DNA from: Candidatus Aminicenantes bacterium
GTDB taxonomy: Bacteria; Acidobacteriota; Aminicenantia; Aminicenantales; Aminicenantaceae
DNA: 64,000 bases
Reading direction: 5' to 3'
Assembly (NCBI GenBank): GCA_030603565.1
Contig: JAUVXM010000007.1
Location: 176 to 64,175 of the forward strand
In this document: one piece after another, positions 1 to 64,000 of the stretch
Position numbering within the stretch: the stretch's first letter is position 1
How the letters are laid out: each line of letters starts with the position of its first letter
Translations under genes and position numbers: made by a program
The notes under the pieces: generated by a model
What the model was told of the DNA's origin: nothing
What the model saw: only the letters and a program-made list of their open reading frames with translations
Database searches by the model: none

Positions 1-132
1 CCAAAATTTTGGACCCTTGGCGAAGAATGGGAACATTATATTTCAGATCTTCAAAGTCTTCCTCTGAGGCATTGCTATGTAAAGCATAAAATTGAGGGGG
101 GAATAGTACTGCTTCAGACTGTAGATATTGAA

Positions 133-1239
133 ATGACAGAAGAGATTTTAAATATGGATGAGGATAAGTATCAGAAATTTATAAAGGGCATCCCATTCGG
201 AAGAAAGTATCTTGAATCGAGAAGTGCTTTGTCAGCTCTTGCAGATAAAAGAAAAGAGGATCTTAAAAAGCAGATAGAGGAGAAAAAAGCCGACCAGAAA
301 ATAGAACAGACTGAAGTTAAGCCGCAGAAAAGGCCTGTAAAACATGACGAGATAATTAAGCAGTCTCTGAAAAAGATCGTTAAAGATAGGTCTGAATTAT
401 CTCCGGAAGAGATTGAGTTCCTAGAAGGCGTATATAAAAATCCAGGCCTGTTCGTTACTCAGATATATAAAACCTTAAAGCTCAGCGGTTATAAAGGAGA
501 CAGACTTAAAGAGAGCCTTCTTGAAAAAGAACTAATTATCCAAGAAGAGACAAGAAAAGGGAAAAGAGGACGACTTGCGAAAGTATTAGTCCTTACTGAA
601 AAAGGAACTTCTACTCTTAAAAAACTACTGCCAGCAGGAAAAGGTGGAGAGTTTCATAAGCAGATACAATCTATGATTAAAGAACAGGCAGAGGTATTCG
701 GGTGGAAAGCCAAAATTGAAGAGAGGATTCCTCATTCACTTGATAGCGTGGATGTAGGTTTAAAAAAGGATGATGTAAGGGTAGCTATTGAGGTTTCGGC
801 TACAACTTATCCAGAGCAGGAACTTCAAAACATAAGAAAGTGCCTTGATGCTGGATATGGTTATGTAATATCCGTAAACTCGGACGAAAAAAACCTCTTA
901 TCCATAAAAAAAGAGGCTCGAAAAGTATTCACCCTTAGAGATAGAGAAAGGATACGTTTCTCTGCTCTCTCTCAGGTTAAAGAATACTTAAAAGGTATTG
1001 TCTCTACTAGTATTGTTTCTGAAAAAGGCATTGTTTCTGACCAACTTAAGAATCAGAAAGAATTAATAGGAACAAAGGAAGCTTCAGAATTCTTAGGGAT
1101 AAAGAAACAAACTCTTTATGAATGGGTTGTCCAAAGGAAACTTCCATTTATAAAGGTGGGAAGACTTACAAAATTCAGAAAGGTTGATCTTGAAGCCTGG
1201 TTAGATAAAAGAACAAAAGAAGAGAAAGATTTAATTTAG
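133..1239 (+). CDS. Mobile-element-associated DNA-binding protein. Lys/Glu-rich N-terminus, central winged-helix-like segment plus possible PD-(D/E)xK-like motif (DVGLKKDDVRVAIEVS), C-terminal excisionase/MerR-type HTH (KEASEFLGIKKQTLYEWV...KVGRLTKFRKVDLEAWL)
   Basis: The ORF translation has a C-terminal HTH with the Xis/MerR signature. It sits immediately upstream of, and on the same strand as, a tyrosine integrase. Confidence 0.5.
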   Translation: MTEEILNMDEDKYQKFIKGIPFGRKYLESRSALSALADKRKEDLKKQIEEKKADQKIEQTEVKPQKRPVKHDEIIKQSLKKIVKDRSELSPEEIEFLEGVYKNPGLFVTQIYKTLKLSGYKGDRLKESLLEKELIIQEETRKGKRGRLAKVLVLTEKGTSTLKKLLPAGKGGEFHKQIQSMIKEQAEVFGWKAKIEERIPHSLDSVDVGLKKDDVRVAIEVSATTYPEQELQNIRKCLDAGYGYVISVNSDEKNLLSIKKEARKVFTLRDRERIRFSALSQVKEYLKGIVSTSIVSEKGIVSDQLKNQKELIGTKEASEFLGIKKQTLYEWVVQRKLPFIKVGRLTKFRKVDLEAWLDKRTKEEKDLI

Positions 1240-1322
1240 ATAATCATAATTTGGCTATCTCTCAACAGGTCTTAATCTTTACCTTTCATCTGAATATATA
1301 TATAATATTATGAGGTTCAAAA

Positions 1323-2399
1323 ATGGGCGTCTTTAAGAAAGGAGATAACTGGTACATCGACTATTATGTCAAAGGCCATAGAAAAAGAAAAAAAATAGGG
1401 CCTTCCAAAAAGTTAGCTCTACAAGTTCTTAAAGATGTTCAGGTGAAGATAGCTAAAGGTGAATATCTCGGTATATATGATGATAAAAAAATTCATTTTC
1501 AAAAATATGCCCTCCAGTATTCTGAGTATTCAAAAGCTAATAAAGCCTGGTCAACATATTACCGTCGCGATCGGCTCAGCATTAATAGCTTGACTTCTTT
1601 CTTTAAAGGAAAATATCTTTTTGAGTTAACACCTCAGATGATTGAAAAATATAAAGCAGAGAGATTGGAGAAACTCTCACCAGCGACTGTAAATAGAGAG
1701 CTGGAATGTTTAAAGCATATGTTTACCAAAGCAATTGATTGGGGATATGTAAAGACAAATCCTGTAAAAGGAATCAAATTTCTTAAAGAACCGCCCGGCC
1801 GTATGAGATATTTAAAGTCTGAAGAGGTTGTGGCTCTCCTTAATGCCTGTGCTGATCATATCCGACCCATTGTTGTTATAGCATTAAATACAGGGATGAG
1901 AAAGGGCGAGATCCTCAATTTAAAGTGGGCAAATACAGACCTTAAGAATCGAAAGATCACGGTCATCAATGCAAAGAATAATGAATCGAGAGTAATCCCG
2001 ATAAATCAAACACTTCATAAAGAGCTATCAAATCTTTCTAGAAAAATAAATGGAGAATATGTTTTTCCCAATCGAGATGGGCTGCCCTTTGGAGACATTC
2101 AGAAATCATTCTCCAGTGCCTTAAAACAGGCAAAAATAGAAGACTTTCGTTTCCACGATCTGCGACACACTTTTGGTTCTCATATGGTTATGCAAGGAGT
2201 GGATCTTAGAACAGTACAACAAGTAATGGGCCATAAGGATATAAAAATGACCATGCGGTATTCCCATCTCTCACCTGAATATGTCCAGGAAGCAATGGAG
2301 AGGTTGGATAATCTATGGACACTATATGGACACCAAGGCCAAACAAGCCCAAAGAGAATATTATCTAACTCGTTGAAAATAAATAAGGTGCGCCTGTAG
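1323..2399 (+). CDS. Tyrosine-type site-specific recombinase (phage integrase family)
   Basis: C-terminal catalytic motifs HDLRHTFGSHMVMQGVDLRTVQQVMGHKDIKMTMRYSHL (R..H-x-x-R...Y) and an N-terminal SAM-like/core-binding region. The stop codon overlaps the 5' end of tRNA-Arg. Confidence 0.9.
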   Translation: MGVFKKGDNWYIDYYVKGHRKRKKIGPSKKLALQVLKDVQVKIAKGEYLGIYDDKKIHFQKYALQYSEYSKANKAWSTYYRRDRLSINSLTSFFKGKYLFELTPQMIEKYKAERLEKLSPATVNRELECLKHMFTKAIDWGYVKTNPVKGIKFLKEPPGRMRYLKSEEVVALLNACADHIRPIVVIALNTGMRKGEILNLKWANTDLKNRKITVINAKNNESRVIPINQTLHKELSNLSRKINGEYVFPNRDGLPFGDIQKSFSSALKQAKIEDFRFHDLRHTFGSHMVMQGVDLRTVQQVMGHKDIKMTMRYSHLSPEYVQEAMERLDNLWTLYGHQGQTSPKRILSNSLKINKVRL

Positions 2400-2465
2400 C
2401 TCAGTGGATAGAGTGTCGGTCTCCGGAACCGAAGGCCGCAGGTTCGAATCCTGCCAGGCGCGCCA
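2390..2465 (+). tRNA. tRNA-Arg (anticodon CCG)
   Basis: Cloverleaf folded by hand: acceptor GCGCCTG/CAGGCGC, D arm GCTC-AGTGGATA-GAGT, anticodon stem TCGGT/ACCGA with loop CTCCGGA, T arm GCAGG-TTCGAAT-CCTGC, discriminator G and encoded CCA. Confidence 0.85.
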
Positions 2466-2556
2466 GCTTTTCACCTTTCCATTTACTATTTTCCATTTTC
2501 TAAGTAACATAAACATCGACATTTTTATTTATAATTCAGGAGAACCTGAATTATAA

Positions 2557-3858
2557 ATGGAGGATAGATTGCGAAAAGCTAAAAGTTTAGTTCTGACCGG
2601 GATTTTTATCAGCTTATTGTGTCTATCAGCAGCCGCTCAAAGCGATCAGCAAGCAATTAAGGAGGAAATAGAACTTATCAACCTGGAGATTCTCCATCTG
2701 GGGTTAAAATGGACTGCGGGAGAGACGTCTCTCAGTTACCTTAGTAAAAGCGAAAAAGTGAAACGATTGGGTAGATATTACCCCAGAAGAGGCAAGGAAG
2801 AGGACTTATTGTTTATAGAGCCCCTATCTTTACTTCCAAACAAAATTGACTGGCGAGACATTGGCGGAAAGAATTATATAACTGTAATAAAAGATCAGGG
2901 AGACTGCGGCAGCTGCTGGGCTTTCTCAACTGTAGGTGTTATTGAAGCTAGGTATAATATTGAAAATGGGATGTACTTTACCCAATTGGATCTTGATTCA
3001 AATAGGGTCGTATTTCCAAAATTGATGCCTCTGACCCCTCGTATCCTCGCTCTTGATTATCCTGACCTCTCTGAACAGGATTTAATATCTTGTTCAACTG
3101 CTGGAGATTGTAATGGAGGCTGGGAGTCTGATGCCCTGATATATATTAAAAGCCGGGGAGTCGTTTCTGAAAATTGTTTCCCGTATGAGGCAAAAGATGT
3201 GAACTGTGATATTTGTGTGGATTGGAAGAATAAATTGACAAAAATTAAAAGATGGGGTTGGGTTACTAGAGCTTCTGTTGATAAAAAAATAATAAAGACC
3301 GCATTGCAGGATGGTCCCTTGATATTTTATTTGGAGGTCTATTCTGATTTTTATAATTATCGATCAGGGATTTATGAGCCGCTTCCCAGTGCCGTATATG
3401 AGGGGGATCACTCTATAATTTTAATCGGTTATGATGAGAATGATGATTGTTGGATATGCAAGAATTCCTGGGGAACAGATTGGGGCGAGGATGGATATTT
3501 TAAAATAAAATTCGGAGTATGTGAGACAGGCACTTATGTGATGAAGGCTGGAGGAGTGACTATGGCCAATAAAGCCCCTTTTCTTGACCCGATTCCTGAT
3601 CAAAATGTTAAGGAAGGAGAGGAGTTGAGCTTACTTATTACTGCCTCTGACCCTGAAGGAGATAGTTTGACTTTTTCGGCGAAAAACCTTCCCTCAGGTG
3701 CTGTTTTAAGTAGCTCCGGCCTTATTAAATGGACTCCGGAATATACTCAATCTGGTGAGTATATTATAAATATTATAGTAAATGATGGTTCTCTGGATGA
3801 TTCTAGGGATATGAAGATCACAGTAATCAATGTGAAGCAGGGAAAAGGAAAATACTAA
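2557..3858 (+). CDS. Secreted papain-family (C1) cysteine peptidase with C-terminal cadherin-like/Ig-like domain
   Basis: Signal peptide; catalytic Cys motif QGDCGSCWAFS; His/Asn region GDHSIILIGYD...NSWGTDWGEDGYFKI; C-terminal segment PDQNVKEGEELSLLITASDPEGDSLTFSA...VNDGSLDDS typical of cadherin-like repeats. Confidence 0.85.
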   Translation: MEDRLRKAKSLVLTGIFISLLCLSAAAQSDQQAIKEEIELINLEILHLGLKWTAGETSLSYLSKSEKVKRLGRYYPRRGKEEDLLFIEPLSLLPNKIDWRDIGGKNYITVIKDQGDCGSCWAFSTVGVIEARYNIENGMYFTQLDLDSNRVVFPKLMPLTPRILALDYPDLSEQDLISCSTAGDCNGGWESDALIYIKSRGVVSENCFPYEAKDVNCDICVDWKNKLTKIKRWGWVTRASVDKKIIKTALQDGPLIFYLEVYSDFYNYRSGIYEPLPSAVYEGDHSIILIGYDENDDCWICKNSWGTDWGEDGYFKIKFGVCETGTYVMKAGGVTMANKAPFLDPIPDQNVKEGEELSLLITASDPEGDSLTFSAKNLPSGAVLSSSGLIKWTPEYTQSGEYIINIIVNDGSLDDSRDMKITVINVKQGKGKY

Positions 3859-3870
3859 GGAGTAAGGGCT

Positions 3871-4500
3871 ATGAAACTAATTAGAGTGCTGGTTTTAGTT
3901 CTCATATTTTTAATTCTAAATTCAGATTCAGCTTTTGGTGACAGCAGCTTATATCTCTTCGGATTGGGAAATTTTATAAGAGAAGCTGGGGGAGAAAGCG
4001 ATTATGAAGCAGGGACAAATGATTTTCCTATTTCTTCTTCACATCAGACATTCGGCTTTGGGGCCGGCTTCAGCAAAGATTTCGGTCATTTTTTTTTGGG
4101 ACCGGAAGTAAGTTATAACCTGAATGGGACAACGACCCTAACCGACCCCTCTGATAATGACACTGTTAATATTAATACATATAAATTTGCCTCGCTGTTT
4201 TTTAATCTGGGATTTAACCTGGTGAATTCGGATTTGCTTCGCTTGTATATTAATGGAGGAGGCGGTGTAAGCTATAGCTTAAATACAGATTCTAGGACCT
4301 ATACTTCTCAAATGGGGTATGAGACTCAGATCTCTCCTCCGGATAGAAAGTTTCCTCTCTCAGTTTTTGGCGGAACCGGACTTGACTTTAAGATATCTCC
4401 TAACCTAAGTATTATCCTGAGCGGCCGTTATCAGTATATTGACTTTAAGCAGCCTCAGACAATGATAATCGTTTTCGCAGGAGTTGCGATTTTTCTATAA
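3871..4500 (+). CDS. Small outer-membrane beta-barrel protein (OmpA-like/porin-family barrel), secreted
   Basis: Signal peptide, alternating amphipathic beta-strand pattern, Gly/aromatic-rich, C-terminal aromatic end (…IFL). Confidence 0.5.
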   Translation: MKLIRVLVLVLIFLILNSDSAFGDSSLYLFGLGNFIREAGGESDYEAGTNDFPISSSHQTFGFGAGFSKDFGHFFLGPEVSYNLNGTTTLTDPSDNDTVNINTYKFASLFFNLGFNLVNSDLLRLYINGGGGVSYSLNTDSRTYTSQMGYETQISPPDRKFPLSVFGGTGLDFKISPNLSIILSGRYQYIDFKQPQTMIIVFAGVAIFL

Positions 4501-4501
4501 T

Positions 4502-4697
4502 CCTGAACTATTCATAAAAATTGCAAATGATGTACTCAAAAAAAAACAATAACTAATTTTATCATTGGCACTTTTTACCTTTCAGGCGAGCCGATTTTAC
4601 CGCATCTGCTTTGTTGCAGCGGATTCGCGGTGAAATACCACAGCTTCATCCTCTGCGCCTCACATCTACGGCAACCTCGACTCGTGAATAATCCAGG
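4502..4697 (+). repeat. MITE-like composite repeat copy 1: degenerate left TIR (CCTGAACTATTCATAAAAA) followed by an A-core structured module (4571-4697) ending GTGAATAATCCAGG
   Basis: The sequence recurs at 6686-6804, 16361-16493(-), 17750-17873 and 58914-59047(-) with >85% identity by eye. Confidence 0.85.
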
Positions 4698-4785
4698 ATA
4701 GTGATGTTGAAAATAATGAATATTTAAATGTTTTGTTTTTTTCTCGTCCTGCTTTTCCTGGATTTCCTTTTTTTTTTGAAAAGTT

Positions 4786-4820
4786 GTTGTGAAGCTAAAA
4801 AGAAGATAATATAATATCCT
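4786..4820 (+). promoter_or_regulatory. Candidate sigma70-type promoter for tkt (TTGTGA -17 bp- TATAAT)
   Basis: ttgtgaagctaaaaagaagataatataat lies ~30 nt upstream of the tkt start region. Confidence 0.3.
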
Positions 4821-4824
4821 TTCT

Positions 4825-6690
4825 TTGCTGGAATTTATAAAAATTTACAGGGATGGAGTGGATTTAATGGAAAAAAAAGAAATTTTAGGACTTGTAGCAA
4901 AAAAACTGCGTATTCATGCTTTAAAAATGACTTCAAAAGCCGGCTCCGGTCATCCAACAACGTGTATGTCCATGGCGGAATTAGCAGCATGTTTATTTTT
5001 TGATGAGATGCAGTATAATATCAACGACCCTTTTGACTGGGCCAATGATGAACTGGTTCTTTCTAAAGGACATGCTGCCCCCATCCTCTGGGCTGCTTAT
5101 GCAGAAGCCGGGATAATTCCTATTGAAGATCTGATGAACTTGCGAAAAATTAATAGTCCGCTCGAGGGTCATCCCACTCCCCGTATGAAATGGATTAAAG
5201 CGGCCACAGGCTCGCTCGGACAGGGACTTTCCGTAGGAGTTGGAATGGCAGCTGCTCTGAAGCTGGCGAAGTCTCCCAGGAAAGTTTATGTTGTAATGGG
5301 AGACGGAGAGTGCGCTGAAGGTTCGGTTTGGGAAGCAGCCAACACTGCTTCTTATTTAAACCTGGACAATCTTTACGCCATAGTTGATATAAACCGCCTG
5401 GCCCAATCGGAAGCTACTATGCACGGGTTTGACCTTGCTGCCTATGAGAGAAAATTTAAGGCTTTCGGGTGGGAAGTTATCAAAATCGACGGGCATAAGG
5501 TTGCGGGTATACTCCAGGCTTTTACAGATGCACGCAAATCGAGAGGACCGACGGCTTTGCTGGCAAAAACCATTAAAGGCAAGGGAGTTAGTTTCCTTGA
5601 AGATAAAAACGGTTGGCATGGTAAACCGCTTAACCAAGAGGACCTGCAAAAAGCCTTGGATATGCTTGGTCCCATGCCGGATCTGGATGCAAAGCAATTT
5701 GTCCGTAAACCGGATAAAGTTAAAGGTCCCGGATTTTCAAAGGAATTTGATTTTAAAAAGAATATATATTCAAAAGACACTGCCACACGGCGGGCCTATG
5801 GGAACGCTTTAGTCAACCTGGGCAAAGCCGACATAAGGGTTGTTTCTATCGATGGAGATGTAAAGAACTCCACCTATGCGGAGGATTTTTTTAAAGCTTT
5901 TCCAAAGAGGTCTTTTCAGGGTTATATTGCCGAGCAGAACATGGTGGGAATGGGAATCGGGATGGCAGCTAAAGGATTTATTCCTTTTATGGCAACGTTT
6001 TCGGCATTTTTAGGTAGGGCACATGACCAGATAAGGATGGCGGCATATTCGAATTCAAACATTAAACTAGCTGGTTCTCATGCAGGTATCAGCATAGGTG
6101 CTGATGGTCCTTCTCAAATGGGGCTGGAAGACCTTGCTATTTTCACCCCGATTCCGGGATGTGCTGTGCTTTATCCATGTGATGCCTATTCCGCTGAAGC
6201 CTGTGTTGAGTCTATGGCTAGGTATAATGGCATGGCTTATATCCGGACTACTCGACCTGCAACTCCGCTGCTGTATGATAAAAAAGAAAAATTCTCTATT
6301 GGCGGCTCAAAAGTTTTAAAAGAAAGTAAAAAAGATGCAGTGACTGTAATTGCTGCCGGGATAACAGTATTTGAAGCTTTAAAGGCATATGAAGAACTTA
6401 AAGCAGAGGGTATTTTTATCCGTATCATAGATGCTTATTCAATTAATCCGCTGGATAAAGATAATATTATAAACCAGGTTGCTTCTGCCGGGAAAAAGGC
6501 AGTAGTAGTGGAAGACCATTACGCGGTAGGAGGTTTGGGAAGTGCAGTGGCGTCTGTTTTGGGAGGGAAAGCGGAATTTATCCATTTGGCTGTAAAAGAT
6601 CTTCCGCGTTCAGGGAAACCGGAAGAATTAATGGACAAATATGGGATATCTGCTTCTCATATTGTAGAGGCCGTGAAAAAACTAGCCTGA
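4825..6690 (+). CDS. tkt: Transketolase (single-chain, N-terminal TPP domain plus C-terminal Pyr/transketolase domains)
   Basis: GHPTTCMSMAELAACLF and GDGECAEGSVWEAAN TPP-binding motifs; C-terminal pyrimidine-binding and TK_C-like regions. The stop TGA lies inside the repeat TIR. Confidence 0.9.
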   Translation: MLEFIKIYRDGVDLMEKKEILGLVAKKLRIHALKMTSKAGSGHPTTCMSMAELAACLFFDEMQYNINDPFDWANDELVLSKGHAAPILWAAYAEAGIIPIEDLMNLRKINSPLEGHPTPRMKWIKAATGSLGQGLSVGVGMAAALKLAKSPRKVYVVMGDGECAEGSVWEAANTASYLNLDNLYAIVDINRLAQSEATMHGFDLAAYERKFKAFGWEVIKIDGHKVAGILQAFTDARKSRGPTALLAKTIKGKGVSFLEDKNGWHGKPLNQEDLQKALDMLGPMPDLDAKQFVRKPDKVKGPGFSKEFDFKKNIYSKDTATRRAYGNALVNLGKADIRVVSIDGDVKNSTYAEDFFKAFPKRSFQGYIAEQNMVGMGIGMAAKGFIPFMATFSAFLGRAHDQIRMAAYSNSNIKLAGSHAGISIGADGPSQMGLEDLAIFTPIPGCAVLYPCDAYSAEACVESMARYNGMAYIRTTRPATPLLYDKKEKFSIGGSKVLKESKKDAVTVIAAGITVFEALKAYEELKAEGIFIRIIDAYSINPLDKDNIINQVASAGKKAVVVEDHYAVGGLGSAVASVLGGKAEFIHLAVKDLPRSGKPEELMDKYGISASHIVEAVKKLA

Positions 6691-6804
6691 ACTATTCACG
6701 AGCCGATCTTACCGCATCTGTTGCAGCGGATTCGCGGTGAAGGACCACAGCTTCATCCCCTGCGCCTCGCATCTACGGCAACCTCGACTCGTGAATAGTT
6801 CAGG
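6686..6804 (+). repeat. MITE-like repeat copy 2 (left TIR fused directly to A-core; right end GTGAATAGTTCAGG)
   Basis: CCTGAACTATTCACGAGCCGATCTTACCGCATCTG...CTCGTGAATAGTTCAGG; TGA at 6688-6690 is the tkt stop codon. Confidence 0.85.
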
Positions 6805-6863
6805 CTGATAAAATTCCGTAAATAGAGAATTGCAGGAAAGCGGGGAATAAGGATTAGAGAAGA

Positions 6864-6950
6864 AAAGGCGGAAAATAGTAAATGGAAAAAACCGTGAAAT
6901 GTGAATCGTGAAACGTGGAATATGGGAAAAAACAGAAAATGGGAAATCCT
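6864..6950. repeat. Purine-rich 'GAAAATAGTAAATGGAAAA/CCGTGAAATGTGAA' repeat (family E) copy
   Basis: Near-identical strings occur at 11101-11285, 22010-22032, 23981-24009 and 35130-35215. Confidence 0.7.
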
Positions 6951-7674
6951 GTTTATTCTTTTTTTCCTGGTTTCTCTGACTGTTTCTCTTTCTGCTCAGG
7001 CTGAAGAGGGGGTTGTAACTGCCGTATATGATGGAGATACGATCAAAGTAAGATTTGATAAGGGAAACAGTGAAGTTGTCAGGCTTATCGGGATTAATTC
7101 TCCAGAGCTTACGGACTCTCGGGAGAAGGTGCGGTTTATAGCTTTTATGGCAAAGAGATTCTCCTATTCTATATTGTATGGACAAAAAGTAAAACTGTCT
7201 TACGATTGGGAGAAACGGGACAAATTCGGGCGCCTGCTTGCATATGTTTTTTATAACTCTAAGCTTTTTAATGAGTTTATTCTAAGCCGGGGATTTGCTT
7301 ATGTTTTTTTAAAGTACCCTTTCAGAGAAGATTACAGGCAGAGGTTTGTTACAGCTTACCGTAATGCAAGGAAAGCAGAAGCAGGCCTGTGGAAAAAACA
7401 GCCGTATCCTGTTATTGTGCCTGAAAAATGCAAGAATCATATCGGGGATTTGATGAGGGTAAGGTTTTTTTGTGCAGATATTCAGCAAAAGGGGAAATTG
7501 ATATTTCTAGGTGCTTTAGAACAGGGTTTTTCCGCAATCATTAACATAAGAGATAAACATCATTTTTCGGATATCCAGAATCTAAAAGGAAGAGTGATAA
7601 CAGTGACTGGGTTTGTTGAGGAATATAGAGGCAGCTTGCAGGTGGTTCTGTTTATGCCATCCCAAATAACCTGA
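6922..7674 (+). CDS. Secreted thermonuclease (staphylococcal nuclease/SNase-like) with C-terminal OB-fold-like domain
   Basis: SNase motifs VVTAVYDGDTIKVRF...VRLIGINSPE...FGRLLAYVF. Signal peptide MGKNRKWEILFILFFLVSLTVSLSAQA. The ORF-track start at 6901 lies inside repeat family E, so the start is more likely the Met at 6922. Confidence 0.8.
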   Translation: MGKNRKWEILFILFFLVSLTVSLSAQAEEGVVTAVYDGDTIKVRFDKGNSEVVRLIGINSPELTDSREKVRFIAFMAKRFSYSILYGQKVKLSYDWEKRDKFGRLLAYVFYNSKLFNEFILSRGFAYVFLKYPFREDYRQRFVTAYRNARKAEAGLWKKQPYPVIVPEKCKNHIGDLMRVRFFCADIQQKGKLIFLGALEQGFSAIINIRDKHHFSDIQNLKGRVITVTGFVEEYRGSLQVVLFMPSQIT

Positions 7675-7830
7675 AGTATTCATAAAAAAATGGCGATGTT
7701 TTTATTATTAATTTCTTTTCAGCGATATTCAAGATTTTTTCGAGAATGATTATTTTAACGATTTTCTCGTTTTCATTTTTAATTTTAATCGCCATTTTTT
7801 TACCTTACAGGCGAGCTGATCTTACTGCTT
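7669..7830 (+). repeat. MITE-like copy 3, variant/partial: TIR CCTGAAGTATTCATAAAAAAATGGCGAT, AT-rich inner part, ATCGCCATTTTTTACC plus truncated A-core
   Basis: Internal inverted repeat AAAAAATGGCGAT / ATCGCCATTTTTT. TGA at 7672-7674 is the nuclease stop. Confidence 0.7.
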
Positions 7831-7911
7831 TTAAGTTGAAATTGTTTGACATGGGGATTTGATAAACGTTAATATTTGTTAACCTGGCATGGGAATAATA
7901 TTTTGTGAGGT

Positions 7912-10900
7912 GTGTTTATGAAAAATAAAAAATTGATTCCGGTTTTTTGGGTAGCATTAATATTCTTAACAGCGATTTCTTCTCAAGGAAAACAGTCTTC
8001 TGAAAAAAAGGCATTCAAATACAATGAAGATGTGTATAAAGCTATGCAGTGGCGCTGTATAGGCCCTTACCGCGGAGGAAGAGCTACTGCGGTGGCTGGG
8101 ATACCGGGGGAACCCTATACCTATTATTTCGGCTCAACAGGGGGAGGAGTATGGAAGACAGAGGATGGCGGGATTAATTGGACTCCGGTTTCAGACGGTT
8201 TTTTTAAGACTGGTTCGGTAGGTGCGATTGCTGTATCAGAGTGGGATTCTAATGTCGTGTATGTGGGAATGGGAGAGGCGCCCATCCGGGGTAATGTATC
8301 TCACGGGGATGGTATATATAAATCAACAGATGCCGGAAAGACCTGGAAACATATAGGGCTTTCAAATACCAGCCAGATATCCAGGATAAGGATACACCCA
8401 CGTAACCCCGACCTTATATATGTTGCTGCTCTCGGCCATATTTATGGACCGAACAAGGAGCGGGGGATATTCAGATCCAAGGATGGAGGGCAGACTTGGG
8501 AGAAAGTGCTGTTCCGAAGTGATAAGGCTGGTGCTATAGATCTGATCCTTGCTCCAAATAATCCAAGAATTATTTTTGCATCTATTTGGGAAGCGGGGCG
8601 TACTCCCTATAGTTTAAAAAGCGGTGGCCCCGGGAGCGGGCTTTTTAAATCATCTGACAGCGGGGACAGCTGGGTAGAAATTTCCCGGAACCAAGGGCTT
8701 CCCAAAGGTGAGCTTGGAAAGATCGGAATAACGGTATCGCCAGCAAAGATTGGTAGAGTTTGGGCTATTATAGAGGCTAAAAACGGGGGGGTTTTTCGTT
8801 CGGATGACGAAGGTGAGACCTGGACTAAAGTGAATGAAGAGCGCAGACTGCGTCAGCGGGCCTGGTATTACAGCCGGATCTATGCAGATCCAAAGAGCAG
8901 CGAAACTGTATATGTTTTAAATACTGGGCTTTACCGCTCAGTCGATGGTGGAAAGACCTACTCTTCTATCAGGGTTCCTCATGGTGACAATCATGACCTC
9001 TGGATCGCGCCGGATAATCCGGACCGGATGATAAATTCAAATGACGGCGGAGCTAATGTTACTTATAATGGAGGAATATCGTGGACAGAGCAGGATAATC
9101 AGCCCACAGCCCAATTTTATCATGTCACAACAGATGAGCGGTTTCCATATTGGGTATATGGTGCCCAGCAGGATAACAGCACTGTCAGAATTGCCAGCCG
9201 GACTTCAGGAAGCGGGATTGACAAGACATACTGGCATGCAGTAGGCGGGGGGGAAAGTGGATACATTGCACCCAGGACTGATAATCCTGATATTGTTTAT
9301 GCTGGAAGTTACGGAGGCCTTATTACTCGTTGGGATTATAAAACCCGTCAGAGCCGGATTATATCACCCTGGCCCGAAAATCCAATGGGATGGGGTGCCG
9401 GTGACCTGAAATACAGGTTTCAATGGACTTTTCCGATCCTGGTTTCAAGATTTGACCCTGATGTTTTATATTGCGCTGCTCAGGTTCTTTTTAAATCCTA
9501 TAATGAGGGACAGAGCTGGACTGTAATTAGCCATGACCTTACAACCAATGATAAAAGCAAGCAGAAAAAATCCGGAGGGCCAATTACCTTTGATGATACC
9601 AGCGTGGAATACTACTGTACTATTTTTTCTCTGGCTGAGTCTGTTTTTGACCCGAATATCCTCTGGGTAGGAACGGATGACGGGCTTGTTCATATTACCA
9701 AAAATGGAGGAAATTCATGGCAGGATATAACTCCTAAACAGATGCCGAAATGGAGTCTTATAAGTATGATCGATACTTCGACTTTTGGGGCAGGGAGAGC
9801 ATTTATAGCTGTTGATAGGCATGAACTGGATGATTTTTCTCCTTATATTTATAAGACGGATAATTTTGGGATGACCTGGAAAAAGATAACCAATGGACTT
9901 CCTGAAAATACGTTTGTCCGGGTTGTCCGGGAAGATCCCGAACGCAAAGGCCTGTTATATGCAGGTACTGAGACGGGAGTATTCGTATCCTTTGATAGTG
10001 GGGAAAACTGGCAATCCCTTCAACTTAACCTGCCGGTTGTTCCTGTTCATGATATGGTTGTAAAAGAAGATGATCTGGTAATAGCTACGCATGGGCGTTC
10101 TTTTTGGATTTTAGATGACCTTTCCCCTCTGCAACAGCTTACACAGGAGGTATTAGGGTCAGATATTTTTCTATTCAGACCCATATCAGCTTACCGGATG
10201 GGGGGAAGAAGTTATCCAAGGACTAATATCGGCCAAAATCCTCCTTCCGGGTCGGTAATATATTATTACCTTAAAGAAACTTTAGATGAAGAAGTAACCC
10301 TGGAATTTTCAGATATGAAAGGGGATCTTATCAAAAGATTTTCCAGCCAGAAAAAAAGAGACAATGATGATCCTAACTCTCAGAGAAGTTTCCGCAGGAA
10401 GGGAAGCGGAGAAATTGTTTCCACCGATAAGGGGATGAACCGTTTTACCTGGAACATGAGATATCCGGATGCAGTTGAGGTTCCTGGTGCTGTTATGTGG
10501 GGGGGCATGCTCAGCGGGCCGATTGCGGTTCCGGGACAATATCAGGTCAAATTGATAGTTGGAGATAAATCAATGACCAGGACCTGGGAATGGAGGAAAG
10601 ATCCTCGAGTGAGGGCCTCCCAGTTTGATTTTTTAAGGCAATTTGATCTTCTTATAAAAATACGGGATGAGATAACTGAGGTAAATAAGTCTATCAATAG
10701 GCTGAGGAATATAAAAGATCAGATTAGGGAGCTTTTAAAAAAGATAAAAGTAGAGGAAAAAACCAAAGAAATTATCACTGCAGGTGAAACACTGCTTAAG
10801 AAACTGACGGAAATTGAAGATATGCTTATCCAATCAAAGTCAAAGAGCGGCCAGGACCCTCTAAATTATCCCATATTACTGGATAATAAAATCGCAGCAT

Positions 10901-11103
10901 TGGCCCGAGTAGTAGCGAGCGCAGATGCCCGTCCCACAGATCAATCATATCAGGTTTTTAAGGAATTATCTTCTAAAGCTAGTGCCCAGATGGGTTTGTT
11001 GAGATTAATAATTAAACGTGATCTTCCTGAATTTAATAAACTTGTAAGAAAGGAAGATATCCCGGCGATTATACTTAACTTAGATACCGGAAATAGGAAA
11101 TAG
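7912..11103 (+). CDS. Secreted VPS10/sortilin-like BNR (Asp-box) repeat beta-propeller protein with Lys/Glu-rich coiled-coil C-terminal tail
   Basis: Signal peptide; recurrent S-x-D-x-G-x-T-W Asp-box motifs (STDAGKTWKHIG, SKDGGQTWEKV, SVDGGKTYSSI, TKNGGNSWQDI) and W..IGP..GGR.T motif characteristic of the Sortilin-Vps10/GH74-like fold. Confidence 0.8.
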   Translation: MFMKNKKLIPVFWVALIFLTAISSQGKQSSEKKAFKYNEDVYKAMQWRCIGPYRGGRATAVAGIPGEPYTYYFGSTGGGVWKTEDGGINWTPVSDGFFKTGSVGAIAVSEWDSNVVYVGMGEAPIRGNVSHGDGIYKSTDAGKTWKHIGLSNTSQISRIRIHPRNPDLIYVAALGHIYGPNKERGIFRSKDGGQTWEKVLFRSDKAGAIDLILAPNNPRIIFASIWEAGRTPYSLKSGGPGSGLFKSSDSGDSWVEISRNQGLPKGELGKIGITVSPAKIGRVWAIIEAKNGGVFRSDDEGETWTKVNEERRLRQRAWYYSRIYADPKSSETVYVLNTGLYRSVDGGKTYSSIRVPHGDNHDLWIAPDNPDRMINSNDGGANVTYNGGISWTEQDNQPTAQFYHVTTDERFPYWVYGAQQDNSTVRIASRTSGSGIDKTYWHAVGGGESGYIAPRTDNPDIVYAGSYGGLITRWDYKTRQSRIISPWPENPMGWGAGDLKYRFQWTFPILVSRFDPDVLYCAAQVLFKSYNEGQSWTVISHDLTTNDKSKQKKSGGPITFDDTSVEYYCTIFSLAESVFDPNILWVGTDDGLVHITKNGGNSWQDITPKQMPKWSLISMIDTSTFGAGRAFIAVDRHELDDFSPYIYKTDNFGMTWKKITNGLPENTFVRVVREDPERKGLLYAGTETGVFVSFDSGENWQSLQLNLPVVPVHDMVVKEDDLVIATHGRSFWILDDLSPLQQLTQEVLGSDIFLFRPISAYRMGGRSYPRTNIGQNPPSGSVIYYYLKETLDEEVTLEFSDMKGDLIKRFSSQKKRDNDDPNSQRSFRRKGSGEIVSTDKGMNRFTWNMRYPDAVEVPGAVMWGGMLSGPIAVPGQYQVKLIVGDKSMTRTWEWRKDPRVRASQFDFLRQFDLLIKIRDEITEVNKSINRLRNIKDQIRELLKKIKVEEKTKEIITAGETLLKKLTEIEDMLIQSKSKSGQDPLNYPILLDNKIAALARVVASADARPTDQSYQVFKELSSKASAQMGLLRLIIKRDLPEFNKLVRKEDIPAIILNLDTGNRK

Positions 11104-11285
11104 AAAATAGTAAATAGTAAATAGAAAAACCGTGAAAAGTGAAATGGGAAATGTAAGGAAAAGCAGTAAATAGTAAATGGAAAATGGGATGAAAAGGCGG
11201 AAAATGGAAAATAGAAAATGGGGGAGAAGAAGTGAATCGTAAAACGCAAAATCTGAAAAAAACAGGAAAAACAGGCAGGAAGTCA
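11101..11285. repeat. Family E purine-rich repeat array (tandem degenerate AAATAGTAAATGGAAAATGG units)
   Basis: Direct reading; it overlaps the VPS10-like stop and the mis-called start of the next ORF. Confidence 0.7.
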
Positions 11286-11288
11286 GGA

Positions 11289-12707
11289 ATGTACAACAAA
11301 GTCGATAAAAACATTATTACACAATTAGAAAAAATCGTTGGGTTAAAAAATGTTATCGTTGATCCGGAAAAGATGGTGGATTACAGTCATGATGAATTTT
11401 CTCTTGATGAGATAGCCCGTAATCCGGATGCGGTTGTCAAACCAGTTAGTACAGAAGAGATAGCAGAGATATGCAGGCTTGCGAATACCAAAAAGATACC
11501 TGTGACTCCCAGAGCAGGAGCTACCGGGCTTTGCGGAGGATGTGTTCCCGCTTTTGGGGGGATCGTAGTATCGGTTGAAAGGATGAACCGTATAATCGAA
11601 ATTGATATGAAAAATCAGATGGCAGAAGTAGAAGCTGGGGTCAATTTAAGGGATTTTTATGCAGAGGTAGAAGAGGCCGGTCTGTTTTTTCCTCCCCATC
11701 CCGGAGATGAAAGTGCTATGTTCGGAGGACTTGTAGCAACAAATGCCGGGGGAGCAAGAGCTGTAAAATATGGTGTTATAAGAAATTATATTCGGGGGTT
11801 AGAGGTAGTACTTCCATCAGGTAATGTTATTCGTCCTGGTGGAAAATTAATGAAAAGCAGTTCCGGTTATAACCTATTAAACCTGTTTATAGGCTCAGAG
11901 GGAACCCTGGGAATTGTATCCCATATAATTATTCAACTAATGCCGCCTCCTGCAGTTTTGCGTTCTCTTATCATTCCCTATGATAATTTACATGATGCAA
12001 TAGAGACTGTACCCCTTATGATAAAAAGAAAGATATTACCTTTGGCCGTAGAATTTGTCCCCAGAGAAGTGATTGTAATAACCGAGAATATGCTTAATAA
12101 AAAATGGCCCTGTACTCAGGGAAATACTTACTTGCTTGTGATCTTGGATGCAGCAGGAGCAGAGGAGATGGACAGGCTCTCTGAAACCGTAGCTGAAGTC
12201 TGTCTTGAAAAAGGGGCCATCGATGTTTTTGTGGCAGATGATCCCAAGAAACAGGAACTGGTGCTGGACATAAGAAGCAAGATGTATGAGTCGATAAAAG
12301 AGTATAATATTGAAACTCTGGACATTGTTGTCCCGCGTGGAGAGATAGCCAATCATGTAGAAAAAATTGTTGAAGTCCAAAATAAGTTTGGACTTTGGCT
12401 TCCCACTTACGGACATGCAGCCGATGGAAATGTTCATACTCACATTATGAGTGCACGCTTGGAGGGTGGGAAAATAATTCCTTTATCGGAAGATGATTGG
12501 AAAGAAAAACTGAACCAGGTAAGAAACGAGCTCTATCGCGATTGTAAAGACAGAGGAGGTATGATATCTGGTGAACATGGTATCGGAATTGTCAAGAAGG
12601 ATTATCTGCCTTATGTAATAGACAAAGAAGAGATCTCGCTTATGAAAGGGATTAAGCATGTTTTTGATCCTAACAATATTATGAATCCAGGCAAGATTTT
12701 TGACTGA
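11289..12707 (+). CDS. FAD-linked oxidase, GlcD/D-lactate dehydrogenase family (PCMH-type FAD-binding domain plus C-terminal FAD-oxidase domain)
   Basis: PRAGATGLCGG...GxGxxG-like FAD motif, GSEGTLG, C-terminal HGIGIVKKDYL. The ORF-track start 11232 lies inside the repeat, so the Met at 11289 (MYNKVDKN) is the likelier start. Confidence 0.85.
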   Translation: MYNKVDKNIITQLEKIVGLKNVIVDPEKMVDYSHDEFSLDEIARNPDAVVKPVSTEEIAEICRLANTKKIPVTPRAGATGLCGGCVPAFGGIVVSVERMNRIIEIDMKNQMAEVEAGVNLRDFYAEVEEAGLFFPPHPGDESAMFGGLVATNAGGARAVKYGVIRNYIRGLEVVLPSGNVIRPGGKLMKSSSGYNLLNLFIGSEGTLGIVSHIIIQLMPPPAVLRSLIIPYDNLHDAIETVPLMIKRKILPLAVEFVPREVIVITENMLNKKWPCTQGNTYLLVILDAAGAEEMDRLSETVAEVCLEKGAIDVFVADDPKKQELVLDIRSKMYESIKEYNIETLDIVVPRGEIANHVEKIVEVQNKFGLWLPTYGHAADGNVHTHIMSARLEGGKIIPLSEDDWKEKLNQVRNELYRDCKDRGGMISGEHGIGIVKKDYLPYVIDKEEISLMKGIKHVFDPNNIMNPGKIFD

Positions 12708-12734
12708 GGAGTCCACCCTATTTTATTATTGATT

Positions 12735-12910
12735 GAAGCTTTGCAAGCAAGAATCAGGTTAGTCGATACGAAAACACGCGAATTTTCCCCAGCGAGGAAA
12801 ATCCGCTCGGATACAGTCTTCCCTCTCTTCTCCTTGAAGGAGAAGAACCATGCCCGCTCATCCTTGCTCACGGTTTTCTTAATCAATTAACCTGATTCTT
12901 GCTTAATGCT
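12735..12910. repeat. Hairpin-rich MITE-like element (family D) bounded by ~27-bp inverted repeats AAGCTTTGCAAGCAAGAATCAGGTTA / TAACCTGATTCTTGCTTAATGCTCAGAAGCTT
   Basis: Inner part has hairpins TTTTCCCCAGCGAGGAAAATCC and CTCCTTGAAGGAG followed by GAACCATGCCCGC. The same architecture with different TIRs occurs at 33676-33833; a solo TIR occurs at 58440-58469. Confidence 0.75.
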
Positions 12911-13036
12911 CAGAAGCTTAGAAAAAATGGGGGAACTCCAGCTTTTTTTATTATTTGAACTTTTTAGCGTTCTATATTATCCTATTATTTTCTAACCAAA
13001 AAAAGATATTATGTTTATTGAGTATGGGAGGAGAAT

Positions 13037-16000
13037 ATGGATATACGCCGGTTAACAGCAATTTGCCTGGCGGTTGTATTTTTTTTAGCTCTTGGAATTC
13101 AGCCTGTATATTCAGAGTTACTAACAAAACAAAGAGATTCACAAGAGCCTGAAATATCTTCAGATTTGTTTAAACATCTCTTATGGAGGAATATCGGTCC
13201 GGCAAATATGATGGGCAGGGTTAGTGATGTTGAAGGAGTTCCGGGAAAACCCAATCTTGTTTATGTCGGCTCCGCCAGTGGCGGAATCTGGAAAACAATT
13301 AATAACGGAATAACATGGACGCCGATTTTTGATAAACAATCTGTTGCTTCTATTGGGGATATAGCCTTAGAACCGGGTAATCCGGATGTTATCTATGCCG
13401 GAACCGGAGAGTCCAATGTACGTAACAGTGTGTCTTTCGGAAATGGCATTTATAAATCGACTGATGGAGGCAAGACCTGGGTTCACCTGGGGCTTAAGGA
13501 TACCAGGCATATTTCCCGAATTGTCATAAACCCAAAGAATCCCAAAATCGTTTATGTCGGAGCTCTAGGGCATGCTTACGGATCTAATCCGGCCCGTGGT
13601 GTCTATATGAGTTCGGATAGAGGAAAAAATTGGCAGAGGGTTCTCTATATTGATGACCGCCATGGAGTTGCGGATATGGATATAAATCCTCAAAACCCCA
13701 ATATTGTATATGCAGCCATGTGGCGTTTTGAGCGGAAGCCCTGGACATTTACCAGCGGGGATACAGAAGGGGGTTTATATAAATCTGTTGATAGTGGATC
13801 TACCTGGATTAAACTTTCTAATGGTCTGCCTAAACTTGTCGGACGTATGGGCGTCAAGGTTGCTCCCAGCAATCCGGATATTGTCTATGTTATGACGGAA
13901 GCAAAAAATGGGACTCTCTATAAATCTTACGATGAAGGTGAGTCTTTTCAGGTGGTTTCAAAAAATGTTAAAATCGTTTCAAGGGGTTTTTATTACACTG
14001 ACCTGAGAATCGATCCGAAAGATGAAAACCGGGTTTATGCTGTATCTTCTGGTCTTTATCTCTCTATAGATGGAGGAGAGGAATTTAAACGTATTTCTTC
14101 TTCTACTCATTGCGGCTATCATTCTCTCTGGATCGACCCTTTAAATCCAAAACGGATCTGGCAAGGGCAAGATGGAGGTATCTGTGTATCATATGACAGG
14201 GGAAAGGCCTGGGATTATGTGAATAATTTTCCCATATGCCAATTTTATCAAATCTATGCGGATAATAGAGAGCCTTTTTATTATGTAGGGGGCGGCCTTC
14301 AGGATAATGGTACCTGGTATGGTCCCAGCACCAGTCGGGAGCCCTATGGAATCATGAATGAGGATTGGCGTATGATCAGTTTTGGGGATGGGTTCCATAT
14401 TATTGTCCATCCGGATGACCATGAGTTGTTTATCAGTGAATCGCAAGCAGGCGGTATCGTCAGAACAAACATGAGAACACGAGAGCAGCAGGATGTCAGC
14501 CCCCAGCCGCGGAGAGCGGATGGAGCGCCGGTTTCTAGCTTAAAATACAGATTTAACTGGAATACTCCAATTATTCTTTCTCCGCATGACAAGAATACAG
14601 TCTATGTAGGAGCAAATGTCGTATTTAAATCCACTGATTTTGGAGACACTTGGAAAATTATCAGTAAAGATTTGACGACAAACGAGCCGGAAAAACAAAA
14701 AGTGGCCGGCGGACCTCCATGGCCGGAAAATACGACAGCTGAGTACTATTGTACCATAATAAGCCTGGCTGAATCCCCGGCCCAGCCGGGAGTTCTATGG
14801 GCCGGAACTGATGACGGAAAGCTTCATGTTTCTATGGACGGGGGGGAAGTCTGGAAAAGTGTAGTTAACAGTATTCCGGACCTTCCTTCTGACTCGCCCG
14901 TATCCCATGTTGAACCATCCCATACTTCAGCGGGAATGGCTTATATTTCTTTTGACCGCCATATGTTAGATGATTTCAAGCCTTATGTATTTAGAACTGC
15001 GGATTTTGGAAGGACCTGGATCAATATAACAGGTAACCTTCCGGAAAATGCATATGTGTGGGTGCTCAGGGAAGACCCGAAAAATTCCCGGATTATATAT
15101 GCCGGTACTGAATTAGGGATTTTTGTCTCCTTTTCCAGGGGAGATAAATGGGTAAAACTTAATTTGGGTAACCTGCCGGTAGTAGCAGTACATGATATTC
15201 TTGTACATCCGAGAGATAATGACCTTATCCTGGGGACTCACGGAAGAGGCATCTGGATTCTTGATAGTATTTCTTTGTTACAGGAGATCTCTCCTGAATT
15301 ATTAAAGCAGGAAGCTTATATTTTTACAATAAGGCCGGCTTTGCGCTATGTATCAAAACCCACAAGATACGGGATCGGCGACCGGGTTTTCCGCGGAGAA
15401 AACCCCGATTATGGTGCTTTAATAACTTATTATCTCAAACAGAAGCCCGAAAAAAAATCTAAAGTAAAACTGGAGATCATGAATGAATCAAGGGAAGTCA
15501 TCCGTGCTATTGATGACATACCAAGTGAAGCGGGTCTTAACCGTACGTCTTGGGATTTACGTTACGAGGGGCCATGGAGCAGTAAAAAAGATGAGATAGA
15601 GGAAGATTTTTTCTTTGGCGGACCTCAGGGTCCCCAGGTTTTACCAGGTACATATACAATTCGTATTTCTATTGGAGAAAGATCGTTTGAAAAGCCACTG
15701 AGAGTAAGGATGGACCCGGCCGTTGAAACTGCTCCAGAAGATATTGCGATGCAGCTTGAATATACTTATAAACTGAGAGATTGGCAGTCCACCTTGAACC
15801 GGGGGATCAGTGCCCTGGACACTCTTGAAGCCCAGCTAAAAGAACGGAAAAAAACACTTGAAAACTCAGCAGTCGAATTCCCGGAGGAAGTAAGGAATGC
15901 TATAGAAAGTAACTTAAAAAAAATATCCGGCATCCGGGATATCCTTATTCGTCCTGAAGGAAAGCCGTTTTGGAGTGAAGGGCCGCGGCTGTTGGGAAGG

Positions 16001-16264
16001 ATTCGCAGCCTTTTCCGTAATATCGAGGGAGTAAATGCTATTCCGACGAGGGCTCAAGTGATTTATCTTAATGAATTAAAGAAAGAATTCGAAACAGCGG
16101 TCGCATCTATAAACAATTTCTTAAGTGATTCAGTAAAGGAACTGAATGACTTATTTTCTCAGAAAAAGACTCCCTTGTTGCTTGTACCTAGACTTATTAA
16201 AAATGATGGAAGCTTGAAAAAGTTGCAGGAAAGGCAGGAAAACCAGGAACACGAGAAAAAGTAG
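13037..16264 (+). CDS. Second secreted VPS10/sortilin-like BNR repeat beta-propeller protein (paralog of 7912-11103) with coiled-coil C-terminal tail
   Basis: Same motif set (WRNIGP..MGRVSDV, STDGGKTWVHLG, SVDSGSTWIKL, SMDGGEVWKSV); alignable end-to-end with the first copy by eye at roughly 35-45% identity. Confidence 0.8.
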   Translation: MDIRRLTAICLAVVFFLALGIQPVYSELLTKQRDSQEPEISSDLFKHLLWRNIGPANMMGRVSDVEGVPGKPNLVYVGSASGGIWKTINNGITWTPIFDKQSVASIGDIALEPGNPDVIYAGTGESNVRNSVSFGNGIYKSTDGGKTWVHLGLKDTRHISRIVINPKNPKIVYVGALGHAYGSNPARGVYMSSDRGKNWQRVLYIDDRHGVADMDINPQNPNIVYAAMWRFERKPWTFTSGDTEGGLYKSVDSGSTWIKLSNGLPKLVGRMGVKVAPSNPDIVYVMTEAKNGTLYKSYDEGESFQVVSKNVKIVSRGFYYTDLRIDPKDENRVYAVSSGLYLSIDGGEEFKRISSSTHCGYHSLWIDPLNPKRIWQGQDGGICVSYDRGKAWDYVNNFPICQFYQIYADNREPFYYVGGGLQDNGTWYGPSTSREPYGIMNEDWRMISFGDGFHIIVHPDDHELFISESQAGGIVRTNMRTREQQDVSPQPRRADGAPVSSLKYRFNWNTPIILSPHDKNTVYVGANVVFKSTDFGDTWKIISKDLTTNEPEKQKVAGGPPWPENTTAEYYCTIISLAESPAQPGVLWAGTDDGKLHVSMDGGEVWKSVVNSIPDLPSDSPVSHVEPSHTSAGMAYISFDRHMLDDFKPYVFRTADFGRTWINITGNLPENAYVWVLREDPKNSRIIYAGTELGIFVSFSRGDKWVKLNLGNLPVVAVHDILVHPRDNDLILGTHGRGIWILDSISLLQEISPELLKQEAYIFTIRPALRYVSKPTRYGIGDRVFRGENPDYGALITYYLKQKPEKKSKVKLEIMNESREVIRAIDDIPSEAGLNRTSWDLRYEGPWSSKKDEIEEDFFFGGPQGPQVLPGTYTIRISIGERSFEKPLRVRMDPAVETAPEDIAMQLEYTYKLRDWQSTLNRGISALDTLEAQLKERKKTLENSAVEFPEEVRNAIESNLKKISGIRDILIRPEGKPFWSEGPRLLGRIRSLFRNIEGVNAIPTRAQVIYLNELKKEFETAVASINNFLSDSVKELNDLFSQKKTPLLLVPRLIKNDGSLKKLQERQENQEHEKK

Positions 16265-16329
16265 AATTAAAATTCTAAGTTATTTGAATGAAACAATTTA
16301 CAATTTGCATTTTACTTTATATTATATAT

Positions 16330-16611
16330 ATCGACATTTCTTATGAATAGTCCAGAATAACCTGGATTATTCACGAGATAAGCTTGCCGTAGATACGAGG
16401 CACAGGGTATGAAGCTGTGGACTCCACTGCGAATAGCCTGTAACGAAGTAGATGCGGTAAGATCATCTCGCCTGAAAGGTAAGAAATGTCGATTATTAGT
16501 AAAGATTATATCGAAAACGAAATGATTAATTATCTATCGGCAGTAATCAATATAAAATATTGGCATAAAAGAACTATTAAACATATCGACATTTCTTATG
16601 AATAGTCCAGG
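16330..16611. repeat. Composite repeat block: right-TIR (16330-16355), A-core in minus orientation (16361-16493), AT-rich conserved spacer, right-TIR (16585-16611) abutting the RBS of the downstream gene
   Basis: ATCGACATTTCTTATGAATAGTCCAGG occurs twice. The spacer TTATATCGAAAACGAAATGATTAATT is also present at 59060-59090. Confidence 0.85.
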
Positions 16612-16626
16612 TTAAAGGAGAATAAC

Positions 16627-17616
16627 ATGGTTGATGTAAGCACTTCTTATATGGGTATGAAGTTAAAAAACCCTATAATTGTAGCTAGCAGTGATTTATC
16701 CCGGGATGCGGATGGAGTGAAAAAATGTGCTGATGCTGGGGCCGGAGCAGTAGTATTAAAATCTATTTTTGAAGAACAATTTTTTGCAAGCAGCAATATT
16801 TCGGAGAATAGATTTCCTCTTCATCCTGAAGCTCTGGATTATTTGCGAGCCGGGGGGTTGTTGGAATACGGTCCCGATGAAATGTGCCGGGAAATCGATA
16901 AAGCTAAAAAAGATGTCGAAATCCCTATCATTGCGAGTGTAAACTGTAGGACACCTTCTCTTTGGCCAAGGTTTGCCAACCAGGTGGAGGAAGCCGGAGC
17001 TGATGCGCTTGAGCTGAATATTTATGACCTTCCGCTCAAATTGGATATTTCCGGCTCAGAACATGAAAATAATTACACTAAAATTTTAAAGGAAGTAAAA
17101 AAGGAAGTTGTTATTCCAATTTCCATTAAGCTTACCCCAGAGGTGTCATCGCTTCCTAATTTAAGTAAAAAGTTATCTCAGGCTGGGAGTGATGCCTTTG
17201 TTTTTTTCAACTGGTTCCTGGAACCTGATATCGATATTGATAACATCAGGACTATCAGTCGTAAAGGAAAAGGTAATTTTAACCATTCGTTAAGATGGGT
17301 GGCTCTTTTGGCCGGAAGGATTGATGCTGATATTTCTGCATCTGGAGGAGTAGGCAGGGCTGATGATGTAATAAAACAAATACTGGCTGGAGCTTCTGCA
17401 GTACAAGTCTGTACACTTTTTTATAAGAAAGGCCTTTCTGAGATACAAAGACTGTTGCAAGGCCTGGAAGCCTGGATGGAGAAAAAGAAGTTTAATTCTG
17501 TGGCGGATTTTAAAGGAGAGCTGTCTTTTAAAGAACAAGAATTGAGTGTTAAAGGCCTGGGCGAGGCTGAAAGTTATTTCAGAACACAGTATTTGAAGGT
17601 ATTTAAAGTCAAGTGA
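16627..17616 (+). CDS. Dihydroorotate dehydrogenase-like TIM-barrel flavoprotein (DHO_dh/DHPD superfamily); exact substrate unclear
   Basis: N-terminal MKLKNPIIVASSDLSRDADGVKKCADAGAGAVVLKSIFEE resembles class-1 DHOD/PreA-type FMN-binding barrels; glycine-rich C-terminal phosphate-binding region SGGVGRADDV. Confidence 0.65.
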   Translation: MVDVSTSYMGMKLKNPIIVASSDLSRDADGVKKCADAGAGAVVLKSIFEEQFFASSNISENRFPLHPEALDYLRAGGLLEYGPDEMCREIDKAKKDVEIPIIASVNCRTPSLWPRFANQVEEAGADALELNIYDLPLKLDISGSEHENNYTKILKEVKKEVVIPISIKLTPEVSSLPNLSKKLSQAGSDAFVFFNWFLEPDIDIDNIRTISRKGKGNFNHSLRWVALLAGRIDADISASGGVGRADDVIKQILAGASAVQVCTLFYKKGLSEIQRLLQGLEAWMEKKKFNSVADFKGELSFKEQELSVKGLGEAESYFRTQYLKVFKVK

Positions 17617-17621
17617 AATAT

Positions 17622-17949
17622 CCTGAATCATTCATAAAAAATGTCGATATGAATGACATCTCTTTTAAATCAATACTTTACACTGATTCCTAAGACATAA
17701 CAATTGACCATTTTGTTTTTGTTGTAATTTATATTTGTAATCGACATTTTTTACTCTACGAGCGAGCCGATCTCTCCGCATCTGCTTCGTTACAGCGGAT
17801 TCGCGGTGAAATACCACAGCTTCATCCCCTGCGCCTCGCATCTGCAGCAACCTCGACTCGTGAATAATCCAGGTTAATAAAAATCTGAAGCGAGCTCAAG
17901 TCACACCTGAATTTCATCCACACCGCCATTTTTTTATGAATAGTTCAGG
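17622..17949. repeat. Fully repeat-filled convergent intergenic region: left TIR (17622-17648), spacer, A-core (17750-17873, +), family C module (17878-17917), right TIR (17924-17949)
   Basis: The TIR starts 5 nt after the upstream gene's stop, and the last TIR ends exactly at the stop codon of the convergent M14 gene (TAA at 17950-17952 on the minus strand). Confidence 0.85.
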
Positions 17950-20556
17950 TTATTCTGTTTCAGGATATAATAATGCGTTCAGCAGGAATTTGTAAGTTCC
18001 GTGTGACTGGGCGCGGTGCTGGCAACGGAATCCGATTAAGATAATATGACCTTGCTTGTGTTTCAGGTCAACCACAGCTGCTTTTCTGGCAATGGTATCT
18101 TCTCCTAAAAGCCAGCCACTAAGTAACACATCTTTTTCCGGATAGCTGGCAACTACAGTTCTGTCCCATTCTCCGGAAGGAATTCTGGTTCTGATCGCGA
18201 GGCTGCGGGAGAACATGGCAGCTGCTTCTGAAGGCAGGCCGTATCCGATGGGAGACCGTTTATTCACTTTAATTTTTAAGAGTGATGTCGGGCATAGGAA
18301 TTTACTTCTATCAACATTTTCTAAGGCATTACTGGCGGGAGATTTAAATTCTTTAAAGACAAGGTTGCAGGCATCATTTAAAGTAACAAGGATACCGCCT
18401 TCAGCGACAAATTTCTTAAGCGCCTCAACACCTTCCTTACCTATGCCTCCGGAATATTCCGGGGGGCCTTCGCTATAGTAGCGGGCATAACGGGAACCCG
18501 GGCTTGGTTTTCCTAATTTAATAATATCTGCGCTTTCACTGGCAAAAACAATAACGTCATATTTTGAATTGAAATCCACCTTCTTTTTCTTTGTGCCTTT
18601 GAAGTCTTTATTGTGAAGGGTAGTAAAGGGGATTTCCAGGTCGTCCAGAACATAGCGGGTCCAACCTTCGTCCATGTTTGACTTCCATGACTGGTAAAGA
18701 CCTACCCGGTGTTTTTTCAAGGGACTTTTCTTAATCTCAGAGATGTCATCAAGACCATAAGCATTAAGGTGCCATTTTTCCTGAAGAGCAGGCAGAGCTT
18801 TCTGGACTTGGGGGGTGTTTTCAACAATAAAACTACCAAAACAGGCGTGAAAATCATCTCTGCTAATTCCTGAATTGGAGCGATAGATCTCCGGCTTATA
18901 CTTCAGGAGAGAAAATACGGCACTGTAGGCTGCATTTTTTTTGGAATCCAGGACTATATATTTTGAGGAGGTTTCAGGCGCTGCAGTCTCGGGATAGGGG
19001 ATGCTTTCCAGTTTTTCAAGGTCTGCCTTAAAAGAACGGTCGATCTGAGCTGAGGCCACTCCCATCTGAAGAGGTAGGGTCCATCCGGCGTTATCATAGG
19101 GGGGGATAGGAGGGCCGCCAGGGTATTGACGCATATCAGGGTAGACCTGTTTTTCGAGCAGTGCCTGCGCATAAGGCCGGTAAGGTTGAGACATAAGAAC
19201 GACAAAAGAACCGGCAGGGTAGACTTTGCCGTCTGCCGTAAATTCATTTTTTGCTTGATGTATTTCCACTCCTCCGAGTTTCAGTATCTCCAGCATGCGC
19301 AGAGTTGTGGGATAGTCGCGCTGGTTTTTGGTGATAACAAAAGCATATGGCTGCCCTTCTTTTTGAATTTCAATAGCATCTTTACACATTTTATAGAAGT
19401 TAAAAAGCAGGTCTTCCTTGTGCATGTATGCGGTTTTGATAAGGCTCATGGAAAGAGTAAGTTCATAATCGACTATGTCTCTGAGGCGCCACCAGCCACC
19501 GGGCCAGGGATCAGGAAACTGCATTCTTTTTTCCGTATAAGACTTTGGTATCTCGGTAGGGTCGATGTAAATAGGAGAAGCGATTTTTACGGATGCCATT
19601 TCACTGAGTATGCCGATACAATTGTGCAGCCAGGAGGTGTCATCACAGGCGCCGATCCACCAACCAGTAAAGCTGCGGCCGTGTACTACTCCTTTGAAAT
19701 CATTTTTCTGAAGGTCATAAGACATATTCATGCCGCATAGAGCCACTCCGCGCCATATAAGTGGGTGTATTGTGGGTACAGGAGGGTTCATGAAAGGAGG
19801 AATAAATAGTCTTGCCCCGGTAGAGCCCATCTGATGTTCATCGATATGGATCTGAGGGATCCAGTCATGATAAAGCACTTTAGTTATAGCCTGTGTTTCA
19901 AGGAGGTTGAACATGAACCAGTCCCGATTATCATCGTGCCCGGCATAATGGTGATAAAGCCAGGGCATACTGCCGCCTTCATATTTGGTGCCGACATATT
20001 TTCTATACCACTCAGTCACCATCTGTTCGCCGTCCGGGTTAGTACTCGGGGAGAGCAGGACGATAACATCGTTTAAGACTTTATCTGTGTCATAGGGAGT
20101 TTTCCCTGTTACCAGATTGTAAGCAAGCTCCATAGCCATTTGGGAGGATGCGATCTCAGTGGAATGGAGGTTGCAGGTGAGAAGGACAATTGCTTTTCCT
20201 TGTTTTGCAAGCTTGCGAGCGTCATCCGGGGTTAAACCGCTGGCATCTCGCAGCTTCCGGGTTATTCCTTTAAAAGTATCCAGCTGGTCCATATTCTCTT
20301 TGCTTGTGATAACAGCTAAAAGCATGGATTTACCCAGGGTAGTCTTGCCGATATTTAAAAGCTTGATTTTTTCTGATTCTTCATCAAGTTTTTTAAAATA
20401 CGCCGTAATCTGGCTGTAGTCTGCCAGTTTATAGTCAGCTCCTACCTTATGCCCCAGAAAATCTTCCGGGGAAGTCTGGGCTGTTATAATTGCAGGTAGA
20501 ATAAGGAATATGATTGATAAAGATAAGGTCAGTTTTTTTAACATAAATCCCTCCAA
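17950..20556 (-). CDS. Secreted M14-family zinc carboxypeptidase-like protein (long form with C-terminal class-I glutamine-amidotransferase-like domain)
   Basis: Signal peptide; M14 signatures NLHSTEIAS (HxxE), NPDGEQ, HDDNRDWF (DxNRxF/W), and a second zinc His region; about 870 aa. Confidence 0.75.
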   Translation of the reverse strand: MEGFMLKKLTLSLSIIFLILPAIITAQTSPEDFLGHKVGADYKLADYSQITAYFKKLDEESEKIKLLNIGKTTLGKSMLLAVITSKENMDQLDTFKGITRKLRDASGLTPDDARKLAKQGKAIVLLTCNLHSTEIASSQMAMELAYNLVTGKTPYDTDKVLNDVIVLLSPSTNPDGEQMVTEWYRKYVGTKYEGGSMPWLYHHYAGHDDNRDWFMFNLLETQAITKVLYHDWIPQIHIDEHQMGSTGARLFIPPFMNPPVPTIHPLIWRGVALCGMNMSYDLQKNDFKGVVHGRSFTGWWIGACDDTSWLHNCIGILSEMASVKIASPIYIDPTEIPKSYTEKRMQFPDPWPGGWWRLRDIVDYELTLSMSLIKTAYMHKEDLLFNFYKMCKDAIEIQKEGQPYAFVITKNQRDYPTTLRMLEILKLGGVEIHQAKNEFTADGKVYPAGSFVVLMSQPYRPYAQALLEKQVYPDMRQYPGGPPIPPYDNAGWTLPLQMGVASAQIDRSFKADLEKLESIPYPETAAPETSSKYIVLDSKKNAAYSAVFSLLKYKPEIYRSNSGISRDDFHACFGSFIVENTPQVQKALPALQEKWHLNAYGLDDISEIKKSPLKKHRVGLYQSWKSNMDEGWTRYVLDDLEIPFTTLHNKDFKGTKKKKVDFNSKYDVIVFASESADIIKLGKPSPGSRYARYYSEGPPEYSGGIGKEGVEALKKFVAEGGILVTLNDACNLVFKEFKSPASNALENVDRSKFLCPTSLLKIKVNKRSPIGYGLPSEAAAMFSRSLAIRTRIPSGEWDRTVVASYPEKDVLLSGWLLGEDTIARKAAVVDLKHKQGHIILIGFRCQHRAQSHGTYKFLLNALLYPETE

Positions 20557-20605
20557 ATTAAGGATGTAACTTTTTTATCACTTCTATTTTACCCTGTCAA
20601 GCTAA

Positions 20606-20665
20606 AAGCAGGAAAACCAGAAAAACCAGGAAAAGCAGGAACTACAGGAAAGGCAGGCAAAACAG
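20606..20665. repeat. Degenerate tandem CAGGAAA(A)-type purine-rich repeats (family F)
   Basis: GCAGGAAAACCAGAAAAACCAGGAAAAGCAGGAACTACAGGAAAGGCAGGCAAAACAGG. Similar strings occur at 11255-11290, 16225-16262 and 58480-58510. Confidence 0.6.
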
Positions 20666-20764
20666 GTTTTTCTACAGTTACTGGTTTTACTGTAGTTTCT
20701 GTTTTTTAACTGCTTTTTATTATTGACAAAAATAGGATATAAAGTTAGGCTTTTATGAAGCATA

Positions 20765-21601
20765 ATGAAAAGTAGAAAATATAAAAAAATTGTAATATCA
20801 GCAGCATGTCTGCTTTTTCTTTTAAATATGACGTTTGCCAACCAGGTGGAGAATGAGACTGATATACCAAGTATTGTAAAAAAACAGAAGTCCGGAAAAT
20901 TTGAAATTGGGTTCCATTCCTCCCTGTGGACAGTGGATATTATCAAGAGTTATTTTGAGAGTGCCGTTAGTAATAAAATGGGTGAAGAAATCGCGAATGA
21001 AATGTACAAAGAGATTAAGGAAACTCATGCAGACCTAAATCGATCTGACTATGAAGAAGATCTTCTTTTTGACAGTGGTGGTTACAATTACGGCCTGGAA
21101 TTAAGATATTATCCAAAGGGAAGAGACGGTGCTTTCAGCCTGGGACTTTCCTTTGATAAAGCCAGAATGCGGTTTACTATAGAAGGCCCTGTAAGACAGA
21201 ATTTCTCAAACGGGACTTATGCCTCAGTGGATTCCTTCACTGAAATAACCCTGAATCCATTATTTACTAATTTGAGTTTGCGCTGGGATATGGTTCCGCA
21301 CTGGAGAGTTACTCCATTTATCATTCTGGGGATTGGAATTGCTGCCATGAACGGTGAATTCAATTATAATTACTCCGGGCTATATAAGTGGGGGGGATCA
21401 GATGAAAATATTAGTGATTCACAGCTGAAGACAATAAAAGAAGCGGAAGAAGATTGGGATGCGAATATTCCTAATATATTTCCCCTCATGCAGATAAATA
21501 TTGGTGTCAGGGCTAGGATAATTCCTAATCTGTATATTAAAGCGGAGACCGGTTTTTGGAATGGATTTATTCTTAGGGCTGGGATTTCGGGTCGGTTTTA
21601 A
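20765..21601 (+). CDS. Hypothetical secreted protein, probable outer-membrane beta-barrel (C-terminal ...GISGRF)
   Basis: Signal peptide MKSRKYKKIVISAACLLFLLNMTFA, Gly/Tyr/Asn-rich amphipathic strands, terminal Phe. Confidence 0.4.
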   Translation: MKSRKYKKIVISAACLLFLLNMTFANQVENETDIPSIVKKQKSGKFEIGFHSSLWTVDIIKSYFESAVSNKMGEEIANEMYKEIKETHADLNRSDYEEDLLFDSGGYNYGLELRYYPKGRDGAFSLGLSFDKARMRFTIEGPVRQNFSNGTYASVDSFTEITLNPLFTNLSLRWDMVPHWRVTPFIILGIGIAAMNGEFNYNYSGLYKWGGSDENISDSQLKTIKEAEEDWDANIPNIFPLMQINIGVRARIIPNLYIKAETGFWNGFILRAGISGRF

Positions 21602-21705
21602 TCAACCATATGAAGTGTATTATTATTTCATTGATAAAGGCTTGTACAATTGGTAAATTATAAATAGGAAAACAGCAGCAACTATTGAGAAGAAATTGAA
21701 AAAAC

Positions 21706-21979
21706 GGACCGTGCTAGATGGGGAGTTAGCGGCATCCTGTAACTCACAATCCGCTATAGTGAGGTCGAATTCCCTGCCGAGGCTTGGTTTTTTCTGGTCT
21801 GTACCTTTGTAAGTAGTGTTGAAGGTGTGGGTCCTGTGCAAAGGATACTCTGTAAACCCCGTCAGGACCGGGAGGTAGCAGCGGTAGCAGAGATGTTCCT
21901 TGTGCTGCAGATCAACCTCACCTGAGCTAACTGCACTGGAAACGCAGGGGAGACTTAGTCAAAGCCGGGTGCACGGTCC
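21706..21979 (+). ncRNA. ffs: Signal recognition particle RNA, long form with Alu domain (scRNA/ffs)
   Basis: 5' GGACCGUGCUAGAUGGGGAGUUAGCGG...CAAUCCGCUAUAG...CGAAUUCCCU matches the Bacillus-type Alu domain. Helix 8 reads GUCAGGACCGGGAGGUAGCAGCGGUAGCAG (consensus GUCAGGUCCGGAAGGAAGCAGC). 3' ...GAGCUAACUGC...GGGUGCACGGUCC pairs with the 5' end. Confidence 0.88.
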
Positions 21980-22146
21980 TTAAAGATTCATTGCTACATT
22001 GTTTAAAACCTGAAAATAGTAAATGGAAAATGGCTCAGAATCGATCTGAGGAGGTCGCTTATTTATAAATGAATATTTTTGCCACCCTTCAGCTCATTAG
22101 GGACTATTGTTAAAACCCTAATATTATGCTTAGCAAAAAAATAGTG

Positions 22147-23040
22147 TTATTTGGTTTTAATGTTTAACTTTGTAAGGATTTTTTTTATTTGATGTTTTGC
22201 TTTTTCTTCAAGTGGGAGTAGAGGTAATCGGCAGGGACCGCCGTATAAGCCCCTCAGGTCCAGTACATATTTTGCTCCCGGGACTCCATATATTTTTGTG
22301 ACAGCCTGATTTAGCGGAACCAGGTCGAGTTGGAGTTTTTTTGCTGCTTCCCATTTTTTATTTAAAAACAACCTATATAACTCTGAACAGAGTTCAGGGA
22401 CTGCGGCTGCTAGGGTAAGGATACCTCCAGAGGCACCCATAAGAAGGCCCGGAAAGATAATACTGCCGGCGCCTAAAAAAAAGGTCGAACCCGGGGCCAA
22501 TCGAGGACAGACTTCTTCACAGAAGGCTAGATTTCCGGAACTGTCTTTTATGCCGAGGATATTAGGATGTTGCGAGAGCTCTATTATCAGCTCAGGTGCT
22601 GGTATGATACCTGTATTTCGGGGAATACTGTAAATAATAATTGGAACTCTGGATTGTTCTGCAATCGTCAGATAATGCTTTTTTAGTGAATCTGTATTCA
22701 TCAGTGATCTGTAATAATGGGGCAGGCATATCAAGGCGGCATCGATTCCTTCATCCGCTGCCCGGTTGGTAAAGTCAAGAGTATTTTTTGTTGATTCCCG
22801 GGCAGTGCCGGCAATGGTCTTTCTTCCCGGGGAGGCATTTTTTTTTGCAGTTCTGACCAGAGAAATACACTCATCGTCGGTTAGATAAATGCTTTCCCCT
22901 GTAGAGCCTCCAATCACATAACCTGACAGGTCGATCTCATTATATTTATTTATATTGTCGTGGAATTTTTCCGGAGAAATATTTTCTCCTTCAAAAGGAG
23001 TTGTAAGAGCTGTAAAAATGCCTTTAAAATCCTGATGCAT
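22147..23040 (-). CDS. DapA-family class I aldolase/lyase (4-hydroxy-tetrahydrodipicolinate synthase or related lyase)
   Basis: GSTGESIYLTDDE motif and Schiff-base Lys region typical of the DHDPS/NAL family. There are no other dap genes nearby, so the precise substrate is uncertain. Confidence 0.75.
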   Translation of the reverse strand: MHQDFKGIFTALTTPFEGENISPEKFHDNINKYNEIDLSGYVIGGSTGESIYLTDDECISLVRTAKKNASPGRKTIAGTARESTKNTLDFTNRAADEGIDAALICLPHYYRSLMNTDSLKKHYLTIAEQSRVPIIIYSIPRNTGIIPAPELIIELSQHPNILGIKDSSGNLAFCEEVCPRLAPGSTFFLGAGSIIFPGLLMGASGGILTLAAAVPELCSELYRLFLNKKWEAAKKLQLDLVPLNQAVTKIYGVPGAKYVLDLRGLYGGPCRLPLLPLEEKAKHQIKKILTKLNIKTK

Positions 23041-23044
23041 GATG

Positions 23045-23431
23045 TTATCTCCCTTTATTTCGGTTATGTTCTAGTTTATATAAATAATCGTCTTTGAAGC
23101 CGAAAAAGTGGGCAATCTCGTGGATAATGACTTCCCGGATTTTTTCCTTGACCTCTTTTTTGTTGGAGCAGATGCTCTCGATAGGTTTCTGATAGATCGA
23201 GATCACATCTGGAGCGACATTGCCATAATACGGTCCCCGGTGTTTAAGAGGAACGCCATGATAGAGGCCGAGGATGTGGTGCGACGGAGGAGTTCCTGTG
23301 CGAGTATAGACTTCTTTATTGGGGTAGTCTGCAACAATAACGGAAATTTGATTTTTAAGTTTTTTAATGAATTTTTTAGGAATGTCTAATAAAGCCTCCT
23401 CAACAAGTTTTTCAAATTCTTCTCTCTTCAT
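23045..23431 (-). CDS. Small zinc metallopeptidase-family protein (HExxH; COG3824-like)
   Basis: HEIAHFFGF motif; ~128 aa. Confidence 0.55.
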   Translation of the reverse strand: MKREEFEKLVEEALLDIPKKFIKKLKNQISVIVADYPNKEVYTRTGTPPSHHILGLYHGVPLKHRGPYYGNVAPDVISIYQKPIESICSNKKEVKEKIREVIIHEIAHFFGFKDDYLYKLEHNRNKGR

Positions 23432-23955
23432 CTCTCAATCCCGTCCCGGGCTTTTGTTCCTACTGAGTAATAGTGTTTGATTTCTTTCATTTCAGTGACT
23501 AGATCAGCTTTTGCCAGCAGAGATTCAGGGGCATATCTGCCTGTCAGGATGACTTCGATGCTTTTTGGCTTCCTGTCTAAAAAAGCAAGGACATCTTTTT
23601 CCTTTATAAGCTTAAAATATAGAGCTACATTGACCTCATCAAGTATTATGATGTCATATAATCCGGAAAGCATGGTTTTGAGGCAGGTCTGGAGTCCCCG
23701 GTTGGCTTTTTCTATATCTTGTTTGTCAGGGTTTTGTGAGACATGGACAAAAGCATCCCGGCCGAATTGTTCAATAGAGATCAAGGCGCTTAATTTTTTT
23801 ATTGACTCTAACTCTCCGTACTTTTGTCCTTTTAAAAACTGACCGATGTAGGTCTTCAGGCCGTGCCCGGCAGCACGTAAGGCTAATCCCAGAGCAGCAG
23901 TGGTTTTGCCCTTTCCATTTCCTGTATAGATCTGAATGTATCCGGTTTCTTTCAT
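23428..23955 (-). CDS. cobO: Cob(I)yrinic acid a,c-diamide / corrinoid adenosyltransferase (CobO/BtuR type)
   Basis: N-terminal P-loop IQIYTGNGKGKTTAALGLALRAAGHG and overall length/shape of CobA/CobO. Confidence 0.85.
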   Translation of the reverse strand: MKETGYIQIYTGNGKGKTTAALGLALRAAGHGLKTYIGQFLKGQKYGELESIKKLSALISIEQFGRDAFVHVSQNPDKQDIEKANRGLQTCLKTMLSGLYDIIILDEVNVALYFKLIKEKDVLAFLDRKPKSIEVILTGRYAPESLLAKADLVTEMKEIKHYYSVGTKARDGIER

Positions 23956-24064
23956 ATGAAAATAATATTATCATATAATTGAGAAATGTGAAATGTGAAA
24001 TGTGAAAGGAGTTCCTGTCACTATTTCCATTTGCTAAGTAAGGTTCCTATGATATAATCAGCTC

Positions 24065-25339
24065 ATGCTGGATGCAAAATATGTTCTGGAAAATCCCTCT
24101 CTTGTAATAAAAAAAACTGCTTTAAGGGGAATAGATATCGAGCTTAACGAGTTTCTGGGTCTTTCAGAAGAAAGAAAGGAATATCTGCAAAAAGTAGAGA
24201 GCCTTAGATTCAAATTAAACAAGTCTTCAAAACTTATCGGGCAGAAAAAAAAAGCAGGTGAGGATGCCGCGGTTCTTATAGGAGAGATGAAGAGCTTATC
24301 TGATGAGATAAAAAGAAAAGAAGAAAAGCTCAGAGAAGTGAATAAGAAGCTGAATAATATCCTCCTTTCTATCCCAAATCTTCCCCATAAGTCAGTTCCG
24401 GAGGGCTTAAACACAGAAAAGAATAAAGAAATCAGGCGATTTGGAAAGATGCCGGAATTTTCTTTCAAAGCAAAGCCTCACTGGGAAATCGGAGAATCCC
24501 TGGGGATATTGGATTTTAAACGGGCTGCAAAGATAACCGGTACTCGATTTGCTGTTTATCTTGGAGCCGGAGCAAGATTAGAGAGAGCTTTGATCAATTT
24601 TATGCTCGACATGCATACTAATGAGAAAGGATATAAGGAAGTTATTCCCCCCTTTATTGCTAATACTAATAGTCTTATCGGAACCGGAAACCTGCCGAAA
24701 TTTGAAGAAGACCTCTTTAAACTGAAGGATTATGATTGGTATATGATTCCCACAGCAGAAGTGCCTCTAACAAATTATTACCGGGATGAGATACTTGATG
24801 CCAAGATACTGCCTCAGAGATTTGTTGCATATACGCCTTGTTTTAGAAGTGAAGCGGGTTCATATGGAAAAGATATCCGCGGGCTTATCCGGCAGCACCA
24901 GTTTAATAAAGTCGAAATGATGAGTTTTGTTATGCCGGAAGATTCTTACTCGGAGCTTGAGTTCTTGACCAATGCTGCTGAAGAAGTCCTTAAAAGGCTT
25001 GGGCTGCATTACCGGGTTGTATCTCTATGCACCGGTGACCTAGGATTTGCAGGAGCTAAAACTTATGACCTTGAGCTCTGGATGCCTGACCGGAACGATT
25101 ATATTGAGATTTCCTCATGTACGAATTGTGAGGATTTTCAGGCCCGCCGGTCAAATATCCGTTTTAAGCGGGAAAAGAAGTCCAAGCCGGAGTTTGTGCA
25201 CACTCTAAATGGGTCTGGAGTAGCTTTAGGACGCACTGTAAGCGCCATACTAGAATGTTTTCAGCAGGAAGATGGATCAGTCCTTATTCCTGAAAAACTT
25301 CGCCCCTATATGGGAGATAAAAAGTTTATTAAGCCCTGA
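24065..25339 (+). CDS. serS: Seryl-tRNA synthetase
   Basis: N-terminal coiled-coil tRNA-binding arm, class II motifs ([26 protein letters not shown]; [10 protein letters not shown]). The stop TGA lies inside the repeat TIR CCTGAATTATTCACGAG. Confidence 0.95.
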
Positions 25340-25397
25340 ATTATTCACGAGGCGAGCTGAAATTCGGGTGTGGCTTGGGCTCGCTTCAGATTTTTAG
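25335..25397. repeat. Repeat fragment: TIR-like CCTGAATTATTCACGAG followed by inverted family C module (GCGAGCTGAAATTCGGGTGTGGCTTGGGCTCGCTTCAGATTTTT)
   Basis: Reverse complement of the AAAAATCTGAAGCGAGC.CAAGCCACACCTGAATTTCA module seen at 17878-17917 and 35379-35417. Confidence 0.7.
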
Positions 25398-25399
25398 CC

Positions 25400-25489
25400 G
25401 GAGGGATGGCCGAGTGGCTGAAGGCGGCGGTCTTGAAAATCGCTTCACGTGCAAGCGTGACGGGGGTTCGAATCCCTCTCCCTCCGCCA
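25400..25489 (+). tRNA. tRNA-Ser (anticodon TGA)
   Basis: Acceptor GGAGGGA/TCCCTCC, anticodon loop CTTGAAA, long variable arm, T arm GGGGG-TTCGAAT-CCCTC, CCA encoded. Confidence 0.9.
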
Positions 25490-25538
25490 TTTTGAAAAAG
25501 AATCTAAAAATGTTAGAATACTAAAATACGAAATATGC

Positions 25539-25631
<93 letters not shown>

Positions 25632-25721
25632 ATATATCCATAAAGCAGTTTGCAATTGGCAGTATGGCTGTTTTTCTTTAACAATAAAGCAATGAAACAA
25701 GGGAACAATGATTCTTAAACT

Positions 25722-26858
25722 ATGAACATTAGAACTATAACAACCGGATTTAATCTGAAAATTCCCTTTTCTGAAAAGCAGATAGAGAGAATTTCTGAGG
25801 TCAGCCTAAAGATCAAGAAGGCATATGAGAAATCTGGATATAAAGTACAGACCGTACGGATAGCTACTCAGCCCTGGGAAAAATATAATTTATCAAAAGA
25901 ACAGCTAGGGGAACTGGTAGTACGCCTAGAAAAAGTAATTGAAGATCTTGGGATAGATTATTTTAATATTGGGACTACCCGGGAAGCAAAAAATATTTCG
26001 TTGCTGTTAAACCTATTTAAAAAGACAAAAAGAGGATTTTGTTCTGTAATGGTCTGCGATAATAAAATTATAGACCATGAAGCTGCAAGAAGTGCCGCCC
26101 GATTGATGAAACAGCTTTCAACAGTAGAAGCCAATGGTTTTGCTAACCTTAGATTTGCCGCAATTTTTAATACCCAGCCTGGAAGTCCGTTTTTCCCGGC
26201 CGCATATCATAAAGGCCCGACTGCCTTTGGCATCGGAACTGAAAACAGTGACCTGGTATATAAGGCATTTTCTCTGGCAAAAAAGTTTGAGCAAGCTGAA
26301 AAAGCCCTGAAAGGTATATTAACTGCTGAATACAAAAAAATTGAAAAAATTGCATTGCGTATGAGCAGGGATGAAAAAATAAAATACAGCGGTATTGATG
26401 TCTCTATCGCCAGCTCTGTGAAGCGTGAAAAGAGTATAGCGTTTGCTTTTGAAAAGCTGGGGCTGGGAAGATTTGGAGAAGCAGGAACACTTGCTGTTGC
26501 AAAAATAATAACCGAAACTCTCAATAAGCTGCCTGTGAAAAAATGCGGGTATTCTGGGTTGATGCTGCCGGTGCTGGAGGATTTTGGCCTAGCAAAGAGA
26601 AATGATAAAAGATATTTCAACCTGAATAATCTGCTTCTGTATTCAGCAGTATGTGGGACTGGTCTGGATACAATACCATTACCCGGGGATATTTCTGAAA
26701 AGAAGCTTTATGCTCTATTGCTTGATATTGCCTCGCTTGCGATTAAATTGGATAAGCCGCTTTCGGCAAGGTTAATGCCCGTGCCAGGAAAAAAAGCAGG
26801 GGAGAAAACTGAGTTTTCTTTTGGTTATTTTGTGAACACTAAAATTATGGATTTATAA
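25722..26858 (+). CDS. UPF0210/DUF711-family protein (PFL-like fold, function unknown)
   Basis: N-terminal NIRTITTGFNL and C-terminal ...ARLMPVPGK...EFSFGYFVNTKIMDL resemble the conserved ends of UPF0210 proteins. There is no adjacent ACT-domain partner. Confidence 0.55.
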   Translation: MNIRTITTGFNLKIPFSEKQIERISEVSLKIKKAYEKSGYKVQTVRIATQPWEKYNLSKEQLGELVVRLEKVIEDLGIDYFNIGTTREAKNISLLLNLFKKTKRGFCSVMVCDNKIIDHEAARSAARLMKQLSTVEANGFANLRFAAIFNTQPGSPFFPAAYHKGPTAFGIGTENSDLVYKAFSLAKKFEQAEKALKGILTAEYKKIEKIALRMSRDEKIKYSGIDVSIASSVKREKSIAFAFEKLGLGRFGEAGTLAVAKIITETLNKLPVKKCGYSGLMLPVLEDFGLAKRNDKRYFNLNNLLLYSAVCGTGLDTIPLPGDISEKKLYALLLDIASLAIKLDKPLSARLMPVPGKKAGEKTEFSFGYFVNTKIMDL

Positions 26859-26955
26859 AAAACAGTTTGATGGGAAAATCAGGAACTTTTTGAATAAAAT
26901 TACGTATTACAAAGTATTATTATTGAGAAATTGAATAAAGATTCTTGGGCAAAAT

Positions 26956-28089
26956 ATGAGGTGTGAAATGAAAAAAGCAGGTAGAATTGTTTTAAGCTTG
27001 ATCATAGTGATTTCTTTTTGTGATTTATTGGAAGCTCAGAAGATCAAAACCATTGATGGTGTTAAAACTATTATTAATGGAAAAAAACCAAAACCTCCCA
27101 AAGCAACTCTTTCTAAACTCAGGCTTGAAGAAGAAATGACAATCGGGGAAGGGGATGACCCGGATAAGTCATTTTCTGAAGTATCTGTTTTTGAAGTAAA
27201 TGATAATGGTTATATATATGCCCTTGACTTTAAGGATCGTAAAGTCAAGATATTTGATGATTCCGGGGCTTATGTTGGGTCGATCGGAAAGAAAGGACAG
27301 GGGCCCGGTGAACTTAATATGCCTTCGGGAATTCTGATATCACAGAAGAATGAATTGATTATTGAGGACACTCTTAACCGAAGATTAGCATTTTTTACTT
27401 TAGAGGGAGAGTTTATCAAGAACATCTCTTTAGCTGACAGGCTTGGTCTAGTCAATCTTATGCAGGATTCGCAAGGATATTTTTTGGGCAGGGAAATAGG
27501 ATTAGATGGTGACAAAATGTATTTTGAGATAAAAAAATATGATGCAGAATTAAAACCTTTATTTACTTTTGATAAGATTGAATTTGCGGTTCCATTGCCT
27601 GGAACAAAGATAAACATAATGGATTTAATGTCCCTATATCAATTTGACGGGAAGGGGAATGTTTTTTATGGCCGCAATCAGGAATATGAATTAAAGGTTT
27701 TTGATGCTGAAGGCAATCATATCCTCAGTATTCAAAAAGATTATAACCCGGTTAAAATAACCCAGGAAGATAAAGATGAGATGTTGGATAAAATTCCCAA
27801 TGTTACGCCTGGGGTAAATATTAAAGAAATGTTTGAATTTCCAAAATATTATCCACCCTACCAGTTTTTTTCCCTGGATGAACAGGAAAGAATATTTGTC
27901 CGAACATGGGAAAAGGGAGAGGTTAAAGGGGAATATGTTTTTGATATTTTTAACCCGGAGGGAATATTTATTGCTCAATATATTACAAAAGCGGATGTTA
28001 GGTTGTGGAAAGATAATAAAATGTATTCAATAGAAGAAAATGATGATGGTTTTAAAGTTATTAAAAGATATGGAGTATATTGGGAATAA
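26956..28089 (+). CDS. Secreted/lipoprotein 6-bladed beta-propeller-like protein (NHL/TolB-like), function unknown
   Basis: Signal peptide, repeated ~45-aa hydrophobic-strand pattern, length ~377 aa. Confidence 0.4.
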   Translation: MRCEMKKAGRIVLSLIIVISFCDLLEAQKIKTIDGVKTIINGKKPKPPKATLSKLRLEEEMTIGEGDDPDKSFSEVSVFEVNDNGYIYALDFKDRKVKIFDDSGAYVGSIGKKGQGPGELNMPSGILISQKNELIIEDTLNRRLAFFTLEGEFIKNISLADRLGLVNLMQDSQGYFLGREIGLDGDKMYFEIKKYDAELKPLFTFDKIEFAVPLPGTKINIMDLMSLYQFDGKGNVFYGRNQEYELKVFDAEGNHILSIQKDYNPVKITQEDKDEMLDKIPNVTPGVNIKEMFEFPKYYPPYQFFSLDEQERIFVRTWEKGEVKGEYVFDIFNPEGIFIAQYITKADVRLWKDNKMYSIEENDDGFKVIKRYGVYWE

Positions 28090-28093
28090 TAAG

Positions 28094-29155
28094 TTATTTC
28101 TTTTTTTTCTTTTTCTTGGTGCTGGTCTTAGTAATATTTTGTGATTTTACTTTCCTCTTTTTCTTCTGTTTTAAAAGGTCTTTATCTGACATCTCTAAAA
28201 GATCAGCGACTTTATCCGGGCCAGCAGCTTGAAGCCCGATGGATACGGTATAAGGAATTTTTCCCCCTGTTTTGTTTTCTTTTTTTATTTGCTTAAATAT
28301 CCTTTGGCGGACGTTTTCGCCTTCATGTTTTTTAGTGTGAGGCATTATAATCGCGAATTCATCTCCGCCATAACGTGCGGCTATATCGATCTTGCGAATA
28401 TTGTTTTTCATAATACTGGCAATATCTTTCAGGACATCGTCCCCGGCAGGGTGCCCTGAATTATCATTGATCTTTTTTAAATCATCAATATCGAGCATAA
28501 GCAGAGCCAGAGTGTTTCCATAGCGTTTACATCTCTCGATTTCTTTTTGAAGCTGCTCGTCAAAGTTTCTCCGGTTGAATACTCCTGTGGTAGCATCGAC
28601 TTTTGCCATGTTTTTGACAAGGCCTAGATAATATATTTTTTCAATAGTAATAGCAGCATAATCAGCTATGGTTGTTAGAATTTTGAGTTCAGTAGGGGAA
28701 AAAGGTTTTTTATCCAACTTGTTGATAAGTTCAATTACTCCAATAACGTCATTATTTACTTTTAAAGGGACTCCGATGATCGATTTGGTCTTAAAGCCGG
28801 TTATCTTGTCTATATGGAGGGAGAAGCGAGAGTCTTTACTGACATCTTTTACAAGGGCAGGCTTTCCGTTTTTAACTATCCAGCCGGCTAAACCCGTGTC
28901 CTTGGACATTCTTAAGTCTTGTAATTTATCTGAACTTTCTCCAGTTACAATTTTAAAATATAGCTCATCTTTTTCTTTATCAAGGAGAAGCAGCGACCAG
29001 TTAAAGGGAGCAAAGATATCACCAATTTTTTCCATGATCTGCTCCATAGCTTTGTTGATACTTTTTGCTGCTGCGATTCCGATGCCGATATCTGCAAAAA
29101 AGGACAATTTTACAAATTCGTCCAGGTCGTTATTAACTTTTTTTTCAATTTTCAT
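28094..29155 (-). CDS. GAF-domain diguanylate cyclase (GGDEF) with C-terminal poly-lysine tail
   Basis: RYGGDEFAIIMP active site, RxxD-like I-site region, N-terminal GAF-like domain; C-terminus KKKRKVKSQNITKTSTKKKKKKK. Confidence 0.85.
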   Translation of the reverse strand: MKIEKKVNNDLDEFVKLSFFADIGIGIAAAKSINKAMEQIMEKIGDIFAPFNWSLLLLDKEKDELYFKIVTGESSDKLQDLRMSKDTGLAGWIVKNGKPALVKDVSKDSRFSLHIDKITGFKTKSIIGVPLKVNNDVIGVIELINKLDKKPFSPTELKILTTIADYAAITIEKIYYLGLVKNMAKVDATTGVFNRRNFDEQLQKEIERCKRYGNTLALLMLDIDDLKKINDNSGHPAGDDVLKDIASIMKNNIRKIDIAARYGGDEFAIIMPHTKKHEGENVRQRIFKQIKKENKTGGKIPYTVSIGLQAAGPDKVADLLEMSDKDLLKQKKKRKVKSQNITKTSTKKKKKKK

Positions 29156-29180
29156 ACTTGCTTTCCGCTAAAAAAAAATA

Positions 29181-31607
29181 TCACAGAGGGAGTTTCTTGT
29201 CAATTTGTCTTGAAATTTCTTTCATTTTACGCACAGCATCAAGGGCATCTTTTGCATAGGCATCTGCGCCGATCTTCTCAGCAAAGGAGGGAGAGACGGC
29301 TGCTCCGCCTATAATTACTCGAATTCCCGGAGCTTTGGAATTTTTTTGAGCAATGACACGTTCCATTTCGTCCAGAGTTGTAGTCATGAGTGCAGAAAGT
29401 CCGATAAAATCAGCTTTTTCTCTGATTGCTGCAGCAACGATTTTATCAGCAGAAATATTTTTCCCCAGGTCTATTAATGTATATCCAAGGTTTCTTAAAA
29501 CCAGAGATACAATGTTTTTTCCGATATCATGCAGGTCGCCAGCAACAGTCGCGAGGACTATTTTTTCCCCTGGCTTTGTAGATTTCTTAACAGAGAAGGA
29601 TTCTTCTAAACATTTTGAAGCAGTTTCCATAGCTTCTGCTGACAGGATCAACTGAGGGAGAAAATAGATTTTTTTCTCATAATTTTTACCTGCTTTTTGC
29701 AGGGCAGGGGAGAGGATTTCTTCAAGGATCTCAAATCCTGTTTTTCCCTGGTCGATAAGCTTTTTTATAAGAGCTTCCACCGGGCTTTTTTCCCCTTCGA
29801 GGACCGCCCGGAAAAGCTTCTTTTCCAGAGATTCATCTTTTTCTGGTTCTGATTCACCCGGCTCTGATTCCGGCTGTCCTGAAAATTCTTTAATATAGTT
29901 TCGCAGCCCTTGATCTCTTCCGGAGAGAGCAGCAGCAGCCATTAAAGAGGAAATCAGATTTGTGTCCAGGGGGTTTAATATGGCAGAATCGAGACCGCTT
30001 TTTACCGCCAGATTTAAAAAGGCCGCATTAAGAAGTCTTCGGAGAGGAAGTCCGAAGGAAATATTGGAAAGGCCTAAAATAGTAGGGATTTGAAGGCTAA
30101 AGGCTAATTCTATAGCTTTTAATGTTTCGTGGGAGGATGCTTGTGATGAGGCAAGTGATAGAGTAATAGGGTCTGCTATAAGGTCATCCCCATTAAGCCC
30201 CTGATCCAATGCTATTTTATACAGATTCTTTATTATTTTTATCCTATTTTCTGCTTTTTCCGGGATCCCGTTTTCATTCAGGGCCAGAAGTATTACGCCG
30301 GCTCCATATTTTTTTGCCAAGGGAAATAACCTTTCATAACTTTTTTTCTCTCCAGTTACAGAATTTATGACCCCTTTTCCGGAGTAGCTACGAAGCGCCT
30401 GCTCTAATGAATCCGGGTTGCTGTTATCTAAAAAAAAGGGAAGCCCGGTTACAGCCTGAATATTTGATACTCCTTTTGCAAAGAATCCCGGCTCGTCTTC
30501 TCCTCTTTTGCCCAGATTTATATCCAAAGCATCTGCTCCAGCAATTTCCTGTTTCCTGGCGTATTTACGGGCGAGGTCTAGTTTATTCTGTTTGAATTCC
30601 TTTTTTAATTTCTTTTTTGCGAAGGGATTTATATTTTCTCCTATGACCCGGAAAGGTAAAGAATTCCCTATTGTAAGAATGGAATTTCGGCTTGAGGCTC
30701 TGAAGAAGGGTTCTATAGTTTTAAGCTTTACGGGTTTTTCCCCTTTAAGCCTCTGGGCGATCAATCTAATATGTTCCGGAGATGTTCCACAGCATCCGCC
30801 GATGATATTTGCCCCCTGCTGATAAAATTTTATTGCGTATTTTAAGTATTCTTCAGGTCCTAGGGGAAAATGAACCGTATTTCCTTTTTTTTCCGGTTCT
30901 CCGGCATTGGCATAGATGATAAGGGGTTTGCGGCTATGTGTAACTATTTCTCGAATAATGGGTTCGAAATTTTCTGGATGTCCCCCGCAATTTACCCCGA
31001 AGATATCGGCTTCAGTTGCCGAAAAAGTGATTGCTGTAGTCGCAGGGTCTGAACCGGTGACGGTCAGGGTGTCTTCAAAAGGAAATGTCATTGACACAGC
31101 AACAGGAATGGATGTTTCTGATTTTGCGGCGATGAGGGCGGTTTTTGCTTCCAGAATATCTATTTGTGTTTCAATAAGAAGAAGGTCTGCCCCGCTTTGT
31201 TCAAGAATTCCTGCCTGTTCCGCAAAGGCTGCATAAGCCTCTTCAATGCTTAAATCTCCTATGGGTTGGATAAGTTTTCCTAGAGGTCCTATAGAGCCTG
31301 CTACATAAGCATTTTTGCCGGCACATGCTTTTTTAGCAATATTTACCGCAGCGCGGTTGAAATCTTTGACCCTGTCTCCTGCTCCGTGTTCATTTAATTT
31401 GACCCTTGAAGCTCCCAAGGTATTGGTTTCAATGATATCAGCTCCGGCTTCAAGATAGGCTTTATGAATATCAAGGATAACATTGTCTTTTTCCAGGTTG
31501 AGCAATTCCGGATAATCGAATCTTTGCCTGGTTCTTTTCATAATTTCCGTGCCCATACCCCCATCAAGGATAAGGATTTGATCGCAAAGAATATCTTTAA
31601 ATTTCAT
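29181..31607 (-). CDS. metH: Cobalamin-dependent methionine synthase, short form lacking the AdoMet reactivation domain (Hcy-binding + pterin-binding + B12 cap/B12-binding domains)
   Basis: N-terminal homocysteine S-methyltransferase domain (GGCCGTSPEHI), pterin-binding domain, C-terminal DxHxxG B12 motif GDLHDIGKNIV...SALMTTT. Confidence 0.9.
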   Translation of the reverse strand: MKFKDILCDQILILDGGMGTEIMKRTRQRFDYPELLNLEKDNVILDIHKAYLEAGADIIETNTLGASRVKLNEHGAGDRVKDFNRAAVNIAKKACAGKNAYVAGSIGPLGKLIQPIGDLSIEEAYAAFAEQAGILEQSGADLLLIETQIDILEAKTALIAAKSETSIPVAVSMTFPFEDTLTVTGSDPATTAITFSATEADIFGVNCGGHPENFEPIIREIVTHSRKPLIIYANAGEPEKKGNTVHFPLGPEEYLKYAIKFYQQGANIIGGCCGTSPEHIRLIAQRLKGEKPVKLKTIEPFFRASSRNSILTIGNSLPFRVIGENINPFAKKKLKKEFKQNKLDLARKYARKQEIAGADALDINLGKRGEDEPGFFAKGVSNIQAVTGLPFFLDNSNPDSLEQALRSYSGKGVINSVTGEKKSYERLFPLAKKYGAGVILLALNENGIPEKAENRIKIIKNLYKIALDQGLNGDDLIADPITLSLASSQASSHETLKAIELAFSLQIPTILGLSNISFGLPLRRLLNAAFLNLAVKSGLDSAILNPLDTNLISSLMAAAALSGRDQGLRNYIKEFSGQPESEPGESEPEKDESLEKKLFRAVLEGEKSPVEALIKKLIDQGKTGFEILEEILSPALQKAGKNYEKKIYFLPQLILSAEAMETASKCLEESFSVKKSTKPGEKIVLATVAGDLHDIGKNIVSLVLRNLGYTLIDLGKNISADKIVAAAIREKADFIGLSALMTTTLDEMERVIAQKNSKAPGIRVIIGGAAVSPSFAEKIGADAYAKDALDAVRKMKEISRQIDKKLPL

Positions 31608-31611
31608 AGTG

Positions 31612-33549
31612 CTACATCCGTTCCGGCCGAGGTATTCCTATTAAATCAAGTGCGGTTTTTAAAGTGTTGCGGACAAAATGTATGGTCAAGATCCGGATAT
31701 TTTTGATATCCCTGTTTTTCTCGGATAATATGGAGTATTTATGATAATAGGCATTGAATTTTTGACATAGTTCGAAAGTATATTTTGCCAGATGAAGAAA
31801 TTCCAGAGAATTAAGGGAGTGCAGCACTTCTTCATCCAGTTTTGAAACATAAAGAATGATTTCCCAAAAATCGGAATATTCTGACTCAGGAAGTACTTCA
31901 AGGCGGATATCGCTGGATTTGATAAGAGATTGGAGATCGGTTTGATTAAAGCCAAAATTTTCTTCTAATTTTCGGAAAATACTATTAATACGGACAAAGG
32001 TATACTGCAAATACGGTCCGGTCTCACCTTCAAAGCTTAAAGCATCTTCAAAGTCGAAGATGATAATAGAACTGCGGGCAAATTTCAGCATAAAATAGCG
32101 GACTGATCCACAAGCGATCTTTTGGGCTATGCGTCTTTTCTTTTCAACTGAAAGGTTTGGGTTTCTTTTTTCGACTTCAACCAGAGCTTTCTCATCCAGC
32201 TTGTCCAGCAGGTCATCAGCTTTGACTCCCAATCCTTTTCTTCCAGAGATTTCGAGAAAATCTTTATCTCTGTCTGCTTCGGAAACATTTACATCAAGTT
32301 CCTCTAAGCTTTTTGGGGAGAGAGCAACCATTTCATAGGAAAAATGAGTGGATTTTTCCGCTTGTTCCACAAATTTTAGGGATCTAAGACCCTGAATAAC
32401 GATTTTTTGAGGATATGACTGCCGGATATCGATGATATTATAAACACAGCTGCCTTGTCCGAATTCAGGGAAATTTGTAGTTTTTTTAGAAGACGTGATC
32501 CAAATAGTCTTTTTCCCCTGTTTTACAAATGGTTTATAGAAAAAATCTTTTTTTAAAAGGCCGAATTTCCAGAGCTGGTAAGCGATGTCTTTTCCGACAT
32601 ATGTGACGATTCCATTGGAACGTACCAGAATTTTTTCCTGCTGACTTTCGTCTTCTAATTTCATAACCCAGCAGCCTTTATTTGCCCCTTCTTCTATAAA
32701 ATAAGTGGCTTTTTTCTCTTTAAGTAGTTGGAATGCTAATTTCCAGAATTCAAGCCTGATTATACTGCTTTCACAGGCTTGCAGGTCATAGGAGATATCT
32801 AATCTCTGCATAGTTTTAAGATGAGCTTTAAGTATACGCTGGGAGATATGCTGGGCAAGCTTGGCTTCCACACCAGTCCCTTCCTCGATATTTTTCAGGA
32901 TTTTTGATTTCTTCTCCTTGCTTCCCGGATGGTGCTCGATATAATCTGCTACCCTTGTGTATAGGTCCCAGCAGTAAAAATCAAATTTTTCCGGAATACT
33001 TTTTACTTCCTCCAGAGTTTTAGGTTCGATCTCCATAAAACCAAAAACAACATCTGCAACCTGAACTCCGGTATCATCGATATAGTTCTGGATCTCAACA
33101 TTTTCCCCTTTATATTTTAAGCAGCGGGCCAGAGTATCTCCCAGACAGGAATTCCGGAGGTGGCCGATGTGGGCTGCTTTATTGGGATTAATGGAAGTAT
33201 GTTCAACAATTATTTTGTTTTCTTCCGAAGTCAAGGAAGACTTTACGGTTGTTTGGAGCTTCTGTTGGAAAAATTTATCACGGTTTATATAAAGATTAAT
33301 AAATCCGCCGCCGGCGATATCGACTTTATTTATCCCCTCCAGCGCTATAAGCTTAGGCGCGATCTCTGCAGCAATATCCCTGGGAGAGCGGTGCATGATT
33401 TTCGCAAGCTGAAAAGGGAAAGGCAGGGCTAAGTCTCCCAATTTCATTTGGGGTGTATAATTGATTTCCAATTTAATAGATTCAAGCGGATATTCAGAAT
33501 CTAAGAGCTCATGGATTTGTTTTTTTAGGTTGTTTTTAAATTCAATCAT
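31612..33549 (-). CDS. argS: Arginyl-tRNA synthetase
   Basis: HIGH motif NPNKAAHIGHLRNSCLGDTLARCL, Arg_tRNA_synt_N-like N-terminus, DALR anticodon-binding C-terminus ending ...IGIPRPERM. Confidence 0.85.
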   Translation of the reverse strand: MIEFKNNLKKQIHELLDSEYPLESIKLEINYTPQMKLGDLALPFPFQLAKIMHRSPRDIAAEIAPKLIALEGINKVDIAGGGFINLYINRDKFFQQKLQTTVKSSLTSEENKIIVEHTSINPNKAAHIGHLRNSCLGDTLARCLKYKGENVEIQNYIDDTGVQVADVVFGFMEIEPKTLEEVKSIPEKFDFYCWDLYTRVADYIEHHPGSKEKKSKILKNIEEGTGVEAKLAQHISQRILKAHLKTMQRLDISYDLQACESSIIRLEFWKLAFQLLKEKKATYFIEEGANKGCWVMKLEDESQQEKILVRSNGIVTYVGKDIAYQLWKFGLLKKDFFYKPFVKQGKKTIWITSSKKTTNFPEFGQGSCVYNIIDIRQSYPQKIVIQGLRSLKFVEQAEKSTHFSYEMVALSPKSLEELDVNVSEADRDKDFLEISGRKGLGVKADDLLDKLDEKALVEVEKRNPNLSVEKKRRIAQKIACGSVRYFMLKFARSSIIIFDFEDALSFEGETGPYLQYTFVRINSIFRKLEENFGFNQTDLQSLIKSSDIRLEVLPESEYSDFWEIILYVSKLDEEVLHSLNSLEFLHLAKYTFELCQKFNAYYHKYSILSEKNRDIKNIRILTIHFVRNTLKTALDLIGIPRPERM

Positions 33550-33580
33550 TGTGGTTGCTAATTATAACAAAATTATACCT

Positions 33581-33608
33581 CCTGTACTAATCATAAAAAA
33601 TGTCGATA
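33581..33608. repeat. Degenerate left TIR (CCTGTACTAATCATAAAAAATGTCGAT)
   Basis: Matches the TIR consensus with two substitutions. Confidence 0.6.
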
Positions 33609-33675
33609 TTTATGATATTTAGAAAATGGAAAATTAGGTTCTCTCAACTTTTTTTCAAACTTAAAAAAGTTATAA

Positions 33676-33833
33676 GGCATGGACACTGGTAAGTCCCTTC
33701 GAAAGACAGGGATTTCCCCCAGCTGGGAAATCCCTTCCTGTCCTCACAACGCTCTCCTCGAGATTCTCTCGAGGAACCATGCCCGCGTTGTTCCGGATGG
33801 CTTTCTCCGGGATTTACCAGTATCCATGCCAGC
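33676..33833. repeat. Family D hairpin element bounded by inverted repeats GGCATGGACACTGGTAA / TTACCAGTATCCATGCC
   Basis: Inner hairpins CAGGGATTTCCCCCAGCTGGGAAATCCC and CCTCGAGATTCTCTCGAGG followed by GAACCATGCCCGC. Paralog of 12761-12880; fragment at 58770-58815. Confidence 0.75.
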
Positions 33834-33839
33834 GCTTAG

Positions 33840-33959
33840 CCTTAATTATTCATAAGTTTTACATAGCGGCAATTTTTATGAATAGATATAAATTATCTTG
33901 AATCAATGGATATTATGTGATAAAAATTGGTTTAATTATATAAACCTGAATTATTCAAG
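33840..33959. repeat. Cluster of three TIR-like fragments (CCTTAATTATTCATAAG; AATTTTTATGAATAGATAT; CCTGAATTATTCAAG) in the gcvT 5' region
   Basis: Direct reading. Confidence 0.6.
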
Positions 33960-34002
33960 AATATACATATATTTTTATATATTATGAAAGGAAGAGAAGA
34001 AA

Positions 34003-35091
34003 ATGAAGAAAACCCGCTTGAATTCAAATCATAAAAAATTAAACGGAAAAATGGTTGATTTTTTTGGTTGGGAGATGCCGGTTGAATATTCTGGGATAGT
34101 GAAAGAACATTTGGCTGTACGGCAGAAAGCAGGGCTTTTTGATGTAAGCCATATGGGGGAAATCCAAATCACAGGGTCTCAGGCCTTGGATTACATCCAA
34201 TATCTGACTCCGAATAATGCTGCGCATGTAAATGCTGAAAGAGCCCAATATTCTGCCCTGACAACTCCTGAAGGGACTTTTATTGATGACCTGTTAATAT
34301 ATTTAGGGGAGGACAATAAATATCTTTTAGTTGTAAATGCTGCCAATGTAGATAAAGATTTTAAATGGGTCAGCAGCCATACAAAAGGATTTGATGTAGA
34401 TGTGAAAAATCTCAGTGATAAATATTCCCAGATAGCTATTCAAGGGCCTAAAGCAGTGGAAATTCTAAAGCCGTTGACTGATGTGGGCCTGGAAGAAATG
34501 AAAGCATTCAGGGTAGCTTTTGGAACTGTTGCTGGAATAGAAGCTATGGTTTCACGCACCGGTTATACAGGAGAAGATGGTTTTGAGGTTTATACTCAAT
34601 CAAATAACCCCGGGAAAATATGGGATGCTCTGCTTGAGCAGGGCAAAAATGCTGGAATTCAGCCGGTCGGATTGGGAGCACGGGATACACTCAGGCTTGA
34701 AGCCTGTCTGATGCTTTATGGAAATGATATTGATAATACGACTACAGTACTGGAAGCAGGTCTGCGCTGGTTGGTAAAATTTAAAAAGGGAGATTTTTTA
34801 GGAAGAGAGGCTCTTCTTACTCAAAAGAAAGAAGGATTAAAACGAAGGTTAATAGGTTTTGAGCTCCAGGGAAGGGGAATTGCCCGGTCACATTACCCCG
34901 TGTATATTAAAGGAGAAAAAGTATCTGAAGTTACATCCGGTACTTTTTCGCCTTATTTGAAAAAAAGTATAGGTTTGGCTTATCTTCCAATTGAATATAC
35001 GGAGAAAGGAACAGAATTTGAGATCGGAATAAGAGACAGACGGGTTAAAACCCGGGTGGTTCCTATTCCTTTTTATAAGCATGATGATTAA
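34003..35091 (+). CDS. gcvT: Glycine cleavage system T protein (aminomethyltransferase)
   Basis: GWEMPVEYSGIVKEHLAVRQKAGLFDVSHMGEI and the whole-length GcvT pattern. Confidence 0.92.
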   Translation: MKKTRLNSNHKKLNGKMVDFFGWEMPVEYSGIVKEHLAVRQKAGLFDVSHMGEIQITGSQALDYIQYLTPNNAAHVNAERAQYSALTTPEGTFIDDLLIYLGEDNKYLLVVNAANVDKDFKWVSSHTKGFDVDVKNLSDKYSQIAIQGPKAVEILKPLTDVGLEEMKAFRVAFGTVAGIEAMVSRTGYTGEDGFEVYTQSNNPGKIWDALLEQGKNAGIQPVGLGARDTLRLEACLMLYGNDIDNTTTVLEAGLRWLVKFKKGDFLGREALLTQKKEGLKRRLIGFELQGRGIARSHYPVYIKGEKVSEVTSGTFSPYLKKSIGLAYLPIEYTEKGTEFEIGIRDRRVKTRVVPIPFYKHDD

Positions 35092-35100
35092 CTTAGGAGA

Positions 35101-35448
35101 CTTAATTATTCACGAGTCGAGGGTGCTGAATATGAGGAAAAGCGGAAAATAGTAAATGGTAAATGGGAAAAACCGTGAAATGTGAATTGTAAAATGTGAA
35201 ATGTTATGGTAAAAGATTTGTATCTTATGAAATTCTGATGTGGCTGAAGCGACATTGAAGATTTAGCCTTCTGATGAAGTTTTTCGAGGAAATCCGACGC
35301 AGTCGGACGCTGAGTATGTTTGACCCACGGACGGGGGGAGTTACGCAGGCGCCGAGAAAAACGAAGAAGAATGGCGTTAAAAATCTGAAGCGAGCGCAAG
35401 CCATACCTGAATTTCATTCATATCGACATTTTTTATGAATAGTTAAGG
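35101..35448. repeat. Composite intergenic repeat block: truncated A-core end (35101-35122, minus orientation), family E (35130-35215), family C (35379-35417), right TIR (35422-35448) abutting the gcvH RBS
   Basis: CTTAATTATTCACGAGTCGAGG; GGAAAATAGTAAATGGTAAATGGG...GTGAAATGTGAATTGTAAAATGTGAAATG; AAAAATCTGAAGCGAGCGCAAGCCATACCTGAATTTCAT; ATCGACATTTTTTATGAATAGTTAAGG. Confidence 0.8.
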
Positions 35449-35459
35449 AGGAGGTAAAT

Positions 35460-35846
35460 ATGTATCCGGAAGACTATTATTATACGAAGGACCACGAATG
35501 GATTAAGATTGAAGGTAATAAAGCCACGGTAGGAGTCACTGATTTTGCCCAGAAACAAATGGGAGATGTTGTCTATGTTGAACTCCCGGAAATCGGAACA
35601 AAACTTAAGTTTCATAAATCCTTTGGTGTAATCGAATCAGTTAAAGCTGTATCCGATGTTTATGCACCTGTTTCCGGAGAAGTAACGGAAGTGAATGAGG
35701 ATTTGAATGATGCTCCTGAAATTCTAAATGAAGACCCCCATAAAAAGGGCTGGGTAATCAAGTTAAATATAGAAGATAAAGCTGAACTCGAGGAACTTAT
35801 GTCTTTGTCAGACTATGAGAAATTCTTAGAGGGATTGGAAGATTGA
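35460..35846 (+). CDS. gcvH: Glycine cleavage system H protein (lipoyl carrier)
   Basis: Lipoyl-lysine motif ESVKAVSD; 128 aa. Confidence 0.92.
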   Translation: MYPEDYYYTKDHEWIKIEGNKATVGVTDFAQKQMGDVVYVELPEIGTKLKFHKSFGVIESVKAVSDVYAPVSGEVTEVNEDLNDAPEILNEDPHKKGWVIKLNIEDKAELEELMSLSDYEKFLEGLED

Positions 35847-35850
35847 GAGA

Positions 35851-37200
35851 ATGAACTACATTTCATTAAGTGACAAAGATAAAAAGGAGATGTTGGATGA
35901 GATCGGCATTTCCACAGTAGATGAACTTTTTACTTCTGTTCCGAAGAATATTAAACTCAAGAGGCTTCTAGATGTACCTGCTGCCCTATCAGAACCTGAG
36001 CTTGTAGATAAGCTGAGAGAGATTGCTGAAAAAAATAAAAATGCCGGGCTCCTGTCTTTCCTTGGGGCTGGGGCGTACCAACATTATATCCCTGCTGTTG
36101 TTGATTATTTAAGCAGTAGAGGGGAATTTGTCAGTCCATATACACCATATCAACCTGAAGTAAGTCAAGGAACTCTCCAGGTCATTTTTGAATTTCAGAC
36201 CCTGATTTGCCAGTTAACCGGCATGGACATTGCCAATGCTTCTTTATATGATGGAGCATCAGGAGCGGCGGAGGCTGTTCTTATGGCCAATCGTCTAACC
36301 CGAAAGGAAAAGATTTTAGTTGCGTCAACGCTTCATCCTCAGTACCGGCAGGTGATTAAGACTTACACCCGGAACTTGGGGCTATCGATCGAAGAGATCG
36401 ATTTTGTAAACTCCGGGAAAATCGATACAGAGCAACTAGCAAAGAAAATCGACGAAGAAACAGCAGCAGTCGTCTGTCAATCTCCTAATTTTTTTGGGAT
36501 CGTAGAAGATATCCAGACCATATCTAATATTGCCCACAAAAAAAATGCCCTTTCTGTCTGTGTAGTTTCAGAACCGATCTCTTTAGGTATTTTGGAGCCT
36601 CCCGGTAAACTGGGAGCGGATATTGTTACCGGCGAAGCTCAGGCATTTGGGATGCCTCTAAGTTTCGGAGGTCCTTACCTTGGATTCATGGCATGTTCTA
36701 AAAAATATTTACGCCAGTTTCCGGGACGTATTGCCGGTCAGACCAAGGATGTTGATGGGAAACAGGGATATGTATTGACATTATCAACACGCGAGCAGCA
36801 TATAAGAAGAGAAAGAGCTACATCCAATATCTGTACTAATCAAGCTTTGTGTCTGTTGAGAGCGACAATGTTTCTGGAAACTTTGGGGAAATGTGGATTA
36901 AGGGATATGGCAACTCATAACTTATATAAAGCAGATTATGCCCGGCAAAAAATCAGCGAAGTCAAAGGGGTTGAAGCAAGGTTCAGCGGGACTTCATTTA
37001 ATGAGTTTGTCTTAAGTTTTAACAGGCCCTGGGTAGAGATAGAATCTTCCTTAAGAGAAAAACTCATTATCGGTGGCTATGACTTGCAAAAAGATTATCC
37101 CGGGCTTAAAAATTGCGCTCTTTTCTGTGTGACAGAGATGCATAAGAAAGAAGATATCGATAAGTTAGTAGAAATTCTTGATGAGATATTAAGACAATAA
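35851..37200 (+). CDS. gcvPA: Glycine dehydrogenase (decarboxylating) subunit 1
   Basis: Typical GcvPA N-terminus and PLP-fold; followed directly by subunit 2. Confidence 0.9.
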   Translation: MNYISLSDKDKKEMLDEIGISTVDELFTSVPKNIKLKRLLDVPAALSEPELVDKLREIAEKNKNAGLLSFLGAGAYQHYIPAVVDYLSSRGEFVSPYTPYQPEVSQGTLQVIFEFQTLICQLTGMDIANASLYDGASGAAEAVLMANRLTRKEKILVASTLHPQYRQVIKTYTRNLGLSIEEIDFVNSGKIDTEQLAKKIDEETAAVVCQSPNFFGIVEDIQTISNIAHKKNALSVCVVSEPISLGILEPPGKLGADIVTGEAQAFGMPLSFGGPYLGFMACSKKYLRQFPGRIAGQTKDVDGKQGYVLTLSTREQHIRRERATSNICTNQALCLLRATMFLETLGKCGLRDMATHNLYKADYARQKISEVKGVEARFSGTSFNEFVLSFNRPWVEIESSLREKLIIGGYDLQKDYPGLKNCALFCVTEMHKKEDIDKLVEILDEILRQ

Positions 37201-37207
37201 GGGATAT

Positions 37208-38662
37208 ATGATGATAAGAGAACCTTTAATATTTGACATAAGTGGTACGGAAAAAAAGGCCTTTTCTATGCCAGAATTGGATGTCCCTGAAAGAAAAGAT
37301 TTACTTAAGGATATTCCCTCTCGGGAGGAAATAGAAGATTTTCCCCAGATTTCTGAAATAGAAATAGTACGGCATTTTACTCGCCTTTCCAAAACTAATT
37401 ATTGTATAGACGAGGGCTTTTATCCTCTGGGATCATGTACGATGAAGTATAATCCCAAGGTAAATGAAAAAGTGGCTGCTCTGGACGGATTCACATCTTC
37501 ACATCCTTATGCTGCGCTTGATGTAAATCAAGGTAATTTAGAAGTTTTGAAAACTACAGAAAAGCTTTTGCAGGAAATAACGGGAATGGATGCATTTACG
37601 CTGCAGCCCTCAGCCGGAGCTCAAGGGGAGTCGGTCGGGATGATGTTAATTCGGGCCTGTCTGGAGGACAGGGGAGACCCGCGAAAGATAGTTTTGATCC
37701 CCGATTCTGCGCATGGGACCAATCCTTCAAGTGCTCATATCTGCGGATATCAGGTGCAGGAGGTAAAGTCTAATGAATCTGGTACTATAGATGTAGATGA
37801 CCTGGTAAAAATGTTGTCAGAAGAAGTTGCGGCAGTTATGATAACAAACCCAAATACTCTCGGGGTTTTTGAGAATGATATAAAAAGAATAGCAGATATC
37901 GTCCATGCTAAAGGTGGCTTCGTATATATGGATGGAGCAAACATGAATGCTCTTTTAGGTATTTGCCGCCCCGGTGACATGGGAGCAGATGTTATCCACC
38001 TTAATCTGCACAAAACATTTTCTACACCGCATGGAGGGGGAGGGCCTGGTTCTGGTCCGGTCGGTGTTAAGAAAAAGCTTGAGCCTTACCTGCCGGTCCC
38101 GCTTATTGAGCAGAATGAGGGGATTTATTCATTTAATTATGAACGTCCAAAAAGTATCGGGCGAGTAAGGGCTTTTTATGGAAATTTTCTCGTAGTAGTC
38201 AAAGCGCTGGCTTATATTTTATCTTTGGGGGCGGAAGGATTAAAAGAAGTTTCTGAAATAGCAGTTTTAAATGCCAATTATATCCGGAAAAAACTGGAAG
38301 GGATATACCATCTAAAATACAGTACACCTGCCTTGCATGAATGTGTGTTTTCAGATAAGTTTCAAAAAAAATATGGAGTCCAAAACCTTGATATAGCAAA
38401 ACGCCTTATTGACCTAAATATACATCCACCCACTATGTCTTTTCCTTTGATCGTTCATGGAGCCCTAATGATCGAGCCCACGGAAACAGAAAGCAAGCGT
38501 GACCTGGATATGTTTATAAATGCAATGCAGCAAATTGCTGAAGAGGCCCGGGAGGATCCTAAAATATTAAAATCAGCTCCTCACAAATCCTATGTGCGAC
38601 GTCTGGATGAAACTTATGCTGCTAGAAATCCTATTTTGCGGTGGCAGCCGACCCAGGAATAG
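37208..38662 (+). CDS. gcvPB: Glycine dehydrogenase (decarboxylating) subunit 2
   Basis: PLP-lysine region NLHKTFSTPHGGGGPG characteristic of GcvPB. Confidence 0.9.
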   Translation: MMIREPLIFDISGTEKKAFSMPELDVPERKDLLKDIPSREEIEDFPQISEIEIVRHFTRLSKTNYCIDEGFYPLGSCTMKYNPKVNEKVAALDGFTSSHPYAALDVNQGNLEVLKTTEKLLQEITGMDAFTLQPSAGAQGESVGMMLIRACLEDRGDPRKIVLIPDSAHGTNPSSAHICGYQVQEVKSNESGTIDVDDLVKMLSEEVAAVMITNPNTLGVFENDIKRIADIVHAKGGFVYMDGANMNALLGICRPGDMGADVIHLNLHKTFSTPHGGGGPGSGPVGVKKKLEPYLPVPLIEQNEGIYSFNYERPKSIGRVRAFYGNFLVVVKALAYILSLGAEGLKEVSEIAVLNANYIRKKLEGIYHLKYSTPALHECVFSDKFQKKYGVQNLDIAKRLIDLNIHPPTMSFPLIVHGALMIEPTETESKRDLDMFINAMQQIAEEAREDPKILKSAPHKSYVRRLDETYAARNPILRWQPTQE

Positions 38663-38674
38663 GAAACAGAACAA

Positions 38675-39523
38675 ATGAGCATTCAGAATCTGATAATGAA
38701 TCTTCAAAAATACTGGACTGACCAGGGATGTTATCTGGCCCAATCCTATGATATGGAAGTAGGTGCAGGCACTATGACTCCGGATACTTTTTTCCGAGTA
38801 TTGGATAAAAAGCCATGGAGGGTAGCTTATGTACAACCCTCGCGGAGACCTACAGACGGTCGATATGGAGAAAACCCGCACAGAGTCCAGAAGCATTTTC
38901 AGTATCAAGTAATAATTAAGCCTTCTCCGTCTGATATTCAACAATTATTTATTCAGAGTCTGGCAACTCTTGGCATTGATTTGAAATATCATGACCTGCG
39001 GTTTGATGAGGATAACTGGGAATCTCCTACCATAGGAGCGTGGGGAGTAGGGTGGCAGGTCCTGCTTGATGGGTTGGAAATTACCCAATTTACATATTTC
39101 CAACAAGCCGGCGGAATCGAAACTTTTCCGGTTCCGGTTGAAATTACTTATGGACTGGAGAGATTGGAAATGTTTTTGGAGGGAAAAGATGATATTTATG
39201 ATCTGCAATGGTCTGATGATGTGAGCTACAGGGACTTGAGAATTGAAGAAGAAAGGGAATTTTCAGAATTCAACTTTAATCATGCCGACATCAAATCACT
39301 TCAAAAAAAGTTTTCTTTAACTTCCGAGGAAGCTGGAAAACTAATAGAAAAGAATTTGCTTTTTCCCGCATATGATATGTGTCTGAAGAGCTCTCATCTG
39401 TTTAATCTGCTTGATTCAAGAGGGGCGGTCGGTGTAACCGAGAGAGTTAAAAAAATTGCTCAGATAAGAAATTTAGTGACTAAAATTGCCCAGAAATACA
39501 CCTCCCGGGAGGGTTCTTACTGA
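38675..39523 (+). CDS. glyQ: Glycyl-tRNA synthetase alpha subunit
   Basis: MSIQNLIMNLQKYWTDQGCYLAQSYDMEVGAGTMTP... is highly conserved GlyQ sequence. Confidence 0.95.
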   Translation: MSIQNLIMNLQKYWTDQGCYLAQSYDMEVGAGTMTPDTFFRVLDKKPWRVAYVQPSRRPTDGRYGENPHRVQKHFQYQVIIKPSPSDIQQLFIQSLATLGIDLKYHDLRFDEDNWESPTIGAWGVGWQVLLDGLEITQFTYFQQAGGIETFPVPVEITYGLERLEMFLEGKDDIYDLQWSDDVSYRDLRIEEEREFSEFNFNHADIKSLQKKFSLTSEEAGKLIEKNLLFPAYDMCLKSSHLFNLLDSRGAVGVTERVKKIAQIRNLVTKIAQKYTSREGSY

Positions 39524-41610
39524 TGGAATTTGTCCTGGAAATTAATACTGAAGAGATGCCTTTACCGCATGTCAAAGCTGCTTTGCAACAATTAAAGAGA
39601 AATTTCGAAGATGAACTTGTCTCACAGGACTTGGTTGACAAGAAAAAAAGACCTGGAAAAATCGAGACATTTGGAACCTGTCGTAGGCTGATCGTATATG
39701 GTGATTTGATAGCCTGCCAGAGAAATAAAGAAGAAATAATTGTTGGTCCGCCAAAGTCTGTGGCATTTGCTCCAGATGGAAGCCCAAGTCCGGCTGTCAT
39801 GGGATTTGCCAGGTCCCAGGGAGTTAAGGTCGATAGCCTGGAGGTCGTCTCTAATAAAAAAGGGGATTATATTGCTGTAAAGAAAATTCAAAAAGGAAGG
39901 CCTGCTCAGGATGTGCTGCCTCAAGTAGTGCCGGACATTATCAATAGATTGAGTTTTCCAAAAATGATGCGTTGGGGTACGAATGATTTTAAATTTTCCC
40001 GCCCCATTAGGTATGTATTTTGTATTTTGGATGGGAAACCACTTTCTTTTAAGGTCAATGGAATTTCGACAATAAATTTTACAACAGGTCACAAGCTGTA
40101 CTTTCCCGCCTCTATAAAAGTAAAATCATTCCAAGAATACCGAAGACAGTTAAAGAAAAATAAAGTCCTTATCGAAGAGAAAACGAGGAAAGCCCGTATA
40201 ATGAATCATATAGAAAAAAAGCTGGAGCCCCTGGAGGCGCAATGTTACCCTGATGAAAAACTCCTGGATAAACTAGCTACCGATGTTGAATACCCTTATG
40301 TTTTTTTGGGGGCATTCCCTAAAAAATATTTGAAATTACCTATTGAGATATTAAGTACTGCCATGAGAGAGGGGCAAAATCTCCTTTCTGTTGTTAAGGG
40401 AAAGAAACAACTCCCTGTTTTTTTGGGAGTTACTGATGCCTGCAATGATGCAAAAGGATTTGTTAGCAAGGGAAACGAGAGGGTTTTAAAGGCGAGACTG
40501 GAAGATGCACGTTTTTTTTGGGAGCAGGATTCAAAAATACCGCTGAAAGAAAGAGCTGAGAATTTAAGCCAGATTGTTTTTCAGGAAAGGCTGGGAAGTT
40601 ATAAAGAAAAGAGTGAACGGATAAAAAAAATTGCCCTTTACTTAGTAAGCAAGCTGGACGCAGGCAAAAAAAAACAAGAGGTCAGAGAAGCAGCTGAGCT
40701 GTGTAAAGCTGACCTGCTTACAGAAATGGTAAGAGAGTTTCCTTCCCTGCAAGGGAAAGTGGGCGGAATTTATGCACGGAAAGAAAAATATCCCCTTGCT
40801 GTCTGGAAAGCTATATATGAACATTACCAACCAGCCAGCCTGGATGATCCTAGTCCGGCTTCTCTTACCGGGGCTATCTTGGCAGTTTGTGATAAGCTGG
40901 ATTCAATAGTAGGAGTTTTAGGCCTTGAAATTGAGATATCCGGTTCGAAGGACCCTTTTGGACTGCGCCGAAATGCCCAGGGTATATGCTCTATTGTGCT
41001 TGATAAAAAATTGGATTTTCCCTTTCCCCTGCTTCTGGATAAGGTCATTAAAGTATATGAGGATAACCTGAAAAAAAACAGAAGTGAGTTAAAAGAGATC
41101 TGTCTTGAATTTTTTAAGAACAGACTGGAGTATATTTTTAGCCACCTTGGATTTCGTTATGACCTGATAAAGGCAGTGCTGAGTTCAGGTGTTGACAATA
41201 TTTATAATATTTTTCTCAAGCTCAAAGCTTTGGACAGCCTTAAAGATAATTTAAAATTTAGGACATTGATCCTTACTGCCAAAAGAGTTAACAATATATT
41301 GAGGGGACAACCTAAGTATAAGGTAAATCAGGATCTGCTTATTGAGAAAGAAGAACGAGAGCTTTACACAACCTATTCTATTATCAGGGATAATGTTAGG
41401 CCTTTATTTTTAAGTGGAGATTTTTCAAAAGCTCAAAGAATTGTGCTTACAATAGGGTCATCAATAGATAATTTTTTTGATAATGTGCTGGTGATGGCTG
41501 AAGATAAAAGGATTAAGCGTAACCGCCTGGCATTACTTCAACAGGTCAGTAAGCTTTTCAGCCAAATCGCAAATTACTCTGAAGTTGTTATTGAAGGAGA
41601 GAAAGACTGA
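39523..41610 (+). CDS. glyS: Glycyl-tRNA synthetase beta subunit
   Basis: ~695 aa, GlyS-family N-terminus (MPLPHVKAALQQL), overlaps the glyQ stop (ATGA). Confidence 0.9.
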   Translation: MEFVLEINTEEMPLPHVKAALQQLKRNFEDELVSQDLVDKKKRPGKIETFGTCRRLIVYGDLIACQRNKEEIIVGPPKSVAFAPDGSPSPAVMGFARSQGVKVDSLEVVSNKKGDYIAVKKIQKGRPAQDVLPQVVPDIINRLSFPKMMRWGTNDFKFSRPIRYVFCILDGKPLSFKVNGISTINFTTGHKLYFPASIKVKSFQEYRRQLKKNKVLIEEKTRKARIMNHIEKKLEPLEAQCYPDEKLLDKLATDVEYPYVFLGAFPKKYLKLPIEILSTAMREGQNLLSVVKGKKQLPVFLGVTDACNDAKGFVSKGNERVLKARLEDARFFWEQDSKIPLKERAENLSQIVFQERLGSYKEKSERIKKIALYLVSKLDAGKKKQEVREAAELCKADLLTEMVREFPSLQGKVGGIYARKEKYPLAVWKAIYEHYQPASLDDPSPASLTGAILAVCDKLDSIVGVLGLEIEISGSKDPFGLRRNAQGICSIVLDKKLDFPFPLLLDKVIKVYEDNLKKNRSELKEICLEFFKNRLEYIFSHLGFRYDLIKAVLSSGVDNIYNIFLKLKALDSLKDNLKFRTLILTAKRVNNILRGQPKYKVNQDLLIEKEERELYTTYSIIRDNVRPLFLSGDFSKAQRIVLTIGSSIDNFFDNVLVMAEDKRIKRNRLALLQQVSKLFSQIANYSEVVIEGEKD

Positions 41611-41616
41611 TTATTG

Positions 41617-42066
41617 TCAACCGTCTATTTCAAAGTCGCCAGTGGCTGAGCTTTTTAAAGTCGATTTATCATCCGGGCTGAATTTTTGTTCCAGGGCGAT
41701 AATTTTCACTAGAGAGCCAGGGTAATTTTGTCCTTTTTTCTCACCATAGGGATTAAACTGAACCCCTATTTGGTATTTATAACTTTTTCCCGGGTTTGCT
41801 GCTGACCATCTAACTCTTCCTTCAAGAGCCATAGGAACTCTTTCACCAGGAACTGATATTTTCATATGGATTTTTGTGTTTATTTTAAAACTTTTCTGGG
41901 AGACAAAGCGCATACCTCCTCTGCTGATGTCCAAAATCGGGCAGAACTCTTCTCCATATTTTCCATGAAGAGCGGAGAGAAATTTATCTAATTTATAGCT
42001 GGTAGTTGCTCCCGGAATTTCGAACCGGAAACAAGTTCTTCTTTCTATACTATTATTTGACATCAA
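41617..42066 (-). CDS. PilZ-domain protein (c-di-GMP receptor)
   Basis: RRTCFR (RxxxR) and DISRGGMRF (D/NxSxxG) motifs. Confidence 0.7.
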   Translation of the reverse strand: MMSNNSIERRTCFRFEIPGATTSYKLDKFLSALHGKYGEEFCPILDISRGGMRFVSQKSFKINTKIHMKISVPGERVPMALEGRVRWSAANPGKSYKYQIGVQFNPYGEKKGQNYPGSLVKIIALEQKFSPDDKSTLKSSATGDFEIDG

Positions 42067-42207
42067 CCAACTCCTTCTTTCCCTATAAGTAGCTGATACA
42101 ATTTTATATTAGCATATATAAACAAACTATTATTGTCAAATGAGTTATTATAAATTATTAGTCAATGGGGAATAGGGAAGAGAAGAAAGTAAAATGTGAC
42201 CCGTTTT

Positions 42208-43875
42208 TTATCTTAGGGTCCCTTCGTATTTTGCGGTTAACTGGCGTTTACGGACGTCTTCAGGGGTATAGGAGGGTAGGAGTACAGGTGAGATGCGGTC
42301 AGTTCTGATTCCAGCGGATTTAAGCTCTTTTTCATATCTGTTTATATGGTCGAGGGACAATTTGCTCAGCTTTACTGACTTAATATATGTAGAAGCGTAT
42401 TTTCCGGCTCTGCGTCCGAAAACATTATAATCTAATACGGAATTGCCCATCAAACGATTGCGTCCGTGAACTCCTCCCGACGCTTCCCCGGCAACATAGA
42501 GGCCGGGAATATTGGATTCGCATTTTTCATTGATCTCGATTCCTCCATTCTGATAATGAAGAGAGGGGAATACAAGCATTGGTTCTTTTGTTATATCGAT
42601 ATCATAACGGATAAACTGACGAAGCATAGCCGGGAATTGTTTTTTGATATATCCTTCTCCTTGAAGCATCTCGATTAAGGGGGAGTCTAACCAGACTCCG
42701 ACCCTGCCTTGGGGTGTTTTAATACCGTTTTTTCTTTCTAAACATTCTCTAATAAAGGCAGAACTTTCTACATCTCTGGGTTCACGTGGGAAAACAAATA
42801 GCTCTCCGTCTTTGTTAATCGGTTGCCCCCCGGCTCCTCTGATTTTTTCTGTGATCAGGAATCCTGCGATCTGTTCCGGGAAAACTGAACCGGTTGGATG
42901 ATATTGCACAGAATCCATATAAAGAAGCTTTCCACCGGTCCGGTAAGCTATAACCAACCCGTCTCCGGTTGCGCCGTAATGGTTGGTTGTGTCAAAACCT
43001 CTTATATGTAGCCGTCCGTATCCGCCAGTAGTGATAATAGTGGCTTTTGCTCTTACAGTAAAATATTCTTCAGTTTCAAGATTATAGAGCACTCCTCCCG
43101 CACACTTTCCTTGCTCATCCAGGATTAATTCAACTGTGGGCATGAATTCAAGTACATTTATTTTGTTAGGATGGTTTCTCACTTCATCCATGAGAGTCCG
43201 CATAATGATAGCACCGGTATAATCGCGGGACGAAAGCATTCTTTTTCGTGAAGTACCTCCTCCATGTAAAACTTGCAGAGAGGTGTCATCCAATTTATCC
43301 CACACGACTCCAAGTTCTTCCAACCAATTAGCAACTTCGGGGCCCTCTTCAGTAAGAGGTCTAACAAGCTCAGGTTTATTGTCAAAGTGACCGCCTCCGA
43401 TTACATCCAGATAGTGACGGGTAGGTGGGTCCTGCTTTGTAATGGCAGCCTGCATGCCTCCCTGGGACATCATGGAATTTGCATCTCCCAGGCGTAGTTT
43501 GGTCGAGATAAGGCATTTAGCTCCATTTTTAATTGCGGTAATTGCAGCAGCTGATCCACCGCCACCGCCTCCGATAATGAGGATGTCTGTTTCATAATCT
43601 GGCTTTGAAAGGTCGAAAGATTCCGGTTTGATTCGGGAATGGGATTCCAGAATGTCAGCGACTTCAGTTGTGAGCATCTCTCCTTTGTTAGGGCCGATAT
43701 TTATCTTTCGCCTAGATTCCTTTTTATAATCAGGATGAAACTTATTAAGCACTTCATCCCTTTCTTTAGCGCTCATAGGCGGAAAAACAGGTTTTTCTGA
43801 TTTTGCAAGCTCAAATCGCTTATTGCGGGTTTGAATAACTTTGTTGAGTGATTTGCTCATATAGTCTGGATACAT
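42208..43875 (-). CDS. Fumarate reductase/succinate dehydrogenase-family flavoprotein subunit (FrdA/SdhA-like, soluble; ~90-aa N-terminal extension)
   Basis: FAD dinucleotide fold DILIIGGGGGGSAAAITA, HYGATGDGLVIAYRTGG and VQYHPTG active-site regions typical of FrdA/SdhA/L-aspartate-oxidase flavoproteins. Confidence 0.8.
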   Translation of the reverse strand: MYPDYMSKSLNKVIQTRNKRFELAKSEKPVFPPMSAKERDEVLNKFHPDYKKESRRKINIGPNKGEMLTTEVADILESHSRIKPESFDLSKPDYETDILIIGGGGGGSAAAITAIKNGAKCLISTKLRLGDANSMMSQGGMQAAITKQDPPTRHYLDVIGGGHFDNKPELVRPLTEEGPEVANWLEELGVVWDKLDDTSLQVLHGGGTSRKRMLSSRDYTGAIIMRTLMDEVRNHPNKINVLEFMPTVELILDEQGKCAGGVLYNLETEEYFTVRAKATIITTGGYGRLHIRGFDTTNHYGATGDGLVIAYRTGGKLLYMDSVQYHPTGSVFPEQIAGFLITEKIRGAGGQPINKDGELFVFPREPRDVESSAFIRECLERKNGIKTPQGRVGVWLDSPLIEMLQGEGYIKKQFPAMLRQFIRYDIDITKEPMLVFPSLHYQNGGIEINEKCESNIPGLYVAGEASGGVHGRNRLMGNSVLDYNVFGRRAGKYASTYIKSVKLSKLSLDHINRYEKELKSAGIRTDRISPVLLPSYTPEDVRKRQLTAKYEGTLR

Positions 43876-43887
43876 CTGAGACTCCTT

Positions 43888-44571
43888 TTATTTTTCCATA
43901 TCTCTTGCATAATATTGTTTTTCGAGGTCTTCTTTATTTGCAGTCATTAAATCGTTGTATTCTTTATCGTATATATTTTTTTTGATTTCTTTGATCCTTA
44001 TATTGAGTTCTTTACTTTTAGGGGCTAGGTATTTACCGTAAAGTCTTTTAGCAAGAATACCGACATTGAATTGAACGATTTCCGCTGGACAGCGGATGGC
44101 ACAGAGCCCGCAGCAAAGACAATCAAAGGAGAGGTCCATTACTGCTTCGATGTCACCCCGCTTGGCAGCTTGAATGTAATCCATAACTTCCAAGTCTTGA
44201 GGACAAGCCTTAGTGCAGGAATTGCAGGCAACACATCTAAAGACTTCTGGATAGAGTTTCTGGATCGTGGCAACATTGGGTTCGATCTTATTGATATCAT
44301 AGATGGATTTATGAGCCGGGATTGCAGGAAGTTGAGAAAGCCACATATCTTTTTCGACCATAGTAGTGCAAGCAAGGCCTGTATAGATCTTATAATCCCC
44401 AGGAAGCCTGTATACTGTAGCACAGGCACCACAAAATCCTTCTCGGCAGCCAGCGCCTCTTTTTATTTGATAGCCGGCATATTCCATTGCTCCCATAATG
44501 GTTGCCTCAGCTGGGACTTTATAGCCTTTTCCCATAATAAAGACGTTCACAAAATTTTCTTTATTTGCCAT
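43888..44571 (-). CDS. Succinate dehydrogenase/fumarate reductase iron-sulfur subunit-like (2Fe-2S plus two 4Fe-4S/3Fe-4S motifs)
   Basis: CREGFCGACA...C (Cx4Cx2C...C plant-type 2Fe-2S), CVACNSCTKACP and CLCCGLCAIRCP cluster motifs. Confidence 0.8.
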   Translation of the reverse strand: MANKENFVNVFIMGKGYKVPAEATIMGAMEYAGYQIKRGAGCREGFCGACATVYRLPGDYKIYTGLACTTMVEKDMWLSQLPAIPAHKSIYDINKIEPNVATIQKLYPEVFRCVACNSCTKACPQDLEVMDYIQAAKRGDIEAVMDLSFDCLCCGLCAIRCPAEIVQFNVGILAKRLYGKYLAPKSKELNIRIKEIKKNIYDKEYNDLMTANKEDLEKQYYARDMEK

Positions 44572-44586
44572 CTTGATGTCTCCTTA

Positions 44587-45411
44587 TTAATATTCTTGCG
44601 GTAATGTTTTGAGTTCAGCCCAGGAATAAACTGGACCATCCTTGCAGATATAATGCTTGCCGATATTACATCTTCCACACTTGCCGATTCCGCATTTCAT
44701 CTTATTTTCAACTGTAGTATAGATCTGTTTATCCTTAAATCCCAGTTCTTCAAGAGCTTTAATTACAAATTTTATCATAATAGGGGGGCCGCAGGTGATC
44801 GAGATAGAATTGTCAGGGGAAGGTTTTTTGTCTGTTACATTTTGCGGGACAAATCCGACATACTCTTTCCAGTCTTTTTCCTCAACATCAACTGAAAGGT
44901 GTACATTCATTTTTTTATTAAGTTTTTCCAGTTCCTCTTTAAATACTAAGTCCTTTGAGGTTCTTGCTCCATAGATAAGAGTGAGTTTACCATAATCCTC
45001 TTTTTTTTTGAGAGCAGTATGCAGCACAGACCAGATCGGAGCTAAACCAATGCCGCCGCCAATAAAGATGAGGTTTTTCCCTTTCCAATTTTCAATTGGG
45101 AAATTGTTGCCATAAGGGCCTCTTATGCCGATGATTTCCCCGACTTCTGTTTCGTGTAAAGCGGAGGTCACTCTCCCCATTTTTAAGATACTGAACTGGA
45201 GGAAATCTTTTTCAAGCGGGGATGAGGATATGGAGATCATAGATTCGCCTTTTCCTAAAACGGAAAGCATGGCACATTGTCCGCATTGGTGGGAAAAACC
45301 GTTTTTTTCGACGAATTGAGTTCTAAATGTTTTAATAGGCCTTAAGCCTGAGACTTCTTCTTTTATCTTGATTATTTTTGCCAGTTTTGGAATGTATATG
45401 TTTTCATTCAT
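44587..45411 (-). CDS. NAD(P)H-binding FAD oxidoreductase with C-terminal 2Fe-2S (FlxA / sulfhydrogenase gamma / AsrB / PyrK-like)
   Basis: GGGIGLAP NAD-binding, FAD-binding beta-barrel, C-terminal CGIGKCGRCNIGKHYIC. Confidence 0.8.
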   Translation of the reverse strand: MNENIYIPKLAKIIKIKEEVSGLRPIKTFRTQFVEKNGFSHQCGQCAMLSVLGKGESMISISSSPLEKDFLQFSILKMGRVTSALHETEVGEIIGIRGPYGNNFPIENWKGKNLIFIGGGIGLAPIWSVLHTALKKKEDYGKLTLIYGARTSKDLVFKEELEKLNKKMNVHLSVDVEEKDWKEYVGFVPQNVTDKKPSPDNSISITCGPPIMIKFVIKALEELGFKDKQIYTTVENKMKCGIGKCGRCNIGKHYICKDGPVYSWAELKTLPQEY

Positions 45412-46492
45412 AATCTCTCACCTTATTCAGAATTTCTATTATATCTATTCCCATGGGGCATAAAGAAATACACCTTCCGCAGCCTGTACATAGGTAATCC
45501 TGATAATTTTCGACGTGATACTGAAACTTATGAAGAATTCTCTGGCGTAATCTTGAGGCTTTGTCCGGCCTGGGATTGTGTCCTGAGGAATGCATGGTAA
45601 AATCCGGGAACTGACATGTATCCCAGGTCCTGACTCTTTTTCCTTTGAGGGGTAGGGTAGAAGTGAGTTCATCGGTTATGTCAAAACAATAACAGGTGGG
45701 GCAGAGGTAAGTGCATATACCGCAGCGGATACAGCTCATGGCTTCTTCATCCCAGAAAGGAGATTCAAACATGTCTTTAAGTTTGTCTGGGATGTTTTTA
45801 ATATCTTTTATTTCTCTTTTAATCTTTTTTTCAGATTCCCTCTGGATTTTTTCCAATTCTTTTTTATCTTTTGGTGAGGCAGGCTTGAAAAGATTTTCGG
45901 CTGCTTTGATAAGCTTCTCTCCCTTCTTAGTCAAGGAATCGATATGATATTTGTCACCCATGTCAGTCATAAGAATATCCAGGCCCTCTTTAGAATGAGG
46001 TGAACCACCGACTGATAGACAGAAACAATTAGGCGAAGGAGGAGGGTTGCAGGTCAGGCCGACCAGTATTGTCTGGTTTCTTCTACTCCAGTAATAGGGG
46101 TCCTTAGGTTCCTCTCCAAAAACCTTGTCTGTAAGAGTTATTGCTTTAGCGTCACAGGGCCTGACACCGAAAATAACAGCCGGTTGCTCTTCAGGGAGAA
46201 CTTCTTTAATTTGAGGTTTTCCTTCTTTCGAAGTATTAAATTGAAGGAAGATCTCTCTCTGAGGATAAGTTATTTTTTTTGGAGCCAGAACTGTGTTTAA
46301 GTATTCCAAGTTAATCTTATCCGGGTTTTGGATAACTTCATAACTCCACAGATTTTCCTGCTTTTCCGGAGCATAAACTGTATAAGATTGCAGGTTTTTT
46401 ACCCATGCGGGGAATGATTTTTTTGTCAGTATCTTTTCCATGGTCTCACCTGATAAAATCTTCTGGGTCTTCATCTTTGAAACTAGAAACAA
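45404..46492 (-). CDS. Iron-sulfur subunit of the FlxB / sulfhydrogenase beta / AsrA type (two 4Fe-4S)
   Basis: VRPCD motif, CIRCGICTYLCPTCYCF and CTGCGRCISLCPMG ferredoxin motifs. Confidence 0.75.
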   Translation of the reverse strand: MFLVSKMKTQKILSGETMEKILTKKSFPAWVKNLQSYTVYAPEKQENLWSYEVIQNPDKINLEYLNTVLAPKKITYPQREIFLQFNTSKEGKPQIKEVLPEEQPAVIFGVRPCDAKAITLTDKVFGEEPKDPYYWSRRNQTILVGLTCNPPPSPNCFCLSVGGSPHSKEGLDILMTDMGDKYHIDSLTKKGEKLIKAAENLFKPASPKDKKELEKIQRESEKKIKREIKDIKNIPDKLKDMFESPFWDEEAMSCIRCGICTYLCPTCYCFDITDELTSTLPLKGKRVRTWDTCQFPDFTMHSSGHNPRPDKASRLRQRILHKFQYHVENYQDYLCTGCGRCISLCPMGIDIIEILNKVRDYE

Positions 46493-47477
46493 GGGAAGGC
46501 TGCTCAGGATCTAAGCCGGCTTTATAGTCAAAAAGCTCTTTAGCAACTTTTTCCAGTTTTTTATTTAATAACCTTAAGGGGATGTCAACAGGACAAACTC
46601 GTTCACATTCGCTGCAATCTATACAACGGCCAGCTAAATGCATGGCTCTGACCAGATGATAGCCGAAGTTTTCTGAGGATTCCGGTGATTTTTCTATCCA
46701 TTTGATTTTTTGAGACTTTTCTTCTGCAGTAGTGTCGGCCGTGATCGCAAGGTTTATGCTGTCCACCACACACTCATCACAATAACACATTGGACAAACT
46801 GATCGGCAGGCATAACAACGAATACATTTACTTAATTGTTGTTGCCAGAAATCCCACTTTTTTTCCTGAGATAATGATTCAATTTGTTCCAGGGATTTAA
46901 ATGGTTCTTTGGGTGAGCGGTTGTTTCTATCTCCCCAAAATACATCGGAGATCACTGGGAAACTGGAAGTGCATTCCAGACATCTTTCAGCCAGGATTTC
47001 TTTGAGAGGAATTTTTATAGTTTTTTCTTTGGTTGAAATCACTATATTTTTTCTTTGGTCGAATTCGATTTTTTCCGGCTCTTCTCCTTTTAGTTTTTTG
47101 AAGATCTTCTTCTCGTCCAGGACTCCGAGATCTTCGCAGGAAAGCCCTATAATATAAACATCTTCCCGGGTTATAAATTTTTCCTGGAGTAATACATTTA
47201 TGGCCCGGCTGTCACAGCCTTTCACGAAAATACCAACTGGCCGTATATCCGGTTCTTTTTCTCTGGCTTTTTTTCTTTTTTCATCTAAGAGGAACTTAAC
47301 AAGATTTTGAAAACAAGTGGGATCCCAGATAAGTTTATCAATGTCTTCCGGCTTTTTCACAAAGGTGGGTGCGGCCATTAAGGCATTTGAGCTTTTAGCA
47401 TAACCTATGATATATTTTACTTTTCCTTCTTCCAGGATATTCTTAGCTTCTTTTTTTATTTCTTCCAGGTTCACCAT
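46446..47477 (-). CDS. 4Fe-4S dicluster protein, FlxC-like (FrhB/FdhB-family N-terminal domain)
   Basis: CIRCYACRSVCPMCYCDEC and CIDCSECERVCPVDIP; N-terminal region resembles the F420-hydrogenase-beta-like flavin/FeS scaffold. Confidence 0.55.
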   Translation of the reverse strand: MVNLEEIKKEAKNILEEGKVKYIIGYAKSSNALMAAPTFVKKPEDIDKLIWDPTCFQNLVKFLLDEKRKKAREKEPDIRPVGIFVKGCDSRAINVLLQEKFITREDVYIIGLSCEDLGVLDEKKIFKKLKGEEPEKIEFDQRKNIVISTKEKTIKIPLKEILAERCLECTSSFPVISDVFWGDRNNRSPKEPFKSLEQIESLSQEKKWDFWQQQLSKCIRCYACRSVCPMCYCDECVVDSINLAITADTTAEEKSQKIKWIEKSPESSENFGYHLVRAMHLAGRCIDCSECERVCPVDIPLRLLNKKLEKVAKELFDYKAGLDPEQPSLVSSFKDEDPEDFIR

Positions 47478-47899
47478 TATTTTTCTCTCCTCAGCTTTTT
47501 TTGGGGGCCGAGTGGTTTAAGCTCCTGAACAAAGTCTTGGATGATCTTTGTGTATTTTTTTCCTTCTGCGGCTGAGACCCAGGACATTTTAAATCTTTGT
47601 GGTTCCAGGCCGATATATTCAATAAGTTCTTTGACTAAGGCTATTCTTCGCCGGGCATAGAAGTTTCCTTTAATATAGTGGCAGTCTCCGGGATGACAGC
47701 CGGATACAAGTACTCCGTCAGCTCCTTTCTGGAATGCATTGAAGATATATAAGGGGGATACACTACCTGAGCACATAACCGTGATCGGAACTACATTGGG
47801 GGGATACTTCATACGGGAAACTCCTGCAAGGTCGCTTCCGGCTGATGAGCACCATTTGCACAGAAAAGCAATGATTTTGGGTTCGAATTCTTCAGCCAT
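47477..47899 (-). CDS. mvhD: MvhD/FlxD-like protein (methyl-viologen-reducing hydrogenase delta subunit family, 2Fe-2S)
   Basis: KIIAFLCKWCSSAGSD...VMCSGSVSP...SGCHPGDCHY matches the MvhD cysteine pattern. Confidence 0.85.
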   Translation of the reverse strand: MAEEFEPKIIAFLCKWCSSAGSDLAGVSRMKYPPNVVPITVMCSGSVSPLYIFNAFQKGADGVLVSGCHPGDCHYIKGNFYARRRIALVKELIEYIGLEPQRFKMSWVSAAEGKKYTKIIQDFVQELKPLGPQKKLRREK

Positions 47900-47901
47900 A
47901 T

Positions 47902-49857
47902 TCAGCCTCCCACACTTGCATCTATCATTTCGTAAATTTGTCCTGGGGTGATATTTTTAACTTCTATGGCGGCCCTTAAACAGGTAGCTGAACAGGTACC
48001 GCATCCTTCACAAAGGACTTCATTGACTTCGGCTTTATTGTCTTTAAGGCTTAAAGCATCATAAGGGCAAACATCAACGCACATTCCACACCCTGTACAG
48101 AGATTTAAACTTACTTCAGCTACTATGGGGGAGTGGAATAGATGGTCCTGAGATAATATTATTATTGCTTTGGCGGCAGCCCCGCTGGCTTGAGCTACTG
48201 CTTCTGGTATATCCTTGGGGGCCTGGGCTGCTCCGGCAAAAAATAATCCTGAAGTGACACTTTCTACTGGTCTAAGTTTCGGGTGAGCTTCAGATAGAAA
48301 GCCGTCTTTATCTAAAGAGACCTTCAGTTTTTTAGCAAATTCCTCTGCTCCTTTAGTCGGCCGCATAGCTGTAGCCAGGACAACCATGTCAGCATTGATC
48401 TCGATATCTTTTCCAGCTAATGTGTCAGCTCCCCAGACTGTGATCTTTCCGTTTTCTTCAAATATCTTTGAAACTTTTCCTCTTAGGTATACTACTCCAT
48501 CCTCTTCTTTTGCTCTCTGAACGAATTCCTCATAGTCTTTTCCTCCGGAACGGATATCAATGTAAAAGATATAGGCCTGTCCATCAGGGACATGGTGTTT
48601 GTACAACATAGCGTGTTTTGCAGTATACATGCAGCATATTTTGGAACAGTAAGCGCAATGAAGCTCAGGATCCCTCGACCCTACACATTGAATAAAGACT
48701 ACTTCTTTGGGTACTTTGTGGTCAGATGGCCTGAGCACTTCACCCATGGTAGGACCTGAAGCCGATAATAATCTTTCGAATTGCAGCCCGTCCAGGACAT
48801 CCGCATATTTTCCATATCCATATTCTTTCATATTCTCTTTATCGTAGAGGTCATAACCTGTGGCCAGCACTATGGAACCAATTTCTTCTTCAATAATCTC
48901 TGGTTTCATATCATAATCAATAGCTCCAGGCTCACATACATCTATACATTTGCCGCATGCTATAGGAAGTAAGCCCGGGCAGTTAACTATATCCAAGGTA
49001 TAGGTGGCGGGGATAGCCTGAGGAAAAGGAATGTAAATAGCTTTTCTTCCTGTCAATCCTATATCAAACTCATTAGGAACAACTATAGGACAGACGTCCA
49101 CGCATTTGTCACAAAGGGTACATTTATCGGGATCAACATAAGTAGGCTTTTTAAGGATCTTGGCCTTAAAATTTCCTACATAACCAGTGATTTCCTGGAC
49201 TTCGCTGTAAGTCAATAATTTGATCTTTGGGTGTTTTGAAACATCTACCATTTTTGGTGTCAGGATACATTGGGAGCAGTCTAAAGTAGGGAATGTCTCA
49301 GAAAGCTGGATCATATGGCCGCCGATCGAAGGAGATTTTTCAACCAATATAACCTCATAACCACTATTGGCCATATCCAGAGCGGCTTGAATACCTGCGA
49401 TCCCGCCTCCGATGACCAGGCCTCGGCGGGTTACAGGAATACTGATAGGTTCTAAGGATTTATTTTTTACCACGTGTTCTACTGTGCTGCGGGTGATCTT
49501 TATAGCTTTTTCTGTTGCCTTTAACTTATCTTTGTGAACCCAGCTGCATTGCTCTCTAATATTAGCGATCTCACACTGAAATTCGTTTATACCCCCAGCT
49601 TTAGCACAATTACGGAAAGTGGTCTCATGCAGGTTAGGGGAACAACAGGCTACGACAACACTGTCAAGGTTGTGTTCTTTAATGGAATTTTCAATAAGTT
49701 TTTGTCCGGGATCCGAACACATATAGACATAGTCTTCTGAGTGGGTAACGTCTGAGTGTTTCATGAGTTCTTCCGCAACATTTTTTACATCTACTGTGCC
49801 TGCGATATTTATGCCGCAGTGGCAGACAAAAACACCAGTCCGTTTTTTCATTTTCAC
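47902..49857 (-). CDS. hdrA: Heterodisulfide reductase subunit A-like flavoprotein (HdrA; FAD plus multiple 4Fe-4S)
   Basis: FAD fold GLVIGGGIAGIQAALDMANSGYEVILVEK, N-terminal Cys cluster VCHCGINIAG, several CxxCxxCxxxCP ferredoxin motifs, ~650 aa. Confidence 0.9.
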   Translation of the reverse strand: MKMKKRTGVFVCHCGINIAGTVDVKNVAEELMKHSDVTHSEDYVYMCSDPGQKLIENSIKEHNLDSVVVACCSPNLHETTFRNCAKAGGINEFQCEIANIREQCSWVHKDKLKATEKAIKITRSTVEHVVKNKSLEPISIPVTRRGLVIGGGIAGIQAALDMANSGYEVILVEKSPSIGGHMIQLSETFPTLDCSQCILTPKMVDVSKHPKIKLLTYSEVQEITGYVGNFKAKILKKPTYVDPDKCTLCDKCVDVCPIVVPNEFDIGLTGRKAIYIPFPQAIPATYTLDIVNCPGLLPIACGKCIDVCEPGAIDYDMKPEIIEEEIGSIVLATGYDLYDKENMKEYGYGKYADVLDGLQFERLLSASGPTMGEVLRPSDHKVPKEVVFIQCVGSRDPELHCAYCSKICCMYTAKHAMLYKHHVPDGQAYIFYIDIRSGGKDYEEFVQRAKEEDGVVYLRGKVSKIFEENGKITVWGADTLAGKDIEINADMVVLATAMRPTKGAEEFAKKLKVSLDKDGFLSEAHPKLRPVESVTSGLFFAGAAQAPKDIPEAVAQASGAAAKAIIILSQDHLFHSPIVAEVSLNLCTGCGMCVDVCPYDALSLKDNKAEVNEVLCEGCGTCSATCLRAAIEVKNITPGQIYEMIDASVGG

Positions 49858-50414
49858 TTTCCTTTTTTTAGAGTTTCGAGGCCGTATTCGTATCCTTTAT
49901 CAAAGGCTTTTAAGTTTAATTCCAGGAAACGGTCGGGTACTAGACCGGGCACTCCTTTTTTCATAACTTCCGAGGTAGTGATTTTTGTTATAGCAGTAAA
50001 GAAGCCCATCATCACCAGGTTGGCGATGATCCGGTTCCCGAGTTCTTCGGCAAAACGAGTAGAAGGAACCGAATAAGATTTGATCTTTCCGCGGGGAGGT
50101 TTGGGTTTTACTAAATCCTGGTCGATGATGAGGAGGCCGTCATCTTTTAAGTCTGATTCATATTTATCGTATGCCTCCTGAGACATGGATACCAGGATTT
50201 CTGGAATGGTGATGTAGGGATAGAGGACTCGGTCGTCGGAAACAATAAGCTGAGAGCTGCAGGCGCTGCCTCTTGCTTCCGGGCCGAAGCTCTGGGTCAT
50301 AGTGGCAAATTTGTTTCCATAGAGCGAAAGAGCTTTGCCAGCAATAAGGGCACAGCGGATGATCCCTTGGCCTCCAAAACCGGAAAATCTAATCTCAGTC
50401 ATTGTTATCTCCAT
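49854..50414 (-). CDS. 2-oxoacid:ferredoxin oxidoreductase gamma subunit
   Basis: FSGFGGQGIIRCALIAGKA... typical POR/KOR/VOR gamma sequence. Confidence 0.85.
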   Translation of the reverse strand: MEITMTEIRFSGFGGQGIIRCALIAGKALSLYGNKFATMTQSFGPEARGSACSSQLIVSDDRVLYPYITIPEILVSMSQEAYDKYESDLKDDGLLIIDQDLVKPKPPRGKIKSYSVPSTRFAEELGNRIIANLVMMGFFTAITKITTSEVMKKGVPGLVPDRFLELNLKAFDKGYEYGLETLKKGK

Positions 50415-51267
50415 AAAGTTGGTATTTATCTCCTAGTACTGAAGAGAGATGTTTATTCATGGCATCCAGGAAAGTCGGTTTTTCCTTATCGACAAACTTT
50501 CCTACAATAAGTTTTCCCTGGTAGCTTATATCAAGTGTTCTTGTGTCTGCCCCATGCTGTATTTCTGACATGTCGTAATAATATTTAAGAAGGTTCAGGC
50601 CATCCCCAAGCCGGTTCCTCCGGGCATATAATGTAACACAAGGAGTTATGACTTCAATAAAAGAAAATCCACGTTTGTTTAAAGCTTCTTGGATAGATTT
50701 TGTGACACGCCTCAGATGAAGAGCTGTCCAGCGGGCAACATAGGTGGCACCGGCTGCTTCCGTAATATAGGGAAGGTTAAAGGCATTTTCAAAATTTCCA
50801 TAAGGAGCAGTGGATGCATTGGCATCTTTCGGTGTGGTTGCGGCAACTTGGCCTCCAGTCATAGCATAATTGAAGTTATTGACACAGATCACAACCAGAT
50901 CCATGTTCCTTCTTGCTGCATGGATCAGGTGGTTGCCGCCAATTCCGGAAATATCTCCATCACCGCTAAATACTACTACTTTTGTATCCGGTTTTGCCAG
51001 TTTCAGACCGGTTGCAAAGGGGATGGCACGTCCGTGAGTGGTGTGGAAGGAATCCAGTTTTGTGTAGCCGGCAACTCTTCCTGTACAACCTATACCGGAT
51101 ACAATCGCGATCTTATCAAGGTCGTATTTTTCTTTTCGTAAAGCTTCTGCAAATGATGTTACTACTGTTCCTATTCCGCAACCGGGGCACCAAATGTGCG
51201 GCATCCTGTCCATTCTTAAGATTTCTTCTATTGGGTTTTTTTCAGTATTTTGATCTTCTTTATTCAT
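50395..51267 (-). CDS. 2-oxoacid:ferredoxin oxidoreductase beta subunit (TPP-binding)
   Basis: WCPGCGIG...GDGD TPP-binding motif region (FSGDGDISGIGGNHL). Confidence 0.9.
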   Translation of the reverse strand: MNKEDQNTEKNPIEEILRMDRMPHIWCPGCGIGTVVTSFAEALRKEKYDLDKIAIVSGIGCTGRVAGYTKLDSFHTTHGRAIPFATGLKLAKPDTKVVVFSGDGDISGIGGNHLIHAARRNMDLVVICVNNFNYAMTGGQVAATTPKDANASTAPYGNFENAFNLPYITEAAGATYVARWTALHLRRVTKSIQEALNKRGFSFIEVITPCVTLYARRNRLGDGLNLLKYYYDMSEIQHGADTRTLDISYQGKLIVGKFVDKEKPTFLDAMNKHLSSVLGDKYQLYGDNND

Positions 51268-52429
51268 TTGGCTGCCTCCTTAATGGCGTTCAGGATATCT
51301 TCGGGGTTGTGGACCCAGCCGCCGTAATGGGGGACGGAAACAACCTTACATTTATCACCCACCACCCGCTCGGCTTCTAATACGACCTGTCCGGCATTTA
51401 TCTCAGGGAATACGATTGCTTTTACTTTACCAGCTAATTCTTTAATCCGTTTTTCAGGAAAGGGCCAGACTGTTTTAAGTTGCATTGTGCCGACTTTTAT
51501 TCCGGTTTTTTTTGCCTCTTGAACTGCTTTTATAGATACTCTCGAAGTTATTCCGTAAGACATGACTAAAATTTCGGCATTGTCAATATCAGTTTCTTTT
51601 AAATGGATGATTTTATCGGCATTGTCTTTGATTTTGTCGATAAGATGGCTTACACAAGTAGCCTGGCATTCAGCATTGAGAAGAGGGTATCCTCTTTCAT
51701 CCCGTGTCAGGCCGGTGGTATGAAAACGGTACCCGTCCCCTACCTTGACCATAAATGGGATGCCGTCCGTGTCATTTTTATAAGGCAAGTATTTGTTTTT
51801 AGGGCCTTTATACCATTTTCTTTCCACTAATTCGATTTCTTCTGCCGGAGGGATGACTACTTTTTCATGCATATGACCTATACATTCATCCGTCATAACA
51901 AAAACCGGGACCCGGTAAGTCTCAGACAGGTTAAATGCCTCAATGGTCAGGTCAAAACATTCCTGAGGCGAATCAGGGGAAAGAGCGATTATCTCATAAT
52001 CGCCGTGAGAGCCCCATCTGGCCTGCATCATATCCTGTTGTCCGGTCAGGGTAGGAAGTCCGGTCGAAGGACCTCCTCTCTGGACATTTGCAATAACAAG
52101 GGGAGTCTCCATCATGCAGGCTAGACCGATATTTTCCATCATGAGGGAAAAGCCTGGTCCGGAAGTAACTGTCATGGCTTTTTTGCCCCCCCACACAGCA
52201 CCAATTAGAGAAGCAATTGACCCCAGCTCATCCTCCATTTGAATAAAAACACCGCCTACATAAGGAATCCGTTCGGAAAACCTTTCCGCAGTTTCTGTTG
52301 AGGGAGTAATAGGATAGCCTCCGAAATAACGGCATCCAGCGGCAAGCCCTCCCTCAGCAAGGGCATAATCCCCATCCATAAAATGGGAACCTGTTAAAAC
52401 TCCTTTAGGATCTGCTTTCGACTTTTTCA
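51264..52429 (-). CDS. 2-oxoacid:ferredoxin oxidoreductase alpha subunit; probable GTG start at 52429 (the ORF-track ATG at 52490 would overlap the delta subunit by 86 nt)
   Basis: LTGSHFMDGDYALAEGGLAAGCRYFGGYPITPSTE matches the conserved KorA/PorA N-terminus. GTG-AAA-AAG (VKKSK...) overlaps the last 8 codons of the delta gene. Confidence 0.85.
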
Positions 52430-52680
52430 CCTTGGTCCTCCTCATTCTTAATGGTAACAAATATGGCAAATTCTGGACAAATTGTCTCACAGAGCTGACA
52501 GTAGCAGCATTCGTCCTCGTTTTTTACTATGGGTGGATGATATCCTTTAACATTAAATTCTTCGGATAGCTCCAGGACATCCCGCGGACAATACTCTACA
52601 CAAAATCCACATCCTTTGCACTGGTCCTTCGAGATGTGGATCTTGCCTTTTGTTGGTTTCAAATTTCCAAAATAAGTCAT
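52405..52680 (-). CDS. 2-oxoacid:ferredoxin oxidoreductase delta subunit (2x4Fe-4S ferredoxin)
   Basis: CKGCGFCVEYCP and CCYCQLCETICP. Confidence 0.85.
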   Translation of the reverse strand: MTYFGNLKPTKGKIHISKDQCKGCGFCVEYCPRDVLELSEEFNVKGYHPPIVKNEDECCYCQLCETICPEFAIFVTIKNEEDQGEKVESRS

Positions 52681-52687
52681 TTGTACC

Positions 52688-53566
52688 TCAAATTAATCCT
52701 TTTTCTTTAAGGATTGCTGTTGGGTCTATATAATGAAGATCTAACCTTAAACTATCCTGGGGACAGCCTAAGGAAATTGCCAATAATTGAGAAAAATAAA
52801 GAATTGGTATATTTTTGAATTCAGGAAACTTCTGTTGAGTTTTTTTCTGGCGCTGGTCAAGATTAAAAGCGCAAAGAGGGCAGCTTACTATAACGACTTC
52901 AGCTCCTTGTTTTATAGCTGATGAGAGGATCTGGTTGGTACGGTCGGCGATGATTTCTGGTTTATCGACTGTTTGATAAGCGCCGCAGCATTCGACTTTA
53001 TGAGGGAAATCTATGGCTTCGGCTCCAAGTGTAGTCATGAGTTCATCCATGATCATCGGATTTTCCACATCGTCGAATCCGATCTCCCGGGGACGAACAA
53101 GGTAACATCCATAATAGCTTGCCACTTTTAAGCCTTTGAGAGATTTAACAGTTTTTTTAGCGATGTTCTCAAATTTAATCTCATTTTTTAGTATTTCGAG
53201 AAGATGAACGACATCAACATCTCCTTCGTAATCGATATCTTCCCGGTACATCAAGTCATTGATGATGTCCAGGTCTTCAGGATTTGATCTAACTCGTTCA
53301 TTGCTTCTTTTTAGGGTGTTGTAACACATCGCACAGAGGGTCATAAGTTTATCCGAGCCGGCTTCTTTAGCTCTTATAAGGTTCCTGACTGGGGCGACAT
53401 GATGGATCAAGTCATCGCTGGTAAGGGAAAAAACGGTTCCGCAACAATTCCATCTGCGGATCTCTTCAACTTCCACATCAAGGCTTTTTAAGGAACATAA
53501 AGCTGAATCTTCAAAATTTTTGGCGTGATTTTTTAGAGTACACCCGGGAAAATAGCTTAGTTTCAT
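52688..53566 (-). CDS. hdrB: Heterodisulfide reductase subunit B-like (two CCG domains)
   Basis: MKLSYFPGCTLKN...NCCGT and a second CxnCCGx-type cysteine-rich domain (KVECCGAYQ). Confidence 0.88.
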   Translation of the reverse strand: MKLSYFPGCTLKNHAKNFEDSALCSLKSLDVEVEEIRRWNCCGTVFSLTSDDLIHHVAPVRNLIRAKEAGSDKLMTLCAMCYNTLKRSNERVRSNPEDLDIINDLMYREDIDYEGDVDVVHLLEILKNEIKFENIAKKTVKSLKGLKVASYYGCYLVRPREIGFDDVENPMIMDELMTTLGAEAIDFPHKVECCGAYQTVDKPEIIADRTNQILSSAIKQGAEVVIVSCPLCAFNLDQRQKKTQQKFPEFKNIPILYFSQLLAISLGCPQDSLRLDLHYIDPTAILKEKGLI

Positions 53567-53614
53567 AATTATGATTCCTTCTTAAATTTGGATTATGGCT
53601 GATTAACAACATAT

Positions 53615-54022
53615 TTATGATGTGAATTTTCTAAAATTGCTGATTAATGCTATTGGAGGCACATCTCCTCTCTCAGAATCAGAAAGTTCTTCTACGTTTA
53701 CATGGTCTTCTCGTTTACGCAGTAATATCTGCCTGACTGCTTCTATAGCTTCTGCAATGTTTATGCCCTTGGGGCAGCGGACATTGCAGGTCATGCACGA
53801 TGCGCAGATCCAGATGGAGTTTGATTTCAATAATTCTTCCTTTAAGCCAAGTTGAGCAAAGCGGATGATCTGGTTGGGCAGTATATCCATTTGAGATACA
53901 GCAGGACAGCCTGCGGAACATTTTCCACACTGATAGCAGGCGAGAAGGTTTTGGCCGCTTAATTCTTCGACTTTGGCTACGAAAGGACTTCTGATCTTAT
54001 GGCGGGAGATATTAGTTCGCAT
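53615..54022 (-). CDS. hdrC: Heterodisulfide reductase subunit C-like (2x4Fe-4S)
   Basis: CYQCGKCSAGCP and CASCMTCNVRCP. Confidence 0.85.
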   Translation of the reverse strand: MRTNISRHKIRSPFVAKVEELSGQNLLACYQCGKCSAGCPAVSQMDILPNQIIRFAQLGLKEELLKSNSIWICASCMTCNVRCPKGINIAEAIEAVRQILLRKREDHVNVEELSDSERGDVPPIALISNFRKFTS

Positions 54023-54177
54023 ATAAAATATCCTTTTTTTCTAAAGATAATTTTAGCAACATTAAAATATTCATATATTCCATAATAAAAAGACAATAGT
54101 ACAGCATAATTGAATATTACTGTCAAGGATAGGTTCAATTTTTTTTGTGAATATATGCGCAAAAAGAATCAAACCTA

Positions 54178-56331
54178 TTACCTACTGCCTATTGGCTTTA
54201 ATGTTCCCCAGGCTAGAAACAGAAGAGTGAAGGAATTGATAAGAAAAAGGTATTTTGTCAGCATTTGGAGGCCGACTAGAGGGATAAGTACTGAAGAGAC
54301 AGCCAATGCTCCCAGAAAAGAGCCGAGCAGGTCTAATCCATAGCCGAGTCCGTAGTTAGAGCTTTTTTGCAGAAAAAGCCGGTTGGATATAACAAATAAA
54401 TGGCCGCATGCAGCTCCGAATAACAAGAGGAAGACAAAAAATAGAAACAGAGGGATCTGCTGTTGTAAGGCAATGAGGAGTAAAAAAATGAATATCATAA
54501 ATACGAATTGAATAAACAGTAGATCAGAGAGGCGAGGATTATTTCTTCTTGTCCCGCTGAAGGCTCCCAGGCAAAGCCCCAACATAAAAAAGGAAAAAAG
54601 CAATGCCAGTCCCAGGTAAATATAACCGTGAAAGGTTTGAAAAGCCAATATTAAAATGATTTCAATAGTTATGCTTGATAACCCCATAACAAAAAGAGGA
54701 ATCAAATAGAATGATATACGAGAACGTTTCACCCCGGCTGTGGTTAAAAAAAGAAGGAACAGGATAAGGGGGAGGTCGAGAAGCCAGAATTTGCCTGACT
54801 GGGATAGAAAAGCGAGCAATGAGGTTTCCAGCCCCTTGAACTGAGTAGACCACAGCACAGAGTTGAAAAAATAACTTACAGGCTTTAGGTCATGGTTTAT
54901 TTCTCCTTCACCTTCCAATATCTTTTGTTTTAAAGAGTCTTTTCTAAGGGGCGAGAGGCGAGAAAATAAGAGTTGAGGATTGATGTATACATTATTAAGC
55001 TCGAGTTTTTCTATCTCCTGGGAAATTTCTTTATATTCTAAGGTTATTGGCTGTGATGAGGCTAAAAAGATATTTGCAGCTCCAGGAACTATTTCAACAA
55101 AGTGAAAAGTATTTTTTAAGGTCCGGTAAAGAGAGGATAGATAATTCTGAAGTTCCGGGCTGATGTAATTTTCAGCAGATGATGTGCGGAAAGAAAAAAT
55201 TCCTTTTGTTGACAATTTTGCTTTTACCGTTAAAAAAAATTCTTCTGTGTAAAAGCGGTTTATCTGAGCTGTTACCGGGTCCGGCAGATTAAGGATGATG
55301 GCATCATAGTTTTTTTGAGTGTTGTTAAGAAATAACCTACCGTCTTTAAAATAAGTATTTATACGCGGGTTCTGGAATATGCGGCTTTCCTCTGCTGGAA
55401 GGAATTTCTTTGAAAACCGGATGATCCCCGGGTCAAGTTCAACGTAATCTATGCTTGAGTTGGGATACTTTAATATTTCTTTAAGGCTTCCTCCGGCTCC
55501 TCCCCCGATAAGGAGTACATTTTTTGCTTCAGGATTTTGTAATAGGGCGAAATGAACCGATTCTTCAGAAGAAGCTTTATCTGGGTTAGAATAGATCAGA
55601 AAACAATTGTTGTAGAGTGATATTTGCTCCCTATCTTTTAAGACCTGAAGTTTTCCGTAAGGGGTATCCTTACTTGCTATCAGGTTAAAAGGAGACCAGA
55701 ATTTTTTCTGGGTCGGGAAATCCAAGGCCCAGAACAGAGAAAACAGGATTAGCGAGAAAACAAGCAGTAGGGGATTACGTTTTTGCCTGAATATTAAAAA
55801 GATAATTAGAGCACTTAGGCCGGCTACGAGAATTGATACTTGCCAGTTGGAAAATAAAGGGATCAGGATAAAATAGACCGTTGATCCGGCTATGGCTGAA
55901 CCGAGTGATTCTATCATATACACTCGGGAAAGATTGCCTTTGAGGTAGTAAGTATTAAAGACAAATAAAATCCCAAGGGGGAAGCATATAAAAAAGGAAA
56001 ATCCCATAGAAAACAGGAGTATAGATGTTAAACCGGTGATTTCCCCCGGAAGGGTTTTGAGGGCGAAGCGTGAAAGCCTTAATCCTATCAGGCAGATAGG
56101 GAATATTATAATTACCAGGAAGTACAGCCGGACAAATTTTGTTAGGCTGAATTTTATTCTGGCGGCGGCAAGGCTTCCCAGGCCCGTCCATAGAAGCCAA
56201 AAGGAGAGGAGGATTCCAATAGTAATTTCATTTCCATAAAAATGGACTGAAAACTCCCGGATTAAAACTATCTGGAAAGATAAGGCTAAGAATCCTAAGA
56301 CAAAAGCAGGAAGATATTTTTTTAAATCCAT
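54178..56331 (-). CDS. Fused multi-TM (MFS-like) / spermidine-synthase-family aminopropyltransferase-like membrane protein
   Basis: ~12 predicted TM helices flanking a Rossmann methyltransferase-like core VLLIGGGAGGSLKEILKYPNSSIDYVELDP typical of spermidine synthases. Confidence 0.7.
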   Translation of the reverse strand: MDLKKYLPAFVLGFLALSFQIVLIREFSVHFYGNEITIGILLSFWLLWTGLGSLAAARIKFSLTKFVRLYFLVIIIFPICLIGLRLSRFALKTLPGEITGLTSILLFSMGFSFFICFPLGILFVFNTYYLKGNLSRVYMIESLGSAIAGSTVYFILIPLFSNWQVSILVAGLSALIIFLIFRQKRNPLLLVFSLILFSLFWALDFPTQKKFWSPFNLIASKDTPYGKLQVLKDREQISLYNNCFLIYSNPDKASSEESVHFALLQNPEAKNVLLIGGGAGGSLKEILKYPNSSIDYVELDPGIIRFSKKFLPAEESRIFQNPRINTYFKDGRLFLNNTQKNYDAIILNLPDPVTAQINRFYTEEFFLTVKAKLSTKGIFSFRTSSAENYISPELQNYLSSLYRTLKNTFHFVEIVPGAANIFLASSQPITLEYKEISQEIEKLELNNVYINPQLLFSRLSPLRKDSLKQKILEGEGEINHDLKPVSYFFNSVLWSTQFKGLETSLLAFLSQSGKFWLLDLPLILFLLFLTTAGVKRSRISFYLIPLFVMGLSSITIEIILILAFQTFHGYIYLGLALLFSFFMLGLCLGAFSGTRRNNPRLSDLLFIQFVFMIFIFLLLIALQQQIPLFLFFVFLLLFGAACGHLFVISNRLFLQKSSNYGLGYGLDLLGSFLGALAVSSVLIPLVGLQMLTKYLFLINSFTLLFLAWGTLKPIGSR

Positions 56332-57443
56332 ACGCCCGGAATCCGGCTATTGCAATAAGTACACCGTCCATTTTTTAGGTTGAACTGCCTGATGATATAT
56401 CCTTGTCTCTGGATGATAATGTTTTTACATTTTGGACAATAGGTATTTTCAGCTTTGTGCCCGGGAACATTACCGATATAGACATAGTTAAGGCCTGTTT
56501 TTCCGGCTATATCGGCAGCTTTTTCCAGGGTGGAGACAGGAGTAGAAGGGAGGTTTTTTAACAAGTAATGTGGATGGAACCTGGAAAAATGCAGGGGCAC
56601 ATCAGGCCCTATCTCATTTGCTATCCACCGGCACATATCTCTGAGCTCCTTAGAGTTATCATTTAAGGTCGGGATGACAAGATAGACGATTTCAAGCCAG
56701 ATACTGGAAGAAGCTATAATTTTTATAGCATCAAGAACTGGTTTAAGTTCTCCCCTTACATATTTGGTATAAAAATCCTGAGTAAATGCTTTCAGATCGA
56801 TCTTTATTGCATCTACCACCTGGATCAGTTCTTCCAGAGGCTCCGGATTTATATGTCCTCCAGTGATGACGACATTTTTAAGTTCTTTTTTCCTTGCGTT
56901 TAAAGAAGTGTCATACATGTATTCGTAAAAAACAACAGGTTCGGAGTAGGTATAGGCGATAATAGGACAGTTATATTTTTGGGCGGATTTAACGACTTTG
57001 TCTGGAGGAAAATCCATGTGGTCTATTTGTTCAGGTCTGACTTGGGAAATTTCCCAGTTCTGGCAGAATTTGCAATTCACATTGCATCCTGCAGTAGCTA
57101 TGGATAAAGTTGGAGTTCCTGGAAGAAAATGAAACAAAGGTTTTTTTTCAATAGGGTCAACATGAATAGCACATGCTTTTCCATAGACTAGGGTGTAGTA
57201 GGTGCCGTCAATATTTTCCCGTACCCCGCAGTAGCCTCTTTCTTTGTCTCCAAGTTTGCAAAAGCGGGGGCATAAAACACACTCGATCTCTCTGTCAGGG
57301 TGTTTTTTATAAAACTTTGCTTCTACTCTGGATAGGTCATAGGAAGTTTGAAAGGCATCAAGATCCATAAGTAATGGTCCTAACCCGGAACCTGCGGCGG
57401 TTCCAGCCACAGCTGAGAGTTTAATAAATTTACGTCTTTTCAT
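56322..57443 (-). CDS. Radical SAM enzyme of the PflA/COG1180 (AmmeMemoRadiSam-type) family carrying an N-terminal twin-arginine (TAT) signal
   Basis: MKRRKFIKLSAVAGTAAGSGLG (S/T-RRxFLK-like); N-terminal CxxCxxxC...GxC; radical SAM CNVNCKFCQNW; DPIEKKPLFHFLPG. Confidence 0.7.
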   Translation of the reverse strand: MKRRKFIKLSAVAGTAAGSGLGPLLMDLDAFQTSYDLSRVEAKFYKKHPDREIECVLCPRFCKLGDKERGYCGVRENIDGTYYTLVYGKACAIHVDPIEKKPLFHFLPGTPTLSIATAGCNVNCKFCQNWEISQVRPEQIDHMDFPPDKVVKSAQKYNCPIIAYTYSEPVVFYEYMYDTSLNARKKELKNVVITGGHINPEPLEELIQVVDAIKIDLKAFTQDFYTKYVRGELKPVLDAIKIIASSSIWLEIVYLVIPTLNDNSKELRDMCRWIANEIGPDVPLHFSRFHPHYLLKNLPSTPVSTLEKAADIAGKTGLNYVYIGNVPGHKAENTYCPKCKNIIIQRQGYIIRQFNLKNGRCTYCNSRIPGVWI

Positions 57444-57472
57444 TTGAATTTTAATGCCATTGATAATATGGG

Positions 57473-58405
57473 CTAAATTTCCTCCCTGATTATATTGATG
57501 TTAGCTGGGGAAGCATTTCCCAGTTCCATTTTTTCAGCGGTTTTTAAATATACCGGTTCTCGACCTTCTTCCTTTAAAGTCGGTAGTCCTTTTGCAGAGC
57601 GTAATTCTTCGATGATCTGCCAGGAGGTAAAGTCTGCTGCTACAGGATCAAGGCTAAAAATGAGGGCCCCGTATTCTGTTGCCCATTGTGAGTGATAAGC
57701 CGGTCCGCGGTGGTATTGGATGAGCAGGGCATCCAAGATAGAGATCCTGTGTTTTTTCCAGATAGAATCGGCAGAAAACAGTTCGGCGATATAGGGATTA
57801 CAATTGGAATCATGGTATTTATTAGGATTATGTATTGCGCCAAAATAATTTTTCAGACCGGCTGTTACTCCTGCCAGGCCGTGGTCTTTTACAATCGCCA
57901 AGCTTATAGAGGCAGTGACTATTCTTGACTGGATGCTGGAGAAGCGGCTGCCGATATTAAGATGTGATGTCAGGTCCTGCTCATAACCTAATCCCCTGGA
58001 ATCTGTTCCAAAGATCTTAACGCCTTTTTTATTCATATTTAGACGATAGCCTGCGATTTTTAATTCCCGGTTAGTCCTATCCCAGATGATGATATTTTTC
58101 GAAGGAATACCGGATTCGATCAATAGAGATGTTAATACCTGCGGGACCTCAGGCCGGGTGGATAGGCTTTTGCCTCCAAGAGTATTGATCTTTATTCCGA
58201 TCCGGTCATCCGGTTTTAGCAGATTTCGTAAAAATATTTTATAATCGCCCTGTTTATCTAAAAGAGAAAAGCCGCGTTTAAACATGCGGATAAGGCTATT
58301 AAGATCTGGAATGCGGTTAGGGGAAAGAAAACCTTTTTTTCTTATAATAATCACTCTTGAATTGGCCATCAGATTAAAAGTACTATTCAATTGGGTAGTT
58401 GTCAA
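57473..58405 (-). CDS. DUF362-family protein
   Basis: SRVIIIRKKGF...RIGIKINTLGG...TRPEVPQVLTSLLIESGI pattern resembles DUF362 (VxIxRxxxY...IKPNL...THPxVVxAVVELL). Confidence 0.5.
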   Translation of the reverse strand: MTTTQLNSTFNLMANSRVIIIRKKGFLSPNRIPDLNSLIRMFKRGFSLLDKQGDYKIFLRNLLKPDDRIGIKINTLGGKSLSTRPEVPQVLTSLLIESGIPSKNIIIWDRTNRELKIAGYRLNMNKKGVKIFGTDSRGLGYEQDLTSHLNIGSRFSSIQSRIVTASISLAIVKDHGLAGVTAGLKNYFGAIHNPNKYHDSNCNPYIAELFSADSIWKKHRISILDALLIQYHRGPAYHSQWATEYGALIFSLDPVAADFTSWQIIEELRSAKGLPTLKEEGREPVYLKTAEKMELGNASPANINIIREEI

Positions 58406-58439
58406 TATATTGAATCACAGGATTCCCCTCTTTTTCCCT

Positions 58440-58469
58440 AGCTTTTGAGCATTAAGCAAGAATCAGGTC
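58440..58469. repeat. Solo TIR of family D element (AGCTTTTGAGCATTAAGCAAGAATCAGGT)
   Basis: Matches the right TIR at 12880-12910. Confidence 0.65.
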
Positions 58470-58545
58470 AGTTGGGAAATAAAGAGAAGGAAAAACAGGA
58501 AAGGCAGTGGAACCCAAATATTAGAAAAGATGAATTTTACGCTGA

Positions 58546-58604
58546 GGACGCGGATTAAAGCGGTAAAACATTAGACGCGGATTTTCGCGGATGGACGCGG
58601 ATAA
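58546..58604. repeat. Four spaced copies of GACGCGGAT / TCGCGGAT
   Basis: Direct reading. Confidence 0.5.
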
Positions 58605-58769
58605 GAATAAGAAGTTGTTTTCTTTTGCCGATGAATCGTCAAAACAAAACAACTGTTTTTCAATTCGCTCCGCGAATACTGGAGGAATAGGAAATAATAT
58701 CTATAGGAAAGACGGGAAAATAAAAAATGGAGAATGGCAAATTGAGAAAGGATCGATACTGGTAAATCC

Positions 58770-59166
58770 CGGAGAAAGCCCTGTCTTTCGAAGGGACTTA
58801 CCAGTATCCACCCAACCCAGCTTCCCATTTGCACGAAGCAGAGCCACACCTGAATTTCATCACTTGTAATATAAGTAGTGAATGTCTATAGTGATAATGA
58901 AACTTAATATTAACCTGGATTATTCACGAGTCGAGGTTGCCGCAGATGCGAGGCGCAGGGGATGAAGCTGTGGTATTTCACCGCGAATGCGCTGCAACAA
59001 AGTAGATGTGGTAAGATCGTCTCGCTTGTAGAGTAAAAAATGTCGATTACAAATAAAAATTATATCGAAAACGAAATGGTCAATTGTTGTATCTTAGGAA
59101 TCAATGTAAAATATTGATTTAAAAAGAGGTATCGTACATATAGAAATTTTTTATGAATAGTTCAGG
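58770..59166. repeat. Composite repeat block upstream of ORF 59181: family D fragment, family C fragment (58835-58860), A-core in minus orientation (58914-59047), conserved AT-rich spacer, right TIR (59140-59166) abutting the RBS
   Basis: Near-identical in organisation to 16361-16611. Confidence 0.85.
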
Positions 59167-59180
59167 TTAGGAGAAATCGG

Positions 59181-60089
59181 ATGAATCTAAGGCAAAGAAA
59201 AAAAATCAGCATAATATGTTCAGGATTGATTTTTGGGATATTTATGATTAATTCTATCGCTTTAAATGAAGGAAAGGAATTAAAACTGGATCAGCTTTTG
59301 CCTGATCTGGATGAATGGATTAAGATAGAAGAGAGTCAGACTTATTATCCGGAATCACTTTTTGAATATATAAATGGAGCAGCAGAAATTTACCTCTCTT
59401 ATGATTTTGAGGAATTGATTGTCTCCCAGTATGAGGAGCAAGAGACTAAGAGTAATGTTGCCATAGAAATCTATGATATGGGGGCAAATAATAATGCTTT
59501 TGGTATTTATAGTGCAGAACGTTATCCAAAAAGTAGTTTTTTAAACATCGGACTGCAAGGTTATATTGAGGAAGGGGCTTTGAATTTTCTTGCCGGAAAG
59601 TATTATATAAAGCTTCTCTGTTTTGATTGTAAGGAAAGCTCGGATGAGATACTGATAAAGTTTGCAGAAAAGATTGTAGTAAATATTGATGATAAGGGCC
59701 GATTTCCCCTGCCTTTAACAGCCTTCCCTTCTGAGGGCAGAATAAAAAACACAGAGAAATATATTAAACATAATTTCATGGGATATGCTTTTCTTCATGA
59801 TGGATATTCAGTTGTGTATGAAAATAATAATATGGAATTTGAGTGTTTTCTGATTGAGGGAGATAATCCGGATGATGCCCGGATAATGTTGAAAAAATTT
59901 CTGCAAGAAAAAAAAGAGATGGGGATTAAAGAAATCCTCTCGGGATACATGATCAGGGACCGTTACTATAAAAATATTTTTATAGCGCAGATTAATAATT
60001 ACATCTGTGGAGTTATTAAAATTGAAGATGGAATGGAAGAGGGCGGAAAGGATTATCTCGGAATGATAATTGATAATCTAAAGCAGTGA
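59181..60089 (+). CDS. Hypothetical protein with N-terminal signal/anchor helix; no recognisable motif
   Basis: An ORF with an RBS (AGGAG) directly after the TIR; an N-terminal hydrophobic segment. Confidence 0.4.
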   Translation: MNLRQRKKISIICSGLIFGIFMINSIALNEGKELKLDQLLPDLDEWIKIEESQTYYPESLFEYINGAAEIYLSYDFEELIVSQYEEQETKSNVAIEIYDMGANNNAFGIYSAERYPKSSFLNIGLQGYIEEGALNFLAGKYYIKLLCFDCKESSDEILIKFAEKIVVNIDDKGRFPLPLTAFPSEGRIKNTEKYIKHNFMGYAFLHDGYSVVYENNNMEFECFLIEGDNPDDARIMLKKFLQEKKEMGIKEILSGYMIRDRYYKNIFIAQINNYICGVIKIEDGMEEGGKDYLGMIIDNLKQ

Positions 60090-60129
60090 GGGAATTTAGA
60101 GCAAGTAGGTAACAGGCAGGAAAAATCAG

Positions 60130-60474
60130 TTAATCCATATTAGAGATAAAGGTCTTTAATCTAGCGAATTCCTTTTTTAATTCATCTAGTGTCTGTTGAG
60201 CTTTTTTTATATCTTTATCTTCTCCGGCTAATTCCATTTGAAGGGAAGCGTCTTTAAGAAAACTAAGGCTAAGGTTAGCCGCGGAGCCTTTCAAATAGTG
60301 GCCGGTTTCCTGAATAGCTGTAAAATTTTCCTCTTTAATAGCCTTCTTAAGTTCATCATATTTTGGAATAAAGTCTTCCATGTACATATCGATAAGCTCA
60401 TAGAGAAAATCCTTGTCTCCTCCGGTCCGTTCTAAGGCTGAGTCAAAATCTATGGTTTTTTTTCCCCCTGTCAT
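60130..60474 (-). CDS. Hpt (histidine phosphotransfer) domain protein
   Basis: HYLKGSAANLSL motif. Confidence 0.7.
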   Translation of the reverse strand: MTGGKKTIDFDSALERTGGDKDFLYELIDMYMEDFIPKYDELKKAIKEENFTAIQETGHYLKGSAANLSLSFLKDASLQMELAGEDKDIKKAQQTLDELKKEFARLKTFISNMD

Positions 60475-60494
60475 TTTTTCTCCTTTTTATTTGT

Positions 60495-61397
60495 TTAGCC
60501 TACGACTGTACAGTTACGTCCATTATTTTTTGCTTTATAAAGCGCCTCATCACTGATTTTTATTATCATTTTTGTTGAGCTGGCTTCAATGTTTTCAGTA
60601 GAAGTGCATCCCAGGCTCACAGTAAGTTGGAGAGGCCCGGCTGAGGTCTGAATGGATTTTTGAGAGATATTTATTCGGATGCGTTCTGCGATTTTTTTAA
60701 GGGATTTTATAGAATTGTGAGGGAGGATAATGATAAATTCTTCTCCGCCGTAGCGGCCGATTTTATCGTAGGCCCTCATTTTCGTTGTTATGCGGGAAAC
60801 AATTTCAACCAGCACTTCATCACCTACAGGGTGTCCATAGGTGTCGTTGACTTTTTTGAAATGGTCGAGGTCAAGCATAATAGTGCTTAAAGGTTGGTTT
60901 GTTCTCTGAGCGCGGTAGAATTCTTCATTTAAGATCCTCATGATCTCTCTTCGATTAAAGACTTTTGTGAGGCCATCATAAATAGCCTGCTTGTGGAGCT
61001 TTTCCAGAAGATCGATTATCCTTTTTCCTGTCTTTAAGCGGGCTTTTAATTCAATAGGATTAAATGGTTTAGTGAGATACTCATCAGCCCCAGCGGTAAG
61101 CCCTTTATTGATATCTTTTTGTTTGTTCTTGGCAGTTAGAAGAATTATATAAGTATATTTTCCGCTTTTATCATTGCGAATTTTACGACAAAGCTCAACT
61201 CCGGTAATTTCCGGCATCATCCAGTCCAAAAGAGCAATCCCTATCTCATTTTTTTCAAAGACTTGCCAGGCCTTTTTCCCATCAGGGACGACTAGAACAT
61301 CATACCCCCATCCTGTGATATGTTTTTTCAGTATTTTGCTTGAGATACGGTCGTCTTCAGCGATCAGAATTTTTACTTTGTTTTGTTTGCTTTTCAT
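60495..61397 (-). CDS. Response regulator with receiver domain plus GGDEF diguanylate cyclase domain
   Basis: KILIAEDD...LLDWMMPEITG...ADEYLTKPF receiver; RYGGEEFIIILP GGDEF. Confidence 0.85.
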   Translation of the reverse strand: MKSKQNKVKILIAEDDRISSKILKKHITGWGYDVLVVPDGKKAWQVFEKNEIGIALLDWMMPEITGVELCRKIRNDKSGKYTYIILLTAKNKQKDINKGLTAGADEYLTKPFNPIELKARLKTGKRIIDLLEKLHKQAIYDGLTKVFNRREIMRILNEEFYRAQRTNQPLSTIMLDLDHFKKVNDTYGHPVGDEVLVEIVSRITTKMRAYDKIGRYGGEEFIIILPHNSIKSLKKIAERIRINISQKSIQTSAGPLQLTVSLGCTSTENIEASSTKMIIKISDEALYKAKNNGRNCTVVG

Positions 61398-61408
61398 AGC
61401 TTGTTTAC

Positions 61409-63073
61409 CTACTTGTTTTTTTCCATAACTCCGGCAATTGCTTTTTTATGAGCGTTTTTAAGTTCGGAAACATCGATAAGGTTAAAGATAATTCCTGCAT
61501 ATTTGCTGTTGTCATAAACCGGCTGTAAACGGAGTATGACTTCCATATCACCCAAAGGCCTTTGCAGTTCAACTTCGGGTGTATTGGGATTATTTTTGAA
61601 TTTCCAGATTAGTTTTTTTACTTTATCTAAAATTTTTCCTTTATGAAAATCCCATATACTTTTCCCGATGATTTCCTGTCGCTTTTTTCCGACCAGATTA
61701 AGAAAATAGGCATTGACTTCAATGATTTTATCCTGAGCGTTGGCAAAGACGATGCCTTCATTCATACCCGAGATCATGGCGGAAAGTTTGGCTGTTTCTT
61801 GCTGAAGGTTTTCCTGATTGCGCTGGCGTTCGATTGCCATGGCGACTTGAGTGGAGATGAACTGGAGTAAATTCAGTTCTTTTTTGCCGAATTTAACCTC
61901 TTTATCATAGCTTTCTATAGTCAGAACTCCAATTACTTGTTTATTGATTATTAAGGGAACGCCAAGCCAGTCAACCCAGGGCTTTCCTAATAATTTTGCT
62001 TCCCCTTTATCTAAAATTTCTTTAAATTTTTGGGGAAAGGCATGTAAAGGTTTCCCTGTGCGTATGACCATCTCGGTCAGTCCTTCTCCATTTTTTCGGT
62101 CAGGTATGGATTTTTCATATTTACCGAAAATATAGGGAAAACTAACTGTATTTGAATCTCGGTCATAGATAGCAATGAAAAAATTATCAGCAGGCATTAT
62201 CTGCGAGATTATTTTATGAATAGCTGAAAAGAGCTCTTTAAAAGATTTAGTAGTATTAGTGGCTTCGGATATAGCATATTGAGCAGCTTGAGCCTCTTCG
62301 GATTCCTTTTTTTCTGTAATATCTTTCCCTGAGCTGAGAATTCCTATGATATTTCCTTTATCATTGTGAAGGAATGTATTATGCCAAGCCATGAGCCTTT
62401 CCTCTCCCTTTTTATTTACTATAGGATTGTCATAACTATTTACCTGTTTTAAGTCTCCTTTAAGCAGCTTTTTATAGACCTTTTTAACATCATTTTGAAT
62501 GCTTATAGGAAGGAAATTGTCGAACCAATTTTTCCCGATTATTTCCTTCTGTTTATAACCTAATATCTTACATCCCAGCCGGTTTATAAGGGTTACTTCA
62601 CCTTTAGTATTTAAGGAGACGATTATTACTCCGGCTATATCCAGGTACTTCTGGGCCCGGTCTCTTTCTGTTTGCAGGTCTTTTTCAATGTTTATCTCTT
62701 TAGTGATATCCCGGTAAATTCCATACATTGCCTCAAAGTTTCCGTCAATGATAATTGGGGAAGCAAGGACAGATACATTAATTGGTTTTCCCTTTTTTGT
62801 AAAACGGATTGTTTTGAATGAGATGTTTTTTCCATGAGCCACTTTTTTGGTAAAGGAAGCAGCTTTTTTCCGTTCTTTGGGTGAAGTTATCAATTCATCT
62901 AAGGGTTTTCCCAGGACTTCATTTTTTTTATAGTCGAATATTTCCAGAAAATGTTGGTTTGCCTGCAGGATTTTGCCTTTTTTATCGGCAATGACAATAC
63001 CTTCAAGGACATTTTCAAAGAGAGTATCAAGAAAAGTTTTATACCGTTTTGTCTTGTCTTTAATGTTTTTCAT
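61409..63073 (-). CDS. Multi-sensor protein (PAS-PAS-GAF-PAS) with no recognisable output domain
   Basis: Three PAS-like blocks (…VLEGIVIADKKGKILQANQ…, …GEVTLINRLGCKILGY…, …NEGIVFANAQDKIIEVNAY…) and a GAF-like block. There is no HisKA/HATPase or GGDEF/EAL motif. Confidence 0.65.
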   Translation of the reverse strand: MKNIKDKTKRYKTFLDTLFENVLEGIVIADKKGKILQANQHFLEIFDYKKNEVLGKPLDELITSPKERKKAASFTKKVAHGKNISFKTIRFTKKGKPINVSVLASPIIIDGNFEAMYGIYRDITKEINIEKDLQTERDRAQKYLDIAGVIIVSLNTKGEVTLINRLGCKILGYKQKEIIGKNWFDNFLPISIQNDVKKVYKKLLKGDLKQVNSYDNPIVNKKGEERLMAWHNTFLHNDKGNIIGILSSGKDITEKKESEEAQAAQYAISEATNTTKSFKELFSAIHKIISQIMPADNFFIAIYDRDSNTVSFPYIFGKYEKSIPDRKNGEGLTEMVIRTGKPLHAFPQKFKEILDKGEAKLLGKPWVDWLGVPLIINKQVIGVLTIESYDKEVKFGKKELNLLQFISTQVAMAIERQRNQENLQQETAKLSAMISGMNEGIVFANAQDKIIEVNAYFLNLVGKKRQEIIGKSIWDFHKGKILDKVKKLIWKFKNNPNTPEVELQRPLGDMEVILRLQPVYDNSKYAGIIFNLIDVSELKNAHKKAIAGVMEKNK

Positions 63074-63144
63074 GATTGCTTTTCCTTAAATCAGAACAAG
63101 CCTAACATATTCATAACAACAGGTATAAATGTTCAAATCATATT

Positions 63145-64000
63145 TCAATTGTTCTTATATTGCTCTTCCGGCTCTTTGATCACTGAACAGTTGCGTCCTT
63201 TGTTTTTTGCTTCGTACAGTGCTTTGTCACTGGTTTTGATGAGAATATCCGGGGAGGAATTTGGAGAATACTCAGAGGAGGTTGCGCCAACACTTATGGT
63301 CACTTCCAATTGGCCGGATTCTATGGCGATTTTTTTTGCATTGATAACCCGGCGAAAGCGTTCAGCGATATGAGCTACATGTTCATGACAGCAAGGGTGA
63401 ACTACAGCTAAAAATTCGTCTCCACCGTAGCGGCCGATCTTGTCATATATTCGCAAGGAATTTTTTAACCGCTTGGCTACTTCCATCAGGACAAGGTCAC
63501 CGGTAATATGGCCGAAGTTGTCATTAACCTGCTTAAAGTTGTCAATATCGGCCCATATTACTCCGATTGAATTATTTTCCCGTAAACAACGTTCTGTTTC
63601 TTCATTTAAAATTTCGCGTATTTTATCTCTATTCCAGAGTTGAGTAAGATTATCTGTGTCTGCAATTTGGATCCTGTTGTTTTCCAGCTTAATGATGCGT
63701 TCACCATTTTTAAGCCGGACCTTAAGTTCGGAAAAACTGAAGGGTTTTGTAATGTAGTCATCTGCTCCGGCAGAGAGCCCCTTGATTATGTCGTCTTGAT
63801 TATCTCTTCCTGTTAGTAAAATTATATAAAGATAGCTGTCTTTTTTATCCAGCGGAGTATTTCTGATTTTTTTACAGAGATCAACTCCATTGACATAAGG
63901 CATTTCCCAGTCCAAAACTGCGATTCGAATGGGATCTTTATCTGTTTTTTTGGGATCTTTAACTTCCGGATTGAGAGCCTGCCAAGCATCTTTGCCGTTT
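63145..64000 (-). CDS. Response regulator receiver + GGDEF diguanylate cyclase (5' end beyond the window)
   Basis: IAVLDWEMPYVNG...ADDYITKPF receiver; RYGGDEFLAVV GGDEF. The reading frame stays open to the window edge, and the ORF-track 'M' at 63915 is a TTG. Confidence 0.8.
   Translation of the reverse strand, partial: NGKDAWQALNPEVKDPKKTDKDPIRIAVLDWEMPYVNGVDLCKKIRNTPLDKKDSYLYIILLTGRDNQDDIIKGLSAGADDYITKPFSFSELKVRLKNGERIIKLENNRIQIADTDNLTQLWNRDKIREILNEETERCLRENNSIGVIWADIDNFKQVNDNFGHITGDLVLMEVAKRLKNSLRIYDKIGRYGGDEFLAVVHPCCHEHVAHIAERFRRVINAKKIAIESGQLEVTISVGATSSEYSPNSSPDILIKTSDKALYEAKNKGRNCSVIKEPEEQYKNN

Follow-up and report, generated by a model that had tools for sequence, protein, structure and literature searches.

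In methanogens, the thiol:fumarate reductase TfrAB, Mvh-HdrABC and a four-subunit Kor make up the reductive branch to 2-oxoglutarate, with TfrB a fusion of an FrdB-like part and an HdrB-like part. The gene set closest to the one studied here is the rTCA-linked Frd(Tfr)AB-HdrCB-KorDABC-HdrA-FlxDCBA set of tubeworm symbionts (Ca. Endoriftia and the Escarpia laminata symbiont) and Thioflavicoccus mobilis (Rubin-Blum et al. 2019, PMC6315080; Mitchell et al. 2024, PMC11636981), listed in the order frdB frdA hdrC hdrB korD korA korB korC hdrA flxD flxC flxB flxA (Table S1, PMC6315080). An electron-bifurcation hypothesis for this gene set has been published together with co-expression data (PMC6315080, PMC11636981, PMC13147460), and no biochemical or structural evidence for the complex in any organism was found in the literature searched. 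The 'succinate operon' of Pseudoclostridium thermosuccinogenes consists of fumarase, Flx-Hdr and FrdAB, and a coupling of succinate formation with the reduction of ferredoxin has been proposed for it (PMC7282089, citing the Koendjbiharie & van Kranenburg 2019 preprint).

Here we analyse a 64-kb stretch of DNA from an uncultured Aminicenantes bacterium (the window), whose redox gene cluster is a new occurrence of this known gene set and not a new kind of system. A preliminary description had held that no system of this composition was known, and this fails by its own yardstick, since the arrangement occurs in other organisms: the symbionts and T. mobilis carry the same gene set. Three features that it considered unusual have likewise been published, namely korDABG between hdrCB and hdrA (Ca. 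Endoriftia, the Escarpia symbiont and T. mobilis, PMC6315080), flxDCBA after hdrA (the normal hdrCBA-flxDCBA order, as in Bilophila wadsworthia, PMC12125255) and FrdAB beside Flx-Hdr (P. thermosuccinogenes, PMC7282089). What is newly seen is the conservation of the operon across Aminicenantes, natural variants without flxCBA, and an archaeal Kor-Hdr-MvhD-Frd core.

Organization of the gene cluster

The ORF listing of the window revealed an unbroken minus-strand run of 13 genes, hdrC-hdrB-korDABG-hdrA-flxD(mvhD)-flxC-flxB-flxA-frdB-frdA (Table 1); the 14 genes counted earlier came from a list that itself sums to 13. Three gene starts were corrected using homologue N-termini and Shine-Dalgarno sites before junctions were measured. 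As previously stated, the genes are co-directional with overlaps or gaps below 50 nt, and translational coupling along the cluster is tight.

Table 1. Features of the cluster; junctions are to the next gene downstream, in nt.
Feature	Coordinates	Strand	Product or feature	Match	Junction
Upstream of hdrC	54023..54177	-	155-nt AT-rich gap, likely operon promoter region		
hdrC	53615..54022	-	135 aa, two CxxCxxCxxxCP [4Fe-4S] motifs	Pfam Fer4_8/Fer4_17	gap 48
hdrB	52688..53566	-	292 aa	Pfam CCG, two copies	gap 7
korD	52405..52680	-	91 aa, ferredoxin-like delta subunit, two [4Fe-4S]		overlap 26
korA	51264..52430	-	388 aa, alpha subunit; start GTG 52430 behind AGGAGG	NF006412	overlap 4
korB	50395..51267	-	290 aa, TPP-binding beta subunit	Pfam TPP_enzyme_C	overlap 8-20
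korG	49854..50414	-	182-186 aa, gamma subunit, likely start 50402	Pfam POR	overlap 4 or gap 2
hdrA	47902..49857	-	651 aa, full-length bifurcating-type flavoprotein	5odc_A	gap 2
flxD/mvhD	47477..47899	-	140 aa, [2Fe-2S] adaptor	Pfam FlpD, 175.9 bits	overlap 1
flxC	46446..47477	-	343 aa, FrhB_FdhB_C-like domain, two [4Fe-4S]	Pfam FrhB_FdhB_C, Fer4_7	gap 4
flxB	45404..46441	-	345 aa, AsrA/HydB-like Fe-S protein; start moved to ATG 46441	Pfam Fer4_22, 114 bits	overlap 8
flxA	44587..45411	-	274 aa, NAD(P)H/FAD-binding, C-terminal [2Fe-2S]	Pfam NAD_binding_1, DHODB_Fe-S_bind	gap 15
frdB-like	43888..44571	-	227 aa	Pfam Fer2 (weak), Fer4 families	gap 12
frdA-like	42208..43875	-	555 aa, soluble fumarate-reductase flavoprotein	Pfam FAD_binding_2, 246 bits	

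A perfect TTGACA lies in the region upstream of hdrC, together with a TACTAT that weakly resembles a -10 element. The region was missed by our consensus scan for promoters and terminators, which did not rise above shuffled controls; no terminator-like fold was found downstream of frdA. Co-transcription therefore rests on spacing and synteny, from which we infer that the 13 genes form one operon.

None of the 13 products showed a transmembrane segment in a hydropathy scan, in agreement with the reported lack of a membrane anchor. The reported absence of an Mvh hydrogenase large subunit and of formate dehydrogenase was also confirmed, as neither hydrogenase large subunit nor formate dehydrogenase domains were matched among the cluster ORFs and the window ORFs of at least 150 aa. 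For DsrC (~105 aa) the claimed absence stands for the cluster ORFs, the only ORFs of that size that the domain search covered.

Subunit assignments

The profile searches that the preliminary description had proposed (Pfam and NCBIfam) support every assignment at the domain level, and the seven Flx-Hdr components are all there, each with its full set of cofactor sites by motif or domain. HdrC, 55% identical to HdrC of an Asgard cluster, has HdrC TIGR03290 as its best NCBIfam match (80.7 bits, below the cut-off of 160). HdrB carries two complete CCG motifs (C9..C41C42..C78xxC81 and C153..C193C194..C229xxC232, read from the translation) and aligns over its full length with methanogen HdrB (7bkb_B/5odc_B) and with the MFR SdhE 'anchor' model NF042965 (165.6 bits). 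In HdrA, which has an FAD domain and N-terminal, inserted and C-terminal Fe-S domains, residues 5-646 align to 4-647 of methanogen HdrA 5odc_A (737 bits); the NCBIfam HdrA2/HdrA models give 839/648 bits, below their methanogen-specific cut-offs. The FlxA matches in NCBIfam are AsrB/HydG-like and those of FlxB, all below cut-off, are ShyB/HydB/AsrA-like, while the flxC product matched no NCBIfam family.

The best model for KorDABG is a putative 2-oxoglutarate synthase. KorA exceeds the cut-off of NF006412 (2-oxoacid:acceptor oxidoreductase alpha; 549 versus 411 bits) and matches 1yd7_A (363 bits) and the 2-oxoglutarate synthase alpha subunit 8ys5_A (281 bits). The best matches of the remaining subunits fall below their NCBIfam cut-offs: KorB with PRK09628 (2-oxoglutarate:ferredoxin oxidoreductase beta; 240 versus 364 bits), KorG with NF006323 (191.8 versus 235) and KorD with OGOR_delta NF042987 (72.5 versus 125).

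FrdB-like contains a [2Fe-2S] motif (CxxxxCxxC...C) and two CxxCxxCxxxCP motifs, and Pfam and NCBIfam profile searches found no CCG domain in it. It matches the N-terminal part of NCBIfam TfrB (E=5.5e-9) and only distantly canonical FrdB (2bs2_B, E=2.6e-4), and its gene adjoins frdA in all related loci inspected. Proteins of the HdrB type are known to serve as the point of electron entry for the iron-sulfur subunits of Frd and Sdh.

FrdA-like has a conserved N-terminal extension of ~93 aa and lacks the canonical C-terminal domain. Its best NCBIfam match is TfrA (331.5 bits, under the 718 cut-off), and its AF2 model (pLDDT 84.5) matches FrdA/SdhA folds, best of all E. coli FrdA 1kf6_A (TM 0.68). 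It conserves all catalytic residues of fumarate reductase, at E. coli FrdA positions His232, Thr244/Glu245, Arg248, Arg287 (the proton donor), His355 and Arg390, and comparison with the same protein shows Asn in place of the covalent-FAD His. Efficient succinate oxidation normally needs this His, and non-covalent FAD in the family favours fumarate reduction. We rejected an assignment as L-aspartate oxidase (NadB), which had been named as a possible refutation of the Frd pair: with the NadB model it reaches 250 bits, short of the cut-off of 452.75, and NadB has no Fe-S partner.

Conservation and natural variants

The full gene order is present in 39 of 50 informative Aminicenantes loci (species representatives with enough upstream flank), a recurrence far beyond chance. 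About 20% of these loci lack flxCBA, two of them also mvhD, so that the core does not depend on NADH input; at one locus (L030) flxBA-frdBA is detached from hdr-kor. A Kor-HdrA-MvhD-HdrCB-FrdBA core also occurs in Bathyarchaeota (L087) and in one Asgard archaeon (L086), its ten genes encoding proteins 45-62% identical to those of the window. Unlike in the window, korDABG comes first in the archaeal loci and hdrCB follows mvhD. Where the window has FlxCBA the bathyarchaeal locus has no input module, and in the Asgard locus the [NiFe] hydrogenase subunits MvhG and MvhA directly follow mvhD; the input module is therefore exchanged between loci that keep the same Frd and Kor ends. The comparable cross-domain identity of all components suggests transfer as a unit.

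FrdBA is found without Kor in several archaea and Gammaproteobacteria. Its relatives adjoin fumarase and malic enzyme at one locus (L085) and, in Gammaproteobacteria, a NuoF-like NADH-binding subunit, neighbours that support fumarate as the substrate and NADH as a usual donor.

Proposed function

We consider it probable (roughly 60%) that the 13 genes code for a cytoplasmic, NADH-dependent fumarate reductase that also reduces ferredoxin by flavin-based electron bifurcation, co-expressed with a ferredoxin-consuming 2-oxoglutarate synthase. The soluble flavin-based bifurcating or confurcating system joining NAD(P)H, ferredoxin and fumarate through Flx, Kor and FrdAB that was suggested earlier is the best-supported reading, and it matches published proposals for the same gene set. 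We infer the electron path, its direction and the physical association of the subunits from gene content, cofactor motifs, catalytic residues and synteny. Electrons from NADH would enter at FlxA (FAD, [2Fe-2S]) and pass through the [4Fe-4S] clusters of FlxB/FlxC and the [2Fe-2S] of FlxD/MvhD to the FAD of HdrA, which would split the pair. The high-potential branch would lead via HdrC, the two non-cubane clusters of HdrB and the three clusters of FrdB to the non-covalent FAD of FrdA, where fumarate would be reduced to succinate; the low-potential branch would run through the HdrA ferredoxin domains to ferredoxin, or directly to KorD, for carboxylation of succinyl-CoA to 2-oxoglutarate by KorDABG. 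The overall reaction would be 2 NADH + fumarate + Fd(ox) -> 2 NAD+ + succinate + Fd(red), and one bifurcation turnover would yield exactly the two low-potential electrons that each Kor turnover requires. With the donor at -320 mV and a mean acceptor potential of about -210 to -235 mV (calculated from standard potentials), the forward direction therefore releases roughly 33-42 kJ per reaction.

In Aminicenantes, the most likely role is a reductive branch that leads from fumarate to 2-oxoglutarate by way of succinate and succinyl-CoA and would serve as a fumarate electron sink and in glutamate synthesis. The cluster is probably not part of a complete autotrophic rTCA cycle. Against the proposed role, a profile search of ORFs of at least 150 aa found no succinyl-CoA synthetase, fumarase or citrate lyase in the window.

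The same complex might instead run in reverse, by confurcation, during amino-acid or glutamate fermentation, with Kor oxidising 2-oxoglutarate to succinyl-CoA and reducing ferredoxin, FrdAB acting as succinate dehydrogenase, and the Hdr core merging the low-potential electrons of ferredoxin with the high-potential ones from succinate to reduce NAD+ via Flx. This would allow 2-oxoglutarate to be oxidised as far as fumarate without quinones, and the stoichiometry also balances 1:1. It suits the peptidase and glycine-cleavage genes of the window, which has no autotrophy genes, the description of Aminicenantes as fermentative heterotrophs (cited in PMC7509429) and the oxidative direction drawn for a TfrA-type enzyme of Culexarchaeia (PMC9723716). 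We nevertheless consider it rather unlikely: under standard conditions this direction is endergonic by about 40 kJ (calculated) and would require metabolite ratios to be extreme, the covalent-FAD His is absent from FrdA, and Mvh in place of Flx in the Asgard locus is easier to reconcile with the uptake of H2 than with its evolution from succinate. It is also improbable that the genes encode merely co-transcribed, functionally separate enzymes, that is, an ordinary catabolic 2-oxoacid:ferredoxin oxidoreductase, a Flx-Hdr balancing NADH and ferredoxin with an unspecified disulfide, and a soluble fumarate reductase or L-aspartate oxidase that works independently. The sub-threshold scores of three Kor subunits and FrdA, the split L030 locus and the occurrence of FrdBA without Kor would all allow this, but kor is interleaved with hdr genes across Aminicenantes and (from the literature) Gammaproteobacteria and adjacent to them in Archaea, all components show similar cross-domain identity, and the NadB evidence speaks against the oxidase.

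A thiol relay as in methanogens has an established precedent in their Tfr/Hdr/Kor logic and is one option offered by Rubin-Blum et al. (PMC6315080). Flx-HdrABC would then split electrons from NADH between ferredoxin and a diffusible disulfide, either of a low-molecular-weight thiol or of a DsrC-like protein, and FrdAB would re-oxidise the thiol as a thiol:fumarate reductase, with no need for a single complex. Both CCG motifs of the disulfide-reducing site are indeed kept in HdrB, and TfrA is the best NCBIfam match of FrdA. However, the CCG domain missing from FrdB-like is, to our knowledge, the only thiol-oxidising module of TfrB, so that FrdAB has no recognisable thiol site; the cluster has no DsrC-like gene, and we know of no bacteria that make the CoM/CoB heterodisulfide. 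We therefore regard this scheme as very doubtful. Within the bifurcating fumarate reductase that we favour, the intact HdrB site means that a thiol/disulfide carrier could still be involved.

Comparison with known systems

By gene content and order, the cluster resembles that of the symbionts and T. mobilis in its 13 gene types, its co-directional genes, its adjoining soluble two-subunit Frd, the identical internal order hdrC-hdrB-korD-korA-korB-korC/G-hdrA-flxD-flxC-flxB-flxA and the proposed bifurcation from NADH to fumarate and ferredoxin/OGOR; the gammaproteobacterial FrdA relatives that we retrieved belong to a different frdB-frdA-nuoF-like locus. It differs in that frdBA follows flxA instead of preceding hdrC, that no aclAB, idh, rubrerythrin, pntAB or other TCA genes lie nearby, and that its host is an anaerobic heterotroph-like member of Aminicenantes whereas the others are sulfur-oxidising autotrophs. 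The FlxABCD-HdrABC NADH dehydrogenase/heterodisulfide reductase of Desulfovibrio and Bilophila (Ramos et al. 2015; PMC12125255) has seven subunits with the domains seen in the window, DsrC as proposed acceptor and an alcohol dehydrogenase as partner; the cluster studied here contains neither dsrC nor adh and has an inserted kor and an added frdBA at its end. In P. thermosuccinogenes (PMC7282089), Flx-Hdr is directly followed by a two-subunit soluble Frd as in the window, but fumarase is present and kor, present here, is absent. With the methanogen system the cluster shares three functions, namely fumarate reduction, a bifurcating Hdr and a synthesis of 2-oxoglutarate that depends on ferredoxin. 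The FrdB-like and HdrB parts that TfrB combines are separate proteins of one operon in the window, and electron input would come from NADH via Flx, whereas methanogens pair TfrAB with Mvh-HdrABC.

Organization of the operon

The operon is an unbroken run of 13 minus-strand ORFs in the order hdrC-hdrB-korDABG-hdrA-flxD(mvhD)-flxCBA-frdB-frdA. A preliminary description of this region had reported a co-directional cluster of 14 genes; the cluster is confirmed at that location, with 13 genes found, which is also the total of the formula given there (hdrCB-korDABG-hdrA-mvhD-flxCBA-frdBA). With corrected starts for korA, korG and flxB, neighbouring genes all either overlap by 1-26 nt or lie 2-48 nt apart, and the frdB-frdA pair starts 15 nt past flxA. 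We infer that the operon is expressed as a single transcript. The 155-nt AT-rich spacer upstream of it contains a perfect TTGACA, and downstream, past a 141-nt spacer, comes a PilZ gene that has a promoter-like site of its own. No terminator-like structure emerged when this frdA-pilZ spacer was folded (z = -0.6), a scan for consensus promoters and terminators was uninformative, with counts no higher than in shuffled controls, and an Rfam scan found no RNA element inside or beside the cluster.

Features of the operon and its surroundings in the window
Feature	Position	Strand	Remarks
hdr-kor-flx-frd operon	42208-54022	minus	13 genes
korA start	52430	minus	GTG behind AGGAGG; N-terminus then fits homologues (MKK..ADPKGVLTG)
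korG start	50402	minus	probable; replaces mechanical ORF start
flxB start	46441	minus	ATG; replaces mechanical ORF start
Genes upstream of operon	54178-58405		717-aa polytopic membrane protein with spermidine-synthase domain, radical SAM protein, DUF362 protein
c-di-GMP signalling genes	41617-42066, 28094-29155, 60495-63915		three GGDEF proteins (one GAF-linked, two with receiver domains), PAS/GAF sensor, PilZ
Possible edge of integrated element	133-2465		HTH_17 (excisionase-like) protein and phage-integrase-family gene, adjoining tRNA-Arg(CCG)
tRNA-Arg(CCG)	2390-2465
Sortilin/Vps10-type repeat proteins	7912-11103 and 13037-16264		two ~1070-aa paralogues, either side of FAD-linked oxidase gene
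SRP RNA; serS-tRNA-Ser region	21709-21976 and 24065-25631		large-type bacterial SRP RNA (172 bits); seryl-tRNA synthetase, then directly two tRNA-Ser genes (UGA, GCU anticodons)

The remaining genes of the window are housekeeping genes (aminoacyl-tRNA synthetases, glycine cleavage, MetH, transketolase) and c-di-GMP signalling proteins, the latter densely represented. In most related loci the PilZ gene that comes next after the operon keeps its place, on one strand or the other, and the membrane protein with a spermidine-synthase domain also lies upstream of hdrC in related loci of other genomes (e.g. L026, L048 and L071).

Subunits of the encoded proteins

Searches of Pfam and NCBIfam upheld all of the gene labels at the domain level. 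HdrA (651 aa) is full-length, with FAD and all Fe-S domains, and matches the crystallised methanogen HdrA over its whole length (5odc_A; 737 bits, residues 5-646). HdrB contains two complete CCG motifs (two Pfam CCG matches, also read in the translation) and has a full-length match to PDB 7bkb_B/5odc_B, while HdrC has two CxxCxxCxxxCP [4Fe-4S] motifs (Pfam Fer4_8). FlxA is a NAD(P)-binding flavoprotein with NAD_binding_1 and a DHODB-type [2Fe-2S] domain (DHODB_Fe-S_bind); FlxB is an AsrA/HydB-like Fe-S protein (Fer4_22), FlxC combines a FrhB_FdhB_C-like domain with two [4Fe-4S] clusters (Fer4), and FlxD is MvhD-like (FlpD). All seven subunit types of the FlxABCD-HdrABC complex are thus present with their expected domains. 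In that complex NADH oxidation is proposed to be coupled to the reduction of ferredoxin and of a disulfide (DsrC); the Pfam search found no DsrC-like gene among the cluster ORFs.

The alpha, beta, gamma and delta families of a 2-oxoacid:ferredoxin oxidoreductase are all represented in KorDABG (POR_N/PFOR_II, TPP_enzyme_C, POR and Fer4). KorA (alpha) passes the cut-off of the curated model NF006412, and its best PDB match is a generic 2-keto acid enzyme. The other three subunits match 2-oxoglutarate- or 2-oxoacid-type models best, all below cut-off, the best matches of beta and delta being 2-oxoglutarate-specific models (240/364 and 72.5/125, respectively).

A hydropathy scan found a transmembrane-like segment in none of the 13 products, in line with the membrane-free character ascribed to the cluster earlier; membrane-bound quinol:fumarate and succinate:quinone reductases, in contrast, have one or more anchor subunits.

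The FrdA-FrdB pair

The FrdB-like protein (227 aa) has one [2Fe-2S] motif and two full four-cysteine motifs. TfrB of thiol:fumarate reductase is an Fe-S subunit fused to a C-terminal HdrB-like CCG domain, whereas FrdB has no such fusion: neither Pfam nor NCBIfam gave a CCG match, and the CCG domains of the window sit on the separate HdrB.

The FrdA-like protein (Pfam FAD_binding_2) finds its best family match in TfrA (NF004900; 331.5 bits against a cut-off of 718, with the last ~120 profile positions unmatched). It retains the dicarboxylate-binding and catalytic residues His232, Thr244/Glu245, Arg287, His355 and Arg390 of E. coli FrdA in alignments to 2b76_A and 1nek_A, and its H326, T342, R367, H440 and R474 are invariant in a 60-sequence alignment. 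It differs from the membrane-bound reductases in two respects: in alignments to E. coli FrdA and SdhA an Asn takes the place of the covalent-FAD His (that of 'SHTVSAQGG'), and the canonical C-terminal domain Succ_DH_flav_C (PF02910) was not matched in the Pfam search. Its N-terminal extension of 93 residues is conserved, with H47-P48-D49 and G61/N63 invariant across three clades of Bacteria and Archaea. The extreme C-terminus (residues 520-555 region) is invariant within Aminicenantes. An AlphaFold model built from 60 sequences, including archaeal and gammaproteobacterial relatives, reached a pLDDT of 84.5, and its best fold match was E. coli FrdA (TM 0.68); a model from 28 near-identical Aminicenantes sequences gave a pLDDT of only 34.6 and was discarded. 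The possibility raised earlier that the pair might be reassigned to L-aspartate oxidase (NadB) was rejected, as the TIGR00551 score (250.3 bits) falls below the cut-off of 452.75 and FrdA invariably has an Fe-S subunit as partner, whereas NadB is a stand-alone flavoprotein.

Conservation and natural variants in Aminicenantes

Aminicenantes are an abundant uncultured group of anoxic sediments and digesters. All FrdA relatives with more than 78% identity belong to Candidatus Aminicenantes MAGs, and a collection of species-representative genomes yielded 333 stretches with a confirmed relative. We counted synteny in the best 80 loci, for 50 of which the upstream flank extends to 9.3 kb or more. 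The complete order hdrB-korDABG-hdrA-flxDCBA-frdBA was found in 39 of the 50; in one further locus (L030) flxBA-frdBA is separated from hdr-kor. Among the 30 shorter loci, 28 are in keeping with the full order over the stretch that they cover. The operon is near-universal in Aminicenantes and highly conserved.

In the other ten of the 50 loci flxCBA is missing; mvhD is kept in eight of these and gone in two (L052 and L074). These natural variants show that NADH input is no intrinsic part of the core. In flx-less Aminicenantes, MvhD resembles the hydrogenase-linked MvhD of Asgard archaea (63% identity) more than it does FlxD of the window (54%), a hint that the MvhD adaptor co-varies with the input module. 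Loci lacking flxCBA make up about one-fifth of the Aminicenantes species loci (L026, L033, L044, L048, L052, L054, L056, L070, L071, L074, L075 and L079). L079 has an additional HdrA-like fragment, an MvhD and a FrhB-like gene upstream of hdrC.

Archaeal and gammaproteobacterial relatives

A search among cluster representatives at 50% identity showed the FrdA subfamily carrying the N-terminal extension to be small, with two main branches beyond Aminicenantes. The archaeal branch (Bathyarchaeota and Asgard archaea) shows 57-58% identity. Each of the ten core proteins of the window shares 45-62% identity with its counterpart in the Asgard locus L086 and 38-57% with that in the bathyarchaeotal L087. 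These and further related loci share a pattern in which a constant Hdr core is flanked by Frd on one side and, in many cases, by Kor on the other, and a variable input module directly follows mvhD.

Gene content of loci of the archaeal branch
Locus	Arrangement
L087 (Bathyarchaeota)	korDABG-hdrA-mvhD-hdrC-hdrB-frdB-frdA
L086 (Asgard)	korDABG-hdrA-mvhD-mvhG-mvhA-hycI-hdrC-hdrB-frdB-frdA
L089	kor and HdrA::MvhD fusion, divergent from hdrB-frdBA
L090 and L091	hdrCBA, ~1000-aa flavoprotein, mvhD, FrhB-like protein, frdBA
L088	frdBA then HdrA::MvhD fusion
L085	malic enzyme, fumarase, frdBA

The hdrA of L086 (Asgardarchaeia GCA_052584985.1, 2620-4566) is uncalled in the source annotation; tblastn recovered it at full length, with 62% identity to HdrA of the window. 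L090 is a second frdBA locus of the same genome, with a different Hdr-linked input set.

The gammaproteobacterial branch (45% identity) comprises Ridgeia/Endoriftia symbionts, Sedimenticola and Thiorhodococcus. In the Ridgeia symbiont and marine Gammaproteobacteria (L081-L084) the relatives form frdB-frdA-nuoF-like triplets, an arrangement that suggests a simple NADH-input, apparently three-subunit soluble fumarate reductase, distinct from the Hdr-Flx-linked one. The triplet of the Ridgeia symbiont neighbours mdh, citrate synthase, a two-subunit korAB and por. The gammaproteobacterial FrdA relatives P0123/P0356 were considered as the published Hdr-Flx-linked tfrA and rejected; their context is frdB-frdA-nuoF-like, within 'rTCA cluster 2' of the Ridgeia symbiont. 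A FrdA-like protein of 42% identity with the N-terminal extension (P0125/P0285) is annotated in Prochlorococcus sp. MIT 1201 (WP_413360575.1, 2.59-Mb contig), unexpected for a cyanobacterium.

Discussion

The best-supported model, to which we assign a probability of roughly 0.6, is that NADH drives flavin-based bifurcation at HdrA, with branches to fumarate and to ferredoxin or KorD. [quoted passage not shown] The reaction is exergonic by ~33-42 kJ as calculated from standard potentials, and its stoichiometry matches that of Kor 1:1. Confurcation, in which the same components would operate in the reverse direction, seems unlikely to us, and we regard it as slightly less likely still that the genes encode functionally independent enzymes.

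The connection between the Hdr and Frd parts could be made either by direct wiring of HdrB to FrdB or by a thiol relay. Direct wiring is favoured on two grounds: FrdB lacks the CCG domain that oxidation of a thiol would call for, and iron-sulfur subunits of the Frd/Sdh type are known to have HdrB-type proteins as electron partners, examples being the SdhE model and the TfrB fusion. The thiol-mediated relay is the least probable of the alternatives. A more far-reaching version of the bifurcation model, which we consider tentative and rather doubtful, would have Kor, HdrABC-MvhD and FrdAB form one super-complex that delivers both electron streams straight into fumarate reduction and succinyl-CoA carboxylation, with neither free ferredoxin nor a thiol as carrier. 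On this view the ten-gene core would be of ancient origin and would have passed as a unit between Archaea and Bacteria (Asgard, Bathyarchaeia, Aminicenantes and Gammaproteobacteria), with plug-in inputs behind MvhD: FlxCBA for NADH, MvhGA for H2, and others in trans.

If NADH-driven bifurcation is correct, the operon is a compact answer to two hard steps of the reductive TCA cycle: the otherwise 'wasted' free energy of NADH-dependent fumarate reduction would yield very low-potential electrons for 2-oxoglutarate synthesis, with membrane, quinone and ATP all unneeded. Such an enzyme is so far a proposal, made for tubeworm symbionts and for a Clostridium that produces succinate. Its conservation in Aminicenantes, together with the swapped inputs in Bathyarchaeota and Asgard archaea, gives it wider ecological relevance and offers natural variants for tests of the mechanism.

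The preliminary description had presented the composition of the cluster as undescribed. Rubin-Blum et al. (2019, PMC6315080), however, report korABCD and tfrAB intermingled with flxABCD-hdrABC in symbionts of tubeworms and in Thioflavicoccus mobilis, which is in culture, and Supplemental Note 3 of that study proposes a complex bifurcating electrons to OGOR and fumarate reductase, whether by direct transfer or by way of ferredoxin and a thiol. A 2026 survey repeats the model of NADH to fumarate and ferredoxin, the latter serving 2-oxoglutarate (PMC13147460). The functional reading offered earlier is therefore reasonable and agrees with the hypothesis published for the same gene set and internal order, which leaves the claim of an undescribed system unsupported. 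Two features singled out as unusual also have precedents: the D-C-B-A order after hdrA is the ordinary hdrCBA-flxDCBA arrangement, as in Bilophila (PMC12125255), and Flx-Hdr beside FrdAB is published for the 'succinate operon' of Pseudoclostridium thermosuccinogenes, where a bifurcating fumarate reductase was proposed (PMC7282089). Our full-text literature search found no biochemical characterisation of such an enzyme for any organism, and no Aminicenantes paper found in it mentions the cluster. New here are the phylum-level, near-universal occurrence in Aminicenantes, the variants that naturally lack flxCBA, and archaeal counterparts whose input is a hydrogenase.

The order in Table S1 of the 2019 study (PMC6315080) is frdB frdA hdrC hdrB korD korA korB korC hdrA flxD flxC flxB flxA aclB aclA idh. 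That cluster has rTCA genes (aclAB, idh, mdh, acn) around it and the window operon does not: ORFs of at least 150 aa across the 64-kb window include none of these, nor a citrate lyase or other TCA gene. The two-subunit soluble Frd/Tfr lies upstream in the published cluster, whereas in the window frdBA is likewise adjacent and co-directional but downstream. In both, the four-subunit kor is placed between hdrB and hdrA and is followed, after hdrA, by flxDCBA.

Follow-up and report, generated by a model that had tools for sequence, protein, structure and literature searches.

The 64,000-nucleotide stretch of Candidatus Aminicenantes DNA analysed here (the window) carries, in a phylum usually called fermentative, a compact and complete set of 13 genes in which a soluble fumarate reductase-like pair, FrdBA, is joined to HdrABC, FlxABCD and a 2-oxoacid:ferredoxin oxidoreductase, KorDABG. 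We hold with moderate confidence that FrdBA is the high-potential arm of an electron-bifurcating NADH:fumarate/ferredoxin oxidoreductase built on HdrABC and FlxABCD, which would supply KorDABG for the synthesis of 2-oxoglutarate. Anaerobes using the reductive branch of the TCA cycle raise two questions: how fumarate is reduced where a suitable quinol is lacking, and what supplies ferredoxin with enough reducing power for 2-oxoglutarate synthase. If our reading is correct, one enzyme answers both, with the large free-energy drop of fumarate reduction lifting electrons from NADH or H2 to ferredoxin, and fumarate joins the short list of high-potential acceptors for Hdr-type bifurcation. The design has already been proposed from genomes, for tubeworm symbionts and Chromatiaceae in 2019, for Pseudoclostridium thermosuccinogenes in 2019 and 2020, and for Cloacimonadota in 2021, and the window adds another member.

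Organization of the operon

The two open reading frames picked out by an earlier, sequence-only reading of this DNA were found exactly where it had put them, adjacent on the minus strand and 12 nt apart, at 43888-44571 (frdB-like, 227 aa) and 42208-43875 (frdA-like, 555 aa). They are not chance reading frames, as full-length homologues with 53-94% identity are abundant. The pair forms the last two genes of an operon with the order hdrC-hdrB-korD-korA-korB-korG-hdrA-flxD-flxC-flxB-flxA-frdB-frdA, in which all 13 genes run co-linearly along the minus strand between 54022 and 42208; no gap exceeds 48 nt, and there are several overlaps.

hdrC, 53615..54022, minus strand: first operon gene; heterodisulfide reductase subunit C-like protein with two [4Fe-4S] clusters (Pfam Fer4_8/Fer4_17; NCBIfam CoB_CoM_SS_C, 80.7 bits)
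hdrB, 52688..53566, minus strand: protein with two CCG domains, i.e. non-cubane [4Fe-4S] motifs (Pfam CCG twice; NCBIfam HdrB 187 bits, MFR SdhE 166 bits)
korD, 52405..52680, minus strand: 91-aa ferredoxin-type delta subunit with two [4Fe-4S] clusters (75-82% identity by tblastn with KorD-like reading frames of related loci)
korA, 51264..52490, minus strand: 2-oxoacid:ferredoxin oxidoreductase alpha subunit (NCBIfam PRK08659, 549 bits, cut-off 411; 2-oxoglutarate synthase alpha, 373 bits)
korB, 50395..51267, minus strand: TPP-binding beta subunit (top NCBIfam match 2-oxoglutarate ferredoxin oxidoreductase beta, 240 bits)
korG, 49854..50414, minus strand: gamma subunit (NCBIfam 2-oxoacid:ferredoxin oxidoreductase gamma, 192 bits)
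hdrA, 47902..49857, minus strand: FAD/Fe-S subunit, the presumed bifurcating flavoprotein (NCBIfam HdrA2, 839 bits, model positions 1-640)
flxD/mvhD, 47477..47899, minus strand: [2Fe-2S] connector protein (Pfam FlpD, E 4e-52)
flxC, 46446..47477, minus strand: FrhB-like Fe-S protein (Pfam FrhB_FdhB_C and Fer4)
flxB, 45404..46492, minus strand: AsrA/HydB-like Fe-S protein (Pfam Fer4_22; NCBIfam sulfhydrogenase beta, 214 bits; PDB 9nez_B, 193 bits)
flxA, 44587..45411, minus strand: NAD(P)H-binding FAD/[2Fe-2S] protein, the predicted point of electron entry (Pfam NAD_binding_1, FAD_binding_6, DHODB_Fe-S_bind; NCBIfam hydrogenase gamma / AsrB)
frdB-like, 43888..44571, minus strand: Fe-S subunit with one [2Fe-2S] and two [4Fe-4S] clusters, no CCG domain, and Cys motifs that align with E. 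coli FrdB
frdA-like, 42208..43875, minus strand: flavoprotein with predicted non-covalent FAD (PF00890 at residues 97-480; TfrA model 331 bits)
N-terminal extension of the flavoprotein, 43588..43875, minus strand: codons 1-96, two helices and a small beta unit, no Pfam match

The full FlxABCD-HdrABC set is thus present as seven subunit types with their cofactor domains; scores lie below the equivalog cut-offs set for methanogens, as expected for bacterial versions. HdrB finds methanogen HdrB as its top PDB match (7bkb_B, 163 bits), with ten CCG cysteines at least 95% conserved among 57 homologues, and HdrC can be aligned with the dicluster half of FrdB. KorA exceeds only a generic 2-oxoacid oxidoreductase cut-off, and its specificity for 2-oxoglutarate is putative. 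The start of korD lies 7 nt past the hdrB stop and the mechanical korA frame, which opens at GTG 52490, overlaps korD in a different frame; the true korA start is probably ATG 52379, after korD, and that of flxB is probably Met18, near 46441.

The sequence-only reading had appended the pair to an Hdr/Flx module, which it does adjoin, but hdrB, hdrC and korDABG of the same operon went unmentioned. Its statement that a membrane anchor and a CCG domain are lacking holds for the FrdA-like and FrdB-like proteins alike; CCG domains are, however, supplied elsewhere in the operon, by an SdhE-like HdrB that has two. No membrane protein is encoded within the operon, and the closest, at 54178-56331, is homologous to polyamine aminopropyltransferase. 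The flanking genes, scanned at 28-42 kb and 54-64 kb, include no ATP-citrate lyase, isocitrate dehydrogenase (IDH) or aconitase; these regions encode glycine cleavage proteins, tRNA synthetases, MetH and c-di-GMP signalling proteins.

The flavoprotein and its iron-sulfur partner

The Pfam FAD_binding_2 domain occupies flavoprotein residues 97-480 (E 1e-72), so that 96 residues precede the GxGxxG motif, in agreement with the extension of about 90 residues described earlier. Homologues conserve this extension over its whole length, with H47, P48, D49 and G61 invariant and with FHPDY and GxNxGE as conserved motifs. It is absent from FrdA, SdhA, NadB and TfrA, and is predicted by AlphaFold2 with pLDDT values of 88-98, compared with 87.6 for the whole flavoprotein. 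The top Foldseek match of the model is E. coli FrdA (1kf6_A, E 9e-33), although only about 450 of the 555 residues superpose. The active-site regions are indeed complete: residues H232, T244, E245, R248, R287, H355 and R390 of the E. coli FrdA fumarate site align with H326, T342, E343, R346, R367, H440 and R474, none of the fumarate-binding Arg and His residues being missing, and the dicarboxylate-site residues (His232, Thr244, Glu245, Arg287, His355 and Arg390 in E. coli numbering) are invariant across the family. At the position of His44, to which FAD is covalently attached in E. coli FrdA, all 79 family members examined have Asn (Asn133 here), and the FAD is predicted to be non-covalent. 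Enzymes of the FrdA/SdhA family with non-covalent FAD work as fumarate reductases, and mutagenesis in this family ties covalent FAD to succinate oxidation. The flavoprotein ends about 75 residues past its FAD domain; Pfam detects no PF02910 C-terminal domain in it, and the region of the ESRGAH motif is missing from the alignment.

The best curated match of the flavoprotein is the TfrA/Frd model (NF004900), with 331.5 bits against a cut-off of 718 and covering model positions 6-426 of 546, followed by nadB with 250 bits; P0188, which represents genuine TfrA, reaches 765 bits on the same TfrA model. The flavoprotein shares 37-39% identity with a true TfrA and with a NadB representative alike. 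The position that is Glu121 in NadB and Phe in Frd is Gly205 here, and Gly or Ala across the family, whereas both aligned NadB sequences have Glu; Glu121 is the catalytic base of NadB (PMC10249383). An identity as NadB was rejected, the score of 250 bits falling below the cut-off of 452.75 (TIGR00551) and the catalytic base being missing. AprA was rejected as well: it is not among the best 25 NCBIfam matches or the 54 PDB matches, and the partner protein has a [2Fe-2S] domain of the SdhB type, not the AprB type.

The earlier assignment of an SdhB-like [2Fe-2S] motif and two further cluster motifs to the partner is borne out, as C42-x4-C47-x2-C50-x17-C68 and two CxxCxxCxxxCP motifs all align with E. 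coli FrdB, and the 12 ligand cysteines are at least 98% conserved among 65 homologues. Cys154 takes the position of E. coli FrdB Val207, which gives the third cluster motif all four cysteines, and the third cluster should therefore be 4Fe-4S rather than 3Fe-4S. Together with the Asn at the covalent-FAD site, this suggests that the fumarate-reducing direction is favoured. The 227-residue protein matches TfrB only at positions 19-186 of 488 (35 bits, cut-off 385) and has no CCG domain. Its gene accompanies that of the flavoprotein in 79 of 80 related loci, and natural fusions of the two exist; in a fused AlphaFold2 model the Fe-S part has pLDDT below 50, too low for the interface to be read. Four features make the family recognisable: an N-terminal extension that is conserved, Asn where FAD would be covalently attached, the lack of a C-terminal domain and a predicted 4Fe-4S third cluster. 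Experimenters thus have a clear definition at the sequence level and many possible sources to choose from.

Related loci and previously described systems

The catalytic pair belongs to a distinct and widespread family, found in both bacteria and archaea with swappable donor modules. Our sample of 80 related loci spans more than 15 bacterial and archaeal phyla, and conserved synteny surrounds the pair: its neighbours include HdrB (56 loci), HdrC (52), HdrA (48) and MvhD (42), with either FlxABC (24 loci) or an MvhAG [NiFe] hydrogenase (13), an interchange that is expected if HdrA is the hub. The gene immediately upstream of frdB is most commonly hdrB (18 loci) or flxA (15 loci), the latter as in the window. 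TCA-type neighbours are 2-oxoglutarate:ferredoxin oxidoreductase (OGOR, 31 loci), KorD (14), succinyl-CoA synthetase (15 and 12), class-I fumarase (10 and 11) and malic enzyme (8), with ATP-citrate-lyase-like genes, IDH, aconitase and phosphoenolpyruvate carboxykinase (PEPCK) in other genomes; with such neighbours, the earlier suggestion of another enoate as substrate is unlikely. Thirteen of the 80 loci have no Hdr gene within the available DNA, about eight of them with at least 9 kb upstream, and the pair can thus work with other partners. Members also occur in Syntrophobacterales and other syntroph-like lineages.

The closest described arrangement, frdBA/tfrAB-hdrCB-korDABC-hdrA-flxDCBA, is known as 'rTCA cluster 1' in tubeworm symbionts (Ca. 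Endoriftia and relatives) and in Chromatiaceae (Rubin-Blum, Dubilier & Kleiner, mSphere 2019; Mitchell et al. 2024). The model published for it is the one favoured here, in which bifurcation sends electrons to fumarate reductase and to OGOR. The 13 gene families are shared and the internal order hdrCB-korDABG-hdrA-flxDCBA is identical. In an uncultured Thiodictyon (Chromatiaceae) with the same cluster order, FrdA is 68% identical to the window protein over 550 aa and FrdB 60% over 221 aa, and a neighbor-joining tree places the Aminicenantes and proteobacterial clades as sisters with 100/100 bootstrap support; orthology was judged through Chromatiaceae and Gammaproteobacteria MAG proxies (L081, L082) standing in for Thioflavicoccus mobilis and Endoriftia. 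The published cluster differs in having frdBA at its 5' end, whereas the pair is at the 3' end of the window operon, in a rubrerythrin gene between frdA and hdrC that the window does not have, and in being embedded among ATP-citrate lyase, IDH and aconitase genes, unlike the scanned flanks here. Its hosts are sulfur-oxidising autotrophs; the window comes from an Aminicenantes bacterium.

A 'succinate operon' of P. thermosuccinogenes combines seven Flx-Hdr genes with a two-gene fumarate reductase, and coupling of fumarate and ferredoxin reduction was proposed for it (Koendjbiharie & van Kranenburg, Preprints 2019; BMC Microbiol 2020); the same gene set was likewise interpreted in Cloacimonadota (2021). 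The P. thermosuccinogenes operon contains fumarase and not OGOR, and its proposed role is fermentative succinate production rather than 2-oxoglutarate synthesis. Two clostridial loci of the family (L069, L075) have the order hdrBCA-mvhD-flxCBA-frdBA and flavoproteins 54-55% identical to that of the window.

The thiol:fumarate reductase TfrAB of Methanothermobacter, said to have been described by Heim et al. in 1998, is reportedly soluble and anchor-less, with one [2Fe-2S] and two [4Fe-4S] clusters in TfrB, and methanogen TfrAB acts with OGOR in a reductive branch to 2-oxoglutarate. The window pair resembles it in being soluble, in the cluster set common to FrdB and TfrB, and in TfrA being the closest curated model. 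However, TfrA lacks the N-terminal extension, its C-terminal domain is complete (model positions 426-546, unmatched here), TfrB carries two fused CCG domains where the window encodes a separate HdrB, and no CoM or CoB is expected in this bacterium. In type E SdhABE/MFR the CCG protein SdhE partners SdhB, and HdrB of the window scores 166 bits on the SdhE model. For Desulfovibrio vulgaris FlxABCD-HdrABC, in work attributed to Ramos et al. in 2015, the proposed high-potential acceptor is reportedly a DsrC disulfide, and the operon is said to be linked to alcohol dehydrogenase; the same seven families form the NADH-oxidising, presumably bifurcating core, and the window carries a fumarate reductase and OGOR instead. 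With E. coli FrdABCD the pair has in common the flavoprotein fold, the active site and the FrdB cluster motifs, but there is no FrdC/D, covalent-FAD His or PF02910, and the pair has an extra N-terminal domain and a third cluster motif with a fourth Cys. Unlike in membrane-bound complex II, a link to quinone is neither encoded nor implied.

Proposed electron flow and alternative explanations

The enzyme that we favour would be cytoplasmic and quinone-independent, with the FrdB-like and FrdA-like proteins as its fumarate-reducing module. FlxA would oxidise NADH, and the electrons would reach the HdrA FAD by way of FlxB, FlxC and FlxD; there each pair would be split. The downhill electron would travel from HdrC by way of the non-cubane clusters of HdrB to FrdB, cross its two [4Fe-4S] clusters and its single [2Fe-2S] cluster, and arrive at the non-covalently bound FrdA FAD, at which fumarate would be reduced to succinate; the uphill electron would go to ferredoxin, or directly to KorD. 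The net reaction would be 2 NADH + fumarate + 2 Fd(ox) -> 2 NAD+ + succinate + 2 Fd(red), and KorDABG would spend the reduced ferredoxin in carboxylating succinyl-CoA to 2-oxoglutarate, so that with both enzymes co-encoded one operon would provide for the two redox reactions in the reductive branch of the TCA cycle. Fumarate reduction by NADH yields -58 kJ/mol (table in PMC13147460) and by our calculation reduction of ferredoxin at -440 mV by NADH costs about +23 kJ per two electrons, which makes the net reaction exergonic.

Gene content, cofactor motifs, catalytic residues and conserved synteny are observed directly, whereas the physical association of the proteins, their bifurcating action, its direction and its stoichiometry are inferred; neither the literature nor the PDB matches yielded biochemical or structural data on a family member. 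The earlier expectation that electrons come from the adjacent Flx/Hdr proteins is supported by the operon and by conserved synteny, and that of a soluble NADH/ferredoxin-dependent fumarate reductase stands as to solubility and fumarate as the most likely substrate, but the mechanism that we favour makes ferredoxin a second acceptor and not a donor. Counting against this mechanism, tfrAB in Riftia symbionts has expression patterns unlike those of the rest of the cluster (PMC11636981). It is possible, though on balance doubtful, that all 13 proteins form one soluble machine in which the non-cubane clusters of HdrB reduce no disulfide and serve purely to relay electrons to FrdB, while KorD is docked on HdrA, with neither free ferredoxin nor a thiol cofactor. 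If so, NADH electron pairs would be split directly between fumarate and the active site of 2-oxoglutarate synthase. Fumarate would then drive CO2 fixation by this supercomplex, and Hdr-type bifurcation would gain a new class of acceptor; such machines would be widespread in both domains, and NADH (through Flx) and H2 (through Mvh) could replace each other as donors.

A simpler enzyme would pass electrons from FlxABCD to FrdBA, with or without Hdr as a wire, reducing no ferredoxin, with KorDABG merely co-regulated. It suits this scheme that flxA immediately precedes frdB, both in the window and in 15 related loci, and NADH:fumarate reduction is strongly exergonic by itself. The activity is established in Hydrogenobacter thermophilus, whose soluble five-subunit NADH-dependent fumarate reductase, with accessory FrdCDE, is reported as irreversible and serves the rTCA cycle (Miura et al. 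2008, as summarised in PMC13147460). As described in that summary, it is likewise cytoplasmic, with FrdA/FrdB-type subunits and NADH as donor, but is a simple NADH:fumarate reductase with different accessory subunits. We nevertheless consider such an enzyme unlikely here: HdrA, the hallmark bifurcating subunit, would be left without a role in the 48 loci that have it, the swap of Flx for MvhAG with HdrA and MvhD retained would stay unexplained, and some 58 kJ/mol would be wasted in strict anaerobes. Distinctly improbable, in our view, is a methanogen-like scheme of two enzymes, in which a disulfide carrier would be reduced by Flx-HdrABC, and FrdBA together with a CCG partner would oxidise the resulting thiol and reduce fumarate, as a true thiol:fumarate reductase does. 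HdrB has the full set of Cys in its two CCG motifs and is equally compatible with genuine disulfide chemistry; TfrA is the top model match of the flavoprotein, and orthologues are annotated tfrAB in publications that consider such a route. However, both Tfr cut-offs are missed widely and FrdB lacks a CCG domain. Only one of the 80 loci has two HdrB copies, the other 79 having no more than one HdrB per cluster, so that separate disulfide-reducing and thiol-oxidising CCG modules are not encoded, and the locus neighbours show no recurrent carrier gene, DsrC-like or other. Bacteria are also not known to make both CoM-SH and CoB-SH.

Bifurcating enzymes are reversible in principle, and the operon could instead encode a confurcating succinate dehydrogenase, in which succinate and ferredoxin reduced by KorDABG during 2-oxoglutarate oxidation together reduce NAD+ in a quinone-free oxidative TCA segment. 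Aminicenantes are generally described as heterotrophs, and the pair's presence in syntroph-like lineages would fit as well. This direction is nonetheless highly doubtful, being endergonic under standard conditions and at odds with the invariant Asn133 in place of the covalent-FAD His; moreover PEPCK, malic enzyme, ATP-citrate-lyase-like and fumarase genes as neighbours suit the reductive branch. We give very little credence to L-aspartate, as in NadB, or another unsaturated acid as the substrate of the flavoprotein, even though the nadB score lies not far below that of TfrA, identity to the two is alike, the Gly/Ala at the Glu121/Phe position is unlike both families, and the C-terminal domain is missing from the family. 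NadB has no Fe-S partner, whereas this flavoprotein is paired, and at times fused, with an FrdB-like subunit; it lacks the NadB catalytic base, and its neighbourhoods hold TCA enzymes and not those of NAD biosynthesis.

A fumarate reductase-like gene pair closing a flx-hdr-kor operon

The soluble FrdA/FrdB-like pair proposed in the sequence-only reading is a real feature: the two minus-strand ORFs, frdB (43888-44571) and frdA (42208-43875), are the last genes of a string of thirteen on that strand, running from 54022 to 42208. Intergenic gaps within this operon do not exceed 48 nt and several genes overlap; a consensus promoter and terminator scan gave sites in numbers no higher than for shuffled sequence and did not define the operon ends. 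The small korD gene was detected solely by tblastn with ORFs of neighbours, and because the mechanical korA ORF, beginning at GTG 52490, overlaps korD in a different frame, the true korA start is probably ATG 52379.

Genes of the operon, in window coordinates.
53615-54022, minus: hdrC
52688-53566, minus: hdrB, two CCG domains
52405-52680, minus: korD, 91 aa, two 4Fe-4S motifs, between hdrB and korA
51264-52379/52490, minus: korA
50395-51267, minus: korB
49854-50414, minus: korG
47902-49857, minus: hdrA
47477-47899, minus: flxD/mvhD
46446-47477, minus: flxC
45404-46492, minus: flxB
44587-45411, minus: flxA
43888-44571, minus: frdB, 227 aa
42208-43875, minus: frdA, 555 aa, start 12 nt downstream of frdB

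The earlier remark that a CCG domain is lacking holds for frdB but not for the operon, whose HdrB carries two of them, keeps all ten cysteines of the CCG motifs, and matches the HdrB model with 187 bits and the SdhE-anchor model with 166.

The surroundings include a PilZ-domain gene (41617-42066, minus) 141 nt downstream of frdA, with a promoter-like site between the two genes (42139-42111) and, beyond the PilZ gene, a terminator-like hairpin (41528-41515). A PilZ homologue follows frdA in five of eight Aminicenantes loci (L002-L004, L006, L008) and in none of those from other phyla; in a sixth Aminicenantes locus (L030) it lies about 5 kb from frdA. A c-di-GMP link to the operon is possible. 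Genes for c-di-GMP signalling are plentiful in the window (28094-29155, 60495-61397, 61409-63073 and 63145-63915), and encode one GAF-GGDEF protein, two response-regulator GGDEF proteins and one multi-PAS domain protein that weakly matches sensor histidine kinases. Upstream of hdrC, three genes at 54178-58405 (minus) are apparently unrelated to the operon; they encode a polytopic membrane protein of 717 aa carrying a polyamine aminopropyltransferase domain, a radical SAM enzyme of the AmmeMemoRadiSam system and a DUF362 protein. On the opposite strand, gcvT, gcvH, gcvPA and gcvPB followed by glyQ and glyS (34003-41610, plus) converge on the PilZ/frdA end, and are ordinary housekeeping context.

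Sequence and predicted structure of the pair

Residues 97-480 of the flavoprotein match Pfam FAD_binding_2 (E 1e-72), behind the N-terminal extension already recognised in the sequence-only reading, and a Pfam search gave no match to PF02910, the Sdh/Frd C-terminal domain. The highest-scoring curated model is methanogen TfrA, at 331.5 bits against a cut-off of 718, followed by actinobacterial Sdh/Frd (274), generic SdhA/FrdA (267) and NadB (250), with AprA outside the top 25; the closest homology is thus neither to NadB nor to AprA, either of which would have told against that reading. Among solved structures, sequence similarity puts M. smegmatis Sdh1 SdhA nearest, followed by SdhA and FrdA of E. 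coli and, after these, NadB.

A residue alignment of the window flavoprotein with E. coli FrdA, NadB, a genuine TfrA representative and family members places E. coli FrdA H232/T244/E245/R248/R287/H355/R390 at window H326/T342/E343/R346/R367/H440/R474, and all seven are invariant, so that none of the fumarate-binding arginines and histidines is missing. The position of His44, which binds FAD covalently, is taken by Asn133, invariant across 79 family sequences. Glu121, the catalytic base of NadB and the trait that separates L-aspartate oxidase from Sdh/Frd (PMC10249383), aligns with Gly205; in this column FrdA and TfrA have Phe, the two NadBs have Glu, and the family of the window protein has Gly or Ala.

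An AlphaFold2 model of the flavoprotein built on a 79-row alignment has a mean pLDDT of 87.6 and a pTM of 0.89, with the N-terminal 96 residues (pLDDT 88-98) modelled as two helices and a small beta unit. In a Foldseek search of the PDB the top structure is E. coli FrdA (1kf6_A, E 9e-33, 450 of 555 columns aligned), with NadB thirty-fourth; the extension, about 100 residues, has no counterpart in the alignment to FrdA.

The Fe-S protein has the cluster motifs that had been read from the sequence, a plant/SdhB-type [2Fe-2S] motif (C42, C47, C50, C68) and two CxxCxxCxxxCP motifs, and all three align with those of E. coli FrdB. Val207 is the reason for the 3Fe-4S cluster in E. coli FrdB; the window protein has Cys154 at this position, and its third cluster is predicted to be 4Fe-4S. 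Five proteins of 709-737 aa (the representative P0122 and four others, P0271-P0274) are natural fusions of FrdB to FrdA, and give direct evidence of joint function. All five join the FrdB-like part to the N-terminal extension of the FrdA-like part, and, judging from this junction, the extension must lie close to the FrdB C-terminus in the complex. In an AlphaFold2 model of fused FrdB and FrdA the Fe-S half has a pLDDT below 50, because only 7 alignment rows covered it.

For each of complex II, TfrAB, NadB and AprAB, defining features were looked for and are wanting, and the pair therefore belongs to none of them. Ordinary complex II is rejected for want of an anchor, a covalent-FAD His and a C-terminal domain, and true TfrAB because model cut-offs are missed and the CCG domain is not fused; NadB is rejected on the missing Glu121 and the obligate Fe-S partner, and AprA on the lack of any similarity ranking.

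Distribution and gene neighbourhoods of the family

Candidatus Aminicenantes MAGs supply the nearest flavoprotein homologues, with 82-94% identity across the full 555 aa. When representatives clustered at 50% identity were searched exhaustively with HMMER, a limited set of full-length relatives sharing the extension emerged; further out are proteins of about 400 aa that lack it and, more distant again at 34-39% identity, TfrA-like, Sdh-like and NadB proteins. Scanning one genome per species yielded 80 loci with full-length matches (53-84% identity), from Aminicenantes, Gallionella/Nitrosomonadales, Rhodomicrobiaceae, Ignavibacteria, Cloacimonadota, Marinimicrobia, WOR-3, Thermodesulfobacteriota/Deltaproteobacteria, Chloroflexota, Spirochaetota and Bacillota among the bacteria, and from Thermoplasmata, Bathyarchaeota and Theionarchaea among the archaea.

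Neighbour clustering relied on a greedy ORF caller, which in GC-rich loci drops genes in favour of antisense ORFs, and window-type genes were therefore counted by tblastn with the window proteins. By this count 79 of the 80 loci have frdB, and in 71 of the 78 that could be evaluated it lies no more than 300 nt from frdA. HdrB occurs in 56 loci, HdrC in 52, HdrA in 48 and MvhD in 42, and Kor and Flx genes in 31 and 24 respectively; a single locus has two HdrB copies, and 13 show no Hdr gene within the DNA examined around the pair. Other neighbours were clustered and their representatives scanned against Pfam. Succinyl-CoA synthetase (beta in 15 loci, alpha in 12), KorD-type ferredoxin (14), [NiFe] hydrogenase (large subunit 13, small 12), class-I fumarase (alpha 10, beta 11) and malic enzyme (8) recur most often. 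Two loci, L039 and L073, have the order fumAB-hdrCBA-mvhD-flxCBA-frdBA-sucCD-korABG, and a Thermoplasmata archaeon (L054) has korDABG-hdrA-mvhD-mvhGA-hycI-hdrCB-frdBA. Loci without Hdr genes still have ACL-like, IDH, aconitase B, PEPCK or malic-enzyme genes. In one of them, from Dehalococcoidia (L076, 6955-9184), LutA-like CCG and LutB-like LUD/Fe-S proteins stand in for HdrCB immediately upstream of frdBA, which suggests an alternative partner module.

Five Thermodesulfobacteriota/Deltaproteobacteria loci (L039, L045, L047, L071, L073) have, at about 17.3-20.5 kb, a second, distant flavoprotein paralogue (31-33% identity) after korABG, joined in four of them by one unlabelled gene and an HdrB-like CCG protein (28-29%); this set may be a separate SdhABE/Tfr-type enzyme within the same operon. 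The frdB-frdA gap widens to about 0.3-0.5 kb in L019, L022, L026 and L027, from Cloacimonadota and Marinimicrobia, and a short ORF is called there in three of the four.

Proposed function and relation to published clusters

That the pair is the catalytic pair of a cytoplasmic fumarate reductase we hold with considerable confidence; the full statement, a bifurcating fumarate/ferredoxin enzyme feeding a 2-oxoacid synthase, we put at somewhat better than even, everything beyond gene content, motifs and synteny being inference. The substrate is most likely fumarate/succinate, since the neighbours put the flavoprotein step between fumarase and succinyl-CoA synthetase. Judged by what is established for His mutants of FrdA/SdhA and for FrdB V207C, a non-covalent FAD (Asn133) and a third cluster motif with all its cysteines favour the reductive direction.

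HdrA/MvhD stays constant and the donor module varies, being FlxABC (NADH) or MvhAG (H2), the pattern expected if the FAD of HdrA is the bifurcation hub, with fumarate as high-potential acceptor in place of heterodisulfide. Given one HdrB per cluster and an FrdB without a CCG domain, the simplest wiring would run from HdrA through HdrC, HdrB and FrdB to the FrdA FAD and fumarate. The second electron would pass to ferredoxin or KorD and on to the co-encoded 2-oxoacid synthase, probably a 2-oxoglutarate synthase. NADH to fumarate yields about -58 kJ/mol (table in PMC13147460), which suffices for the roughly +23 kJ that we calculate for moving two NADH electrons to ferredoxin at -440 mV. The sequence-only reading, which drew electrons from the adjacent Flx/Hdr proteins, is supported with these refinements. 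The 13 loci without Hdr genes in the DNA examined weaken the bifurcating model, as does the Riftia symbiont case, where tfrAB is the exception to co-expression of the cluster (PMC11636981).

A non-bifurcating NADH:fumarate reductase would leave no role for HdrA, and we regard it as unlikely; slightly less likely still is a thiol-mediated, Tfr-like scheme, which requires a second CCG module or a carrier, neither of which is encoded. Succinate oxidation by a reverse, confurcating route is improbable in view of the non-covalent FAD and the reductive-branch neighbours, and a different substrate such as L-aspartate very improbable, given that FrdB is an obligate partner, that Glu121 is missing and that the gene context speaks against it.

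The overall design is already described in the literature. Rubin-Blum et al. (bioRxiv 2018, mSphere 2019) reported korABCD and tfrAB among flxABCD-hdrABC in tubeworm symbionts and Thioflavicoccus mobilis, in the order frdB frdA hdrC hdrB korD korA korB korC hdrA flxD flxC flxB flxA (their Table S1), and proposed a complex bifurcating electrons to OGOR and fumarate reductase; Mitchell et al. (2024) gave co-expression data for the symbiont cluster. For Pseudoclostridium thermosuccinogenes, Koendjbiharie and van Kranenburg (2019 preprint, 2020 paper) likewise proposed that the 'succinate operon', of Flx-Hdr-Frd type, encodes a bifurcating fumarate reductase, TFR-OGOR-Mvh-Hdr clusters were described in Cloacimonadota (Williams et al. 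2021), and a 2026 survey restates the bifurcation hypothesis. Literature and PDB searches turned up neither an enzyme assay nor a structure of a family member, and the window system is the Aminicenantes member of a recognised, biochemically uncharacterised type. New here are a sequence signature of the catalytic pair, the natural fusions, the breadth across both domains with the modular swap of Flx and Mvh donors, and a sister relation to proteobacterial rTCA clusters.

The arrangement frdBA-rbr-hdrCB-kor(D)ABG-hdrA-flxDCBA is found on a contig of an uncultured Thiodictyon (Chromatiaceae) and in a gammaproteobacterial MAG, the latter with ACL and aconitase next door; the flavoproteins there are 68% and the Fe-S proteins 60% identical to those of the window. 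Together with versions from Gallionella, Sulfuricellaceae, Rhodocyclaceae and Ca. Nitricoxidivorans (the whole set being L011, L081, L082 and P0390-P0428), these are the nearest relatives of the Aminicenantes proteins, at about 70-75% identity, and a bootstrapped NJ tree makes the Aminicenantes and proteobacterial clades sisters (100/100). Internal gene order is common to both. The proteobacterial clusters have a rubrerythrin gene between frdA and hdrC (L081 11722-12255; L082 3110-3649) that the window operon lacks. The sister clades and common gene order bear on the published suggestion that the cluster reached Gammaproteobacteria horizontally, out of a distant clade.
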